A stretch of DNA of 36,018 nucleotides, from positions 1 through 36,018 of the forward strand of contig JAGOTN010000001.1 of the NCBI GenBank assembly GCA_018061745.1, in the 5' to 3' direction. The translations under genes and the position numbers were made by a program. Shown here piece by piece: positions 1 through 36,018 of the stretch. The DNA is from Minisyncoccota bacterium (GTDB lineage: Bacteria > Patescibacteriota > Minisyncoccia > Phycocordibacterales > JAACPR01). The notes under the pieces were generated by a model. That model worked only from the letters and a program-made list of their open reading frames with translations. It was not told the DNA's origin and ran no database searches. Within the stretch, counting starts at the first letter, position 1. Each line of letters starts with the position of its first letter.

Positions 1-126
1 TATGCTCCAGAATATGGAATGGGAGGTGATGCTATGATGGCTAAATCTGCTTCTGTGGCACCAGAATTGCCTGCAGGGGAGGAGAAGATTACAAGTAGGG
101 TGTATGTGACGTTTGAGATTAGATAG
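1..126 (+). CDS. C-terminal fragment of an unidentified protein (5' end lies outside the window)
   Basis: Frame 1 is open from base 1 to TAG at 124-126 (YAPEYGMGGDAMMAKSASVAPELPAGEEKITSRVYVTFEIR*). Palindromic element copy A follows directly. Confidence 0.4.
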   Translation, partial: YAPEYGMGGDAMMAKSASVAPELPAGEEKITSRVYVTFEIR

Positions 127-135
127 TACCGCAGT

Positions 136-227
136 ACAAAAATCCCCGAAAATTGTTCTCATCGTCAACGGCTTCGGCCTATGGCCTACAGATGTTTCCT
201 CAGAGAACAATTTTCGGGGATTTTTGT
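136..227 (+). repeat. Palindromic hairpin element, copy A: 25-bp perfect stem, 42-nt conserved core, T-run after it (terminator-like)
   Basis: 136-160 (acaaaaatccccgaaaattgttctc) is the exact reverse complement of 203-227. The core 161-202 is atcgTCAACGGCTTCGGCCTATGGCCTACAGATGTTTCctca. A tttt run follows. Confidence 0.85.
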
Positions 228-339
228 TTTATGTAAATATTTAATTTCATATTTACCTAATATATATAATATTGTATAGTCATGTAAATTTGGTTTGCAC
301 CTTAAACAACTACGCAAACTGCTTTCAATATAAAAATAA

Positions 340-798
340 ATGAATAATCAAATAATCGGTACTCACATTGTCGACTATGGTCAAACTTTAGAGGACATGA
401 TTGTCGCTGGTAATTACGACTGGCGAAATAGTAAACTTACGGCGGATCGTTTTCTAATCAATGGAAAAGGCCAGGTCGAATTTGAACATACTATCTTTCA
501 CTTTGATGAAGATATGCCTTATAGAGATGTAATAGTTAAAATTACGGTTACAGAGAGACAGAACCCCTGGTTACCAGCCAGGACGGAAAACCTTCTTATG
601 TATGGGGCTGAAAATCCTGACGAGCAAAGGAAATATCAAATAGTTGCACTTGGCTCAGTTGGAGTGGTCTTAGGTCGACTGCAAACACCCTGCCTAGATG
701 CTCATGATCTGAAGCGAACCCTGGACCTTTCTCGTATTGATCGTGATTTGGATTCGCTCAAACGCTTTCTTGCGGTTCGTGAAGTAGTTCGGAAGTGA
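340..798 (+). CDS. Hypothetical protein (152 aa)
   Basis: Clean ORF with no recognisable catalytic motif. It looks GC-richer than neighbouring genes. A weak hairpin plus T-run follows at about 821-838. Confidence 0.6.
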   Translation: MNNQIIGTHIVDYGQTLEDMIVAGNYDWRNSKLTADRFLINGKGQVEFEHTIFHFDEDMPYRDVIVKITVTERQNPWLPARTENLLMYGAENPDEQRKYQIVALGSVGVVLGRLQTPCLDAHDLKRTLDLSRIDRDLDSLKRFLAVREVVRK

Positions 799-891
799 AT
801 TACATTTAGCACTGGGCTGACAACCCTGTGTTTTTTTATTTTGAAAAAATCTTAATAACATGTAGTATCGGTTAAGAAAATTCTTTATCTT

Positions 892-1464
892 ATGAAAACA
901 TTAAAAGAACAGCTAGAAATTGTTAAGAGAAATTTTCCAAGTCTAAAATTGGAATCCATTAATCCGAACCTTGAAAAAGGTAACGCACTTGTAGTGAACT
1001 GGGGATTATTTTCCCCTGATTATTTAAATGCTCTAAAAATGGTTTTTGGAGTTGCTGGGATTGAGAGCGATCTGAATCCAAATTTTGACTATGGGTTTAG
1101 CACAGATAAATATACCGAGAACATGATCAATTATGGTAAATGTTTTGGTGTAGATATGGATTTTGGACAAAGTTGTACGAATGTTAGTCCAGAGTCATTT
1201 AATCGGTTTCATTATCAGGAACGTCAATTGTGTGGAGCCCCAGCTTTTATGGTTGCACTACAATTACTGATTCATCCCAACATTCTTTCTCATAGTGAAG
1301 ACTTGTCAATTATTTGTGTTGCAGACACTGCAAATAATCCAGGGTTTCGAGAATACCGAGCATCTCCAATCTTTTATTACAGAAAAGGAAAAGTACATTT
1401 TAGTCTTATTGGAATAGATAAGTCTTTTCCAGATTGTGGTTGTGCAACCCTTATTAATTTTTAG
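892..1464 (+). CDS. Hypothetical protein (190 aa), possibly a distant relative of the preceding ORF
   Basis: Clean ORF. A hairpin (gagccaa/ttggcgc) plus T-run follows at about 1489-1517. Confidence 0.55.
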   Translation: MKTLKEQLEIVKRNFPSLKLESINPNLEKGNALVVNWGLFSPDYLNALKMVFGVAGIESDLNPNFDYGFSTDKYTENMINYGKCFGVDMDFGQSCTNVSPESFNRFHYQERQLCGAPAFMVALQLLIHPNILSHSEDLSIICVADTANNPGFREYRASPIFYYRKGKVHFSLIGIDKSFPDCGCATLINF

Positions 1465-1531
1465 CCTACTTTATAGATTAATCAGAGTGTCGAGCCAAAA
1501 ACTTGGCGCTTTTTTCTTTAAAAACAAGGAT

Positions 1532-1560
1532 TTGACTCATAGAGGGCTATACTGTATGAT
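1532..1560 (+). promoter_or_regulatory. Sigma-70-like promoter for secE-nusG-rplK
   Basis: TTGACT (1532-1537), a 17-nt spacer, then TATGAT (1555-1560). A short hairpin ggcccc/ggggc plus T5 lies in the leader at about 1570-1588. Confidence 0.5.
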
Positions 1561-1603
1561 ATTTGAGTTGGCCCCTCTGGGGCTTTTTAAATTACAAAAA
1601 TAT

Positions 1604-1780
1604 ATGAGAATCATTCGTTATATAAAAGAAACAAAAGCAGAGCTTAGTCATGTGACTTGGCCATCAAGAAATCAAACTATTATTTATACAAGTTTGATTA
1701 TTGTTATTTCACTTTTTGTATCTGCATATCTTGGAGTTTTTGATGCTTTATTTACAAGCTTCGTTAAGTTATTTGTTTAA
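1604..1780 (+). CDS. secE: Preprotein translocase subunit SecE (58 aa)
   Basis: The product is MRIIRYIKETKAELSHVTWPSRNQTIIYTSLIIVISLFVSAYLG..., a basic N-terminus followed by one TM helix. It sits immediately upstream of nusG, the canonical secE-nusG-rplK order. The longer ORF from 1436 spans a terminator and a promoter. Confidence 0.85.
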   Translation: MRIIRYIKETKAELSHVTWPSRNQTIIYTSLIIVISLFVSAYLGVFDALFTSFVKLFV

Positions 1781-1793
1781 TCAATAAATTATT

Positions 1794-2339
1794 ATGGCAA
1801 AACAACAACCTACAAGAGACCGAAACTGGTACGCAATCCATACTTATGCTGGATACGAAAACGCTGTTCTTAAAAATTTAAAACAAAGAACTGAATCATT
1901 GGGAATGGAAGAAAAGATTTTCAATGTGATAGTTCCTACTGAAAAGAAAATTAAAATCAAAGCAGGAAAGAGGGTAGAAGTAGAAGAAAAAATTTATCCT
2001 GGATATGTTTTGGTAGATATGATCGTAACGGATGATTCTTGGTTTGTGGTTCGAAATACTCCTCGTGTTACAGGTTTCGTTGGTTCAGGAGTTTATCCTG
2101 TTCCTTTGGATCAAAAAGAAGTTGATGAATTGTTTGGTAGAATGCAAAAAGATACTGCAAAACATTCAATCAATTTAGAAGTTGATGACATGATTATGGT
2201 CATTGATGGACCTTTTAAAGAGTTAGAAGGGAAGATTGAAGAGGTTGATGAAGAACGAGGAAAAATTAAAGTTCTTGTATCAATGTTTGGTCGGGAAACT
2301 CCTGTGGAATTAGACTTCTTGCAGGTTCGTAAAATTTAA
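1794..2339 (+). CDS. nusG: Transcription termination/antitermination factor NusG
   Basis: The NGN domain begins [14 protein letters not shown], and a C-terminal KOW region reads [38 protein letters not shown]. The gene lies between secE and rplK. Confidence 0.95.
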
Positions 2340-2357
2340 GCTAATCTCTATAAACCT

Positions 2358-2780
2358 ATGGCTAAGAAAATAATGAAATTAATGAAGCTTCAAGTACCGG
2401 CAGGGAAAGCTGTTCCTGCGCCGCCACTTGGGCCTTCTTTAGGACAAGCTGGTATTAATATCAGTGAATTTATTAACAGATTCAATGCAGACACACAATC
2501 TCGAATGGGAGAAATCGTTCCGACTGTTGTAACTGTATATGAAGACCGAAGTTTTGATTTGGTTTACAAAAAGCCACCAGCAAGTTTTCTTGTTATGAGA
2601 GCAGCTGGACTTAAGGGTGGTTCTGGAAACAACACAACAAAGAAAGTTGGATCTATTACACAAGATCAACTGCGACAAATTGCAGAAGAGAAAATGGAAG
2701 ATCTAAGTGCGAATGATGTGGAAGCTGCGATGAAGATTATTGCGGGGTCTGCGCGTTCAATGGGTGTTGAAATAAAATAA
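2358..2780 (+). CDS. rplK: 50S ribosomal protein L11
   Basis: KLQVPAGKAVPAPPLGPSLGQAGINI is the L11 signature N-terminal domain. The length is 140 aa. Confidence 0.95.
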   Translation: MAKKIMKLMKLQVPAGKAVPAPPLGPSLGQAGINISEFINRFNADTQSRMGEIVPTVVTVYEDRSFDLVYKKPPASFLVMRAAGLKGGSGNNTTKKVGSITQDQLRQIAEEKMEDLSANDVEAAMKIIAGSARSMGVEIK

Positions 2781-2789
2781 AGTAAATAA

Positions 2790-2881
2790 ATAAAAACTCC
2801 AAAAAATTATTCTTCGCGTCAACGGCTTCGGCCGTAGGCCTGCAGATGTTTCCTTAAAGAATAATTTTTTGGAGTTTTTAT
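2790..2881 (+). repeat. Palindromic hairpin element, copy B: 25-bp perfect stem, 42-nt conserved core (terminator-like, downstream of rplK)
   Basis: 2790-2814 is the exact reverse complement of 2857-2881. The core 2815-2856 is cgcgTCAACGGCTTCGGCCGTAGGCCTGCAGATGTTTCctta. A T-rich tract follows. Confidence 0.85.
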
Positions 2882-2913
2882 GTTTTCAACATTATTTTTA
2901 TTTCAGTAGATGT

Positions 2914-2944
2914 TTTAAAAGAAAAATCCGCGGGTTAGGCGGAT
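2914..2944 (-). terminator. Intrinsic terminator ending the minus-strand thyA-folA-dcd-ORF97 operon
   Basis: The stem atccgc/gcggat (2926-2931 / 2939-2944) is followed on the minus strand by TTTTCTTTT. The stop codon of the 97-aa ORF lies in the loop. Confidence 0.6.
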
Positions 2945-3228
2945 ATTAGATTTTGATAACGAACAAAGGTTTCGTACAAGCGAGAAATTTTTTTGAAACA
3001 AAAAATTTCCCGTTCACGTGTCTTTGTTGTTTGTGTGATTGTGAAAATGTTTTCCGAACGATCTTGAAGTGATTTTTTTAATAGAGGCACATCAATGCCG
3101 AATCCCTCTTCTTCTAGTCGTTCAATACATTTGTTGCAGAAGTCTTTATACTCCCAAATTTCTCTAGAGAGTTCTCGTAGAAGCACTGAAAGGCACTTCT
3201 TGAGTTCTTTATTAATGATCGATTCCAT
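2935..3228 (-). CDS. Hypothetical 97-aa protein, last gene of the thyA-folA-dcd operon
   Basis: The ORF lies 38 nt downstream of dcd on the same strand, before the only visible terminator. It looks helical and charged and carries CxxC (CNKC). Confidence 0.5.
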   Translation of the reverse strand: MESIINKELKKCLSVLLRELSREIWEYKDFCNKCIERLEEEGFGIDVPLLKKSLQDRSENIFTITQTTKTREREIFCFKKISRLYETFVRYQNLISA

Positions 3229-3266
3229 TTGTTGTGCATTCTACTCACAAACAACCTTTTTGCAAA

Positions 3267-3917
3267 TTAAGCCTTATGGTCTCTTTTTAATTCGGGGATT
3301 TTTCCTTCTCGCACTAAGTCAGATTCAGTTCTATCCTTTTCAGCATTTTTGAAATTTTGTTTTATAAAACCTTCGATAATATCTTTTTGATGATAGCGAC
3401 TTTCTTTTATTTCAGCTTTTTCATCTAGTTTTTCAAAAACAACTTGGCAGAATCTTTCTCCAGGATAAAGTTTAATTACTTGAGATTCTGTATTGTTTCG
3501 AATTGGAATTGCTAGTTGGCCCTTGTAACCAGAATCAACAATACCTGTCAGGTCTACTGAAAGTCCTTTTCTATTTGTAGATGAACGAGGGTAGAGAATT
3601 GCCATTAGATCATCTGGGATCCCAACTGTTTCAAGGGTAGAAGCTAAAACATATTCACCTGGAAGTAGGTCGAAAGTTTGAGATTTTTCTAATTCAATAA
3701 TATCGAAATAATCTGGACGGTCTTCACTTAGGTGATCAATGTTTAAAGCCACGCGACCTTTTTCTGTGAGTTGCCATCTTTTTGGTAAAAGAAAAGTGTA
3801 ACCAAGTCTTAAATCTATTGCGTGTGCTTGAATTTGAAATTCATCAAGGTTTGGTTCAAATAAAATTTCTCCAGCATTTATTTTTTCTAGTATTTGTTTT
3901 TTAGTTAAGATAGACAT
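3267..3917 (-). CDS. dcd: dCTP deaminase family protein
   Basis: The N-terminus MSILTKKQILEKINAGEILFEPNLDEFQIQAHAIDLRLG is typical of Dcd. A dUTPase-like beta fold is suggested by SVDLTGIVDSGYKGQLAIPIRN. At 216 aa it is slightly long. Confidence 0.85.
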   Translation of the reverse strand: MSILTKKQILEKINAGEILFEPNLDEFQIQAHAIDLRLGYTFLLPKRWQLTEKGRVALNIDHLSEDRPDYFDIIELEKSQTFDLLPGEYVLASTLETVGIPDDLMAILYPRSSTNRKGLSVDLTGIVDSGYKGQLAIPIRNNTESQVIKLYPGERFCQVVFEKLDEKAEIKESRYHQKDIIEGFIKQNFKNAEKDRTESDLVREGKIPELKRDHKA

Positions 3918-3918
3918 T

Positions 3919-4416
3919 TTATTTTTGAACTCGATAATTTAATAATATCGTACTTGGAGATAAGTTTGTACTTGATATTAATTCTAGTTTTTGTCCTAAT
4001 TTCTGTGGCAAAAAGGGAACTCCTTCACCAAACTCAATATCTTCTTCTGTCAGGAATACTTCGTCTACTAGGTTTTTTTCCATAAACAGTTTATATATTT
4101 CAGCCCCTCCGCAAATAGCTATTTCTTGTTCACCTTCTGATTGAAGTCTTTTGATTAGTTCTTCTGGAGATTCATTTGTTGTTTCAACACCCTCAATGTG
4201 TAAATTTTGTCGACTCATAATAATGTTTCGTCTTTCTTTTAAAGGTTTCCCAAACGTTTCAAAAGTTTTTCTTCCCATGACAACAACGCCAGCTTCTTTT
4301 GTTTTTTCTACAAAAAATTTCTTATCCTCAGCACTAGTCCAATTCATAGAATTTTGTTCGGCGGATTTTGCAATGAAACCATCTTTTGATACAGCTGCAA
4401 TGATAAAAACTTTCAT
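3919..4416 (-). CDS. folA: Dihydrofolate reductase
   Basis: The pattern IIAAVSKDGFI...MNWTSAEDKKFF...VVVMGRKTFETFGKPLKERRNIIMS...ICGGAEIY fits DHFR. It starts 4 nt after the thyA-like stop. Confidence 0.85.
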   Translation of the reverse strand: MKVFIIAAVSKDGFIAKSAEQNSMNWTSAEDKKFFVEKTKEAGVVVMGRKTFETFGKPLKERRNIIMSRQNLHIEGVETTNESPEELIKRLQSEGEQEIAICGGAEIYKLFMEKNLVDEVFLTEEDIEFGEGVPFLPQKLGQKLELISSTNLSPSTILLNYRVQK

Positions 4417-4420
4417 AAAA

Positions 4421-5257
4421 TTAAAGCGCTATTTTTAAACCTTTAATGGCAGGCATTGGTTCGTATTGTTTTTGTATTTGAGAAACAATTTCTTCGAGAA
4501 GGGATTCATCTTTTTGTTCTGATCTTTCGAAAGAATTTTCTGGAAGAGTTAGTGTGATTGGTTTGTGATTATTTGTTCTGGAAATAAGTTCTCGAGCTGC
4601 TTCATAATGATTTTCATAAATGTGTGCGTTTGAAATTGAGTGAGAGTATGTTCCAACTTTCACCCCAAGTCTTTGCGCCAAAACATATTGCAAGAAACAA
4701 AAACCAGCGATATCAAAAGGCGCTCCCAGAATCATATCGTTTGAGCGAACTATATTATGCATGTGAAGTTTTCCGGCAATAATATTTATTGTGAAAGTGT
4801 ATGGGCAGGGAACATTGGCTTTTTTCTTTAATGAAAGTCCGTCTTGTGCAGGATCCCATGCGATCACAACTCCGTGTCGTGAGCTAGGTTCTTTTTCTAA
4901 AAGTTCTACTAAAAGTTTTATTTGATCTCGTCCGAAATGTTTTCGCCAACGATATCCGTACGCAACTGTTACGACATCATTTGGATTTGTGAAAGAATCC
5001 CAAATTTTTGTGTGGTTTCTCAAAAAGTCTGCAGGTTTTCGTGCACCAGATAAAAACCACATTTGTTCAACAATTGGACCAGTAACAGGAATTTTTCTAA
5101 GTGTTAAAAGTGGAAAACCATCTTCTTCAGGATTGATTTTAAAATGTAATCCCGGAATCGCAGATGTTTCAAGACCAGTTCTTTCTGAGAATTCTTTGTA
5201 GCCGTTTTCAAGAATGTCTTTTATTAGGCCTTGGTAGATTTGATCAAATTTTGTCAT
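4421..5257 (-). CDS. thyA: Thymidylate-synthase-family (ThyA-like) pyrimidine nucleotide C5-methylase with an atypical active site (PCP, PFD)
   Basis: ThyA blocks present: ERTG, DGFPLLTLRK, EQMWFLSG, YGYRWR, DQIKLL, catalytic Cys in VPCP (codon 4805-4807), RSND, AHIYENH, and the TS-like C-terminal tail YEPMPAIKGLKIAL. The invariant Asn in LGxPFNIA is Asp here (LGAPFDIAGF, codon 4712-4714). Confidence 0.85.
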   Translation of the reverse strand: MTKFDQIYQGLIKDILENGYKEFSERTGLETSAIPGLHFKINPEEDGFPLLTLRKIPVTGPIVEQMWFLSGARKPADFLRNHTKIWDSFTNPNDVVTVAYGYRWRKHFGRDQIKLLVELLEKEPSSRHGVVIAWDPAQDGLSLKKKANVPCPYTFTINIIAGKLHMHNIVRSNDMILGAPFDIAGFCFLQYVLAQRLGVKVGTYSHSISNAHIYENHYEAARELISRTNNHKPITLTLPENSFERSEQKDESLLEEIVSQIQKQYEPMPAIKGLKIAL

Positions 5258-5318
5258 ATCAGTATTTACATTATAATGGTTAGAATATAATCTGCATTAT
5301 AGACACTTTAAGATATTT

Positions 5319-5828
5319 ATGGAAAAGAAAGAAATCAAATACCCATATTTGCCAGGAGGCAGGGAAATCAAATACGTTTCGGCGGATAATCCGTTTATGG
5401 TTGAAGCCAAAAAAGTTCAACAAACCATGTCTACAGATAAGTATTTCTCAACAGGGGCTGTTGTTGTGAAAGACGGAGTGATTGTTGGAAAGGGTGCTAA
5501 CCAATCTCTTTTGCGTACAAAATGGATGATTGAAGCTCACAAAAAATGGGCTTGTATTCGAAGATGGTTCAATATCCCTTCTGGTCAGAAGTATTGGATG
5601 TGTCCTGGATGTTCTCCTTCTAGTCAGCATGCTGAAACTCGTGCTGCAATAGACGCCGAGAAGAAAGGTTTGTCTAAAGACGCTGACATGTATCTTTATG
5701 GTCACTGGTGGTGTTGTGCTCCTTGTTGGGATGCTGTGATTCATGCGGGAATTAAAGATGTGTATCTTCTCGAGGGAAGTGAGATTCTTTTTGATAAAAA
5801 TCATCCAGACAATATTGTTGGTAAATAA
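5319..5828 (+). CDS. comEB: Deoxycytidylate (dCMP) deaminase, ComEB family
   Basis: The zinc motifs HAE (SQHAETRAAI) and PCxxC (CAPCWDAV) are present, together with the extra Cys cluster (CPGC) typical of dCMP deaminases. It is transcribed divergently from the thyA-like gene. Confidence 0.8.
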   Translation: MEKKEIKYPYLPGGREIKYVSADNPFMVEAKKVQQTMSTDKYFSTGAVVVKDGVIVGKGANQSLLRTKWMIEAHKKWACIRRWFNIPSGQKYWMCPGCSPSSQHAETRAAIDAEKKGLSKDADMYLYGHWWCCAPCWDAVIHAGIKDVYLLEGSEILFDKNHPDNIVGK

Positions 5829-5839
5829 CTTTAGCCGAC

Positions 5840-5863
5840 AGAGGTTTAAAAACCTCTTTTTTA
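5840..5863 (+). terminator. Intrinsic terminator after the dCMP deaminase gene
   Basis: The stem agaggtt/aacctct has loop taaa and is followed by TTTTTT. Confidence 0.7.
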
Positions 5864-5946
5864 TTTTAAATTTTAAGGAAATAAAAATGCGACTCACTTT
5901 TTGGGTGGTCGCAATGTTGGGTTATCATATCTTCAAGGAAACCCCT

Positions 5947-6546
5947 TCAGGAGCTTCTTTTACTATACTCAGGATCCATTTTAAATTTCCAGTCTGGAAG
6001 TTTGGATTTTGCTTTAGCGTGATCGAAGTAGACTTCGTAGCCTGACTCCTCACATAATTTGTGTAGTAGATCAAACTTCTTAAACAAGTCGTACAAGTAA
6101 CGCAATTTTTCTTGCTCCAATGCAATCAGTCCGGGTTTTGATGGTTTGTAGGTTTGTGTCCAAAGACAGATTTCAGCAGCCTTCACTAGGCTATGAAATG
6201 CATACTCTTTGAATTTATCGAGTGTGGTGATGGTTTTAATTTTAGCACCCATTATTTCGAAGAGCTTGTAAGAATCTCTTTTGAAATCCCAGATAATTAA
6301 CATCATATAGACTATTAGTATTAGTCCTGACACGGAAATGAATCCCAAGATGAGACATGTAACTAACATCAGTACTTCGTATTGGCGCAAGAACGCATAT
6401 ACGAAGACGATAACGATTGCCGGAACGATTGTTTTTAGGAGGTTTGGAAAGATTGCTTTCTTTGCTCTTATTAAACGACCTGCGTGCCAACTTTGTAACA
6501 GGCAGACATTAGTCGTGCCCTCCAATAACATGTTTAATACTGTCAT
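5947..6546 (-). CDS. Hypothetical membrane protein (199 aa, two predicted TM helices plus a soluble C-terminal domain)
   Basis: The hydrophobic stretches are IVPAIVIVFVYAFL and LMLVTCLILGFISVSGLILIVYMMLII. An AAAGG ribosome-binding-like motif lies upstream. The overlapping ORFs in this interval are shadows. Confidence 0.55.
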   Translation of the reverse strand: MTVLNMLLEGTTNVCLLQSWHAGRLIRAKKAIFPNLLKTIVPAIVIVFVYAFLRQYEVLMLVTCLILGFISVSGLILIVYMMLIIWDFKRDSYKLFEIMGAKIKTITTLDKFKEYAFHSLVKAAEICLWTQTYKPSKPGLIALEQEKLRYLYDLFKKFDLLHKLCEESGYEVYFDHAKAKSKLPDWKFKMDPEYSKRSS

Positions 6547-6675
6547 TTTTTCTACCTTTCAATGCTGAATTGTTTATTTCAAAAGCGTAGGGTTTCGGCC
6601 TCTCTGCAAAATGGTTTTCGGCCACTTGCGGATTTTTTCGCTTGTATGTGATTGTCAGCTTCAATCTTCTTTGCA

Positions 6676-6704
6676 AAATTAGAATATATTAAGTGTTGTG
6701 TCAA
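6676..6704 (-). promoter_or_regulatory. Candidate promoter for the membrane-protein gene
   Basis: On the minus strand: TTGACA (6704-6699), a 17-nt spacer, then TAATTT (6681-6676). The leader carries the direct repeat GGCCGAAA(A)CC (plus-strand 6591-6600 and 6613-6623). Confidence 0.35.
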
Positions 6705-6711
6705 TGAAAAG

Positions 6712-6745
6712 TTAAAAGCCGCGGACTTTGTCCGCGGCTTATTTG
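6712..6745 (-). terminator. Intrinsic terminator (GC-rich 11-bp stem) after the 64-aa ORF
   Basis: aagccgcggac (6716-6726) pairs with gtccgcggctt (6730-6740) around loop ttt. A T-run follows on the minus strand. Confidence 0.7.
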
Positions 6746-6933
6746 ATTCTTTTTGATATAACTACCCAACTATAGAATGCAATATTCAACTTTCTGAATG
6801 GTTTGAAGTTTTCAGAGACATGCTCGTGGTTAACTTGAATATGTTCTTGAGAATCTCTTTTTTCCTCAATAACATCTGGAATTGGATCCAAACACATCAA
6901 GCAAATTGACTGGTTAAATCCTTCAGTTTTCAT
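6739..6933 (-). CDS. Hypothetical small protein (64 aa)
   Basis: A short ORF with a strong terminator immediately after it. No motif was recognised. Confidence 0.35.
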   Translation of the reverse strand: MKTEGFNQSICLMCLDPIPDVIEEKRDSQEHIQVNHEHVSENFKPFRKLNIAFYSWVVISKRIK

Positions 6934-7032
6934 CTATTAGCCATAATAGCATTTTTTGTTAAAATGTATTTATAAATTAACTACCATGATTTAACTCTGC
7001 GACAGCCAAATTATTTAACTAACATTACTTTT

Positions 7033-8205
7033 ATGAAAGATATTGAAATTGCAGATTTAATAAAGAAAGAAAACGAGAGACAAAAGAGTGTAATAAATTT
7101 AATTGCTTCAGAAAATTATGTTTCAGAGGATGTTCTAGAAGCACTTGGTTCAAAATTTAATAACAAATATGCAGAAGGATATCCGAATGCTAGATACTAC
7201 GGTGGAAATGAAGTTGTAGATGAAGTTGAATTACTAACACAAAGTCGTGCACTAAAAACTTTTGGATTAAATGAAAATGATTGGGCTGTGAATGTGCAAG
7301 CGCTTTCTGGTTCACCTGCAAACTTGGCAGTTTATTTTGCACTTGTTTCAAAAGGAGGAAAAATTATGGGAATGCGATTGGATCACGGAGGACATTTAAC
7401 TCACGGACACAAAGTTTCTGCGACAGGGGGTTTTTATGAATCAATTCAATACGGAGTTGATAAAGAAACTGAACTTTTAAATTTTGAAGAAATAGAAAAA
7501 ATTGCAGTTGAAGCGAAGCCTGAAATTATTGTTGCGGGATTTACCGCTTATCCAAGAATGATTGATTGGAAAAAGTTTAGAGCTATTGCAGATAAAGTTG
7601 GTGCTTATTTAATGGTGGATATGTCTCATATTTCAGGACTTGTTGCTGGAGGAGTTTATGAATCTCCGTTTCCTTATGCAGACATTGTCACAACAACAAC
7701 TCACAAAACTTTACGAGGTCCTCGAAGTGCTTTAATTTTTGCAAAAAAAGATGACAGAAAATTGAACGAAAAAATAAACAAAGCAGTTTTTCCAGGTCTT
7801 CAAGGTGGTCCGCATATGAATCAAATTGCGGGAGTCGCGGTTGCTTTAAAAGAAGCGAGTACAGATGAGTTTAAAAAATATGCAGAGCAAGTTGTGAAGA
7901 ATGCAAAAACACTTGCAGATACTTTGAGTGAATTGGGTTGGAGAATTGTTTCTGGTGGGACTGATTCACATTTAATTTTAGTTGATACTTGGATGGATGG
8001 AAAAGGAATTTCTGGAAAAGAAGCGAGTGATCGATTAGAGAAAGAGGGAATTATTGTGAACAAGAATACAATCCCAAATGACACTCGAAGTCCTTCTGAT
8101 CCATCTGGAATTCGACTTGGAACTCCTGCTGAAACTACAAACGGAAAAAACGAAAAAGATTTTGAAGAAATTGCAAAACGAATTGATGAGATTTTGCGAA
8201 AATAA
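7033..8205 (+). CDS. glyA: Serine hydroxymethyltransferase
   Basis: The blocks LIASENYVS, YAEGYPNARYYGG and SGSPANLAVY are present, along with the PLP-lysine block TTTTHKTLRGPR. Confidence 0.95.
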   Translation: MKDIEIADLIKKENERQKSVINLIASENYVSEDVLEALGSKFNNKYAEGYPNARYYGGNEVVDEVELLTQSRALKTFGLNENDWAVNVQALSGSPANLAVYFALVSKGGKIMGMRLDHGGHLTHGHKVSATGGFYESIQYGVDKETELLNFEEIEKIAVEAKPEIIVAGFTAYPRMIDWKKFRAIADKVGAYLMVDMSHISGLVAGGVYESPFPYADIVTTTTHKTLRGPRSALIFAKKDDRKLNEKINKAVFPGLQGGPHMNQIAGVAVALKEASTDEFKKYAEQVVKNAKTLADTLSELGWRIVSGGTDSHLILVDTWMDGKGISGKEASDRLEKEGIIVNKNTIPNDTRSPSDPSGIRLGTPAETTNGKNEKDFEEIAKRIDEILRK

Positions 8206-8207
8206 AT

Positions 8208-8630
8208 ATGCAAATTAAATTCAAAAAATTAAATGAAAATGCGATTGCTCCAAAATACGCATACAAATTTGATGCGGGCATGGATTTATTTTGTTTAGAA
8301 GATGTTTCAATTGCACCAAATGAAAGAGTTCAGATTTCAACTGGAATTGCTATGGAAATCCCAGAAAAATATGTAGGTTTGATTTGGGATAAAAGTGGTT
8401 TGTCTCATAAGTCAGGATTGAAAACTGTTGGCGGTGTTGTAGATTCCCAGTATCGTGGAGAAATAAAAGTTGGAATGATAAATTTGAGTGGTGATGTTTT
8501 TAAATTTGAAGCGGGACAAAAAATCGCACAAATGTTAATTCAAAAAGTAAAACAAATTGATTTAATAGAATCTGCCGAGCTTTCAGACACCGACCGCGGG
8601 GAAGGGGGGTTTGGAAGCACTGGAAAATAA
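8208..8630 (+). CDS. dut: dUTP diphosphatase (dUTPase)
   Basis: AGMDL, VVDSQYRGEI and the C-terminal RGEGGFGSTG motif are present. The length is 140 aa. Confidence 0.95.
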   Translation: MQIKFKKLNENAIAPKYAYKFDAGMDLFCLEDVSIAPNERVQISTGIAMEIPEKYVGLIWDKSGLSHKSGLKTVGGVVDSQYRGEIKVGMINLSGDVFKFEAGQKIAQMLIQKVKQIDLIESAELSDTDRGEGGFGSTGK

Positions 8631-8639
8631 ATTTAAAAA

Positions 8640-9335
8640 ATGGAAACAAAAAATAAAAGAGGAAAATTTATTGTGATAGATGGAACCGATGGTTCAGGAA
8701 AAGGTACGCAAACAGAATTACTGGTTGCTGCACTTAAAGATCAGGGAGTTAAAGTTGTTGTTACTGATTTTCCTCAATACGGAAAACCTTCTGCTATTTT
8801 TGTTGAAAAATATTTAAGAGGTGAATATGGAAGCGCGGATGAAGTTGGTGCAAAAAGAGCTTCGCTTTTTTATGCTCTGGATAGATTTGATGAATCTAAA
8901 CAGATGAAACAATGGTTGGATGAAGGATTTTGTATTGTGAGTAATAGGTATGTTTCTGCAAATATGGGACATCAGACTGGAAAAATAAAAGATCCAGTTG
9001 AACGAGATAAATTTTTAGATTGGCTGAATGAATTGGAATTTGAAATTTTTGAAATTCCAAAACCAGATGAAGTTATTTTTCTATATGTTCCACCTGAAGT
9101 TGGGCAAAAACTTGTTGATGAAAAATCTGCTAGAGAATATACAAAAGGCGCAAAAAGAGACATTCACGAGGCTGATTTGAATCATTTAAAAAATGCATCA
9201 GAAGCATATAAATATGTTGCAGAGAAATTTAATTGGAAAACAGTGATCTGTGCTCCAAATGGTGAGATGATGAGTAGAGAGGAGATTCATAAAATTATTT
9301 TAGAAATCTCAAAAAAGATAATTGAAATAAATTAG
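8640..9335 (+). CDS. tmk: Thymidylate (dTMP) kinase, eukaryote/archaeal-like type
   Basis: The P-loop is FIVIDGTDGSGKGTQ, followed by DFPQYGKPSA...YLRG and SNRYVSANMGHQ. Confidence 0.85.
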   Translation: METKNKRGKFIVIDGTDGSGKGTQTELLVAALKDQGVKVVVTDFPQYGKPSAIFVEKYLRGEYGSADEVGAKRASLFYALDRFDESKQMKQWLDEGFCIVSNRYVSANMGHQTGKIKDPVERDKFLDWLNELEFEIFEIPKPDEVIFLYVPPEVGQKLVDEKSAREYTKGAKRDIHEADLNHLKNASEAYKYVAEKFNWKTVICAPNGEMMSREEIHKIILEISKKIIEIN

Positions 9336-9358
9336 AATGCTGTTAGACTAACAAAATC

Positions 9359-11074
9359 ATGCAAGAGAAAATTAAAGAAGTAATAAATGGAATCATAACA
9401 GGGTCAGGGCTTCCTAGTGTTGATTTTATTGTGGAACATCCTGTGGACCTTGCAAATGGTGATTATTCTTCAAACGTAGCAATGGTGCTTGGAAAAAAAC
9501 TTGCTAGAAATCCTGTTGAAATTGCAAATGAAATGGTGAATGGTTTAAACGAGAGTTTTGAATTTGAAGTTGGAAAAGTTGAAGTTGCAGGACCTGGTTT
9601 TATAAATTTTCATCTTTCTAATAAATTTTTTGAAGAAACAGTTCATGATGTAATCAATCAAGGAAAAAATTATGGACGAAATAATCGTTTGAATAGTCAA
9701 AAAACAATTATTGAATTTACAGATCCTAATCCTTTTAAAGTTCTGCACATTGGGCACATGATGAGTAATTTTATTGGAGAAGCACTTTGTAAAATTTCTG
9801 AATGGAATGGCGCAGAAGTGAAGAGAGCAATTTATCAAGGAGATATTGGATTGCATGTTGCGAAAGCTGTTTGGGGAATGATTCAAAATCGTGCAGGGTT
9901 TCCTCACGATGAAGATTCTTTGGAAATAAAAATTCGATTTCTTTCAAACGCATATTCTTTTGGTTCGCATGAATATGAATCTGATAATCAAGCAAAAAAA
10001 GAAATTGATGTTACAAACAAAATGCTTTTTGATAGATCAAATCATGAACTTAATATTTATTATGAAAAGGGAAGAAAATGGAGCATGGAAGCTTTTGAAA
10101 TAATTTATAAAAGACTTGGAACAAAATTCGATTTCTATTTTCTTGAAAGTGATACAGGAGTTTTTGGAAAAGAGGTTGTTGAGAAAAATATTTCAACTGG
10201 AATTTTTGAAGTGAGTGAAGGCGCTGTTGTTTATAAAGCTGAAAAACATGGTCTACATACTCGTGTATTTATAAACTCTCAAGGACTTCCAACTTATGAA
10301 GCAAAGGAACTTGGTTTAGCTAAAACAAAAGCTGAAAAATATGGATATGATCGTTCTATTGTGATAACTGCGAATGAACAAGATCATTATTTCAAAGTTA
10401 TTTTAAAAGCACTTGAGGAAGTTTTTCCAGATTTAGCTGCAAAGACAACTCACATGTCTCACGGAATGTTGAGACTTCCAACTGGAAAAATGAGTTCTAG
10501 AACAGGAGATGTTATTTCTGCGGAAAGTTTAATTGACGACACTCGTGGAAAAGTTTTAGAAAAAATTGAAGGAAGAGAATATGAAGAGGGAGTTAAGGAA
10601 CAGGTTTTGGAAAGAGTTGCTTTGGCTTCAATTAAATATTCAATTTTAAAACAAGCGATTGGTAAGGATATTATTTTTGATTTTGATAAGTCACTTTCTT
10701 TTGAAGGAGATTCAGGTCCTTATCTTCAATACACAACGGTGCGTGCGTCTTCACTTTTGAAAAAAGCTGAAACAGAAGGTTTAGGTCTTGTTGGTGGAGT
10801 TCAACCAGAAAATTGGGAAATAAAAAATGTTGAGAAAATTTTAAATCGTTTTCCTGAAGTTGTCGCAGAAGCATACGACGAACTTGCTCCACAGAAATTA
10901 GTTACTTACTTAACAGAATTAGCGAGTGAGTTTAATACTTTCTATAATTCAGAACAAATTATTGAAAAAGAAAATATAGGAACTTCTTACAAAGTGGGAA
11001 TCACTCAAGCTGTGTTTAATATTTTAGAAAACGGTTTAGGAATTTTAGGAATTGAATTGCCGGAGAGGATGTAG
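9359..11074 (+). CDS. argS: Arginyl-tRNA synthetase
   Basis: The N-terminal Arg-tRNA add-1 domain is present (GPGFINFHL), with the class I HIGH motif (LHIGHMMSN), an MSSRTG (KMSK-like) motif and a C-terminal DALR anticodon-binding region. Confidence 0.95.
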   Translation: MQEKIKEVINGIITGSGLPSVDFIVEHPVDLANGDYSSNVAMVLGKKLARNPVEIANEMVNGLNESFEFEVGKVEVAGPGFINFHLSNKFFEETVHDVINQGKNYGRNNRLNSQKTIIEFTDPNPFKVLHIGHMMSNFIGEALCKISEWNGAEVKRAIYQGDIGLHVAKAVWGMIQNRAGFPHDEDSLEIKIRFLSNAYSFGSHEYESDNQAKKEIDVTNKMLFDRSNHELNIYYEKGRKWSMEAFEIIYKRLGTKFDFYFLESDTGVFGKEVVEKNISTGIFEVSEGAVVYKAEKHGLHTRVFINSQGLPTYEAKELGLAKTKAEKYGYDRSIVITANEQDHYFKVILKALEEVFPDLAAKTTHMSHGMLRLPTGKMSSRTGDVISAESLIDDTRGKVLEKIEGREYEEGVKEQVLERVALASIKYSILKQAIGKDIIFDFDKSLSFEGDSGPYLQYTTVRASSLLKKAETEGLGLVGGVQPENWEIKNVEKILNRFPEVVAEAYDELAPQKLVTYLTELASEFNTFYNSEQIIEKENIGTSYKVGITQAVFNILENGLGILGIELPERM

Positions 11075-11093
11075 AGGGGTGTAATTCACATAG

Positions 11094-11122
11094 TTGACTT
11101 AATGTGCTTTTAGTTGTATTTT
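11094..11122 (+). promoter_or_regulatory. Promoter of small ORF 11135, giving a near-leaderless transcript
   Basis: TTGACT (11094-11099), a 17-nt spacer, then TATTTT (11117-11122). The ATG lies 12 nt after the -10, with no SD. Confidence 0.5.
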
Positions 11123-11134
11123 TGTTTTTGAATT

Positions 11135-11515
11135 ATGAAAATATTTGACAACAAATTAAACAGCGTCTTCGTCAAAAAAAATGACGATGGCAGGATTGCA
11201 TTTACTTGCAAGCAAATGGACGGTTCGTGGGTCGAAATGATTTGCGGATTAAAAAGTGGGGATATTGATTTTACTTCTCACGGTCAGGATCATAAACCGG
11301 AAGGTGAATCATCTGCTGATATTTTCAGAAATGATCATTTGAAAGAATCTGAGTTCGTTCGAAACATAACGAAAGCCACCAGAACTTTTATTCGGGAATG
11401 TGTCACAGATTCTATTTTAGCAGTGTTCCTGCTGGAAGAATTTGGGTACAGGCTCGAAGAACCTTCAGAGGAGTCTTTTGGGTATTGTGACCCTGTTTCT
11501 CCTTGTGGGAAATAG
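11135..11515 (+). CDS. Hypothetical acidic protein (126 aa)
   Basis: A clean ORF with its own promoter and a strong GC-rich terminator. It looks GC-richer than the flanking tRNA-synthetase genes. Confidence 0.55.
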   Translation: MKIFDNKLNSVFVKKNDDGRIAFTCKQMDGSWVEMICGLKSGDIDFTSHGQDHKPEGESSADIFRNDHLKESEFVRNITKATRTFIRECVTDSILAVFLLEEFGYRLEEPSEESFGYCDPVSPCGK

Positions 11516-11527
11516 ATAGACTTTCAA

Positions 11528-11556
11528 AGCGCGCCCTGCAAGGGCGCGCTTTTTTC
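11528..11556 (+). terminator. Intrinsic terminator
   Basis: The 9-bp stem agcgcgccc/gggcgcgct is followed by TTTTTT. Confidence 0.85.
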
Positions 11557-11557
11557 T

Positions 11558-11586
11558 TTGACAAACACACATTTTAAATGTATTTT
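11558..11586 (+). promoter_or_regulatory. Promoter of small ORF 11595 (leaderless geometry)
   Basis: TTGACA (11558-11563), a 17-nt spacer, then TATTTT (11581-11586). The ATG lies 8 nt after the -10, with no SD. Confidence 0.5.
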
Positions 11587-11594
11587 GTTTTTAA

Positions 11595-11945
11595 ATGAGT
11601 TCACCAAATTCCACTTTTATACCAGCTGTTGTTGGAAAAGATCAAATCCAAAAAGTCTTTATTTCCAAAGAGCCAGAAAAAACCACAGTCTCTTTTTTGA
11701 GACACGATAACAATTGGGTTGTTTGTGAGTATTACAATGCTCGTAGCAAAAGATTTGTTATGTATGTTGAAAAAAACGATGAGTTTTTTCAACCAGAAGG
11801 AACCAATGTCCAGGACTTTGTAAACCTCGATGAGTTGAAGGACATCGTTGAAGAATTGGAATGTTTCCAAGAATCAATTCAATTCCTAAAAAATCCTCTC
11901 AACAAGTGTTTTGAAGCCTATTTGTCGGCACACTTGCCGGAGTAA
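11595..11945 (+). CDS. Hypothetical acidic protein (116 aa)
   Basis: A clean ORF with its own promoter and terminator. The N-terminal pattern VFISKEPEKTTVSFLRHDNNWVV resembles VFVKKNDDGRIAFTCKQMDGSWVE in the preceding ORF. Confidence 0.55.
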   Translation: MSSPNSTFIPAVVGKDQIQKVFISKEPEKTTVSFLRHDNNWVVCEYYNARSKRFVMYVEKNDEFFQPEGTNVQDFVNLDELKDIVEELECFQESIQFLKNPLNKCFEAYLSAHLPE

Positions 11946-11966
11946 AATCAAAACAAAATTAAAACC

Positions 11967-11995
11967 ACTCGCATTCGTGCGAGTTTTTCTTTTTA
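11967..11995 (+). terminator. Intrinsic terminator with a UUCG tetraloop
   Basis: The 7-bp stem actcgca/tgcgagt has loop ttcg and is followed by TTTTCTTTTT. Confidence 0.8.
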
Positions 11996-12004
11996 AACCA
12001 TCAA

Positions 12005-12033
12005 TTGAAACAAAGCCCTAAATATCGTATGCT
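12005..12033 (+). promoter_or_regulatory. Candidate promoter of ileS (leaderless geometry)
   Basis: TTGAAA (12005-12010), a 17-nt spacer, then TATGCT (12028-12033). ATG 12041 lies 7 nt after the -10. Confidence 0.45.
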
Positions 12034-12040
12034 GTATTTT

Positions 12041-15000
12041 ATGACAAATGAAGCAGGGGAAGACAATAAGAGTCAAGTTGCTTTGAAAGAAGAGCAAATA
12101 TTAGACTTTTGGAATCAAAATAAAATTTTCGAGAAATCTGTTGAAAGAGAGACTAAAAAAGGTGATTTCCTTTTTTATGATGGGCCACCATTTGCAACAG
12201 GACTTCCTCATTATGGGCACATTCTTGCTGGAACAATAAAAGACATAATTCCTCGTTATAAAACTATGAATGGACATAGAGTTGTTCGTCGATGGGGTTG
12301 GGATACTCACGGGCTTCCAATTGAAAACTTAATTCAAAAAGAAAATAATCTTAAAACAAAACATGATGTAGAAAAATTTGGAATTAAAAATTTCAATGAA
12401 GCTGCACGAGCAAATGTTTTTCGTTATCTAGATGAATGGAAAAAAATAATTCCACGAACTGGGCGTTGGGTAGATTTTGAAGACAATTACATAACAATGG
12501 ATTCAAAATATATGCAGTCTGTTTGGTGGATGTGGAAGACTTTATATAAAAAAGGTTTAGCCTATGAAGGATTCAAGACGATGCACATTTCTCCTTTGCT
12601 TGAGACAGCGCTTTCAAACTTTGAAGTAAATCAAGCATATAAAGATATTACTGATATTTCTGCAACAGTTAAATTTGAACTAGTAGATGAAAAGGGAACT
12701 TTTGTTTTGGCTTGGACAACAACTCCTTGGACGCTTCCTGGAAACGTTGCTTTAGCGATAAATAAAAATGTTGAATATGTAAAAGTAAAATTTGAGGAAT
12801 CATTTTATATTGTTGCAAAAGATTTAGCTGAAAAAGTTTTTGGAGAAAAAGAACATCAAATTATTTCTGAAGTTTCTACTGAAGAATTAGTGGGGAAGAA
12901 ATACACTCCTCCTTTTGATTATTATGTTAATGATACTAATTTAGAAAATCGTGAAAACGGTTGGAAAATTTATAATGGAGATTTTGTTACAACAGAAGAT
13001 GGAACTGGAGTTGTTCATATTGCTCCAGCTTTTGGTGAAGACGATTTAAATTTGGGTAAAGAAAATAATTTACCTTTTGTTCAACATGTAAAAATTGACG
13101 GAACAATCAAACCAGAAGCAAAAGATTTTGCAGGTCTTCAAGCAAAACCAAAAGAAGATCCAACTCAAACCGATGTTGAATTTATTAAAGCACTCGCACA
13201 CAAAGGACTTCTTTTTGATAAGAAAAAATATACTCACTCATATCCACATTGTTGGAGAACGGACGCACCACTTTTGAATTACGCGATGTCTTCTTGGTAT
13301 ATAAAAGTTACAGACATTAAAGATAAAATTGTTAAAGAAAATGAAAAAGTAAATTGGGTTCCTGATTTTGTTGGAAGTAATCGTTTTGGTAATTGGTTGA
13401 AAGATGCAAAAGACTGGTCTGTTTCTCGTGCTCGATATTGGGGAACTCCTATTCCAATTTGGAAATCTGAAGACGAAACAGAAATCGCCGTAATCGAATC
13501 AATTTCAGAATTGAGAGAAAAAACAAAAAGCTCAAATACTTTTGTAATAATGCGTCATGGTGAAGCCGATCATAATCTAGAAAACAGAATTTCTGATAGT
13601 AATAATTCTCCAAGTCATTTAACTCAAAGAGGAAAAGATGATGTGGCTCGGGTAGGGGAGAAATTTGCAGATGAAAAATTTGATGCAATTTATTGTTCTC
13701 CACTTTTTAGAACAAAAGAAACTGCAGAAATTGTTGCAGAGAAAATTGGTTTTCCAAAAGAAAATATTATTGAAGATGAAAGATTGAGAGAGGTTCAGAC
13801 TGGTTTTGATGGTCGTCCAATTACAGATTACAGAAGTTATTTTTCATCAAATTCTGAAAAATATGATAAAGCCGCGCCAACAGGTGAGAGTCTTTTGGAT
13901 TTGAAAAAAAGAGCTGGAAATTTTTTGAAAGAAATTGATTCTCAGAATGAAGGAAAAAGAATTTTAGTTATTACACATGAATACACAACATGGTTGATGT
14001 TCTCTGCGAACGAAGGTTTTGATAAAAAAGAAACCATCGAAATAAAAGAAGATAAAGAAGAATTTATCGAGACAGGAAAAACTTTGGAAATAATTCCAAG
14101 CAGACTTCCTGTAAATGATAATTTTGAAATTGATTTACACCGACCATATATCGATGATGTGACTTTTGTTCAAAACGGAAAAATAATGAAAAGAATCCCA
14201 GATGTTTTTGATGGATGGATTGATTCTGGTTCAGTTCCTTTTGCTTCAAATTTTTATCCTGCAAACAAAGAAAGATTTAATCCTGAATCTGGTTTGTTTA
14301 AAAAAACAATAAACTACCCAGCTGACTTTATTGCTGAAGGTTTGGATCAAACTCGAGGATGGTTTTATTCTTTAATTGTTTTGAACACAGCTTTATTTGG
14401 GCATACACCATATAAAAACGTAATAGTTAATGGGCTTGTTTTAGCCGAAGACGGAAGAAAGATGTCTAAAAGTTTAAATAATTATCCAGACATCAATATT
14501 ATTTTTGATAAATATGGTGCGGATGCAATGAGATATTTCTTGGTATCTTCACAAGCTGTAAAATCAGAAGATTTATTATTTTCAGAAAAAGGAGTTGATG
14601 AAGTTTCTAAAAAACTAATTGCCAGACTAAACAATGTTGTTTCATTTTATGAAATGTACAAAGGTGTTTTAGGAGATGTGTCTGTAAAAGAAAGTTCAAA
14701 TGTTTTGGACAAATGGATTCTTGCCAGACTTTCTGAATTGGAAAAACAAATTACCAAATCGCTCGATGCTTATGAGATTGATAAAGCCTCGAGACCTATC
14801 ATGGATTTTGTTGATGATTTATCAACTTGGTATATTCGTCGTTCTCGAGATCGCTTCAAAAACGAGGAAGATGAAGATGCGAAATCTGCAGCAGCAACAA
14901 CAAAATTTGTTTTGAAAAACTTGGCAAAATTGATGGCGCCATTCACTCCGTTTATCGCTGAAGATATTTATCTAAAAGTTCGAGACGAAAATGAATCGGA

Positions 15001-15532
15001 AAGTGTACACCTAGAATCATGGCCGAACCTAAAAAATCTAGATGAAAAAATTATTTCTGAAATGCAAACACTTCGAGAAACAGTAACTCGAGCTCTTGAA
15101 GAGAGAACAAAGGTTGGAATTAAAGTTCGACAACCGCTTGCTTCTGTAACAATTAAAAAACAAGAATTAAAAAGCAAAAATGATTTGTTGGATATTTTGA
15201 AAGACGAATTAAATGTTAAAGAGGTTATGTTTTCTGAAACTCAAGAAGTTGAAATTGTTTTAGATACAAAAATAACTGAAGAATTAAGACTAGAAGGGAA
15301 TGCTCGAGAATTAATTCGTTTTATTCAACAACTTCGAAAAACTTCGGGATTGCAACCAAGTGACGAAATAAAAGCCACCGTTTCAAAGTCTGCAGAAGTT
15401 GAAGTTGGAAGTTTTGTAGATGAAATTAAAAAATCAGTTCGAGCTACACAATTTGCTTTTGAAGAAAACGACGGAGAGTCTTTGCAGATCGGTGAAGTTT
15501 CAATAAATGTAAAAATCAAAAAGATTTCATAA
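12041..15532 (+). CDS. ileS: Isoleucyl-tRNA synthetase (type 2 / eukaryote-like) with an inserted histidine-phosphatase domain
   Basis: Class I HIGH (GLPHYGHIL), the CP1 editing region (TTTPWTLPGN), WSVSRARYWGTPIPIW, KMSKS (GRKMSKSLNNYPD) and the anticodon-binding region are all present. The start is taken at ATG 12041 (MTNEAG...) rather than the track's TTG at 12005, which coincides with the -35 box. Confidence 0.92.
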   Translation: MTNEAGEDNKSQVALKEEQILDFWNQNKIFEKSVERETKKGDFLFYDGPPFATGLPHYGHILAGTIKDIIPRYKTMNGHRVVRRWGWDTHGLPIENLIQKENNLKTKHDVEKFGIKNFNEAARANVFRYLDEWKKIIPRTGRWVDFEDNYITMDSKYMQSVWWMWKTLYKKGLAYEGFKTMHISPLLETALSNFEVNQAYKDITDISATVKFELVDEKGTFVLAWTTTPWTLPGNVALAINKNVEYVKVKFEESFYIVAKDLAEKVFGEKEHQIISEVSTEELVGKKYTPPFDYYVNDTNLENRENGWKIYNGDFVTTEDGTGVVHIAPAFGEDDLNLGKENNLPFVQHVKIDGTIKPEAKDFAGLQAKPKEDPTQTDVEFIKALAHKGLLFDKKKYTHSYPHCWRTDAPLLNYAMSSWYIKVTDIKDKIVKENEKVNWVPDFVGSNRFGNWLKDAKDWSVSRARYWGTPIPIWKSEDETEIAVIESISELREKTKSSNTFVIMRHGEADHNLENRISDSNNSPSHLTQRGKDDVARVGEKFADEKFDAIYCSPLFRTKETAEIVAEKIGFPKENIIEDERLREVQTGFDGRPITDYRSYFSSNSEKYDKAAPTGESLLDLKKRAGNFLKEIDSQNEGKRILVITHEYTTWLMFSANEGFDKKETIEIKEDKEEFIETGKTLEIIPSRLPVNDNFEIDLHRPYIDDVTFVQNGKIMKRIPDVFDGWIDSGSVPFASNFYPANKERFNPESGLFKKTINYPADFIAEGLDQTRGWFYSLIVLNTALFGHTPYKNVIVNGLVLAEDGRKMSKSLNNYPDINIIFDKYGADAMRYFLVSSQAVKSEDLLFSEKGVDEVSKKLIARLNNVVSFYEMYKGVLGDVSVKESSNVLDKWILARLSELEKQITKSLDAYEIDKASRPIMDFVDDLSTWYIRRSRDRFKNEEDEDAKSAAATTKFVLKNLAKLMAPFTPFIAEDIYLKVRDENESESVHLESWPNLKNLDEKIISEMQTLRETVTRALEERTKVGIKVRQPLASVTIKKQELKSKNDLLDILKDELNVKEVMFSETQEVEIVLDTKITEELRLEGNARELIRFIQQLRKTSGLQPSDEIKATVSKSAEVEVGSFVDEIKKSVRATQFAFEENDGESLQIGEVSINVKIKKIS
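13532..14110 (+). other. Histidine phosphatase (phosphoglycerate-mutase-like, RHG) domain inserted in-frame within ileS
   Basis: The motifs are FVIMRHGEADHN (catalytic RHG, Arg codon 13553-13555), LTQRGKDD, YCSPLFRTKETA, ERLREVQTGFDGRP and ILVITHEY (second His). It lies between the IleRS blocks GTPIPIW...ISELREK and DLHRPYIDD (D at 14132). Confidence 0.8.
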
Positions 15533-15533
15533 C

Positions 15534-16130
15534 ATGCATCATGTCTACGAAACAAACGCTTTTGTATTAAGAAATATCCCTCAAGGAGAAGCCGATGCTT
15601 TTCTAACTCTTTTTACAGAAGAACTAGGATTGATTCGTGCAATCGCGCAAGGAATCCGATATGAAAAATCTAAACTTCGTTTCGGGACTCAAAATCTTTC
15701 GATGTGTCATGTTTCTCTTGTTCGCGGAAAGGGAATGTGGAGACTGACAAATGCTTCGCCTCTCGAAAGTAATTTTGCAAACCTAAAACCAGAAATCACA
15801 TCTGTAATTGCGAGAATATTTAAACTTCTAGAAAGATTGGTGATAGGAGAATCAGGTGATGATAAATTATTTTCAATAATCCACTCAGGAATTATTTTTC
15901 TGAAACAAAATCAAGATAAAGAGAATTTTAATAAAGAATTGATTTTAGACATTGAAGCTGTGATTGTTTTAAGAATTTTAAACAGACTAGGCTACATTGG
16001 TTCAACTGAACAGATAAATTTCTATATTTTAAATGATTCTTGGGACGGGGAAGTAATTGAAAAAATGAAAGAAGAACGCAGGCACGCTCTTCAGATCATA
16101 AATTCTGGAATTCGAGAAAGCCAGTTATAG
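15534..16130 (+). CDS. recO: DNA repair protein RecO
   Basis: The N-terminal OB-fold pattern is ETNAFVLRNIPQGEADAFLTLFTEELGLIRAIAQGIR. The length is 198 aa. Confidence 0.8.
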   Translation: MHHVYETNAFVLRNIPQGEADAFLTLFTEELGLIRAIAQGIRYEKSKLRFGTQNLSMCHVSLVRGKGMWRLTNASPLESNFANLKPEITSVIARIFKLLERLVIGESGDDKLFSIIHSGIIFLKQNQDKENFNKELILDIEAVIVLRILNRLGYIGSTEQINFYILNDSWDGEVIEKMKEERRHALQIINSGIRESQL

Positions 16131-16169
16131 GGACTTACTCATATAAACTCGCGTGTTATAATTTTTGAT

Positions 16170-18110
16170 ATGAATGAACCGCTAGATTTAAGTAATAAAA
16201 ATAACGACGCGCCTAAAAGTCGTGTTACAAAGCTTCAGGAAAAACTTTATTCTCCAAATACTCAATTTCAAATTCGTTCGCGACAGAATTTAGATAGAAA
16301 TCTTAAAGATGTGCCAAATTCTTGGGGTGATATTGAAAATGATAGTTTTTCAAAAATTGTTGGAAAGAAAAAAATGTCTTTATTTACTAAGATAGTTATC
16401 TTTGCATTTGTTTTCTTTCTTGGATCATTGAGTTTTGCTTTATATAAATTTGGAAATAAAGCTCCAGCTATTTATTCAAACACAGTAGATATTTCTGTTG
16501 TTGGTCCTGTTTCTGTTGGAGGAGGAGAGGGAATGACTCTTGATATTATTGTTCAAAATAGAAATTCATTTGCAATAGAAACAGTTGATATTGTTTTGGA
16601 ATATCCAGAAGGAACAAAGACTGATGATTTAAAAACAGAACTAACAAGAGTGCGAGAAGGGCTTGGAGATATTCCTGCAAACTCTATTGTTAAAAAGACA
16701 TACGCAGCAGCTCTTTTTGGAGAAGAAGGTGAGCAAAAAAGTATTGATGTTCGTGCTGAATATAGAGTTCCAAATTCAAATGCAATTTTTGAAACTAAAA
16801 AAACTTTTACACTCGCCCTACAATCTTCTCCGGTTAAACTTTTGGTTGAAACCGTTAAAGAAATTACATCAGGGCAAGCTCTAGCTTTTGATGTAACTGT
16901 TTCGTCAAACTCAAATAGTGATTTAGAAAATGTTCTAGTGACTGTTGATTATCCTTTTGGATTTAACTTTTCTCAATCAACAATTGTTCCAACACAAGCA
17001 AATAATGTTTGGTTTTTTGAAAAACTCTCTCCACAAGAATCAAAAAAATTCACAGTTAGAGGTGCTTTGATTGGACAAAACATGGAAGAAAGAGTTTTCA
17101 AATGGAATGTTGGTTTGGCGGAAACTGATTCAAAAGACGATTTCAAAGTTAAATTTACAACAATTCCTAAATCAATTTCATTAATACGACCTTTTCTTGC
17201 CATGGATCTGGCGATAGATGGAGATTTCGCTGTGGATTTGGTTAGAAGTGGAGGAACGCAAATCGGAGGAAGATTAACTTATACAAATAATACCGGAGGT
17301 GTAATTGTGGATCCACAAATAATTCTAAAACTTGATGGAGAAGTGTTAAATGATTCTACTGTTGAGTTGGCTGGAGGATTCTTTAATTCAAATGACAATA
17401 CTATAACTTGGAATAAAATTACAAAACCTGATTTATTTACAGAGATTGCAGTTGGTCAATCTGAGACTTTAACTTTTAATTTTAAAACAAAAACTTTAGC
17501 GACAAGGCAAGCTGTTTACAAAAATCCTGAAATTATCGTGAGCTCAGTTATTACAGGAAAAAGAATCGGGGAAGGAAGCGTTCCTGAAGATATAAAAGTA
17601 GAAGCTGCTAAAAGAATTAAAATTCAATCTGACGTTGCTTTAAATGCTGTAACAACATTCGCAGGTGGTCCATTTGAAAACACTGGTCCAATTCCACCAA
17701 AAGTAGAAAATGACACTACTTACACTGTGACTTTAAATTTAACAAACTCTTCAAACGCACTTGAGAGAGGAAAAGTTAGAGCAACACTTCCTCCTTATGT
17801 TCGTTGGAACAATAAAATTTTTCCAAGTAATGAAAATGTAAATTACGACGCGGCTTCTCGTTCTATCGAATGGGATTTGGGAAATGTTAGAGAACATGTC
17901 GGATTTATTGATCCTGCAAGATCTATCTCTGTCCAACTTACTCTTAATCCTTCAACTAGTCAGCTTGGAGATAGTCCTGCACTTTTGATCAATCCAACTT
18001 TTACAGGGTATGATACTTTCACTCAAACTGAATTAAGCCAAATTTCAGAAGCGCCAACAACAGATATGGGTAGATTATCAGATTTAGATAATGCAAAAGT
18101 TGTGCAGTAA
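16170..18110 (+). CDS. Hypothetical membrane-anchored protein with a large beta-rich extracytoplasmic domain (646 aa)
   Basis: A cytoplasmic N-terminus of about 70 aa is followed by a single TM helix (LFTKIVIFAFVFFLGSLSFALY) and then a long Thr/Val/Asn-rich region suggesting repeated Ig/CARDB-like folds. Confidence 0.6.
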   Translation: MNEPLDLSNKNNDAPKSRVTKLQEKLYSPNTQFQIRSRQNLDRNLKDVPNSWGDIENDSFSKIVGKKKMSLFTKIVIFAFVFFLGSLSFALYKFGNKAPAIYSNTVDISVVGPVSVGGGEGMTLDIIVQNRNSFAIETVDIVLEYPEGTKTDDLKTELTRVREGLGDIPANSIVKKTYAAALFGEEGEQKSIDVRAEYRVPNSNAIFETKKTFTLALQSSPVKLLVETVKEITSGQALAFDVTVSSNSNSDLENVLVTVDYPFGFNFSQSTIVPTQANNVWFFEKLSPQESKKFTVRGALIGQNMEERVFKWNVGLAETDSKDDFKVKFTTIPKSISLIRPFLAMDLAIDGDFAVDLVRSGGTQIGGRLTYTNNTGGVIVDPQIILKLDGEVLNDSTVELAGGFFNSNDNTITWNKITKPDLFTEIAVGQSETLTFNFKTKTLATRQAVYKNPEIIVSSVITGKRIGEGSVPEDIKVEAAKRIKIQSDVALNAVTTFAGGPFENTGPIPPKVENDTTYTVTLNLTNSSNALERGKVRATLPPYVRWNNKIFPSNENVNYDAASRSIEWDLGNVREHVGFIDPARSISVQLTLNPSTSQLGDSPALLINPTFTGYDTFTQTELSQISEAPTTDMGRLSDLDNAKVVQ

Positions 18111-18134
18111 TAAAAGTAGTGTAATATTTCGATT

Positions 18135-19442
18135 ATGATAAATGACAAGATGGAGAAGATAGTTTCACTCGCAAAACGCCGTGGTTTTGTATTTCAAGGC
18201 TCTGAAATTTATGGTGGGTTGGCTGGTACTTGGGATTATGGTCACTATGGTGTGGCTCTAAAAAACAACATCAAACAACTTTGGTGGAAACAATTCGTTC
18301 TTGATCGTGAAGATATGTACGGTCTTGATGCTGCTATTTTAATGAACCCGAGAACTTGGGAGGCGAGTGGGCATGTGGGTGGTTTTGCAGATCCAATGGT
18401 GGAATGTAAAAAATGTAAAAGAAGATTTCGTGCTGATCATTTAGAAGATAAAAATAAGTGTCCAGAATGTGCAGGGGAATTAGGTGAAGAAAAACAATTC
18501 AACATGATGTTCAAGACACAGGTCGGAGCATCAGAAGATGAATCTTCAATTGCATACTTGCGACCAGAAACAGCACAAGGTATTTTTGTAAACTTTAAAA
18601 ATGTCATGGACACAATGCATCCAAAACTTCCTTTTGGTATTGCGCAGATCGGTAAAGCTTTTAGAAACGAAATTGCACCTCGCGATTTTATTTTCAGAGT
18701 TCGTGAATTTGAACAAATGGAAATTGAATATTTTGTTAATCCTGAAAATTGGAAAGAAAATTTTGAGGCGCTTGTAAAAGACACAAAACAATTTTTCACA
18801 ACACTCGGACTTTCTCCTGAAAATATTCATGAACTGGAAATAGAAAAAGAAGATTTGGCTCACTATTCACAAAGAACAATAGATTTTGAATTCGATTATC
18901 CTTTTGGAAAAAAAGAATTATCAGGTCTTGCTTATAGAACAGATTTTGATTTAAAGAGTCACATTGAAGCTTCAGGACAAAAATTAGATTATTTAGATCA
19001 AGAAACAAATGAAAAAATTATTCCACATGTTATCGAACCATCATTTGGTATTGATAGATTAGTTTTGGCAATTCTTTCTGATGCGTATGCTGAAGATGAA
19101 ATGGATGGGGAAGTTCGAACTTATTTAAAATTAGCTCCGGCTGTGGCGCCTATAAAAGTTGCAGTATTTCCACTTTTGAAAAATCGACCAGAACTTCAAG
19201 AAAAAGCGCGGGAAGTTTATGCAAAAATTAAAAAAGAAATTCCACAAATTATTTTTGATGATAATGGAAATGTAGGGAAGCGATACCGACGACAAGATGA
19301 AATCGGAACACCTTTTTGTATCACTATCGATTTCGAAACATTAGAACAAAATTCTGGTGTGACTGTGCGTGATCGTGATTCTGGAAAACAAGACAGGGTT
19401 TCTGAAGATGATTTGATAAGTTATTTGAAAGGACGACTCTAA
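18135..19442 (+). CDS. glyQS: Glycyl-tRNA synthetase (dimeric class II form)
   Basis: RRGFVFQGSEIYGGLAGTWDYGHYG, the Zn-ribbon insertion CKKCKRRFRADHL...CPEC, the class II motif FRNEIAPRDFIFRVREFEQMEIEYF and a C-terminal anticodon-binding domain are present. Confidence 0.95.
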   Translation: MINDKMEKIVSLAKRRGFVFQGSEIYGGLAGTWDYGHYGVALKNNIKQLWWKQFVLDREDMYGLDAAILMNPRTWEASGHVGGFADPMVECKKCKRRFRADHLEDKNKCPECAGELGEEKQFNMMFKTQVGASEDESSIAYLRPETAQGIFVNFKNVMDTMHPKLPFGIAQIGKAFRNEIAPRDFIFRVREFEQMEIEYFVNPENWKENFEALVKDTKQFFTTLGLSPENIHELEIEKEDLAHYSQRTIDFEFDYPFGKKELSGLAYRTDFDLKSHIEASGQKLDYLDQETNEKIIPHVIEPSFGIDRLVLAILSDAYAEDEMDGEVRTYLKLAPAVAPIKVAVFPLLKNRPELQEKAREVYAKIKKEIPQIIFDDNGNVGKRYRRQDEIGTPFCITIDFETLEQNSGVTVRDRDSGKQDRVSEDDLISYLKGRL

Positions 19443-19486
19443 ATTCATAATTGCTCACCAATAGTCTGCATGTTATTATTGCCGTA

Positions 19487-20557
19487 ATGAAAGACTCTCT
19501 GGATAAACAAATATCAATCAACATCACCTCGGGCGCTATCTTTAAAGCCGGTGCATTTTGCGCACTTTTTTGGTTTTTATGGGTAATTAGAGATTTAATT
19601 TTAGTTCTACTCGCTTCAGTTATTATTGCTTCTTCTGTAAATCCAATCGCAAATTTTATTTCTAAAAAAACTAAAGCCCCAAGACTCGTTTCAGTTTTAG
19701 GTCTTTATGCTGGAGTGATTCTTTTCTTCATTGGAATTTTCTCAATATTCCTTCCACCTTTTATCACAGATATAAAAACCACTTTCCATCAAATTCCTTT
19801 TTACATTGATTCATTGAGTAATGAAAAGATAAACGAAGTCCCAGGTTTTGATATTCTATTTTCTTCTATAAGAGATATGCAAATAACAGAAGATGTTCTA
19901 AATACTGTTACAAGTACTTTTTCAGGAGCGACTTTTGGATTCCTTACAACAGCCTCAGCAGTGTTTGGAGGTGCATTATCATTTCTTCTTATTGTAATTA
20001 TTTCTTTTTATCTATCTGTTCAAGAAGACGGAGTGAGAGATTTCTTGAGAATTGTTACACCTTTAAAGCACGAAAAATATATTCTTGATTTATGGAAGAG
20101 AAGTCAAAGAAAAATCGGACTTTGGATGCAAGGACAACTTCTTCTGGCTGTTATTGTTGGAGTTCTAACATTTATTGGACTTTCTGTAATTGGTGTTCCA
20201 AATGCTATCTTGTTGTCATTCATCGCAATGGTTCTAGAATTGATACCACTTTTTGGTCCAATTTTGGCAGCTATCCCTGCTGTTTCTTTAGCTCTTTTGA
20301 GTGGAGGGGTAACTCTAGGATTAATAACTTTATGTCTATTTATAATTATTCAACAATTCGAAAATCATCTTATTCAGCCGTTGGTTGTTAAAAAGATTGT
20401 AGGTATTCCAGTTTTGGTTTCTATATTCGCAATTATCATCGGAGCAAAAATCGCTGGATTCTTAGGAATCTTAATCTCTGTACCCATCGCTGCTGTTGTG
20501 ATGGAATTTTTAGGTGATCTTGAAAAGAAAAAGACAGCTGCAAACATTAGAGATTAA
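19487..20557 (+). CDS. AI-2E family transporter (PerM/YhhT-like permease)
   Basis: Multiple TM helices are present with the conserved C-terminal pattern FENHLIQPLVVKKIVGIPVLV. The start is taken at ATG 19487 (MKDSLDK...); the track's TTG at 19451 is less likely. Confidence 0.8.
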   Translation: MKDSLDKQISINITSGAIFKAGAFCALFWFLWVIRDLILVLLASVIIASSVNPIANFISKKTKAPRLVSVLGLYAGVILFFIGIFSIFLPPFITDIKTTFHQIPFYIDSLSNEKINEVPGFDILFSSIRDMQITEDVLNTVTSTFSGATFGFLTTASAVFGGALSFLLIVIISFYLSVQEDGVRDFLRIVTPLKHEKYILDLWKRSQRKIGLWMQGQLLLAVIVGVLTFIGLSVIGVPNAILLSFIAMVLELIPLFGPILAAIPAVSLALLSGGVTLGLITLCLFIIIQQFENHLIQPLVVKKIVGIPVLVSIFAIIIGAKIAGFLGILISVPIAAVVMEFLGDLEKKKTAANIRD

Positions 20558-20566
20558 TTTCTGATT

Positions 20567-22015
20567 ATGTCTGAGAATAAAAAATCTTTCTATATAACAA
20601 CTACACTTCCTTATGTGAATTCAAAACCTCATGTTGGTTTTGCTATGGAAATTGTTCGTGCCGATGCACTTGCTAGATTTAAAAGGGAAATGGGTTTTGA
20701 CGTTTTTTTCAATACAGGAACAGATGAGCATGGTGTGAAGATTTTTGAAAAGGCAACAGAAAATGGAAAAACCGCACAAGGTTATGTGGACGAAATGTCT
20801 GAGCATTTTAAAAAAATGAAAACAGTTTTAAATTTGTCATACGATAATTTTATCCGTACAACAGACGCTAATCATATTTTATCTGCACAAAAATTTTGGC
20901 AAAAATGTTTAGACGCTGGATTTATTTATAAAAAAGAATATTCAGGACTTTATTGTGTTGGAGATGAAATGTTTGTTAAAGAAAAAGATTTAGTTGAAGG
21001 AAAATGCCCAAATCATCCACTTCAAAACCCTGTGATTTTAACAGAAGAAAATTATTTCTTTGCTCTTTCTAAATTTTCAGATCAGTTGTCAAAACTTTTC
21101 AATGACAATCCAGATTTTGTTGTTCCAAATTTTCGTTTAAATGAAATGAAGCAAATGATAGAAAGCGGTCTAGAAGATTTCAGTATTTCTCGTATAAAAG
21201 AAAAAATGCCTTGGGGTATTTCAATTCCAAATGATGACACTCAAGTTATGTATGTTTGGTTTGACGCTCTTGTGAATTATATTTCTGCTGTTGGTTGGCC
21301 AGATGATGAAGAAAAATTTAATAAATATTGGAATGAGGCTACAAGGATTCAATTTTGTGGAAAAGATAATACCCAACATCAAGCTGTTCGATGGCAAGCG
21401 ATGCTTATGGCTGCAGGAATTAAAAACACAAATCAAATTATTGTGAATGGCTTTATAAATTCAGGAGGGCAAAAAATGTCTAAGTCTCTTGGTAATGTAG
21501 TTGATCCTATTGATATTGTTGAAGAATATGGTATAGATATGCTGCGTTATTATCTTCTGAGGGAAATAAGTCCTTTTGAAGATAGCGATATAACGCCAGA
21601 AAAAATCAAAAGTTCATACAACGCCAATTTGGCAAACGGCCTAGGAAATCTTTTGAATAGAATTTTGAAAATGTCAGAAGATCATCTAGAAGGGAATTTC
21701 AATTTTGATAAAACTTTTGAAAATCTTCCGAAAGAATACACTGATGCATTCGATAATTTTAATTTTCAAGCCGTAATGGATTTTATTTGGAAAGAAATTT
21801 CTGAACTAGATCAAATCATTCAAGATAAACAACCTTTTAAATTGATTAAAGAAAATCAAGAAGAAGCAAAGAAAATTATTTTTGAATTAGTTGAAAAATT
21901 ATTTAAAATTGGAATACTCTTGAAACCTTTATTACCTGAAACTTCTGATGCTATAATTTCTGCCATCCACGAAAACAAGAAACCAGAACAACCATTATTT
22001 CTTAGAAAAGATTAA
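20567..22015 (+). CDS. metG: Methionyl-tRNA synthetase (short form, no C-terminal tRNA-binding domain)
   Basis: The HIGH-like motif is YVNSKPHVGFAME and the KMSKS motif is GQKMSKSLGNVVDP. Both fit class I MetRS. Confidence 0.93.
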   Translation: MSENKKSFYITTTLPYVNSKPHVGFAMEIVRADALARFKREMGFDVFFNTGTDEHGVKIFEKATENGKTAQGYVDEMSEHFKKMKTVLNLSYDNFIRTTDANHILSAQKFWQKCLDAGFIYKKEYSGLYCVGDEMFVKEKDLVEGKCPNHPLQNPVILTEENYFFALSKFSDQLSKLFNDNPDFVVPNFRLNEMKQMIESGLEDFSISRIKEKMPWGISIPNDDTQVMYVWFDALVNYISAVGWPDDEEKFNKYWNEATRIQFCGKDNTQHQAVRWQAMLMAAGIKNTNQIIVNGFINSGGQKMSKSLGNVVDPIDIVEEYGIDMLRYYLLREISPFEDSDITPEKIKSSYNANLANGLGNLLNRILKMSEDHLEGNFNFDKTFENLPKEYTDAFDNFNFQAVMDFIWKEISELDQIIQDKQPFKLIKENQEEAKKIIFELVEKLFKIGILLKPLLPETSDAIISAIHENKKPEQPLFLRKD

Positions 22016-22021
22016 ATCAAC

Positions 22022-22867
22022 ATGGAAAATTCAAAACCAAACATGAGATCTCTGGTTAATGCCTGTGAAAATTTAGGTATTTCATATAAAAAAATAGATA
22101 AAATAGGAAATCTTCTGGCGCTTAATATTGATGGCAATGATTTTTATTTCACGAACACTCGAGTACCTTTAAACAATGAACCTGTTGCCGCTATTTGTGT
22201 TAGTAAAGTTTATGCGTATTGGCTTTTAAATTCTGAGTTACCAATGCCTAAGACAAAATCTTATCTTGATCCAAATTCTGAAGATGAAGAAATATCTAAA
22301 ATTGCACATTTTAAAAATGAAGAATCAATCGTTGATGATATTCTAGAAAATTTTGAATTACCTGTTGTTGTAAAAATGAACTCTGGTTCACAAGGAAGAC
22401 ATGTATATAAATGTAAAACAAAGAATAAAGTTGCTCTTGCTGTAAAATCTATTTATAAAAAGAAACAAAAAGATTATGACTCAACTATGCTTGCTCAAGA
22501 GTTTATTGAAATTAAAAATGAGTATAGAGCTATTTTATTAGGCGGAGAAGTTATTCTTTTGTACGAAAAAGTTTCAAACCAAAAAATTACAAACTTAAGC
22601 CCACTTCACAATGATGATGGAAAAGCTGAGCTTGTTACAGATGAAAATATTAAAAATAGTATCGTAGAGGTAGTGAACAGAAGCCCTGTTTTGAAAAGCT
22701 TTGAATGGATTGGTTTAGATATTGCTAAAGATAAAAATAATGAATGGTGGATTTTGGAATTAAATACTCGCCCTGGATTTTCGTATTTTATTCGCGATAA
22801 CGGTGATGAGAAGATTGTAGAAATGTACGAAAAACTTTTAAACAGAATTAAAAATGGAAAAAAATAA
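22022..22867 (+). CDS. ATP-grasp family ligase (RimK / glutathione-synthetase-like), substrate unknown
   Basis: LPVVVKMNSGSQGRHVY, LAQEFIEIKNEYRAILLGGEV and WWILELNTRPGF are typical ATP-grasp nucleotide-binding blocks. Confidence 0.7.
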   Translation: MENSKPNMRSLVNACENLGISYKKIDKIGNLLALNIDGNDFYFTNTRVPLNNEPVAAICVSKVYAYWLLNSELPMPKTKSYLDPNSEDEEISKIAHFKNEESIVDDILENFELPVVVKMNSGSQGRHVYKCKTKNKVALAVKSIYKKKQKDYDSTMLAQEFIEIKNEYRAILLGGEVILLYEKVSNQKITNLSPLHNDDGKAELVTDENIKNSIVEVVNRSPVLKSFEWIGLDIAKDKNNEWWILELNTRPGFSYFIRDNGDEKIVEMYEKLLNRIKNGKK

Positions 22868-23711
22868 TCTTCCAGAATTTGTAGATGTACATGCTCATGT
22901 GCAATTTAATGCATATGAAGAAGATCGAGACGAGGTGATAAAAAGATCTTTAGAAAACAAAACATGGATGATAAATGTTGGGACGAATTTAAAGACTTCT
23001 AAAGACGCTGTAGCACTCACAGAAAAATATCCTGAAGGAGTTTTTGCAATAGTCGGGCTTCATCCAATTCACACTAGTGTTTCATTTCATGACAAAGAAG
23101 AAATTGGCGAGGAGAGTGAGCCGTTTAATTCAAAAGGCGAAGAATTCAATGTAGAAGAATTTGAAAAATTAATTTCACATCCAAAAGTTGTGGGGGTGGG
23201 GGAATGTGGTTTGGATTTTTTTAGAATAGACGGAGACAAAGAAAATTATATTGAAAAGCAAACAAAAGCTTTTGAATCTCAAATTGATCTTGCTGTGAAA
23301 TACGACAAACCTCTAATGATTCATTGTCGAGAAGCATACCCAGAAGTTTTAAAAATTTTGACTGACAAAAAACAAATTCACGGAGACAAGCTCCGAGGAA
23401 ACTTTCATTTTTTCGCCGGAACATTAGAAGAAGCTCAACAAATTCTAGATTTAGGTTTCAACTTTTCTTTTACAGGTGTTATTACATTTGCTTCGCAGTA
23501 CGAAGAATTAGTTAAAATGGCGCCTTTAGACCGTATTTTTTCAGAAACAGATTGTCCATATGTCACACCGGCGCCTTTTAGAGGAAAAAGAAATGAACCG
23601 GCTTATGTGTCTGAAGTTGTGAAAAAGATTGCTGAAATCAAAGAAATGGATACGGAGGCGGTTAGGGTTCAAATATTAAAAAACGCTATTAATTTCTTTA
23701 GTTTAAATTAA
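22854..23711 (+). CDS. tatD: TatD-family metal-dependent hydrolase / DNase
   Basis: FVDVHAHVQF, GECGLDF, MIHCREA and ETDCPYVTP are TatD metal-ligand blocks. The gene overlaps the ATP-grasp gene by 14 nt. Confidence 0.9.
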   Translation: MEKNNLPEFVDVHAHVQFNAYEEDRDEVIKRSLENKTWMINVGTNLKTSKDAVALTEKYPEGVFAIVGLHPIHTSVSFHDKEEIGEESEPFNSKGEEFNVEEFEKLISHPKVVGVGECGLDFFRIDGDKENYIEKQTKAFESQIDLAVKYDKPLMIHCREAYPEVLKILTDKKQIHGDKLRGNFHFFAGTLEEAQQILDLGFNFSFTGVITFASQYEELVKMAPLDRIFSETDCPYVTPAPFRGKRNEPAYVSEVVKKIAEIKEMDTEAVRVQILKNAINFFSLN

Positions 23712-23749
23712 TCTTGCGCCATATAAGGCTTTATGTTAATCTTTGGCAC

Positions 23750-24286
23750 ATGTCAGAAAACGCAACAATAGATAATATCAATAATGATGAGGTACGGCTT
23801 TACGAGCTAGGTATTAACCTTATCCCAACTCTTGAAGAAAAAGTTCAAGGAGAGTTTGAAGGAATCAAAATAATTATCAAAAACCACGGTGGGGAAATCG
23901 TTTCAGAATCTACTCCTGTAACTATTCCTTTAGCTTATACAATGATTAAAAACATTGATTCTAAAAACATCAAATACAACAACGCTTCATTTGGTTGGGT
24001 TAAATTCAACATCACTCCAGATCAAATTGAACTAATTAAAGAAGAATTAGATCTAAACGCTGAAATATTAAGATACGTTATTCTAAAAACTACAGAAGCA
24101 GCAAATACGACTTCTGAAGTTATTGCAGAATCTTTGTCAAAGAAAAGTGAAGTTTCAGACGATAGAAAAAAGAGACGATCATCAGATGATGATGCTGAAG
24201 TTGTAGAAGAGGTTGTTGCTGAGGAAGTTGTGAATGCTGAAGAAGTTGACGAAGCAATTGAAGCTCTAGTTTCTGAAGATAAATAA
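23750..24286 (+). CDS. rpsF: 30S ribosomal protein S6 with an acidic C-terminal extension
   Basis: YELGINLIP...IPLAYTMIKN...ILRYVILK is S6-like, and the gene sits in the canonical rpsF-ssb-rpsR order. The start is taken at ATG 23750. Confidence 0.85.
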   Translation: MSENATIDNINNDEVRLYELGINLIPTLEEKVQGEFEGIKIIIKNHGGEIVSESTPVTIPLAYTMIKNIDSKNIKYNNASFGWVKFNITPDQIELIKEELDLNAEILRYVILKTTEAANTTSEVIAESLSKKSEVSDDRKKRRSSDDDAEVVEEVVAEEVVNAEEVDEAIEALVSEDK

Positions 24287-24362
24287 TAAATAAAAAAGAC
24301 CTAAAATCTAGCTAAAGGTCTAGATTGACTACTACCATCATCTCTGCGAACATAATAGATGT

Positions 24363-24824
24363 ATGTATTTAAATAAAGCAATAATAGTAGGTAACCTTAC
24401 AAGAGATCCGGAACAAAAAGCATTACCAAATGGTATGTCAGTTTGTCAGTTTTCATTAGCTACAAATCGTGTTTGGAAGGATCAAAGTGGGGCGAAACAA
24501 GAGTCAACAGATTATCATAATATCGTAGTTTTTGGTCGCCAAGCAGAGACAGCTTCACAATATTTAAAGAAAGGTCAAAGTGTAATGATTGAAGGTAGAA
24601 TCCAAACAAGAAGTTGGGATAACCAAGCCGGACAGAAACAATACAGAACAGAGATCGTTGCTGACAAGGTTCAATTTGGACCAAAAACAGGCAGTGGGGA
24701 GGGTTATACTCCAAAGACTGGTTCTTCATCAAATTCTTCAGCACCAGCCGAAATGCCCCAAGAAGATGGTGGTCAAATCGAATATCCTGCAGACGAAATA
24801 AACCCAGAAGACATTCCTTTTTAA
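24363..24824 (+). CDS. ssb: Single-stranded DNA-binding protein
   Basis: The OB fold begins LNKAIIVGNLTRDPE, with YHNIVVFGRQAE further on. The acidic tail ends in DIPF. Confidence 0.95.
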   Translation: MYLNKAIIVGNLTRDPEQKALPNGMSVCQFSLATNRVWKDQSGAKQESTDYHNIVVFGRQAETASQYLKKGQSVMIEGRIQTRSWDNQAGQKQYRTEIVADKVQFGPKTGSGEGYTPKTGSSSNSSAPAEMPQEDGGQIEYPADEINPEDIPF

Positions 24825-24869
24825 GGCCAGTTGCGCATCTTAAAGAGTTTGTGTATAGTGTTCCAACCT

Positions 24870-25070
24870 ATGACAAATGATTATTTTAATCAAAAAAATA
24901 TAAAGACAATCGATTACAAGGATTTAGATCACTTGAAGCGTTTTATCAATCCAAACGGACGGATTCTTTCTAGAAAAAGAACTGGTCTTTCTGCTAAGCA
25001 CCAAAGACAAGTTGAGAGCGCAATCAAGAGATCTCGGTTTATGGGATTGATGCCGTTTATCACTCGATAA
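24870..25070 (+). CDS. rpsR: 30S ribosomal protein S18
   Basis: IDYKDLDHLKRFINPNGRILSRKRTGLSAKHQRQVESAIKRSRFMGLMPF is the S18 signature. The start is taken at ATG 24870. Confidence 0.92.
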   Translation: MTNDYFNQKNIKTIDYKDLDHLKRFINPNGRILSRKRTGLSAKHQRQVESAIKRSRFMGLMPFITR

Positions 25071-25073
25071 ACA

Positions 25074-25206
25074 AAAATATAATCTTGGGTATTTCGTACC
25101 CGCGATAAAACAAAACAGAGATGCAAATGCATCTCTGTTTTGTTTTTCGCTTTGCTCGCCGTTTAGGACGGCTCCGCAATGTGCTCAGTACCCAAGATTA
25201 TATTTT
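25074..25206 (+). terminator. Nested hairpin-in-hairpin downstream of rpsR; the inner hairpin is an intrinsic terminator
   Basis: The outer 18-bp perfect stem pairs 25074-25091 with 25189-25206. The inner 19-bp perfect stem pairs 25107-25125 with 25128-25146 and ends in a T-run. GGGTA (25087-25091) can alternatively pair with TACCC at 25097-25101. Confidence 0.7.
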
Positions 25207-25328
25207 CACTTATAGTAATAAACGGCTTCAATCTCAATATAGAGAAATACGACATTGAAAGGTTGATAAGGTAAGTTGGATTTTGGGGTGGTGTGGTGTA
25301 TTTTTATCTATGAAAGGAACTTTTTATT

Positions 25329-25760
25329 ATGCCCGGTACATTAGGACAACAAGATTTTTTTGAATCGTTCAATCTGCCAGAGGAAGGTTATCCACCACCC
25401 TCCACTGAAACGTCATCTGTTTATCCTGTCTCCAAAGACACATTGTCTGTAGATGAAAATCAACCAGATTTGTTTTCTTTCGAGAGAACAAAACCAGATG
25501 CAATTCAAGAGGCCCTGAAAAGAACTCAGCCAGCACAGCTTCTCTGGGTCGGTGATCCAAAACCAGGAGATGATCACATGGTGCTTACGAATGATCCTAA
25601 GCCTGGTGATTTCACCGAAGAAGACGAATACTGGGGACCACAAAGTCCCAAACGCAGAATAAGGCCAATCACAGGATTAGATATGGCTGCTGTCGTCATC
25701 TGTCTTGATGCTATTGATGCTCTAAAGAGTGTCGAGCTTCAGGATAAATGGATATCATGA
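25329..25760 (+). CDS. Hypothetical Pro/Asp-rich protein (143 aa)
   Basis: The ORF looks GC-richer than neighbours. An AAAGGAA ribosome-binding-like motif lies upstream, and the candidate promoter is TTGGAT-17-TATTTT. It contains the repeat DPKPGD. Confidence 0.55.
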   Translation: MPGTLGQQDFFESFNLPEEGYPPPSTETSSVYPVSKDTLSVDENQPDLFSFERTKPDAIQEALKRTQPAQLLWVGDPKPGDDHMVLTNDPKPGDFTEEDEYWGPQSPKRRIRPITGLDMAAVVICLDAIDALKSVELQDKWIS

Positions 25761-25769
25761 GTATCTTTT

Positions 25770-25796
25770 AGAGGGTCTTCGGACCCTCTTTTTCTT
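25770..25796 (+). terminator. Intrinsic terminator with a UUCG tetraloop
   Basis: The 8-bp stem agagggtc/gaccctct has loop ttcg and is followed by TTTTTC. Confidence 0.85.
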
Positions 25797-25863
25797 TACT
25801 TAAATTTTATTTGTTAATGCAGAGAGTGGGGAATTTATGGAACTACTTTTAAAATTTATAGCA

Positions 25864-25947
25864 AAATATCTCCAAATTATTATTTTCTGAAACATCTGCA
25901 GACCGAAGGTCGAAGCCGTTGAAGAAAATAATAATTTGGAGATATTT
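25864..25947 (-). repeat. Palindromic hairpin element, copy C: 25-bp perfect stem, 34-nt conserved core, downstream of efp on the minus strand
   Basis: 25864-25888 is the exact reverse complement of 25923-25947. Read on the minus strand, the core is TCAACGGCTTCGACCTTCGGTCTGCAGATGTTTC. Confidence 0.85.
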
Positions 25948-25960
25948 AGTTTTGAACTAT

Positions 25961-26539
25961 TTAAACCCTTTCTGTATATTGCCCAGTCTCTGTATTAACT
26001 CGAATAACATCACCAACCTCCACAAAAGTCGGAGTTGTAACCATCGCTCCAGTTTCAACTTTTACTTTTTTATCACCACCACTAGCTGTACTTCCTTTGA
26101 TACTTGGTGGAGCTTCAATAACTTTCAATTCAACTTTAATTGGCAGGGAAAGGCCAATAATTCTTTCGCCAAAATATAGAGCGTCATATTCAGTGTCTTC
26201 CTTCATGTACATAATTTTTTCAGCTAAAACTGATTCATCTACTTCAAATCTTTTACTTTTATCATGAGGATCTGAAAACCAATATTCAGTTACACCGCTT
26301 TGCCGATTAAACTTATTGAAAGAATACTTAACAGTCTTCTTTTCAATATAAGCTTCTTCTACGGTGTCTGCATAATGAAAAGTATGCTGACGTGTTCCAC
26401 CAGATATTAGGTTTCTTAACTTTGTTTGGTTAACTGGTTTTCTTTGTTGTTTTCTAGAAACATGAGATTCTAAAACTTCGTATGGATCTCCATCGATAAT
26501 AATAAAACCCCTTTCTTTAACTTCGTTGTAATTTAACAT
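25961..26539 (-). CDS. efp: Elongation factor P
   Basis: FIIIDGDPYEVLESHV...TKLRNLISGG and the C-terminal block IKGSTASGGDKKVKVETGAMVTTPTFVEVGDVIRVNTETGQYTERV are present. The start is taken at ATG 26539 (MLNYNEV). Confidence 0.9.
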   Translation of the reverse strand: MLNYNEVKERGFIIIDGDPYEVLESHVSRKQQRKPVNQTKLRNLISGGTRQHTFHYADTVEEAYIEKKTVKYSFNKFNRQSGVTEYWFSDPHDKSKRFEVDESVLAEKIMYMKEDTEYDALYFGERIIGLSLPIKVELKVIEAPPSIKGSTASGGDKKVKVETGAMVTTPTFVEVGDVIRVNTETGQYTERV

Positions 26540-26591
26540 GTTCAGGATTCTATCAAAGTGAATACAGGTGCGCAATTTTTAAAAAAGGGAA

Positions 26592-27647
26592 CTAAACAGT
26601 GTCGTTTTTAATTTTTTCTTTAATTTTCTTTAATATTTCGTCTGCAATTTTAATATTCTCTTTTAGAAATGTTCTAGAAGCGTCATATCCTCTTCCAAGT
26701 TTTACTTCACCATAAGAATAAGAAGATCCGGATTTTTGAATTAAATCAAATTTTTCTCCAAGAGCTAGCATTTCTCCTTCTATTGAAATACCTTCATTGT
26801 AAAGAAGATCGAATTCTGTGACTCGGAAGGGAGCTGCCACTTTATTTTTAACAACCTTAACTCTTACTCGTCCTCCCATAATTTCTTCTCCTTTTTTAAT
26901 TTGAGCAATTCTTCGAATATCTAAACGAACAGAAGTGTAAAATTTCAAAGCTTTTCCTCCGGGAGTTGTCTCAGGGTTACCAAACATAACACCAATTTGC
27001 ATTCGGATTTGGTTGATAAAAATAACTACTGTTTTTGATTTAGCTACAATCGCTGTGAGTTTTCTCAAAGCTTGAGACATAAGTCTTGCTTGTTTTCCAA
27101 CGTGATACGCTCCCATATCTCCTTCAATTTCATCTTTCGGTGTAAGTGCAGCAACAGAATCGATTACCACTACATCAATTTTTCCAGAACGTACCAAACT
27201 TTCTACAATCTCTAAAGCTTGTTCTCCTGTGTCTGGTTGTGAAATTAGAAGCTCATCTAAATTAACTCCAATCTTTTTTGCATACTCAGGATCTAATGCA
27301 TGTTCAGCATCAACGAAAGCACAAATACCATGTTTCTTTTGAGCTTCTGCAACAATGTGAAGTGAAAGGGTAGTCTTTCCTGAAGATTCCGGACCAAAAA
27401 TCTCGATAATTCTTCCTCGAGGAACTCCACCAACTCCTAATGCTTCATCAAGTCCAATTGATCCTGTAGGAATAGAGTCAACACCAACTCTTGGTTTGTC
27501 TCCCAATTTCATAATCGCGTCATCACCAAACTTTGTTTTGATTTCTCGAATTGTGTCCTCGATATTCTTAGAAGAATTTCTTTCTCCACTATTATCTGAT
27601 TCTTTAATTACTTTTTTTTCTTTTGCTGCTTTCTTTTTTATTGCCAT
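26592..27647 (-). CDS. recA: Recombinase RecA
   Basis: [14 protein letters not shown] is Walker [20 protein letters not shown] and [28 protein letters not shown] are also present. Confidence 0.97.
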
Positions 27648-27689
27648 GGTTGTATTTTAACTTATTAGTAATTAAATTCTTATAAAAAA

Positions 27690-28121
27690 TTAATCAAGTG
27701 ACGATGAAGATGTTGTTGAGACAGGGGAACTACTAGAAGTTTCTATTGGAACTTCTGGAACATTAATTTTAGTAGGTTCTCCGTCGTATGTGTACCAAAG
27801 AATTTTTTCGGTAGATCTTTCAAATCTGTCACGTGCGTCGATCTTAATTATACTTGTCCCTGGAGATAACAGCAATTTTTCCCGAAACTCGTCATTTTCA
27901 TTAATATAAATAGGATTTCCATTCATACTTATAAAAGAGGTGTTTCTAGCTTTTCCGAATATTTCTATAAAAGGAGTATCAAAAGACATTCCATTCTCAG
28001 GACTAAAAATTTGAATTTGTGGACCAGCGATCAAAAGTCGGGCGTTAAAAAAGCCATATATTAATATAAGAATTAATACAGAGATTGTTCCTGTAATGAT
28101 TAGTTTTTTTCTGAATTTCAT
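27690..28121 (-). CDS. Hypothetical membrane-anchored protein with an Ig-like extracytoplasmic domain and a Ser-rich tail (143 aa)
   Basis: An N-terminal signal anchor (LIITGTISVLILILIYGFF) is followed by a beta-rich region. Confidence 0.55.
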   Translation of the reverse strand: MKFRKKLIITGTISVLILILIYGFFNARLLIAGPQIQIFSPENGMSFDTPFIEIFGKARNTSFISMNGNPIYINENDEFREKLLLSPGTSIIKIDARDRFERSTEKILWYTYDGEPTKINVPEVPIETSSSSPVSTTSSSSLD

Positions 28122-28129
28122 TTTTTAAA

Positions 28130-30379
28130 TTAAAATTGCTCGTCCTCTTCAATATCGTAGTTTGTTGGCTGTGGACCAGATGATTGTGTGCCTGCTCCGA
28201 TTACATCTCGTGGTTTTGAGCCATCAGCAGGGCCGACAACACCTCTTTCTTCAAGTAAATCAATCAACCTCGCCGCTCTAGAATAACCAACACGAAGTTT
28301 TCTTTGAATATAAGAAGTTGAAGCTTTTCCAGCAGCTACTACAACTTTTCTTGCTTCATTATAAAGCTCATCATCGTCTCCTGGTTCATCAAACCCTCCC
28401 GCAGCAGCAATTGCATCCATTGGATTGACGTCATTGTTTGCATCACCACCAAGATTTATATCAGAAAGACCTATTACATCTTTATATTGATTTTGTAACC
28501 ACTCTACGACATCTTTCACTTCTTTTTCTGTAATGAAAGCAGATTGTAGACGGATTGGTTGTGACATATCTCCAGAAAGATAAAGCATATCTCCTGCACC
28601 AAGAAGTTTTTCCGCTCCAGGCATGTCTAGAATAGTTCGTGAATCAATTTGTGAAGCTACTTGCAACGCAACTCGAGTAGGGATGTTTGCTTTGATCAAT
28701 CCTGTAATAACATTCACACTCGGTCTTTGTGTAGAGATCAAAAGGTGAATACCCACAGCACGACTCATTTGTGCCAAACGCACAATCGCAGATTCAAGTT
28801 CTCGTGGGTAAGCTTGCATAATATCCGCAAGCTCATCGATTATTACTACTATATAAGGCATTGTCTCAGGAACTTCTGTTTCAGTATCATTTTTAGAAGC
28901 TTTCAAAGCTGGTTCTAAAATATTTGAATGATAAGACTGAATATCTCTTACAGAATGTTCTTCCAAAAGATCATATCGTCTATCCATTTCTTTTGCCGCC
29001 CACTTAAGTGCAAGTATAGCTTTCTTGGCATCAGTGATAACAGGAGTTAGAAGATGAGGAATCTTATTATAAAGAGTAAGCTCCACTCTTTTTGGATCAA
29101 CCATTATAAATTTCAATTGATCTGGATGATTTTTATACAAAAGAGAAGTGATAACAGCGTGAATTGTTACAGATTTTCCAGAACCAGTTGTTCCAGCAAT
29201 AAGTACATGGGGCATTTTTGCAAAGTTTGCAATCGTTGCTTTTCCTGTGATTCCTTTTCCTAAACAAACACTCAATGGTTTTGAAGGGTCATTAAAAGCA
29301 GGGTCTTTGATAAGTGAACCAAGTCCAACTGTAGTTTTGATTGAGTTTGGAATTTCAATACCAACTAAAGATTTTCCAGGAATAGGAGCTTCGACTCGAA
29401 GAGGGTGAGCTGCAAGTGCTAATGAAAGATCATTTTGCAAAGCAATAATTCTTGAAAGTTTAACTCCTTCGGCTGGTTTAAGTGCGTATCTTGTAATAGA
29501 TGGACCAATAGAAACTTCATCCATCTCAACTTGAATACCGAAATTTGAAAGCGTTCTTTTAATTATATTTGCATTTGCTTTCACATCTCCAACTTCTGGC
29601 TTACCTGAATCTTTTTGTAAAAGTGAAAGTGGTGGAGGAGTAAAAGTTTGTTGCGCAGATCTTTTTGCAAAAAATATCAATCCACTAGGTTTGCTATTTT
29701 GTGCCACGACCGGAGCAGAAGAAACCACTGGTACTTGAGCATCGTCCTCGTCGTCTTCAACTTCTTCTGGAATATTTTTCTCAATTCCTTTTGTCAAAAT
29801 CTCATCTTCTTTATCTGATAAATCTTTTTCTTTTTTACTAAATAATTTATTGAAATCAAATTTAAGAGATAAATTGAAAATCACTAAAATTGAAATTAAT
29901 AGAATTGAAAATAGTACGATTAAAGAAACCCAAAAATCTAAAAGTTTTTCCAGAAGAGTTGAAATCAAATTTCCAATCAAACCTCCTTTGTGAAAAATTA
30001 AATCTACAATACCCAATCCAGAAATGAATATAAAAACCGCACCAATAATTTTAGGTATAGCTAAGTTGTGTTTTAAAGATGCTAAAAAGGAAACTCCCAA
30101 AGAAAACAAAATAACAGGAAGTAGATAGTATCCAATTCCAAATAAATAATTAGATATTTTGAAAACTGCATCTCCTAAAAATCCTCCACGACCAAATGCT
30201 GCAAATGAGAGAAAGGCTGCGATTGCAAGAAAGACTATAGCGGTGATAGCTTCTACTGTCTCTTCTTTTAGAAAAGATACTTTCTCTTCTGGAACCTCTC
30301 GCTTATCTTTATTTTTTATTTTTTTTCTAGCCACTTTGGATTGATTAATTGATTGTAATAATTCTCTATATAATAACAC
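28130..30379 (-). CDS. ftsK: DNA translocase FtsK/SpoIIIE
   Basis: N-terminal TM helices are present. Walker A is IAGTTGSGKSV and Walker B is IVVIIDELADI. The C-terminal gamma winged helix reads TSYIQRKLRVGYSRAARLIDLLEERGVVG. Confidence 0.95.
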   Translation of the reverse strand: MLLYRELLQSINQSKVARKKIKNKDKREVPEEKVSFLKEETVEAITAIVFLAIAAFLSFAAFGRGGFLGDAVFKISNYLFGIGYYLLPVILFSLGVSFLASLKHNLAIPKIIGAVFIFISGLGIVDLIFHKGGLIGNLISTLLEKLLDFWVSLIVLFSILLISILVIFNLSLKFDFNKLFSKKEKDLSDKEDEILTKGIEKNIPEEVEDDEDDAQVPVVSSAPVVAQNSKPSGLIFFAKRSAQQTFTPPPLSLLQKDSGKPEVGDVKANANIIKRTLSNFGIQVEMDEVSIGPSITRYALKPAEGVKLSRIIALQNDLSLALAAHPLRVEAPIPGKSLVGIEIPNSIKTTVGLGSLIKDPAFNDPSKPLSVCLGKGITGKATIANFAKMPHVLIAGTTGSGKSVTIHAVITSLLYKNHPDQLKFIMVDPKRVELTLYNKIPHLLTPVITDAKKAILALKWAAKEMDRRYDLLEEHSVRDIQSYHSNILEPALKASKNDTETEVPETMPYIVVIIDELADIMQAYPRELESAIVRLAQMSRAVGIHLLISTQRPSVNVITGLIKANIPTRVALQVASQIDSRTILDMPGAEKLLGAGDMLYLSGDMSQPIRLQSAFITEKEVKDVVEWLQNQYKDVIGLSDINLGGDANNDVNPMDAIAAAGGFDEPGDDDELYNEARKVVVAAGKASTSYIQRKLRVGYSRAARLIDLLEERGVVGPADGSKPRDVIGAGTQSSGPQPTNYDIEEDEQF

Positions 30380-30421
30380 GCTTATTTCTAGCCACTATGT
30401 GAAAAACTCAGTATTCTTTTT

Positions 30422-31155
30422 ATAAAAGACATTCATAAAAATAAGGATTAAATAAAGGACGCAATGGCTTGGGTAATAAAAGACAAAATTACAACACTCA
30501 GTTTACCCCGACACAATTGTATTTTGTCTTTAATTTTTTTAGAATGCCTTAATGGACACAGATGGATTTCCTAAAAATTATGACAGCTTTAGAATCTTCT
30601 TGTTTAAGAAGGTTGAAAGGATTGCTTTAGCTTTGTACCTTACTACAAATCATTTGTCCGATAATGTTTCTTTAAAGACAAACCTTAGAACTATCGCTGA
30701 TATTTTAATAAAGGACATTATTTTGTTTAATAGCGGACATTCAAGCTCAGCTTCTTCGGTCAAAATCAAAGAAGACTTTTTGGAAGCAAAGACCCTGTTA
30801 TCTTTAAGCTCAGGTACTGGATTAATTAACCAAAACAATGTTCTTATTCTTTTAGATGAAATAAATAGATTGAGCAAAGAAATAGAAAATCATAAGGACA
30901 ATTTTATTGGAGACACAGACTTCAAGAAATCTTTCTTTGTAGTTGAATCAAGACAAAAACTCCCAGAGTCTGTAAATGACAATAAAGTTTATAAAGGACA
31001 TAAAGGACAAGAATCTTATACTGAAACAAAACTACCTAATAAAGAATTAAACCAACCTTATGATAAAGGACATAAAGATGTTTACGAACAGAATTCTAGA
31101 AACGAAGAGATAATGAAAATTATAAAGGACAATGTAAAAGTTACTATAAAGGACA
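30422..31155 (+). repeat. Cluster of same-strand ATAAAGGAC(A) motif copies spanning the ftsK / wHTH-gene intergenic region and the wHTH gene body
   Basis: Exact ATAAAGGAC copies start at 30452, 30708, 30991, 31000, 31063, 31122 and 31146. Near-copies lie at 30422, 30476, 30893 and 31072. All are on the plus strand. Confidence 0.75.
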
Positions 31156-31277
31156 TTTCTTCTAAAATAAAAAATGTTAGTGAAAAGACAATTCAAAGAG
31201 AACTTATCAAAATGGTGTCCTTGAATTTAATCAAAAAAGAGGGAGAAAGAAGGTGGAGTACTTACTCTATTAATTAG
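30552..31277 (+). CDS. Hypothetical protein with a C-terminal winged-helix DNA-binding domain (241 aa)
   Basis: The C-terminus EEIMKIIKDNVKVTIKDISSKIKNVSEKTIQRELIKMVSLNLIKKEGERRWSTYSI has a DeoR/MarR-like wHTH pattern. The middle of the protein is low-complexity. Confidence 0.6.
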   Translation: MDTDGFPKNYDSFRIFLFKKVERIALALYLTTNHLSDNVSLKTNLRTIADILIKDIILFNSGHSSSASSVKIKEDFLEAKTLLSLSSGTGLINQNNVLILLDEINRLSKEIENHKDNFIGDTDFKKSFFVVESRQKLPESVNDNKVYKGHKGQESYTETKLPNKELNQPYDKGHKDVYEQNSRNEEIMKIIKDNVKVTIKDISSKIKNVSEKTIQRELIKMVSLNLIKKEGERRWSTYSIN

Positions 31278-31287
31278 TCGATTTTGG

Positions 31288-31316
31288 TTGATTTTTCTTA
31301 CTTTTTGTTATATACT
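31288..31316 (+). promoter_or_regulatory. Promoter of the surface-protein transcript
   Basis: TTGATT (31288-31293), a 17-nt spacer, then TATACT (31311-31316). This predicts a 5' leader of about 385 nt. Confidence 0.55.
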
Positions 31317-31321
31317 GCAAT

Positions 31322-31706
31322 AGATGTGGATTGAGCCTAAAAACTCAAGTTATCCACATTTGTTTATGTGTAGAGTGCCGAAGGGTGCGATACAATAGGC
31401 GATGTACCTATAGACGGAGGAGTAAGACGGTACGAATTGATCGTTGATAATTGAATAGAAATTCGTCATCAAATAGGTACTTACCGAACGATAAATTCAG
31501 TCACGGAAGCATGTCAGAAATTCAGTCTAAAACATTGAAGCCAGCCTGATTTGTAGGCGACTACAAATCAGTTGGTGTTTATCGCTCGACTTCCGATTTA
31601 AAATTGAAGTCGACAACGTTAGTAATTAATTACCAATGTTCAATTGCTAATCATTTTAAAATAACGATTAGTAATTGCACTTTTAAAATTTACAAATAAA
31701 AAACAA
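31322..31706 (+). ncRNA. Long, highly structured 5' leader: a candidate cis-regulatory RNA or riboswitch of unassigned class
   Basis: The region is non-coding and visibly GC-richer than other intergenic DNA. Its hairpins pair 31324-31331 with 31352-31359; 31546-31556 with 31561-31571 (11 bp, GCGA loop); 31586-31593 with 31606-31613; and 31641-31652 with 31666-31677. The paired motifs GCCGAA...ACGGAGGA and ACCGAA...ACGGAAGC are also present. Confidence 0.45.
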
Positions 31707-33692
31707 ATGAAAAAATTATTTTCAAAAGCTGCTGGATCAGTTGCAGTTATCGCATTAGCGATGACATTTGTGATCGCTCCAACAGCATCAGCTTTAACAG
31801 CTGCTGACATCCAAATGCTAGTTGCATTAGGTGTTATCCCAGCTGACAAAGCTGCTGCAGCTACAGCTGCAATAAGCACTACTTCTACAACAAGTACTGC
31901 TTCTTGTGGTTCATACACACGAGACATTACTATGGGATCGACAGGTGCAGATGTAGTTGCACTTCAAGACTTCCTAGTAGCAAAGGGACATTTAATGATC
32001 CCAGCTGGAGTATCAAAAGGATACTTTGGTGCACTTACAAGATCAGCTTTGGCTAAGTACCAAGCAGCAAAGGGAATTTCTCCTGCTGTTGGATACTTCG
32101 GACCAATGACACGAGCTAAGGTTGCTAGTGATTGTTCAACAACAACTACAACAACTACAACTACAACAACTGGAACTCTTTCAGGTGATGAAGCTAAGCT
32201 TACTGACTACGATCGAAAATCAACATACGGAAACGAAAATCTTGAAGAAGGTGATACTGCAAAAGTATTCGCTGCAGAATTTTCAGTTGAAGATGGAGAT
32301 GTTTCAATCGAAAGAATTGACATCTCTCTAGAAGGAGTTACAGAAACTCTAGAAGATGAGCCTTGGAACCAAATTGATTCTATTAACCTTATCATCGATG
32401 GTAAAGAAGTAGATTCAATGGACGTTGACAATGAAGATGATTGGTCAAGAGAAGACAGTAATGAAACTCCAACATCAAGCCGATCATACGAAGCTCGATT
32501 TAGCGGACTAGACGTTATCGCTAAAGAAGGTGACGATGTTCTAATTGAAGTTGAAGTTGTTACTTCAAGCAGTATCGACGATAGCGATCTAACACAATCA
32601 TGGAAAATTATGATTCCTACAGATGGAATCCGAGTTATCGATGGTAAAGGAATTGATCACTACGAAGGTTCTGACTCTGAATCAACAGAATTCGAAATCG
32701 AAGCTGGATCTGATGGAGACGTTTCAATCAGAGAAAGTGATGATGACTTAGACGCATCTATCTTGGTTGTTGATATCAACGACAAGAAAGGTCCTTACGA
32801 AGTATTCCGATTCGAAGTTGATAACAGCGAAGATGCAGATGTATTACTAAATACACTTGTTCTAACTGCTTCAACATCAGATTCTGATATCGACGATGTT
32901 GTTTCTGACATTACAATTGAAGTTGATGGAGATGCATATGACTATGACACTGCTTCAACAACAGCTGGAAATGTAGGAGAATACACATTCGACTTTGAAG
33001 ACAATGGAGACGAGATTTCTGTAGAGAAAGATACTCGAGTTGAAGTTGTAGTTATGGTTGAATTCAAACAAGCTGGAACAGCATTTGCAAACTACGCAGA
33101 TGGTGCAACAGTACAATTCGGTATCGGAAAGATCAACGGAGCTACTTATGGTTCAAATGCTATAACTGCTGAAGGCGCAACAACAGGTGACGCTTCAACA
33201 GTTTCTGGTACACAAGAATCTTCAGTACACACTCTACGAACTGAAGGTATCGTAATCGAAGGTGTTAGCGAAAACTACACATCAAGATTAAACCTAGACA
33301 CAACATCTGCTGACGATCAAGGAATTTTCACATTCGAAGTAAGAATTACAGCTCTTGAAGAAGATGCTTATATTACTGACACTGTGGCTACAACTTCATC
33401 AACAACAGCTGGATTCGTTACATCTTACACAGGTGCATCATTTACAGGAACAGCTACAGCTCGTATCGCTGATACATCAGCAGATACAGAAACAGCTAAC
33501 CGATGGAAAATCTCTGAAGGAACTTCAGAAACATTTGAAATCGTAGTTGAACTTGATCCATCTGCAGTAGGTGCTTACGGTATTGAACTTACTTCAGTTA
33601 ACTTCGCAAGTTCTTCAACAGCTACACCAGTAGCTTACACAGTTCCTGACGAAAACGAGTACTCAATCCCAACAGCTACAATCCAACAATAA
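31707..33692 (+). CDS. Secreted acidic cell-surface protein: signal peptide, peptidoglycan-binding domain (PG_binding_1-like), poly-Thr linker and a large Asp/Glu/Thr-rich domain
   Basis: The signal peptide is MKKLFSKAAGSVAVIALAMTFVIAPTASA. The PG-binding repeat pattern is GSTGADVVALQDFLVAKGHL...GYFGALTRSALAKYQAAKGI...GYFGPMTRAKV. Codon choice differs from neighbouring genes, and a strong terminator follows. Confidence 0.8.
   Translation: MKKLFSKAAGSVAVIALAMTFVIAPTASALTAADIQMLVALGVIPADKAAAATAAISTTSTTSTASCGSYTRDITMGSTGADVVALQDFLVAKGHLMIPAGVSKGYFGALTRSALAKYQAAKGISPAVGYFGPMTRAKVASDCSTTTTTTTTTTTGTLSGDEAKLTDYDRKSTYGNENLEEGDTAKVFAAEFSVEDGDVSIERIDISLEGVTETLEDEPWNQIDSINLIIDGKEVDSMDVDNEDDWSREDSNETPTSSRSYEARFSGLDVIAKEGDDVLIEVEVVTSSSIDDSDLTQSWKIMIPTDGIRVIDGKGIDHYEGSDSESTEFEIEAGSDGDVSIRESDDDLDASILVVDINDKKGPYEVFRFEVDNSEDADVLLNTLVLTASTSDSDIDDVVSDITIEVDGDAYDYDTASTTAGNVGEYTFDFEDNGDEISVEKDTRVEVVVMVEFKQAGTAFANYADGATVQFGIGKINGATYGSNAITAEGATTGDASTVSGTQESSVHTLRTEGIVIEGVSENYTSRLNLDTTSADDQGIFTFEVRITALEEDAYITDTVATTSSTTAGFVTSYTGASFTGTATARIADTSADTETANRWKISEGTSETFEIVVELDPSAVGAYGIELTSVNFASSSTATPVAYTVPDENEYSIPTATIQQ
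32139..32171 (+). repeat. Imperfect (ACA/ACT)11 trinucleotide tract encoding an 11-residue poly-Thr linker
   Basis: The tract reads aca aca act aca aca act aca act aca aca act, in frame within the surface-protein gene. Confidence 0.9.
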
Positions 33693-33743
33693 AAACTACT
33701 TATAGTGAATTAAATTTCACATAACTAGCGATTATTTAAAAAC

Positions 33744-33776
33744 AAAAAGCCGCCCGCAAGGGCGGCTTTTTGTTTT
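33744..33776 (+). terminator. Intrinsic terminator after the surface-protein gene
   Basis: The stem gccgccc/gggcggc has a GCAA loop, is flanked by an A-run and is followed by TTTTTGTTTT. Confidence 0.85.
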
Positions 33777-33840
33777 GCCTAATTTTTATTTAATACTTCT
33801 TTAAATATATTTAACACTCATTCTGATACTATTTTTGAAC

Positions 33841-35001
33841 ATGAAAATTTCAAAAAATAAGTTAAATAAAGTCGCTAAAATTACTTTAATAATTGGAATA
33901 CTATTTTTTCCTGCAGATATTTTTGCAATGAAAATAAATGAGATCATGTACGATGTTTCTGGAACAGATACTGGTAGGGAATGGATTGAAATTTATAATG
34001 ATACAAGTGCAGATGTCGATTTTTCAGGTTGGAAAATCTTAGAAAGCGCTGTAAATCATACTGTGAAATTGATTCTTGGAAATTCAATTATTCCTGCAGG
34101 TGGTTATGCAATTATTGCCGACAATGATCAGAATTTCTTAGCAGATAACCCTACTTTTTCGGGAATTCTTTTTGATAGTGTTTTTAGTCTTACAAACACA
34201 GGTGAAACGTTGGCTTTAATAAATTCATCTGGTACAAAGATAAATGAAATAAACTACACAGATTCTCTTGGAGCTAAAGGTGATGGAAACTCTCTCCAGC
34301 TACACGAAGGCTTTTTATTAAGCGCTATTCCGACTATTTCAGCTAAAAATAATACGGAATCAAGTACACCACAAAAACTTGAATCAAATGCCACTACAAG
34401 CCAAAATACCAGTGTCATTACCATCTCTTCTCACTCATCACCAGCTTCAATAGTTGAAGTAAAAGAAGTTCCTGGATTTGAAATTTCAATTGGCAGAGAA
34501 AGACTAGCTAGTATAAAAACACCTGTAATTTTTGAAGCGAAAACAATTGAAAAATATGGCTTAAATAGAATTAAATATCTTTGGAATTTTGGTGATGGAA
34601 ATCAAGAAAGAAACAAGAAGGTAGAACATTATTATAAAAATGAAGGTTTATATAATGTAGTTTTAAATGCTGTTTCGGGGATAAACCATGCGGTCGCTAG
34701 AACTATTGTTCATGTTAAAAAACCAAATATAGCCCTAGAAATAAAAGAAAATGGTATTGAATTAAATAATTTGGATATAAATGAATTAAATGTAGGTCTA
34801 TGGAAGCTAAAATCTGAAGATCAAAACATTGAGTTTACTTTTCCGTTGGACACAATTATAGGTCCTAATACAAAAATTACCTTTGATAAAGAATTATTTA
34901 TCGAGGAAGGTGATTTGTGGAATTACGAAAATCAATCTGTAAATCTATTTTTCCCAACAGGTGATTTAGCGACGAAAACTTCTGCTATAATAAATGAGTA
35001 A
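33841..35001 (+). CDS. Secreted lamin-tail-domain (LTD) plus PKD-domain protein
   Basis: The signal anchor is KITLIIGILFFPADIFA. The LTD pattern is INEIMYDVSGTDTGREWIEIYN...GWKI...SLTNTGETLALINSSG, and the PKD pattern is WNFGDGN...HYYKNEGLYNVVLNA. The start is taken at ATG 33841. Confidence 0.75.
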   Translation: MKISKNKLNKVAKITLIIGILFFPADIFAMKINEIMYDVSGTDTGREWIEIYNDTSADVDFSGWKILESAVNHTVKLILGNSIIPAGGYAIIADNDQNFLADNPTFSGILFDSVFSLTNTGETLALINSSGTKINEINYTDSLGAKGDGNSLQLHEGFLLSAIPTISAKNNTESSTPQKLESNATTSQNTSVITISSHSSPASIVEVKEVPGFEISIGRERLASIKTPVIFEAKTIEKYGLNRIKYLWNFGDGNQERNKKVEHYYKNEGLYNVVLNAVSGINHAVARTIVHVKKPNIALEIKENGIELNNLDINELNVGLWKLKSEDQNIEFTFPLDTIIGPNTKITFDKELFIEEGDLWNYENQSVNLFFPTGDLATKTSAIINE

Positions 35002-35006
35002 AATTT

Positions 35007-35084
35007 ATGAAAGGAACAGGATTTATTTTAGGATTTATATTATTACTAATTACAAGCTTTATTTTTATAGTTGTTTATAATTAA
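35007..35084 (+). CDS. Possible 25-aa hydrophobic micro-protein (MKGTGFILGFILLLITSFIFIVVYN)
   Basis: A short ATG-to-TAA ORF between two genes on the same strand. The whole peptide is one predicted TM helix. There is no other support. Confidence 0.2.
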   Translation: MKGTGFILGFILLLITSFIFIVVYN

Positions 35085-35091
35085 AATCATC

Positions 35092-35664
35092 ATGGAAGCA
35101 TTAGGAAAATTATTTGGAAGTCTGGCTCGTGTAAAAGTAATGAAACTTTTCCTATTCAACGATGAAGCTGTTTTTGAAAGAAAAGAAGTGGCTAAAAGAT
35201 CTAAAATCTCATCGGCTGTTGCCTTGCATGAGTTAAATCTCCTTACAAAAGCAGGAATTCTTAAGAAGAAAAAACCACAAGGATATATTTTAAATAAAAA
35301 TTTTCCTTTCCTTGATCCAATCCAGAATTTATTGATGCACTCAGCTCCAATGCAGAGCAAAGAAATATCAAAGAGATTATCCGGGATAGGGAAAATAAAA
35401 GCTATTATTGTTTCCGGAATTTTTATTCAAAATCCTGAAAGTCGCTTGGATATTTTGGTTGTGGGTGATGACGTGAGTCCAGGAAGACTTAAAACAGTGA
35501 TTGGTAATATGGAATCTGAAATTGGAAAAGAACTTAGATTTGCGCTTTTAGATACTGCCGACTTTAAATATAGACAAGGCGTTTGCGATAGATTGGTTAG
35601 AGATGTTTTTGAATACCCTCATAAGGTTGTTGTGGATAAAGTGGGGATTGAATATGCTAGGTGA
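35092..35664 (+). CDS. Hypothetical protein: N-terminal winged-helix domain plus a C-terminal nucleotidyltransferase-like region
   Basis: The wHTH-like pattern is RVKVMKLFLFNDEAVFERKEVAKRSKISSAVALHELNLLTKAGIL. The C-terminal ESRLDILVVGDD resembles the minimal NTase GS...D.D signature. The start is taken at ATG 35092. Confidence 0.55.
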   Translation: MEALGKLFGSLARVKVMKLFLFNDEAVFERKEVAKRSKISSAVALHELNLLTKAGILKKKKPQGYILNKNFPFLDPIQNLLMHSAPMQSKEISKRLSGIGKIKAIIVSGIFIQNPESRLDILVVGDDVSPGRLKTVIGNMESEIGKELRFALLDTADFKYRQGVCDRLVRDVFEYPHKVVVDKVGIEYAR

Positions 35665-35723
35665 TACAATAATAATTGGGGTTAAAATTAAATCTTGAAC
35701 CCATTATTAGTATAAAAAATCAC

Positions 35724-36018
35724 ATGAATAGTTTTAATAATCTTGTAGATACACTTTCTATGTCAGCACAAGGAGTTGGAAGTAGCCTTACTTCTGTAGC
35801 TGCGTCAGTATTGATTGCAGTGATTGTGTTTGTTGTAGGATGGTTAGTTGGAGTTTTGATTTCTAGAGTTGTAGAAAAAATAGTAAAAGCAATTAAATTA
35901 GACGGACTTTTAAAAACAGCGGGAGTAGATGATCTTGTTAATAAAATGGGTCTAAAATTAAACTCAGGAAAATTCTTGGGAGAAATTACTCGTTGGTATG
36001 TAGTAGTTGTTGTTTTGA
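35724..36018 (+). CDS. N-terminal fragment of a membrane protein with a conserved-TM-helix repeat (mechanosensitive-channel-associated type); it runs off the window
   Basis: The frame is open from ATG 35724 to the window end. The product is MNSFNNLVDTLSMSAQGVGSSLTSVAASVLIAVIVFVVGWLVGVLISRVVEKIVKAIKLDGLLKTAGVDDLVNKMGLKLNSGKFLGEITRWYVVVVVL. Confidence 0.5.
   Translation, partial: MNSFNNLVDTLSMSAQGVGSSLTSVAASVLIAVIVFVVGWLVGVLISRVVEKIVKAIKLDGLLKTAGVDDLVNKMGLKLNSGKFLGEITRWYVVVVVL

Follow-up and report, generated by a model that had tools for sequence, protein, structure and literature searches.

Introduction

CPR bacteria have tiny genomes, and very little of their non-coding biology has been characterised. 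In other bacteria, the Correia/NEMIS elements of Neisseria and the ERIC elements of enterobacteria are small non-coding repeats that are co-transcribed with genes and form long hairpins, and these hairpins can terminate transcription, stabilise mRNA, or serve as substrates of RNase III or RNase E. Both groups have conserved terminal inverted repeats and target-site duplications. Elements of the IS1397/ISKpn1 type, by comparison, are full insertion sequences with transposase genes that insert in the loops of REP palindromes.

REPs are 20-40-bp palindromic repeats with an unpaired GTAG or CGTC tag, often present as TGTC or CCTC (Di Nocera et al. 2013, PMC3733652). Those of the CGTC type feature an 8-9-bp stem that opens with two A-T pairs, a 4-5-nt loop, and a short CCA tail (PMC3733652). 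REPs lie downstream of ORFs, are probably transcribed as RNA hairpins, and frequently form inverted dimers, often of unlike partners; the dimers of CGTC REPs are mostly head-to-head (PMC3733652). We found no report of REPs in the CPR lineage in the literature searched.

Here, we analyse a palindromic element that occurs three times in the window, by which we mean the whole 36,018-nt stretch under study. It is a real, structured, multi-copy element with no description in Rfam 15 or the searchable literature. We propose, at about an even chance of being right, that the copies belong to a family of small, REP-like palindromic repeats carried by CPR bacteria of the Paceibacteria type, nested at the centres of terminators and spread at the DNA level. 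What would be new in this reading is an element of the REP kind whose nested position is unusual and whose recurrence in T-box thrS leaders is puzzling.

Three copies of a nested palindrome in the window

The pattern TCAACGGCTTCG-N12-CAGATGTTTC matches the window three times, at the cores listed in Table 1, and has no match in 100 shuffles even with three mismatches allowed, so that no copy is expected by chance. Each core is surrounded by 25-bp inverted arms without a mismatch, and the three copies reported in a preliminary description of this DNA (A, B, and C) are real. Folds of the roughly 100-nt element stretches, taken on either strand, give z = -7.5 to -10 against shuffled sequence. All three copies are in sense orientation and begin 9-13 nt past a stop codon, namely that of a SIMPL-domain gene (PF04402 on the full-length gene in L137 and L146), rplK, and efp. 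The window derives from a Paceibacteria-type CPR bacterium found in wastewater and freshwater, and the best database match of its RplK is 94% identical and named Paceibacterota.

The covariation first described for the apical hairpin of the core is confirmed, with GGCC/GGCC in copies A and B and GACC/GGTC in copy C. Copy A has CTACAG where the other copies have CTGCAG, and its hairpin was recovered with the same sequence in seven other samples. The arms had been described as homologous, diverged, and compensated at every change. A repeat family with a conserved asymmetric core does stand behind this description, but the arms of the window copies diverge by indels as well as by substitutions.

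Table 1. Coordinates of the element copies, neighbouring genes, and comparator terminators in the window.
Feature	Position	Strand	Remarks
SIMPL-domain gene, 3' end	1-126	+	stop 10 nt before start of copy A
Copy A, whole hairpin	136-227	+	left arm 136-160, right arm 203-227
Copy A, junctions	161-164 (ATCG) and 199-202	+	
Copy A, core	165-198	+	TCAACGGCTTCG-GCCTATGGC-CTACAGATGTTTC
rplK (ribosomal protein L11)	2358-2780	+	PF03946, PF00298; stop 9 nt before copy B
Copy B, whole hairpin	2790-2881	+	left arm 2790-2814, right arm 2857-2881
Hypervariable intergenic stretch, element and spacer	2794-2940	.	from strain comparison
Copy B, junctions	2815-2818 (CGCG) and 2853-2856	+	
Copy B, core	2819-2852	+	TCAACGGCTTCG-GCCGTAGGC-CTGCAGATGTTTC; preceded by CGTC tag (CG + TC)
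Plain two-way terminator (comparator)	6716-6740	.	perfect 11-bp palindrome
Plain terminator (comparator)	11526-11552	+	perfect 12-bp stem
Plain terminator	25107-25146		perfect palindrome
Copy C, whole hairpin	25864-25947	-	arms 25864-25888 and 25923-25947
Copy C, core	25889-25922	-	U.C mismatch, otherwise without junction loops
efp (elongation factor P)	25961-26539	-	PF08207, PF09285; stop 13 nt before copy C
Plain terminator palindrome (comparator)	33739-33776	.	perfect 17-nt arms including A and T runs

A conserved, structured core in CPR bacteria

An exact-pattern scan of species-representative genomes returned at least 115 matches, with about 48 expected by chance. Most of these are chance or coding matches; the full core with flanking arms is present only in matches from CPR metagenome-assembled genomes (MAGs). 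A scan of metagenomes added 20 loci. The search for further copies, which had been suggested as a check, thus brings the family to about 50 related copies, all of them from CPR MAGs and metagenomes. Viral contigs scanned with two core patterns gave no match, and a phage origin is therefore without any sign.

A covariance model built on 37 copies recovered 53 copies in CPR loci. In the core alignment of these 53 copies, which was fitted to the model and so leans towards structure, 98.7% of cells are paired and six of the ten pairs have changed on both sides. None of 500 shuffles reaches these values, and the signal is destroyed when the 3' partners are slid out of register. The pair G6.U29 is a G.U in 53 of 53 copies, and a G.A mismatch adjoins it. 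Elsewhere in the stem, A4-U31 has become G-C in nine copies and U9-A26 has become C-G in a second core type (type II, as opposed to the type I of the window). These variants are independent and compensated, which indicates that the core is a structure kept in single-stranded form. Core pairing is, in short, kept through compensatory changes.

The core is an imperfect hairpin of ten supported pairs. Its stem opens with two A-U pairs and is broken by the G.A beside the invariant G.U and by a 2x3 loop; a separate, variable, covarying stem forms the apex, and the tail reads UCC, UCG, or UCA. Written out, the repeat unit spans 34-36 nt as 5'-UC AACG G CU UC G-(3-5 bp variable apical hairpin)-C UGC AG A UGUU UC. 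Together with a few junction and inner-arm bases it comes to about 50-70 nt in all, usually with a CGTC/CCTC-type tag at its start. At the position of the tag, copy C has CTTC, the copies in thrS leaders described below have ANTC (NTAG on the other strand), and type II copies lack the TC.

At the gathering thresholds of Rfam 15, neither the window nor 14 related loci (19 over all searches) gave a family match for the element. At E<=10, the element reached generic long-hairpin miRNA models alone, far under threshold; the Rfam matches in related loci are to rRNA and tRNA genes and, weakly (21 bits), to a T-box in the thrS leader. An origin of the core from rRNA or tRNA was rejected, as similarity extends over at most 11 nt. 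Readings as a K-turn, loop E, hammerhead, hairpin ribozyme, or CRISPR repeat were dropped by eye, their defining nucleotides being absent. A pair of 92-nt arms in L125 lies at the start of its contig, is best read as an assembler fold-back, and was ignored. The literature searched held nothing relevant on CPR repeats or thrS motifs like this element.

The main rival to a REP-like family is a dedicated cis-acting RNA module. Under this explanation, the core is the site of a trans-acting protein or RNase, it is inherited vertically, and its type co-evolves with the factor, which would mark the 3' ends of highly transcribed units together with part of the thrS leader. We consider this possible but on the unlikely side. 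The invariant G.U beside the G.A and the conserved internal loops speak for it, as do the changes from type I to type II, which keep the pairing. A candidate factor, on the other hand, has so far not come to light.

The arms are intrinsic terminators

All three window copies belong to a class of 28 terminator-type copies, in which the arms measure 15-28 bp and are mostly perfect. In 12-nt windows at the arm bases, the mean count is 7.8 A for the 5' base and 7.7 T for the 3' base. They share one anatomy, an A-run, an outermost GC clamp, and an AT-rich extension, followed beyond the core by the mirror image closing with a T-run. The arms are the host's ordinary two-way intrinsic terminators, with the core replacing the loop at the exact centre. 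Like an ordinary intrinsic terminator, the element presents an A-run, a GC-rich stem base, and a T-run past stop codons and past rRNA and tRNA genes. In place of the usual loop of 3-8 nt, however, it carries a structured insert of 40-50 nt, for a hairpin of about 90 nt, and a scan for the terminator consensus misses the element copies because their loop exceeds 8 nt.

The genes upstream of terminator-type copies include rplK (in the window and in L096), rplL, rplT (in two genomes), efp, tig, ndk, rnj, gyrB, rpsA, clpB, an ABC ATPase, and a sugar transferase, and the copies start 9-30 nt past the stop codons. The element is also found 33 nt past a 5S rRNA and 45 nt past a tRNA-Tyr. Relative to the nearest upstream transcription unit, 19 copies are sense and one, after ftsZ in L128, is clearly antisense; two more lie between convergent genes and are ambiguous, and two are unassigned. 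The sense placement at gene 3' ends seen in all three window copies accordingly extends to the family as a 19-to-1 bias, though not as something that always holds. This bias argues for a dedicated RNA module, as does the presence of the element in contigs of RNA libraries.

On one contig of an RNA-seq-labelled library, depth is about 1000 over the 5S rRNA, 19 over the trailer and element, and 0-1 beyond; this profile, which is contig-level and without read ends, fits transcription through the element and termination at it. Together with the A-rich 5' and T-rich 3' arm bases, the stop in coverage fits the terminator or 3'-UTR setting that was first suggested for the element.

The stems were initially reported as free of mismatches. 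That remains so for the three window copies, while mismatches or bulges occur in some terminator-type copies elsewhere (L018 and L042) and in most copies from leaders. The inner 7-12 nt of the arms are common to copies, as in the motif AAAATTATTCTT, and the outer arms differ; part of the arm therefore travels with the core.

The preliminary description took the perfect arms to suggest arm-copying at the DNA level. Under such a scheme, a mobile core on insertion would have one flank copied in inverted form by fold-back synthesis, so that the arms are born perfect. Several features agree with it: each site has arms of its own, which in young copies are perfect, arm differences between alleles are always mirrored, and the same core can be found with different arms. 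In the window and in relatives, however, plain terminators are equally perfect palindromes (11-19 bp in the window, A and T runs included), and perfect arms are therefore not special to the element. Moreover, the arms have the anatomy of terminators (outermost GC clamp, A and T runs), one relative (L162) possesses the arms without the core, the older copies in thrS leaders are mismatched, and inner-arm motifs such as the one above recur between copies. We consider arm-copying very improbable, and the perfection of the arms does not require it.

Exchange of alleles and core types among relatives

The RplK proteins of L136 and L139 are 100% identical to that of the window, and the DNA of their secE-nusG-rplK-ORF97 block matches it with 99.5% identity, whereas the element and its spacer (about 150 bp) differ by about 17% between the window and these strains. 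The arms of the two rplK-site alleles differ at about 6 of 25 positions and by indels, with every change mirrored on the opposite arm, and those of L136 resemble window copy A more than copy B. One sample contained both alleles at comparable depth. Point mutations that are compensated one by one would be too slow for this divergence, so the segment has been exchanged: whole alleles are swapped between otherwise near-identical strains.

The check for presence or absence at orthologous loci returned all three states in syntenic relatives. The type I core follows both the SIMPL gene and rplK in the window, L136, and L096. A type II core (CGAACGGTCCTCG...CTGCGGATGTTCTC) occupies both sites in L160 (RplK 94%) and L164 (RplK 87%); relative to type I, its UC/UC 2x2 loop is gone on both sides, a U-A pair has become C-G, and a C-G pair has become U.G. 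Neither site has a core in L162 (RplK 89%). There, the SIMPL gene is followed by a plain short terminator and rplK by a 22-bp perfect hairpin, ATAAAATCCCCGGAAAATTATC-tttgaa-GATAATTTTCCGGGGATTTTAT, whose arms are homologous to those of the L136 allele. Presence of the core is therefore optional, and its type is uniform inside a genome and patchy across the tree.

These comparisons bear on both main explanations. Of at least eight terminators in the syntenic 20 kb, the same two hold a core in the window, L160, and L164, three genomes with two core types between them, and both cores are lost together in L162. Inherited occupancy with co-evolution of a trans-acting factor, as expected of an RNA module, fits this pattern better than repeated random insertion, and the pattern counts against a REP-like family. 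Conversely, the plain hairpins at the same sites in L162 mean that the module would be dispensable, and it is unlikely that tens of sites would shift in step by selection alone. The replacement of alleles between strains that are 99.5% identical and the occurrence of identical cores in different arms are, in addition, events at the DNA level.

Copy C provides the example of an identical core in different arms. In four samples, the depth over its exact 34-mer, which includes the apical hairpin, is 2-15 times that over the flanks, and the 34-mer joins other arms in these samples, e.g., AAAAATCCCCGAATAATATTTTCT. The efp contigs of six samples all end inside the core because of this exact 34-mer repeat, as indicated by the jump in depth at the break. 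Inversion of the core as a cause of these breaks was rejected, given that the break coincides with the depth jump caused by the repeat. Taken together, the allele swap, the pattern of core types, and the same core in different arms indicate that the core and 7-12 nt of inner arm are copied between terminators, and we infer that copies are spread or homogenised at the DNA level.

A second home in thrS leaders

The element was originally placed always at the 3' end of a gene. This generalisation fails, as a whole subclass resides in 5' leaders in both orientations. All 24 copies of this subclass follow a T-box-like leader and its terminator and precede the start codon of thrS; the T-box is recognisable by eye, and ThrRS domains were present in seven of seven downstream genes tested. 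The stems of these copies are imperfect and lack A and T runs (means of 3.2 A and 3.5 T), and their junctions take the form AGA-N-UC...UC-N-CUA. They persist across ThrRS divergence down to 56% identity, which is long for junk and speaks against a REP-like family.

A convergent pair of cores is present at 11 thrS loci, with both orientations represented, so a single thrS mRNA holds one sense and one antisense core. In eight of these pairs the partners are unlike (CAACGG/GAUGUU versus CAGCGG/GAUGCU). Both orientations inside one mRNA are difficult to reconcile with a dedicated RNA module. The same is true of four thrS leaders picked by ThrRS similarity alone (73-76% identity) and hence blind to the core; all four have the T-box leader, and none has the core. 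An obligatory role in thrS regulation and a role as a ThrRS/tRNA mimic were rejected on the basis of these four leaders and the unconserved apical loops. A search with ThrRS homologues for thrS in the type II genomes found none on their contigs.

Transition-type mismatches in the thrS-leader stems are biased. Read on the core-sense strand, A.C outnumbers G.T by 36 to 9, a count in which orthologous hairpins are not independent. By thrS orientation, the ratio is 21 to 4 in sense hairpins and 13 to 4 in antisense hairpins, and this excess in both orientations means that the wobble-tolerant strand is set by the core and not by the orientation of thrS. On that strand, the unit opens with NTAG, often GTAG.

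Such a bias speaks for the element being a single-stranded-DNA site, a hairpin of one strand read by an HUH/RAYT-type or other structure-specific DNA enzyme. It would then serve mobilisation or, as proposed for REP/BIME, a chromosomal task downstream of heavily transcribed units. Besides the wobble bias, the opening NTAG followed by an imperfect palindrome resembles GTAG REPs, the thrS leaders contain inverted heterodimers, and copies are concentrated past the most transcribed genes. Nevertheless, we judge this explanation quite improbable. The conserved core G.U lies on the strand opposite to the one favoured in thrS leaders, the terminator-type copies show no strand bias (24 G.T to 21 A.C), and the annotated genes of the loci compared, a small part of each genome, include no Y1-transposase domain. 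The non-independence of orthologous hairpins also weakens the mismatch count. A REP-like family, for its part, leaves the A.C excess in thrS leaders without explanation.

Comparison with REPs and other repeats

The preliminary description matched the element to no known repeat family. This holds for Rfam, but REPs are closest to it in architecture and genomic habit, including a CGTC/CCTC tag in part of the copies. The element unit, at 34-36 nt, is an imperfect palindrome with a variable loop, and three copies occur in 36 kb. Directly before AACGG, 15 of 24 type I terminator copies have a tag of this kind at one end (CGTC in nine and CCTC in six, copies A and B included). As in REPs, the stem opens with two A-T pairs. 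The element likewise follows ORFs and lies between genes that are unidirectional or convergent, is probably transcribed into an RNA hairpin, has genome-specific sequence variants, and forms inverted heterodimers in thrS leaders.

Relative to CGTC REPs, the stem of the element is longer and interrupted by the G.U, the G.A, and an internal loop, the tail is UCC instead of CCA, and the dimers of thrS leaders are tail-to-tail. Because these differences are real, we call the element REP-like and do not file it in the CGTC family. Copy number also looks modest in comparison with REPs, a few to tens per genome, and nesting precisely in the middle of a long, perfect terminator palindrome is a habit undescribed for REPs in the literature searched. 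Among the domains of about 150 neighbouring genes, which cover genome fragments only, there was no transposase or RAYT (Y1, PF01797), and the compared sites yielded neither a target-site duplication nor a clean junction between filled and empty states. A specific RNA-level role is, furthermore, hinted at by the invariant G.U and by the strong sense bias, which counts against a REP-like family.

Other mobile or repeated elements are more distant. In contrast to miniature inverted-repeat elements (MITEs), the outer arms of the element differ between copies and only the inner 7-12 nt are shared; its flanks are inverted complements up to the core, and direct repeats are absent. In contrast to Correia/NEMIS and ERIC, its centre is conserved and its outer arms are local, with no duplication seen. 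Insertions of the IS1397/ISKpn1 type similarly put DNA at the centre of an existing palindrome, but the insert here is non-coding and 40-50 nt long. Finally, integron attC sites, with conserved R''/R' outer boxes and a variable centre, have the opposite layout.

Proposed mechanism and implications

Under a REP-like family, copies would be inserted at the centres of palindromes or would arise by short-patch conversion between terminators with similar AT-rich arms. The arms would stay perfect as in all host terminators, through selection on the hairpin and possibly template switching within the palindrome. In sense transcripts, the core would cap a terminator hairpin of about 90 nt with a predicted, very stable 3' end, and the capped hairpin would end transcription and may keep 3' exonucleases out. 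A genome-encoded factor probably makes contact with the conserved internal loops and with the invariant G.U beside the G.A.

A further, rather unlikely extension of this last point is that the core is the cis half of an undescribed two-part system of Paceibacteria, in which a genome-encoded factor reads the irregular helix around the invariant G.U/G.A. This factor would be a protein that binds or processes RNA, or else a structure-specific DNA enzyme. The core may then mark where the most heavily transcribed units end (the rRNA operon, tRNAs, and ribosomal-protein genes), plus part of the T-box thrS leader, and the two core types would have co-evolved with the factor. Base pairing between sense and antisense cores could, in addition, connect thrS with bulk transcription. 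If the core is the recognition site of a factor, it would give rare access to RNA 3'-end metabolism, or to the processing of DNA hairpins, in an uncultured lineage.

Overall, the gene ends of these CPR bacteria appear to be built from repeated, exchangeable hairpin modules. If this is true, their terminators evolve as a pool and not site by site, and the modules provide a sequence marker for strain-level variation. There is also a practical consequence, in that a 34-nt exact repeat breaks short-read assemblies at gene ends, as it did at efp. The element is, moreover, not the only repeated terminator in the window: the 11-bp comparator palindrome of Table 1 belongs to a second, unrelated repeated terminator family, GCCGCGGAC-N3-GTCCGCGGC.

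A second repeated terminator hairpin

A second repeated terminator hairpin, unrelated to the core element, has the form GCCGCGGAC-N3-GTCCGCGGC and is flanked by A and T runs. Its intergenic positions vary both inside one genome and across the window and the syntenic relatives L160, L162 and L164 (see table). Because this hairpin recurs at differing intergenic sites, repeat families in general seem to be the source of terminators in these genomes.

Coordinates of features in the window and related loci
Feature	Locus	Position	Remarks
Second terminator hairpin	Window	6716-6740	
Second terminator hairpin	L160	~13095-13125	
Second terminator hairpin (two copies)	L162	~14350-14378; ~20055-20085	
Second terminator hairpin	L164	~14030-14056	
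T-box-like thrS leader	L127	4114-4605	minus strand
Region after rplK	Window	2781-2934	
Flank of secE-nusG-rplK-ORF97	Window	1-1540	two unknown ORFs, 340-798 and 892-1464
Flank of secE-nusG-rplK-ORF97	L136	1-2200	DNA methylase and 260-aa ORF
dTMP cluster	Window	3267-9335	dcd, folA, thyA, dCMP deaminase, glyA, dut, dNK/thymidylate kinase gene
IleRS gene	Window	12005-15532	1175-aa product
23S rRNA match	L044	614-4748	
Contig-end palindrome	L125	1-220	

Leaders of the thrS genes

T-box-like leaders precede the thrS genes of L127 and the other thrS loci, with a score (21 bits) far under the Rfam threshold of 93, and no obvious Shine-Dalgarno sequence lies upstream of the thrS start codon in L127 or at the other thrS loci. 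The ThrRS proteins of L127 and L123 are only 72% identical, yet their leader hairpins are near-identical; those of L134 and L123 are 81% identical, yet the hairpin arms in L134 are quite different. This discordance may reflect either recombination within thrS or transfer of a leader cassette.

Gene order and strain mosaicism

In the window and the relatives L096, L162 and L164, rplA does not follow rplK. What comes after rplK instead varies across strains and species: the three relatives have a DUF1189 gene there, and the window has an ORF of 97 aa in convergent orientation. Between the window and the near-identical strain L136, the secE-nusG-rplK-ORF97 block is 99.5% identical and its flanks are non-homologous; the genome is a mosaic.

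Additional features

The window also encodes a compact cluster for the synthesis of dTMP and related nucleotides, the synteny of which is kept in relatives, and a long IleRS; precomputed domains of the syntenic relatives place a histidine-phosphatase match (PF00300) within the IleRS orthologue. Large insertions are frequently reported in CPR rRNA genes, and the 23S rRNA gene of the related locus L044 carries them, since the match covers 4135 nt against a 2925-nt model. Lastly, perfect 92-nt arms flank a core in L125, a 1.2-kb metagenome contig; they sit at the very start of the contig and were set aside, the most likely origin being an assembler that folded back on the palindrome rather than a biological one.

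Follow-up and report, generated by a model that had tools for sequence, protein, structure and literature searches.

An aspartate-type thymidylate synthase homolog in Paceibacteria and a predicted route to thymidine by methylation before deamination

The sole thymidylate synthase (TS) gene within the nucleotide cluster of this ultra-small Minisyncoccota (CPR) bacterium encodes a protein with aspartate at the position that decides pyrimidine specificity, where E. coli TS has Asn177. The gene lies on the minus strand at positions 4421 to 5257 of the window, by which we mean the whole 36,018-nucleotide stretch analysed (contig JAGOTN010000001.1). We consider it reasonably probable, a second thyA or thyX being excluded in the flanks only, that the protein is a deoxycytidylate C5-methyltransferase of the Xp12 type which serves as the housekeeping 'thyA' of Paceibacteria, with methylation as the first step and deamination as the second. 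A whole lineage probably makes thymidine in this way, through cytosine methylation followed by deamination, which would be new for a cell.

If this is true, a major bacterial lineage makes thymidine without dUMP, in the order dCTP, dCMP, 5-methyl-dCMP and dTMP, and a third cellular solution for thymidylate stands beside ThyA and ThyX. Proposals of this methylate-then-deaminate order have to date concerned Xp12-like phages alone, and no cellular report of it was found; likewise, no report of an Asp-type thyA or of a dCMP-first route in CPR/Patescibacteria was found in the literature, and CPR papers treat thyA as ordinary. A core step of CPR metabolism would then use a module that is otherwise mainly viral, the direction of transfer being open, and CPR metabolic reconstructions would need revision, as would the labels "thymidylate synthase" and "dCTP deaminase" that thousands of proteins now bear in the databases. 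The predicted sensitivity to 5-fluorouracil and FdUMP-type drugs would change, and the clade would offer a large, diverse and untapped pool of candidate deaminases acting on 5-methylcytosine (5mC), which are sought for direct methylome sequencing.

The TS homolog and its active site

The ORF starts with ATG and encodes 278 amino acids. The first-pass annotation had described the product as a full-length member of the TS family, and this was upheld, as every motif it quoted was found in its place and the Pfam profile PF00303 matched residues 7 to 250 (E=1.5e-55); the codon it had given for the catalytic Cys151 (4805 to 4807) is indeed TGC. The AlphaFold model (pLDDT 82, pTM 0.85) had only TS proteins as its top Foldseek matches, with TM scores of 0.72 to 0.78 (about 0.75). 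Along with the nucleophile Cys151, the equivalents of the phosphate-binding E. coli residues Arg21, Arg126 and Arg166 are present as Arg26, Arg127 and Arg171, E. coli Arg127 is replaced by His, and the equivalents of Tyr94, Glu58 and Trp80 are retained in the alignment. The TS-type closing tail at the C-terminus, YEPMPAIKGLKIAL (4424 to 4465, minus strand), has a hydrophobic last residue and pairs in the alignment with YDPHPGIKAPVAI of E. coli ThyA, and its ending, (I)xxL(K/R)IA(L/I/V), is kept throughout the clade. Retention of this tail and of Tyr94, Glu58 and Trp80, together with a linked DHFR gene, fits a reductive methylation that yields DHF. With the ThyA equivalog TIGR03284 the protein scored above the cutoff (140.4 vs 108.35), and it remained far below the cutoffs of four PRK01827 equivalogs (NF002497, 160 vs 327; NF002496, 140 vs 325; NF002499, 131 vs 405; NF002495, 131 vs 327). 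A match to phrog_160 was also strong (E=4.8e-68), but the PHROGs could not separate methylase, hydroxymethylase and TS, as T4 gp42, the Xp12 TS and the window protein are all assigned to phrog_160, 'thymidylate synthase'.

Two substitutions set the active site apart. Residue 182, equivalent to the pyrimidine-specificity residue Asn177 of E. coli and Asn229 of L. casei, with which canonical ThyA reads O4/N3-H of uracil, is Asp (GAT, 4712 to 4714, minus strand), and in the pair encoded at 4802 to 4807 on the same strand Cys151 is followed by Pro152 (CCA, 4802 to 4804), which takes the place of the canonical His147. HMMER placed 'apfdiagf' against 'vpfniasy' and 'vpcpy' against 'ppch/apch' in three independent alignments, with the solved TS structures 3ix6, 6auj and 4h0r, and an identical register came from MAFFT when the protein was aligned with ThyA of E. 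coli, T4 gp42 and the Xp12 TS. Both substitutions had been claimed in the first pass and both hold; so does its remark that T4 gp42 carries RSND and Asp, which was seen in the MAFFT alignment. It had also been allowed that a profile alignment might place a different residue at the Asn177 position, but Asp was there in every alignment. Misalignment can be ruled out, as the register is the same in all three HMMER pairs, in both MAFFT alignments and in the match to Pfam.

In E. coli numbering, the observed signature of the homolog is R21, E58, Y94, R126, H127, C146, P147, R166, S167, N168, D169, F176, D177, H207 and Y209. Asp and RSND were found in all 120 of the closest homologs and PCP in 115 of them, a conservation which rules out chance or sequencing error. 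When residues 147 and 177 were paired in about 160 aligned sequences, Pro/Asp occurred 99 times, His/Asn 30 times, His/Asp twice and Cys/Asn once, making Asp a clade-defining residue that is coupled to the loss of His147. The same two positions were reported to be the TS positions most associated with modification in phage metagenomes (PMC8670742).

Distribution and relationship to phage enzymes

The 120 closest homologs were all MAG proteins of Patescibacteria/Paceibacteria, and no fewer than 235 GTDB species genomes encode a relative. When 1.84 billion cluster representatives were searched exhaustively, the best 55 matches were all of the Asp type, the first Asn-type sequence appearing at E=1.2e-39. 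Neighbor-joining trees built without columns 147 and 177 set the Asn-type sequences apart from a subset chosen among those of the Asp type (99 of 100 bootstraps), and gave a support of 100/100 to the CPR clade and 82/100 to the Xp12-type group. The tree was star-like at depth and supported no groups besides these, the Asn/Asp split was tested on that chosen subset only, and the CPR clade joined its closest viral relatives with weak support (36/100). The alignment and phylogeny that had been suggested as a check of the first-pass reading did place the protein with the Asp type and apart from the Asn type. Within the tree the CPR clade sits with a mostly viral Asp-type radiation, apart from canonical ThyA, and forms a sister clade outside that of Xp12. 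The Asp-type TS is a trait of the lineage, a CPR class, and not peculiar to one genome.

The window itself is not a phage or another mobile element; this was ruled out by the presence of NusG, L11, ArgRS, IleRS and FtsK, and by synteny with rplK in 51 of 80 genomes. Neither the class-wide distribution in the CPR nor the relationship to phage proteins had been noticed in the first pass.

Among characterised proteins, similarity points to the Xp12-type phage enzymes as the closest relatives of the homolog. Its identity to Xp12-type dCMP methylases was 33% (161 to 169 bits) and to E. coli ThyA 30.5% (123 bits), and its best phage matches were Xp12 relatives, Bradleyvirinae. The motifs NVPCP, AYGYRWRxHFGRDQ, AWDPAxDG, RSxD..PxD and AHxYExH are common to the homolog and the Xp12 relatives, NVPCP and PxD being found also in Mallos and Donnerlittchen. 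In vivo, 5mdC was made by the Xp12 TS and by five of seven related metagenomic TS (Yang et al., 10.1101/2024.12.05.627091). In the same study the cis-linked deaminases of Xp12-type TS were selective for 5mC and were proposed to be a source of dT nucleotides, and a deaminase adjoined the TS in 70% of modified vs 6% of unmodified phage contigs (10.1101/2024.12.05.627091). Of the outcomes that the first-pass annotation had envisaged, conversion of dCMP to 5-methyl-dCMP and then, by the neighboring deaminase, to dTMP is the pathway that has now been proposed for Xp12-like phages. The dCMP-directed reading finds support in the Asp/Pro pair, the Asp-type clade and the Xp12-type relatives, while specificity remains an inference, resting on one or two residues and on about 33% identity to assayed enzymes in a clade from which no enzyme has been assayed.

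Like the systems of the Xp12/PaMx74 type, the CPR cluster combines a TS with Asp177 and Pro147, a candidate NTP pyrophosphatase, a zinc deaminase and a nearby DHFR, and the proposed logic, dCMP to 5mdCMP and then deamination to a dT nucleotide, is shared. Unlike them, it belongs to a cellular host, and throughout a bacterial class its TS gene keeps synteny with nusG, rplK and aminoacyl-tRNA synthetase genes. The CPR TS forms a separate clade with a longer, E. coli-like tail and with His or Gln in place of Arg127, its deaminase is unrelated to the phage one beyond the fold, and its pyrophosphatase candidate has the DCD fold, whereas that of the phages is MazG or HAD. The CPR cluster also adds SHMT, dUTPase and Tmk, and its purpose is presumably supply of dTMP rather than replacement of C in DNA. 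With canonical E. coli ThyA (EC 2.1.1.45) the homolog shares the fold, the catalytic Cys, R21, E58, Y94, R126, R166, S167, D169, H207 and Y209, and with the ThyA-FolA system the closing tail, the thyA-folA operon and SHMT. It differs from ThyA in the changes of Asn177 to Asp, His147 to Pro and Arg127 to His, in a shortened 95-110 loop and in a DGLSLKKK segment inserted before the Cys. The T4 set (gp42, the dCTPase gp56 and the dCMP deaminase Cd) resembles the CPR cluster in that a dCTPase feeds a cytosine-directed TS homolog, and gp42 has RSND and Asp (Asp179) at the specificity position; gp42, however, has no closing tail and forms hydroxymethyl-dCMP without yielding DHF, and for dTMP T4, unlike the CPR cluster, has a second enzyme, the Asn-type Td. 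A mechanistic precedent is given by the single change of Asn to Asp (N177D/N229D) that turns TS into a dCMP methylase (cited in PMC8670742), although those mutants have a canonical background with His147 kept, whereas the CPR protein belongs to a clade that arose naturally, diverged long ago and carries co-varying changes.

The gene cluster and the proposed route

The gene for DHFR (3919 to 4416, minus strand; PF00186, E=6.4e-26) begins 4 nt downstream of the TS gene, as had been claimed, the gap reading AAAA. On the plus strand follow SHMT, which regenerates CH2-THF (7033 to 8205; PF00464, E=1.6e-164), a canonical trimeric dUTPase of 140 amino acids with GEGGFGSTG as motif V (8208 to 8630; PF00692, E=1.8e-31) and thymidylate kinase, Tmk (8640 to 9335; PF02223, E=7.5e-18). 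The arrangement of dUTPase and Tmk was likewise found at locus L090. In the first pass these two had been overlooked beyond SHMT, as had the loss of Glu in the DCD-like protein described below. Linkage was observed across 80 species loci, in which the Asp-type TS was accompanied by a divergent zinc deaminase in 79, by a DCD-like protein in 78 and by DHFR in 71; for SHMT the count was 65, within fetched flanks of up to 10 kb. Natural fusions occur as well, of a dCMP deaminase with the Asp-type TS at locus P0136 and of a MazG-like PRA-PH protein with it at P0169. No second PF00303-like ORF and no thyX was detected in 82 loci, a search limited to flanks of up to 10 kb on each side and not extended to whole genomes; six matches to the RHR..S expression used for ThyX look spurious.

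The DCD-family protein (3267 to 3917, minus strand; 216 amino acids; PF22769, E=3.5e-35) carries the database label 'dCTP deaminase' and exceeds the cutoff of TIGR02274 (119.3 vs 92.8 bits), but is predicted to be a non-deaminating (d)NTP pyrophosphatase. It resembles the Dcd-Dut proteins of M. jannaschii and M. tuberculosis and E. coli Dcd in the DCD fold, in RSSxxR (with the equivalents of Ser111 and Arg115) and in the Asp of motif III, and differs from them in Pro138 (CCA, 3504 to 3506) at the position of the catalytic Glu138 of Dcd. Alignments to 4xjc and 2qlp set 'laipirn' under 'itlelfn' and 'itlelsn', and the protein was also aligned with E. coli Dcd and Dut. The xPxxNN form was present in 77 of 79 recovered CPR orthologs, so that Glu138 is Pro in this subfamily wherever the motif could be located, which was not so in the other two. 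Next to the deaminase-TS fusion of P0136 lies a Pro variant of 44% identity. With Glu138 replaced by Pro, deamination is not expected and only the pyrophosphatase half-reaction is plausible, which makes a supply of dUTP or dUMP through deamination by this protein unlikely. Conversion of dCTP to dCMP and PPi is most plausibly its role, activity and substrate both being guesses. Dcd2 of Dictyostelium nests among CPR Dcd proteins (MBE 2023), but the residue at its Glu position was not stated, so that this observation is neutral for our reading.

The zinc deaminase of the dCMP/cytidine deaminase family (5319 to 5828, plus strand; 169 amino acids; PF00383, E=4.6e-13) is predicted to convert a 5-methyl-dC nucleotide to a dT nucleotide. 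It has HAE (5628 to 5636), CCAPC (5712 to 5726) and an extra CPGC knuckle (5601 to 5612), and HAE104 and C133-x2-C136, which stand for the H(A/C)E and PCxxC zinc and catalytic motifs of dCMP deaminases, are invariant among its orthologs. Where dCMP deaminases bind allosteric dCTP or dTTP through G(Y/W)N(A/G) (PMC12088426), it reads GANQ (consensus G-A-N-Q/G), and it scored far below the cutoff of the ComEB equivalog (32.7 vs 219). Its model (pLDDT 85) matched best, with a TM score of 0.50, the T4 dCMP deaminase 1vq2. By BLASTP no significant similarity between the CPR deaminase and Xp12-type deaminases was found, a result consistent with the polyphyly that has been reported for 5mC-selective deaminases (10.1101/2024.12.05.627091) yet one that gives no positive evidence. 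The phage deaminase mSCD-B5 acts on the triphosphate and not on the monophosphate (10.1101/2024.12.05.627091), and 5-methyl-dCMP is accepted by dCMP deaminases (PMC12088426). The sequence of the CPR deaminase holds no proof of a preference for 5mC, and the substrate is inferred. The first-pass annotation had placed this gene, transcribed divergently, 61 bp from the TS gene; both the spacing and the family were found to be correct. The divergent intergenic region between it and the TS operon (5258 to 5318) overlaps in part a promoter-like TTTCCA-18-TATAAT (5325 to 5296) which faces the TS gene, on the strength of a consensus match only.

In the route that we favor, the Glu-less DCD-like protein would hydrolyze dCTP to dCMP and PPi, an inferred activity equal to the pyrophosphatase half of the bifunctional Dcd-Dut. 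Cys151 of the TS homolog would then attack C6 of dCMP, with Asp182 reading and protonating the N3/N4 edge of cytosine, and the methylene of CH2-THF would be transferred and reduced, giving 5-methyl-dCMP and DHF; methylation of dCMP is inferred here because of the homology to assayed phage enzymes and because of the N177D/N229D mutants. The divergent zinc deaminase would convert 5-methyl-dCMP to dTMP or 5-methyl-dCTP to dTTP, again by inference. DHFR and SHMT would close the folate cycle and Tmk would take dTMP onward, the identities of these three genes being established. Of this scheme, the features in the sequence, the extent to which they are conserved, the linkage of the genes and the kinship with phage enzymes have been observed directly, and what the TS homolog, the deaminase and the DCD-like protein act on is inferred.

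Alternative explanations

It is possible, although we think it unlikely, that the protein is an ordinary dUMP-specific or a bispecific TS despite its Asp, with other substitutions of the clade compensating, and that dUMP from dCMP deaminase and dUTPase enters the classical sequence of dCMP, dUMP and dTMP with its folate cycle. The gene names of the cluster (dCMP deaminase, dUTPase, TS, DHFR, SHMT and Tmk) match that textbook route, in which dUTPase or dCMP deaminase provides dUMP for TS, the cutoff of TIGR03284 is passed, all methyl-transfer residues and the C-terminal tail are kept, and thyA has been considered ordinary in the CPR; moreover, the dUMP that the dUTPase of the cluster yields would lead nowhere if the homolog were unable to use it. 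Engineered mutants with Asn changed to Asp, made by Liu and Santi and by Hardy and Nalivaika in 1992, are also said to keep some activity on dUMP. However, all the natural Asp-type enzymes that have been assayed (T4 gp42, the Xp12 TS and five metagenomic TS) use cytosine nucleotides, and MilA is a further Asp-type enzyme acting on them. The coupling of Asp to the loss of His147 is a phage signature of cytosine modification (PMC8670742), and the CPR clade groups with the mostly viral Asp-type radiation and not with canonical ThyA. Fusion of the deaminase to the TS and their near-universal adjacency are typical of cytosine-directed systems, and loss of Glu from the DCD-like partner would be unexpected were supply of dUMP the goal.

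The remaining readings accept cytosine as the target and differ in the fate or nature of the product. We give little credence to a dCMP methylase whose product becomes 5-methyl-dCTP and is incorporated at replication, so that 5mC partly or fully replaces C in bulk as in Xp12, with the DCD-like protein lowering dCTP by a dCTPase activity and some of the pool diverted to dT by the deaminase. The gene set (pyrophosphatase, Asp-type TS, deaminase and DHFR) equals that of Xp12-like phages, whose C is fully 5mC, dCTPase is a conceivable role for a DCD-like protein that does not deaminate, and short-read sequencing is blind to such a substitution. Direct evidence is lacking, though, and replication, repair, transcription and restriction systems of the cell would all have to tolerate 5mC, which deaminates to T, a mutagenic change that Ung does not remove. 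The clustering of Tmk, dUTPase, DHFR and SHMT points to supply of dTMP as the purpose, and we know of no report of anomalous base-calling in CPR genomes, although long reads have been used to assemble many of them. An equally slender chance remains that the 5-methyl-dCMP route to thymidylate operates and that part or all of the 5-methyl-dC also reaches the replisome, with 5mC in all contexts and the Glu-less DCD-like dCTPase tilting the pool, in which case these would be the first cells with a bulk base substitution of the phage style. Least of all do we expect that the protein hydroxymethylates dCMP (or dUMP) in the manner of T4 gp42 or the SPO1 enzyme, with 5-hydroxymethyl-dCMP destined for DNA hypermodification or for a small molecule. 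In favor of a hydroxymethylase, the homolog has Asp177 and RSND in common with gp42, but hydroxymethylation leaves the folate unoxidised and does not need DHFR, and no glucosyltransferase or other tailoring gene lies near the TS gene. The preference for a methylase over a hydroxymethylase, already expressed in the first pass, is in keeping with the conserved TS-type tail, absent from gp42, with the tight linkage of DHFR (71 of 80 loci), and with an identity to gp42 of only 23% over 210 residues (39 bits), as against 33% to the Xp12 methylases.

The thymidylate synthase homolog and its Asp-type clade

The window carries a 278-aa thymidylate synthase (TS) homolog on the minus strand (4421-5257), which matches PF00303 over residues 7-250 (E=1.5e-55). 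The motifs and coordinates that the first-pass annotation reported for this ORF were all found exactly where they had been placed, and the gaps of 4 nt to the DHFR gene (3919-4416, minus) and of 61 bp to the divergent deaminase gene (5319-5828, plus) were likewise exact. It had been claimed that Asp182 (GAT, 4712-4714, minus) occupies the Asn177 position of E. coli ThyA, and that the catalytic Cys151 (4805-4807, minus) is followed by Pro in place of His; the codons are TGC for Cys151 and CCA (4802-4804, minus) for Pro152, at position 147. Alignment against TS and dCMP hydroxymethylase sequences and a phylogeny had been proposed as checks. The register was upheld by HMMER alignment to three solved TS structures, in which 'gapfdiagf' lies opposite 'gvpfniasy' and 'vpcpy' opposite 'ppch', and was identical when the protein was aligned by MAFFT with E. 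coli ThyA, T4 gp42 (dCMP hydroxymethylase) and three Xp12-type phage enzymes. The observation of an Asp-type TS homolog is confirmed in full. In E. coli numbering its active-site signature reads R21 E58 Y94 R126 H127 C146 P147 R166 S167 N168 D169 F176 D177 H207 Y209, and its C-terminal tail, YEPMPAIKGLKIAL, pairs with YDPHPGIKAPVAI of E. coli ThyA. An AlphaFold model (pLDDT 82) gave a TM of ~0.75 to solved TS structures; confidence is low in two segments of the model, 86-107 and 135-149, and these are the two places where the protein is longer or shorter than canonical TS.

RSND together with Asp at the Asn177 position was present in 120/120 of the closest homologs, and PCP in 115/120. When 1.84 billion cluster representatives were searched exhaustively with HMMER and the best 150 hits taken, the top 55 were all Asp-type and the first Asn-type appeared at E=1.2e-39. 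When these hits were aligned with reference sequences and five close homologs from the Patescibacteria/Paceibacteria lineage (CPR), giving ~160 sequences, the 147/177 pair was Pro/Asp in 99, Val, Ile, Leu, Gln, Cys, Trp or Thr with Asp in 23, His/Asn in 30, His/Asp in 2 and Cys/Asn in 1. Asp177 is a clade trait coupled to the loss of His147. In neighbour-joining (NJ) analysis of 70 sequences with columns 147 and 177 deleted, 31 Asn-type and 39 chosen Asp-type sequences separated in 99/100 bootstraps; the CPR clade was supported in 100/100 and the Xp12-type group in 82/100, and the CPR clade was joined to its nearest relatives only weakly (36/100). Four Asp-type representatives left out of the bootstrap set (P0202, P0222 and P0248, Pro/Asp; P0242, His/Asp) fell within the canonical His/Asn clade of the full NJ tree, a placement suggesting that Asn gave way to Asp independently in lineages beyond the main Asp-type radiation.

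The window, with a GC content of 32-38%, encodes NusG, ribosomal protein L11, ArgRS, IleRS and FtsK, and is cellular DNA. The MAGs that hold the nearest TS homologs (67-94% identical) bear the labels Paceibacterota, Parcubacteria, Kaiser-, Adler-, Taylor-, Nomura-, Campbell-, Colwell- and Liptonbacteria, and many further close homologs carry the generic bin label 'Saccharibacteria' from one submitter. At least 235 GTDB species-representative genomes encode a relative, a lower bound since the scan relied on query-specific peptides.

Relation to phage dCMP methylases

Of 50,697 phage genomes searched by tblastn, those with the lowest E-values were Bradleyvirinae siphoviruses, namely Janthinobacterium phage Donnerlittchen and Xanthomonas phages Mallos, Elanor and DoCa10; the TS homolog of Xanthomonas phage Xp12 shares 58-66% identity with their enzymes. 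By BLASTP the window protein has 33% identity to Xp12-type enzymes (161-169 bits), its nearest characterised relatives, compared with 30.5% to E. coli ThyA (123 bits) and 23% to T4 gp42 (39 bits). Asp and Pro at 177/147 are common to the window and Xp12-type enzymes, as are, unlike in E. coli, a shortened loop (AYGYRWRxHFGRDQ), an insertion (AWDPAxDG...K.NVPCP) and AH(I/L)YE(N/S)H. Positions 147 and 177 were previously identified as the TS positions most strongly tied to cytosine-modified phage contigs (PMC8670742). It was also demonstrated that 5-methyl-dC is made in vivo by the Xp12 homolog and 5/7 related metagenomic homologs, that the cis-linked dCMP-deaminase-family enzymes favour 5mC, and that deaminase and TS genes adjoin in 70% of cytosine-modified phage contigs versus 6% of unmodified ones; the authors proposed that these deaminases turn 5-methyl-dC nucleotides into dT nucleotides, making a dUMP-dependent TS unnecessary, a proposal supported by older Xp12 isotope work (10.1101/2024.12.05.627091). 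A natural dCMP methylase and the idea of methylation followed by deamination are already known from phages.

The gene order in Xp12, Mallos and Donnerlittchen is pyrophosphohydrolase, TS(Asp), dCMP deaminase, DHFR. P0126 and P0128, the closest relatives outside CPR, lie on phage-like contigs next to dUTPase/DCD and deaminase genes. Natural fusions were found of a dCMP deaminase to a Leu147/Asp177 TS (P0136, L089 8001-9302) and of a MazG-like PRA-PH domain to a Pro/Asp TS (P0169). A further Asp-type TS is joined to an HNH endonuclease domain (P0158), for which an intein, a homing insertion or a gene-call fusion may account. Another Asp-type TS, P0123 (L091 1024-2575, L092 330-1881), has Gln at 147 and RAED replacing RSxD, and its gene overlaps an upstream gene for a HIT/DcpS_C-family nucleotide hydrolase that may be another supply of monophosphate substrate.

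The conserved neighbourhood and a proposed thymidylate route

Besides DHFR, the TS gene is accompanied on the minus strand by a gene for a DCD-like protein (3267-3917), and the deaminase gene on the plus strand by SHMT (7033-8205), a canonical dUTPase (8208-8630) and Tmk (8640-9335). Among 80 species loci, the deaminase gene is divergent from and adjacent to the TS gene in 79, with DCD-like near it in 78, DHFR in 71, SHMT in 65 and rplK (L11) in 51; FolD and both RNR subunits also occur in one relative's locus (L090). No second thyA or thyX was found within the fetched flanks (<=10 kb per side) of 82 loci, which do not cover whole genomes.

The 216-aa DCD-like protein scores above the TIGR02274 cutoff and is annotated in public sources as dCTP deaminase. 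E. coli Dcd uses Glu138 as general acid/base when it deaminates dCTP (compare the E138A/D entries 1xs4, 2j4h and 2v9x). Here Pro138 (codon 3504-3506, minus) in 'LAIPIRN' replaces this Glu ('ITLEL'), and the Ser111 and Arg115 equivalents are kept (RSSTNR), so that deamination by this protein is predicted to be unlikely. Of the 79 CPR orthologs recovered, 77 have the xPxxNN form and two gave no match to the motif. In the viral-looking contig L089, the deaminase::TS(Asp) fusion has as its neighbour a Pro variant with 44% identity. These proteins probably represent a mis-annotated pyrophosphatase subfamily. Given the lost Glu and the canonical dUTPase in the cluster, the simplest role would be the pyrophosphatase half of Dcd-Dut, converting dCTP to dCMP, an activity that is itself inferred; it would make the protein a functional analogue of the phage MazG/HAD gene and of T4 gp56.

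The deaminase preserves HAE and C-x2-C, and an additional C...CPGC insertion resembling a zinc knuckle (5601-5612) is conserved in its clade. Its model (pLDDT 85) most resembles T4 dCMP deaminase (TM 0.50). The allosteric dCTP/dTTP motif of dCMP deaminases, G(Y/W)N(A/G), is GANQ here (5493-5504, residues 59-62), and BLASTP gave no significant similarity to Xp12-type deaminases; thus the substrate cannot be read from sequence. In general, dCMP deaminases accept 5-methyl-dCMP (PMC12088426).

The Asn-to-Asp and His-to-Pro changes in TS, the Glu-to-Pro change in the DCD-like protein and the fixed divergent zinc deaminase are three unusual, conserved and co-located features, and together suggest a reordered pathway in which deamination follows methylation instead of preceding it. 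The DCD-like protein would supply dCMP from dCTP, the TS homolog would methylate it to 5-methyl-dCMP with release of DHF, and the deaminase would turn the 5-methyl-dC nucleotide into dTMP or dTTP; DHFR and SHMT would recycle the folate and Tmk would take dTMP onward. We lean towards this model as a whole. The main counter-points to it are that there are no biochemical data at all, that the clustered dUTPase would make a product without obvious use, and that the search for thyX or a second thyA reaches no further than the fetched flanks. That the enzyme is an ordinary or bispecific TS is a minority reading that deserves to be kept. Bulk 5mC in DNA we think very unlikely, and a hydroxymethylase is given the least credence, as the closing tail is conserved, Y94, E58 and W80 are kept, DHFR is linked and gp42 is distant. 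On the same grounds reductive methylation, which the first-pass annotation had inferred, is favoured, the product itself being an inference.

The literature searched yielded no account of an Asp-type thyA from CPR or another cellular lineage, and CPR papers regard thyA as an ordinary TS. Under the methylation-first model, a bacterial class appears to rely on a phage-type module for its housekeeping thymidylate synthesis; the Glu-less DCD-like protein would be a new partner in it, and the deaminase is of a different lineage.

Other features of the window

Between the deaminase and SHMT genes lies a hydrophobic 199-aa ORF (5947-6546, minus) without a Pfam match. A homolog was found in just 1/80 related loci, and it is thus a variable insert inside an otherwise fixed cluster. 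The AT-rich spacer upstream of SHMT holds a perfect 11-bp GC-rich hairpin, AAGCCGCGGAC...GTCCGCGGCTT (6716-6740), that scores terminator-like on both strands. In the 1175-aa IleRS (12005-15532, plus) the class-I catalytic domain is interrupted by a histidine-phosphatase domain (PF00300, E=5.6e-32) at about residues 514-676, and the same architecture was found in the related Paceibacteria contig L090 (1760-5254).

Follow-up and report, generated by a model that had tools for sequence, protein, structure and literature searches.

The isoleucyl-tRNA synthetase (IleRS) of a tiny-genome CPR/Paceibacteria bacterium contains, as a complete module within the surface subdomain CP3, a branch-1 histidine phosphatase that resembles PhoE, PspA and CobC and is predicted to be catalytically competent. 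The gene lies in the window, that is the whole stretch of 36,018 nucleotides of contig JAGOTN010000001.1 that was analysed. The arrangement is lineage-wide, occurring in hundreds of relatives and through much of the Paceibacteria. It is apparently undescribed, since a full-text literature search returned no published account of a phosphatase-bearing aminoacyl-tRNA synthetase, in agreement with the original prediction, which knew of none. The explanation that we favour, tentatively and with slightly less than even confidence, is that the phosphatase was captured from a neighbouring gene, has been kept on IleRS and acts on a small phosphomonoester. Capture of a predicted-active phosphatase from the neighbouring gene is very probable, while a small molecule as the class of substrate, proposed by analogy, stands just short of an even chance.

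Few enzymes have been studied as thoroughly as the aminoacyl-tRNA synthetases, and to our knowledge the modules inserted into them, such as the CP1 editing domain and the Zn knuckles, are all tied to the fidelity of tRNA charging. A catalytically intact phosphatase within IleRS would add an accessory activity that is new to the translation apparatus. Should there be coupling between this activity and the synthetase, the phosphatase may constitute an unrecognised step in the tRNA or adenylate metabolism of minimal-genome organisms, for which tRNA-end repair, product clearance and the reversal of an inhibitory phosphorylation are candidates. If it is uncoupled, the protein would be a clean natural example of how an essential enzyme captures a neighbouring gene in one of its surface loops; the survival of both the split and the nested state would then be useful for studies of how domain insertions evolve and would offer a permissive site for IleRS engineering.

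Host synthetase and site of insertion

The gene is a single open reading frame that encodes 1175 aa when counted from the TTG at 12005, from which it was listed, and is free of stop codons and frameshifts, as had been predicted. The likely true start is the ATG at 12041 (M13), which is invariant across 113 aligned homologues. The parts that belong to the synthetase are the following:

12005..15532, + strand: ileS::His_Phos gene, encoding a type-2 IleRS with a nested phosphatase (Pfam, NCBIfam)
12041..13531, + strand: N-terminal part of IleRS, with the first Rossmann half, CP core, CP1 editing domain, CP2 and the first CP3 half (motifs, alignment, CP3 assignment)
12209..12220, + strand: HIGH signature of the IleRS synthetic site, H69-Y70-G71-H72 (H69 and G71 invariant, H72 at least 90% conserved in 113 sequences)
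14129..15532, + strand: C-terminal part of IleRS, with the second CP3 half, second Rossmann half, KMSKS loop, anticodon-binding domain and type-2 C-terminal DUF5915 domain (Pfam, alignment)
14459..14473, + strand: KMSKS signature, K819-S823 (K819 and K822 invariant, M820 and S821 at least 90% conserved)

The assignment to IleRS is carried by the NCBIfam model TIGR00392 (ileS), which scores 865.7 bits against a cut-off of 621.4, while Pfam resolves the 1175-aa protein into tRNA-synt_1 in two stretches, Anticodon_1, DUF5915 and His_Phos_1. DUF5915, at aa 994-1173, marks the C-terminal region as that of type 2 and not as the Zn-binding C-terminus of bacterial type 1. Likewise, the best PDB sequence matches are yeast IleRS and P. 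megaterium IleRS2 (E ~1e-212), with type-1 IleRS at 1e-97 or weaker, and the same two enzymes are the best Foldseek matches (TM 0.8-0.9, target-normalised) of a full-length AF2 model of high quality (pLDDT 91.1, pTM 0.84). Residues H69, G71, T238-T240, W242, H338, D347, K819 and K822 are invariant in 113 sequences; the CP1 editing domain is marked by WTTTPWTLPGN together with H338 and D347. The mupirocin-resistance enzymes MupA and MupB (NF000257/NF000258) were considered and set aside, the protein scoring 712-728 bits against a cut-off of 1900.

The insert separates the first CP3 half, RYWGTPIPIWKSEDETEIAVIESISELREK, from the second, DLHRPYIDD...KRIPDVFDGWIDSGSVP. Other type-2 enzymes join these blocks by a short linker, as the original prediction had stated: in a phmmer alignment to yeast IleRS (8wnd), query residue 509 pairs with residue 494 and query residue 709 with residue 498, so that the 3-residue link of the yeast CP3 is replaced by a segment of ~199 aa, and in 23 insert-less CPR IleRS the insert columns hold a mean of 6.7 residues. 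The boundaries predicted for the insert, 13532-14110 (aa 510-702), proved right at the start and slightly short at the end, the true segment reaching nucleotide 14128. Query residue 507 aligns with residue 499 of Candida IleRS and hence lies inside CP3, which comprises residues 473-534 of that enzyme (PMC7191050). The original prediction had called the site structurally permissive, and CP3 does vary in structure between IleRS types: it consists of three helices in S. aureus, binds Zn in T. thermophilus and has a beta-beta-alpha-alpha arrangement in Candida (PMC7191050). The Zn-knuckle cysteines of CP3 are lost in the window protein; some relatives keep a CxxC...CxC pattern.

The phosphatase domain

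Within the inserted segment the following features can be placed:

13532..14128, + strand: entire insert, aa 510-708, by comparison with type-2 IleRS that lack it (alignment to yeast IleRS)
13544..14032, + strand: His_Phos_1 (PF00300), aa 514-676 (Pfam, E 5.6e-32)
13553..13561, + strand: RHG codons R517-H518-G519, H518 being the predicted phospho-accepting nucleophile (invariant in 119/119)
13574..13576, + strand: codon of N524, the conserved Asn of the phosphate pocket (119/119)
13709..13711, + strand: codon of R569, the second phosphate-binding Arg, in SPLFRTKETA (119/119)
13790..13792, + strand: codon of E596, the predicted general acid, in ERLREVQTG (119/119)
13976..13978, + strand: codon of H658, the second active-site His, in LVITHEY (119/119)
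14033..14128, + strand: C-terminal strand and return linker, aa 677-708, ...FIETGKTLEIIPSRLPVNDNFEI (AF2, standalone alignment)

An intact histidine phosphatase in frame was the central claim of the original prediction, and the profile search bears it out strongly: PF00300 scores 111.4 bits in the full protein (E 5.6e-32), against a gathering cut-off of 21.7, and 116.3 bits (E 1.7e-33) with the excised segment alone. All of the motifs quoted at the time are present, namely VIMRHGEADHN, LTQRGKDD, SPLFRTKETA, ERLREVQTGFDG and LVITHEY. The seven core residues R517, H518, G519, N524, R569, E596 and H658 are fixed in 119/119 sequences of an insert that overall is just 45% identical, and R569, E596, H658 and N524 are also invariant in 43/43 sequences of an insert-only alignment. 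Judged from these alignments, the catalytic residues are under strong purifying selection, so that a bifunctional protein is to be expected, as predicted, and a decayed pseudo-domain is ruled out as the main reading. The least conserved stretch is aa 677-708, with 38% mean identity, where AF2 places a strand at 693-696 that corresponds to the C-terminal GELRKL strand of free-standing proteins.

We take H518 to be the nucleophile from the established mechanism of the superfamily. By the same analogy, His518 would attack a terminal phosphate held by Arg517, Arg569, Asn524 and His658, Glu596 would protonate the leaving group, and the resulting phospho-histidine intermediate would then be hydrolysed.

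The insert alone is modelled by AF2 with a pLDDT of 94.7, and Foldseek aligns it with PhoE 1H2E (E 2.4e-14, TM 0.72) and, over the set of PhoE, PspA, dPGM, TIGAR and CobC, with E-values of 1e-11 to 1e-14 and TM of 0.66-0.78. By sequence and fold the nearest solved relatives are PhoE (1EBB/1H2E), the phosphoserine phosphatase of H. thermophilus and CobC; these are small-substrate phosphatases, not phosphoglycerate mutases. The mutase models of NCBIfam fall short (dPGM_arch 64-68 bits against 225, pgm_1 36.5 against 81.7, GpmB 52-58 against 261). Furthermore, dPGMs have an HGN motif after the second His and ~230-250 aa with a C-terminal tail; the insert reads ITHEY and has a domain core of ~165 aa in a whole module of ~190 aa. 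Nor do the narrower phosphatase models claim it: CobC alpha-ribazole phosphatase (TIGR03162) gives 71-76 bits against 162.9, the PspA equivalog 57 against 350, and SixA (TIGR00249) 37-41 against 74.5, with a match limited to the first ~75 residues.

Split and nested forms

All close relatives surveyed carry the insert. Both PF00133 and PF00300 are found in 120/120 of the closest full-length homologues among the matches listed (53-85% identity), and a single in-frame HSP spans IleRS-N, insert and IleRS-C in 80/80 GTDB species-representative loci. In the window the gene is flanked by two conserved neighbours:

9359..11074, + strand: argS, conserved upstream neighbour (Pfam, synteny)
15534..16130, + strand: recO, conserved downstream neighbour (Pfam, synteny)

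Sister lineages, here called split, have a free-standing phosphatase gene between argS and an insert-less ileS. A metagenome profile scan with a standalone alignment yielded 45 complete free-standing genes of ~190 aa; the +1 gene encodes an insert-less IleRS in 31 of the 45 loci (within two genes in 34) and ArgRS at -1 in 27 (within three genes in 32). The free-standing gene is spaced by 1-3 nt from its neighbours, and independent gene calls at a split locus place argS at 6303-7997, His_Phos at 8001-8570 and ileS at 8572-11367. Downstream of the split loci RecO and DUF11 follow, giving the same order of argS, ileS, recO and DUF11 as in the window, and the flanks of nested loci are as in split loci, with an extra small His_Phos ORF nearby in 1/81. 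Since recO lies downstream in both states and the flanks argS...recO are shared, the window ileS is the positional orthologue of the insert-less ileS, which supports its probable role as the housekeeping IleRS of its genome. The synteny also spans the unrelated genes recO and DUF11, so adjacency by itself is weak evidence for or against coupling of phosphatase and synthetase.

Comparison of the two states shows the insert to be a member of a CPR-specific clade of phosphatases of ~190 aa; in the window lineage the intergenic gene is gone, its coding sequence now probably lying inside ileS. With the phosphatase encoded there, synthetic, editing and phosphatase sites come to lie on one polypeptide. 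An NJ tree of the domain groups the main nested clade with a standalone subgroup as its sister, and in that of the host IleRS nested and split lineages are interleaved. Repeated local capture from the nearest split relative of each lineage was also considered, and a co-phylogeny signal was not found (Spearman rho -0.6 to +0.3).

The clade is not confined to this site. It is nested at two further sites of IleRS (three in all, A, B and C) and in tandem, occurs in ValRS with 2-4 copies, and is fused to TsaC/YrdC; nearly all of the extra nested or tandem copies have intact catalytic residues. The YrdC fusion is real, but its value as a functional clue is tempered by the many unrelated partners to which YrdC is fused in CPR, which show that fusion is promiscuous in these genomes.

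Possible functions and related systems

In the explanation that we favour, the substrate is most likely a small phosphomonoester, plausibly of the nucleotide type, as for the nearest characterised relatives, and the fusion would enforce 1:1 co-expression and co-localisation with IleRS without adding a step to aminoacylation. Tethering, however, would bring little kinetic benefit when small substrates diffuse freely, which speaks against this explanation. So do the independent nestings at three IleRS sites, in tandems, in ValRS and with TsaC/YrdC: they are not predicted by a model of pure neighbour capture or co-expression, and they argue that physical attachment to synthetases may itself be selected.

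These nestings can be accounted for by a different substrate, although we hold this to be unlikely. The domain may heal the 3' end of the synthetase-bound tRNA by freeing A76 of a 3'-phosphate, a 3'-pyrophosphate or an opened 2',3'-cyclic phosphate that blocks it. The idea goes back to the original prediction, which had suggested a tRNA end with a 3'-phosphate or 2',3'-cyclic phosphate, or else a dinucleotide by-product, as possible substrates. The CPR class Ia synthetases would then have a third active site that the CCA end visits before charging, and the phosphate or pyrophosphate repaired there may stem from tRNA-targeting toxins. Toxic RelA/SpoT homologues pyrophosphorylate the CCA end of tRNA, a modification reversed by dedicated hydrolases, and class Ia editing synthetases move the CCA end by tens of angstroms between the synthetic and the editing site, both of which favour such a repair. 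The clade sits repeatedly and specifically on tRNA-handling enzymes, with up to four copies per protein that are nearly all catalytically intact by sequence, and tethering would make a kinetic difference where the substrate is a macromolecule that the same protein binds. If true, tRNA 3'-end repair would explain the operon partnership with ileS, the repeated nesting in IleRS and ValRS and the fusion to TsaC, an enzyme of tRNA modification. By contrast, the nearest relatives of the insert work on small molecules, and we know of no member of the histidine phosphatase superfamily that acts as an RNA-end phosphatase. Furthermore, with a median pI of 5.6 the nested domain is acidic, the insertion sites differ and thus offer no conserved fixed geometry, and TsaC does not handle the 3' end. 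A link to defence or viruses is likewise missing where it was sought: PADLOC gives no hit for the insert, whose sole PHROG match is a generic one of unknown function, and the clade is encoded on no viral contig.

Attachment to this set of hosts would also fit a pyrophosphatase or phosphoanhydride hydrolase that clears PPi or another phosphoanhydride by-product of adenylate-forming enzymes and would thereby drive the activation of amino acids. IleRS, ValRS and TsaC/YrdC, the three host families, all convert ATP and an acid to acyl-AMP and PPi, and phosphoanhydride cleavage has precedents within the superfamily in E. coli AppA and the inositol-pyrophosphate phosphatase domains. We nevertheless regard such a role as improbable, given that the closest branch-1 relatives are phosphomonoesterases, that a fast-diffusing ion gains little from tethering, and that among the best 150 matches other adenylate-forming synthetases, such as the adjacent ArgRS, do not appear as hosts.

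Just as improbable is a module that does not act as an enzyme at all, be it a sensor of a phosphate ligand with allosteric control over the synthetase or a structural or interaction domain. Tandem and multiple copies do resemble regulatory ligand-binding domains, and the promiscuous fusion seen in CPR would allow for it. However, enzyme-derived scaffolds usually lose their catalytic residues; here Glu596, His518 and every pocket residue are fixed throughout the 119/119 sequences and retained by almost all extra copies, and the free-standing homologues are ordinary single-domain enzymes.

A protein phosphatase that removes an inhibitory phosphate from the synthetase or a partner, for instance by reversing a HipA-type kinase that acts on the KMSKS loop of class I synthetases, seems no more probable than these. 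The superfamily includes the protein phosphatases SixA, PGAM5 and Sts-1, the weak SixA match of the insert points in this direction, a cis-acting enzyme would gain from tethering, and in the primary sequence the three sites A, B and C lie to either side of the KMSKS region. Yet no protein phosphatase is among the top 50 structural matches of the insert, the SixA score stays below its cut-off and no kinase partner was found at the loci examined; moreover, self-repair needs no multiple copies and leaves the TsaC fusion unexplained.

Finally, a chimeric assembly, an intein or another mobile or selfish insertion, for which nothing speaks beyond the unusual architecture, has a negligible probability: the same in-frame architecture in hundreds of independent assemblies (NCBI, JGI, ENA, Logan), on contigs of up to 797 kb, and a GC content of the insert equal to that of its flanks (0.32-0.33) exclude the chimera about which the original prediction had cautioned, the constant length of the region across relatives (266-276 aa) argues against a mobile insertion, and Pfam finds no Hint, intein or homing endonuclease family in the 1175-aa protein.

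Among characterised enzymes, the insert is closest in sequence to the broad-specificity phosphatase PhoE (YhfR) of Geobacillus stearothermophilus (1EBB/1H2E; E 2e-14, 28% identity), its best PDB match. With PhoE, H. thermophilus PspA (4IJ5) and CobC (6NRU/6E4B) it shares the fold (TM 0.72-0.77), the catalytic set of RHG, Asn, second Arg, Glu and second His, a similar size (~190-210 aa) and a minimal cap subdomain. These enzymes are free-standing, whereas the window domain is nested in another enzyme; identity is only 20-28%, and the insert falls below every equivalog cut-off of NCBIfam. The host in turn has the HIGH, KMSKS and editing motifs in common with P. megaterium IleRS2 (8C8U/V), yeast IleRS (8WND) and T. 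thermophilus IleRS (1ILE), but in its CP3 a 199-aa enzyme domain stands in place of their 3-residue link or small module of helical or Zn type.

Another curated CPR-type IleRS that hosts a whole enzyme domain is ileS_w_GNAT (NF040702), which differs in the inserted family and in the site; the phosphatase form has no equivalent curated model. The window protein does not belong to it, scoring 311.8 bits against 1999 and giving no acetyltransferase match in Pfam, although one relative (P0127) carries both, with GNAT at aa 285-415 in the CP1 region and His_Phos at aa 664-827. A precedent for fusion of a branch-1 phosphatase to a nucleic-acid enzyme is the Rv2228c-type RNase H/CobC-like acid phosphatase (NF005567), whose phosphatase half is matched by the insert with 70 bits, below the cut-off of 326. 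There the phosphatase is joined end-to-end with RNase H, whereas in the window it is nested in the synthetase.

Position and conservation of the nested phosphatase

By its sequence, the ileS gene of the window encodes a complete histidine-phosphatase module with an invariant catalytic set, nested in the CP3 subdomain of the probable housekeeping IleRS:

12005-15532, + strand, ileS with nested phosphatase, single ORF, 1175 aa counted from the TTG

In-frame ATG codons lie 3' of the TTG, at 12029 and 12041, the second of which (M13) matches the conserved start of 113 aligned homologues, so that the protein is probably 1163 aa long (residue numbers here count from the TTG). The host clears the NCBIfam threshold for ileS (865.7 bits; cut-off 621.4), and Pfam detects tRNA-synt_1 in two stretches, Anticodon_1 and DUF5915, with His_Phos_1 at aa 514-676 between the two synthetase halves (E 5.6e-32). 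This is the domain combination anticipated by the original prediction, which had placed the insert at 13532-14110 (aa 510-702) and whose cited motifs, from RHG to LVITHEY, all occur in the translated ORF. The excised insert by itself matches His_Phos_1 with E 1.7e-33, and its base composition is that of the flanks. The AF2 model of the full-length protein (pLDDT 91.1, pTM 0.84) finds its best structural matches in type-2 and eukaryotic IleRS, while the insert alone is modelled with a pLDDT of 94.7.

When aligned to yeast IleRS (8wnd) by phmmer, the protein has its residues 509 and 709 opposite yeast residues 494 and 498, such that about 199 residues stand in for a 3-residue link. Query residue 507 aligns with residue 499 of Candida IleRS, within CP3 (residues 473-534), the topology of which varies between the Candida, Thermus (Zn-binding) and S. 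aureus (three-helical) enzymes (PMC7191050). A CxxC...CxC knuckle flanking the insert is kept in several insert-bearing relatives; the window protein has lost the four zinc-knuckle cysteines (WKSEDETE at 13466-13489, FVQNGK at 14165-14182).

All of the best 120 full-length homologues listed (85% to 53% identity; from NCBI, JGI, ENA and Logan, on contigs of up to 797 kb) carry both PF00133 and PF00300. Their length is 1150-1325 aa, except for two fragments (852 and 940 aa), and their sources name them isoleucyl-tRNA synthetase, class I tRNA ligase or hypothetical protein. With an insert-only profile and one genome per species, 80 loci were recovered, each with one continuous in-frame tblastn match running through IleRS-N, insert and IleRS-C. 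A chimeric assembly had been raised as a concern, and the recurrence of the architecture in 120/120 homologues and 80/80 species loci indicates that it is not an artefact. Nested forms occur in Yonath-, Nomura-, Vogel-, Zambryski-, Taylor-, Lloyd- and Sungbacteria, as well as in Wolfe-, Jorgensen- and Magasanikbacteria, Paceibacteria and Minisyncoccia. R517, H518, G519, N524, R569, E596 and H658 are invariant in 119/119 full-length sequences, and the HIGH, KMSKS and editing residues of IleRS are likewise conserved. Identity across this set is 45% in the insert, compared with 68% in the catalytic core of IleRS and 50% in its anticodon/C-terminal region. The insert is evidently under selection.

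Nested and free-standing forms at one locus

The nested module is lineage-wide and, as gene neighbourhoods show, has a free-standing operon-partner form. An exhaustive profile search yielded 360 clusters (50% identity) at E <= 1e-30, including complete proteins of ~190 aa, and 45 of the 80 loci returned by a metagenome scan contain a complete standalone gene (187-212 aa). An insert-less IleRS (923-1005 aa where complete) is located at +1 of this gene in 31/45 loci and within two genes in 34/45, and ArgRS at -1 in 27/45 and within three genes in 32/45. RecO and then a ~620-aa DUF11-like protein are found further downstream. Independent gene calls on one such split contig, L161, gave:

6303-7997, argS
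8001-8570, His_Phos
8572-11367, ileS (931 aa, without PF00300)

These are followed by recO, a CLIPPER/DUF11 protein (CLIPPER being the collection's name for PF01345, given to this homologue) and a class II synthetase. Gene order in the window is identical, with ileS at 12005-15532 flanked by:

9359-11074, argS
15534-16130, recO
16170-18110, DUF11 protein (646 aa; DUF11 match weak)
18135-19442, class II synthetase

The order ileS-recO-DUF11-class II synthetase is common to nested and split lineages. ArgRS lies up to three genes upstream in 42/81 nested loci and RecO at +1 in 39/81, and an extra small His_Phos ORF is present nearby in only 1/81. The matching flanks and this near absence of a second phosphatase gene indicate that both forms share one locus and are nearly mutually exclusive. 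By position, the nested ileS is the orthologue of the ordinary insert-less ileS.

Variants of the locus were also seen. One (L146) has two tandem free-standing phosphatase genes (1765-2352, 2369-2947) upstream of ileS, and P0255 and P0265 are two-domain standalone phosphatase proteins. In the window, two small ORFs (11135-11515, 126 aa; 11595-11945, 116 aa) lie between argS and ileS, the position of the standalone gene in split lineages, and each has a terminator-like hairpin on its 3' side (11526-11552, 11967-11984). Neither has a Pfam, PADLOC or PHROG match, and their mutual similarity is at most weak (E 0.045). Two small ORFs likewise separate argS and ileS in L001, the closest genome locus.

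Repeated attachment to other sites and hosts

Among the best 150 matches, CP3 (site A) is by far the commonest insertion site, including tandem doubles in P0216, P0248, P0251 and P0256. Site B is found between ...DSGSMP...YPF and PADFIAEGLDQTRGW (P0162, P0171, P0230), and site C where the protein joins its anticodon-binding domain (P0171, P0230, P0241, P0260). The same clade is present in one to four copies in ValRS (P0281, P0140, P0285): P0281 (1538 aa, valS 849 bits) has two and P0140 four, one of them immediately C-terminal to WGHRIPVW, at the CP3 position that corresponds to the IleRS site by homology, while another ValRS copy is situated at the CP core/CP2 junction. It also forms the C-terminal part of fusions with the threonylcarbamoyl-AMP synthase Sua5/YciO/YrdC (TsaC) in P0224, P0298-P0300, L144 (1615-2943) and L115 (1-1254). 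The catalytic set is kept in almost all extra copies.

An NJ tree of the domain, built without bootstrapping, recovers the main site-A copies as a single clade, with one standalone subgroup as its sister. Nested and split lineages are interleaved in the host IleRS NJ tree, and no co-phylogeny signal was found between host and phosphatase domain. A further relative, P0127 (1325 aa, 51% identity), contains two nested enzymes, GNAT/Acetyltransf_3 (aa 285-415) in the CP1 region and His_Phos (aa 664-827). Beside the YrdC fusion, L115 encodes, as judged by eye, a 511-aa protein whose GGCVRD motif resembles that of CCA-adding enzymes (2628-4160) and a 478-aa tRNA-guanine transglycosylase-like protein (4304-5737).

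Phosphatase type, candidate substrates and known systems

The closest solved protein to the insert in sequence and fold is PhoE/YhfR (1EBB/1H2E; E 2e-14, TM 0.72), followed by the H. thermophilus phosphoserine phosphatase, with dPGMs, TIGAR and CobC as further relatives. The insert stays below each curated NCBIfam equivalog cut-off (dPGM, CobC, PspA, SixA, RNase H/acid phosphatase), and its second His is followed by HEY, not by the HGN of phosphoglycerate mutases. Sequence and modelled fold thus identify it as a small PhoE-like branch-1 histidine phosphatase; a phosphoglycerate mutase is rejected on the missed dPGM cut-off and the HEY motif. By analogy with the superfamily, a terminal phosphate would be hydrolysed via phospho-His518 and bound by Arg517, Arg569, Asn524 and His658, with Glu596 as the acid. 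PADLOC returned no match for the insert and only a marginal one for a single standalone homologue, and neither a specific phage family nor a viral homologue of the clade was found.

In the leading, though tentative, reading, the substrate would be a small, possibly nucleotide-type phosphomonoester, as suggested by the closest solved proteins and by the acidic surface (median pI of nested domains 5.6), and fusion would secure co-expression and co-localisation. A macromolecular or enzyme-bound substrate accounts better for the way in which the clade has repeatedly and specifically become attached to IleRS, ValRS and TsaC, with several intact copies, and rival readings are therefore kept. The same pattern speaks for dephosphorylation of the tRNA 3'-end, which nevertheless seems rather unlikely. 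Clearance of PPi or a phosphoanhydride and a non-catalytic sensor role are both improbable, and dephosphorylation of proteins slightly more so. Function must be read from these fusions with caution, since YrdC in CPR genomes is joined to many unrelated partners (MGMT DNA-binding domain, TruB, 2H phosphoesterase, Nudix, GNAT, methylpurine DNA glycosylase), and fusion as such is promiscuous there.

Both component families are well known, as is the insertion of whole domains into synthetase CP regions, e.g. CP1. Full-text literature searches and a 2026 survey of domain insertions gave no description of a phosphatase-bearing synthetase, and NCBIfam holds no curated model for such an IleRS. The nested phosphatase would surprise a synthetase specialist and is directly testable. 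A different enzyme domain inside IleRS is already represented by a curated model, the GNAT-bearing NF040702.
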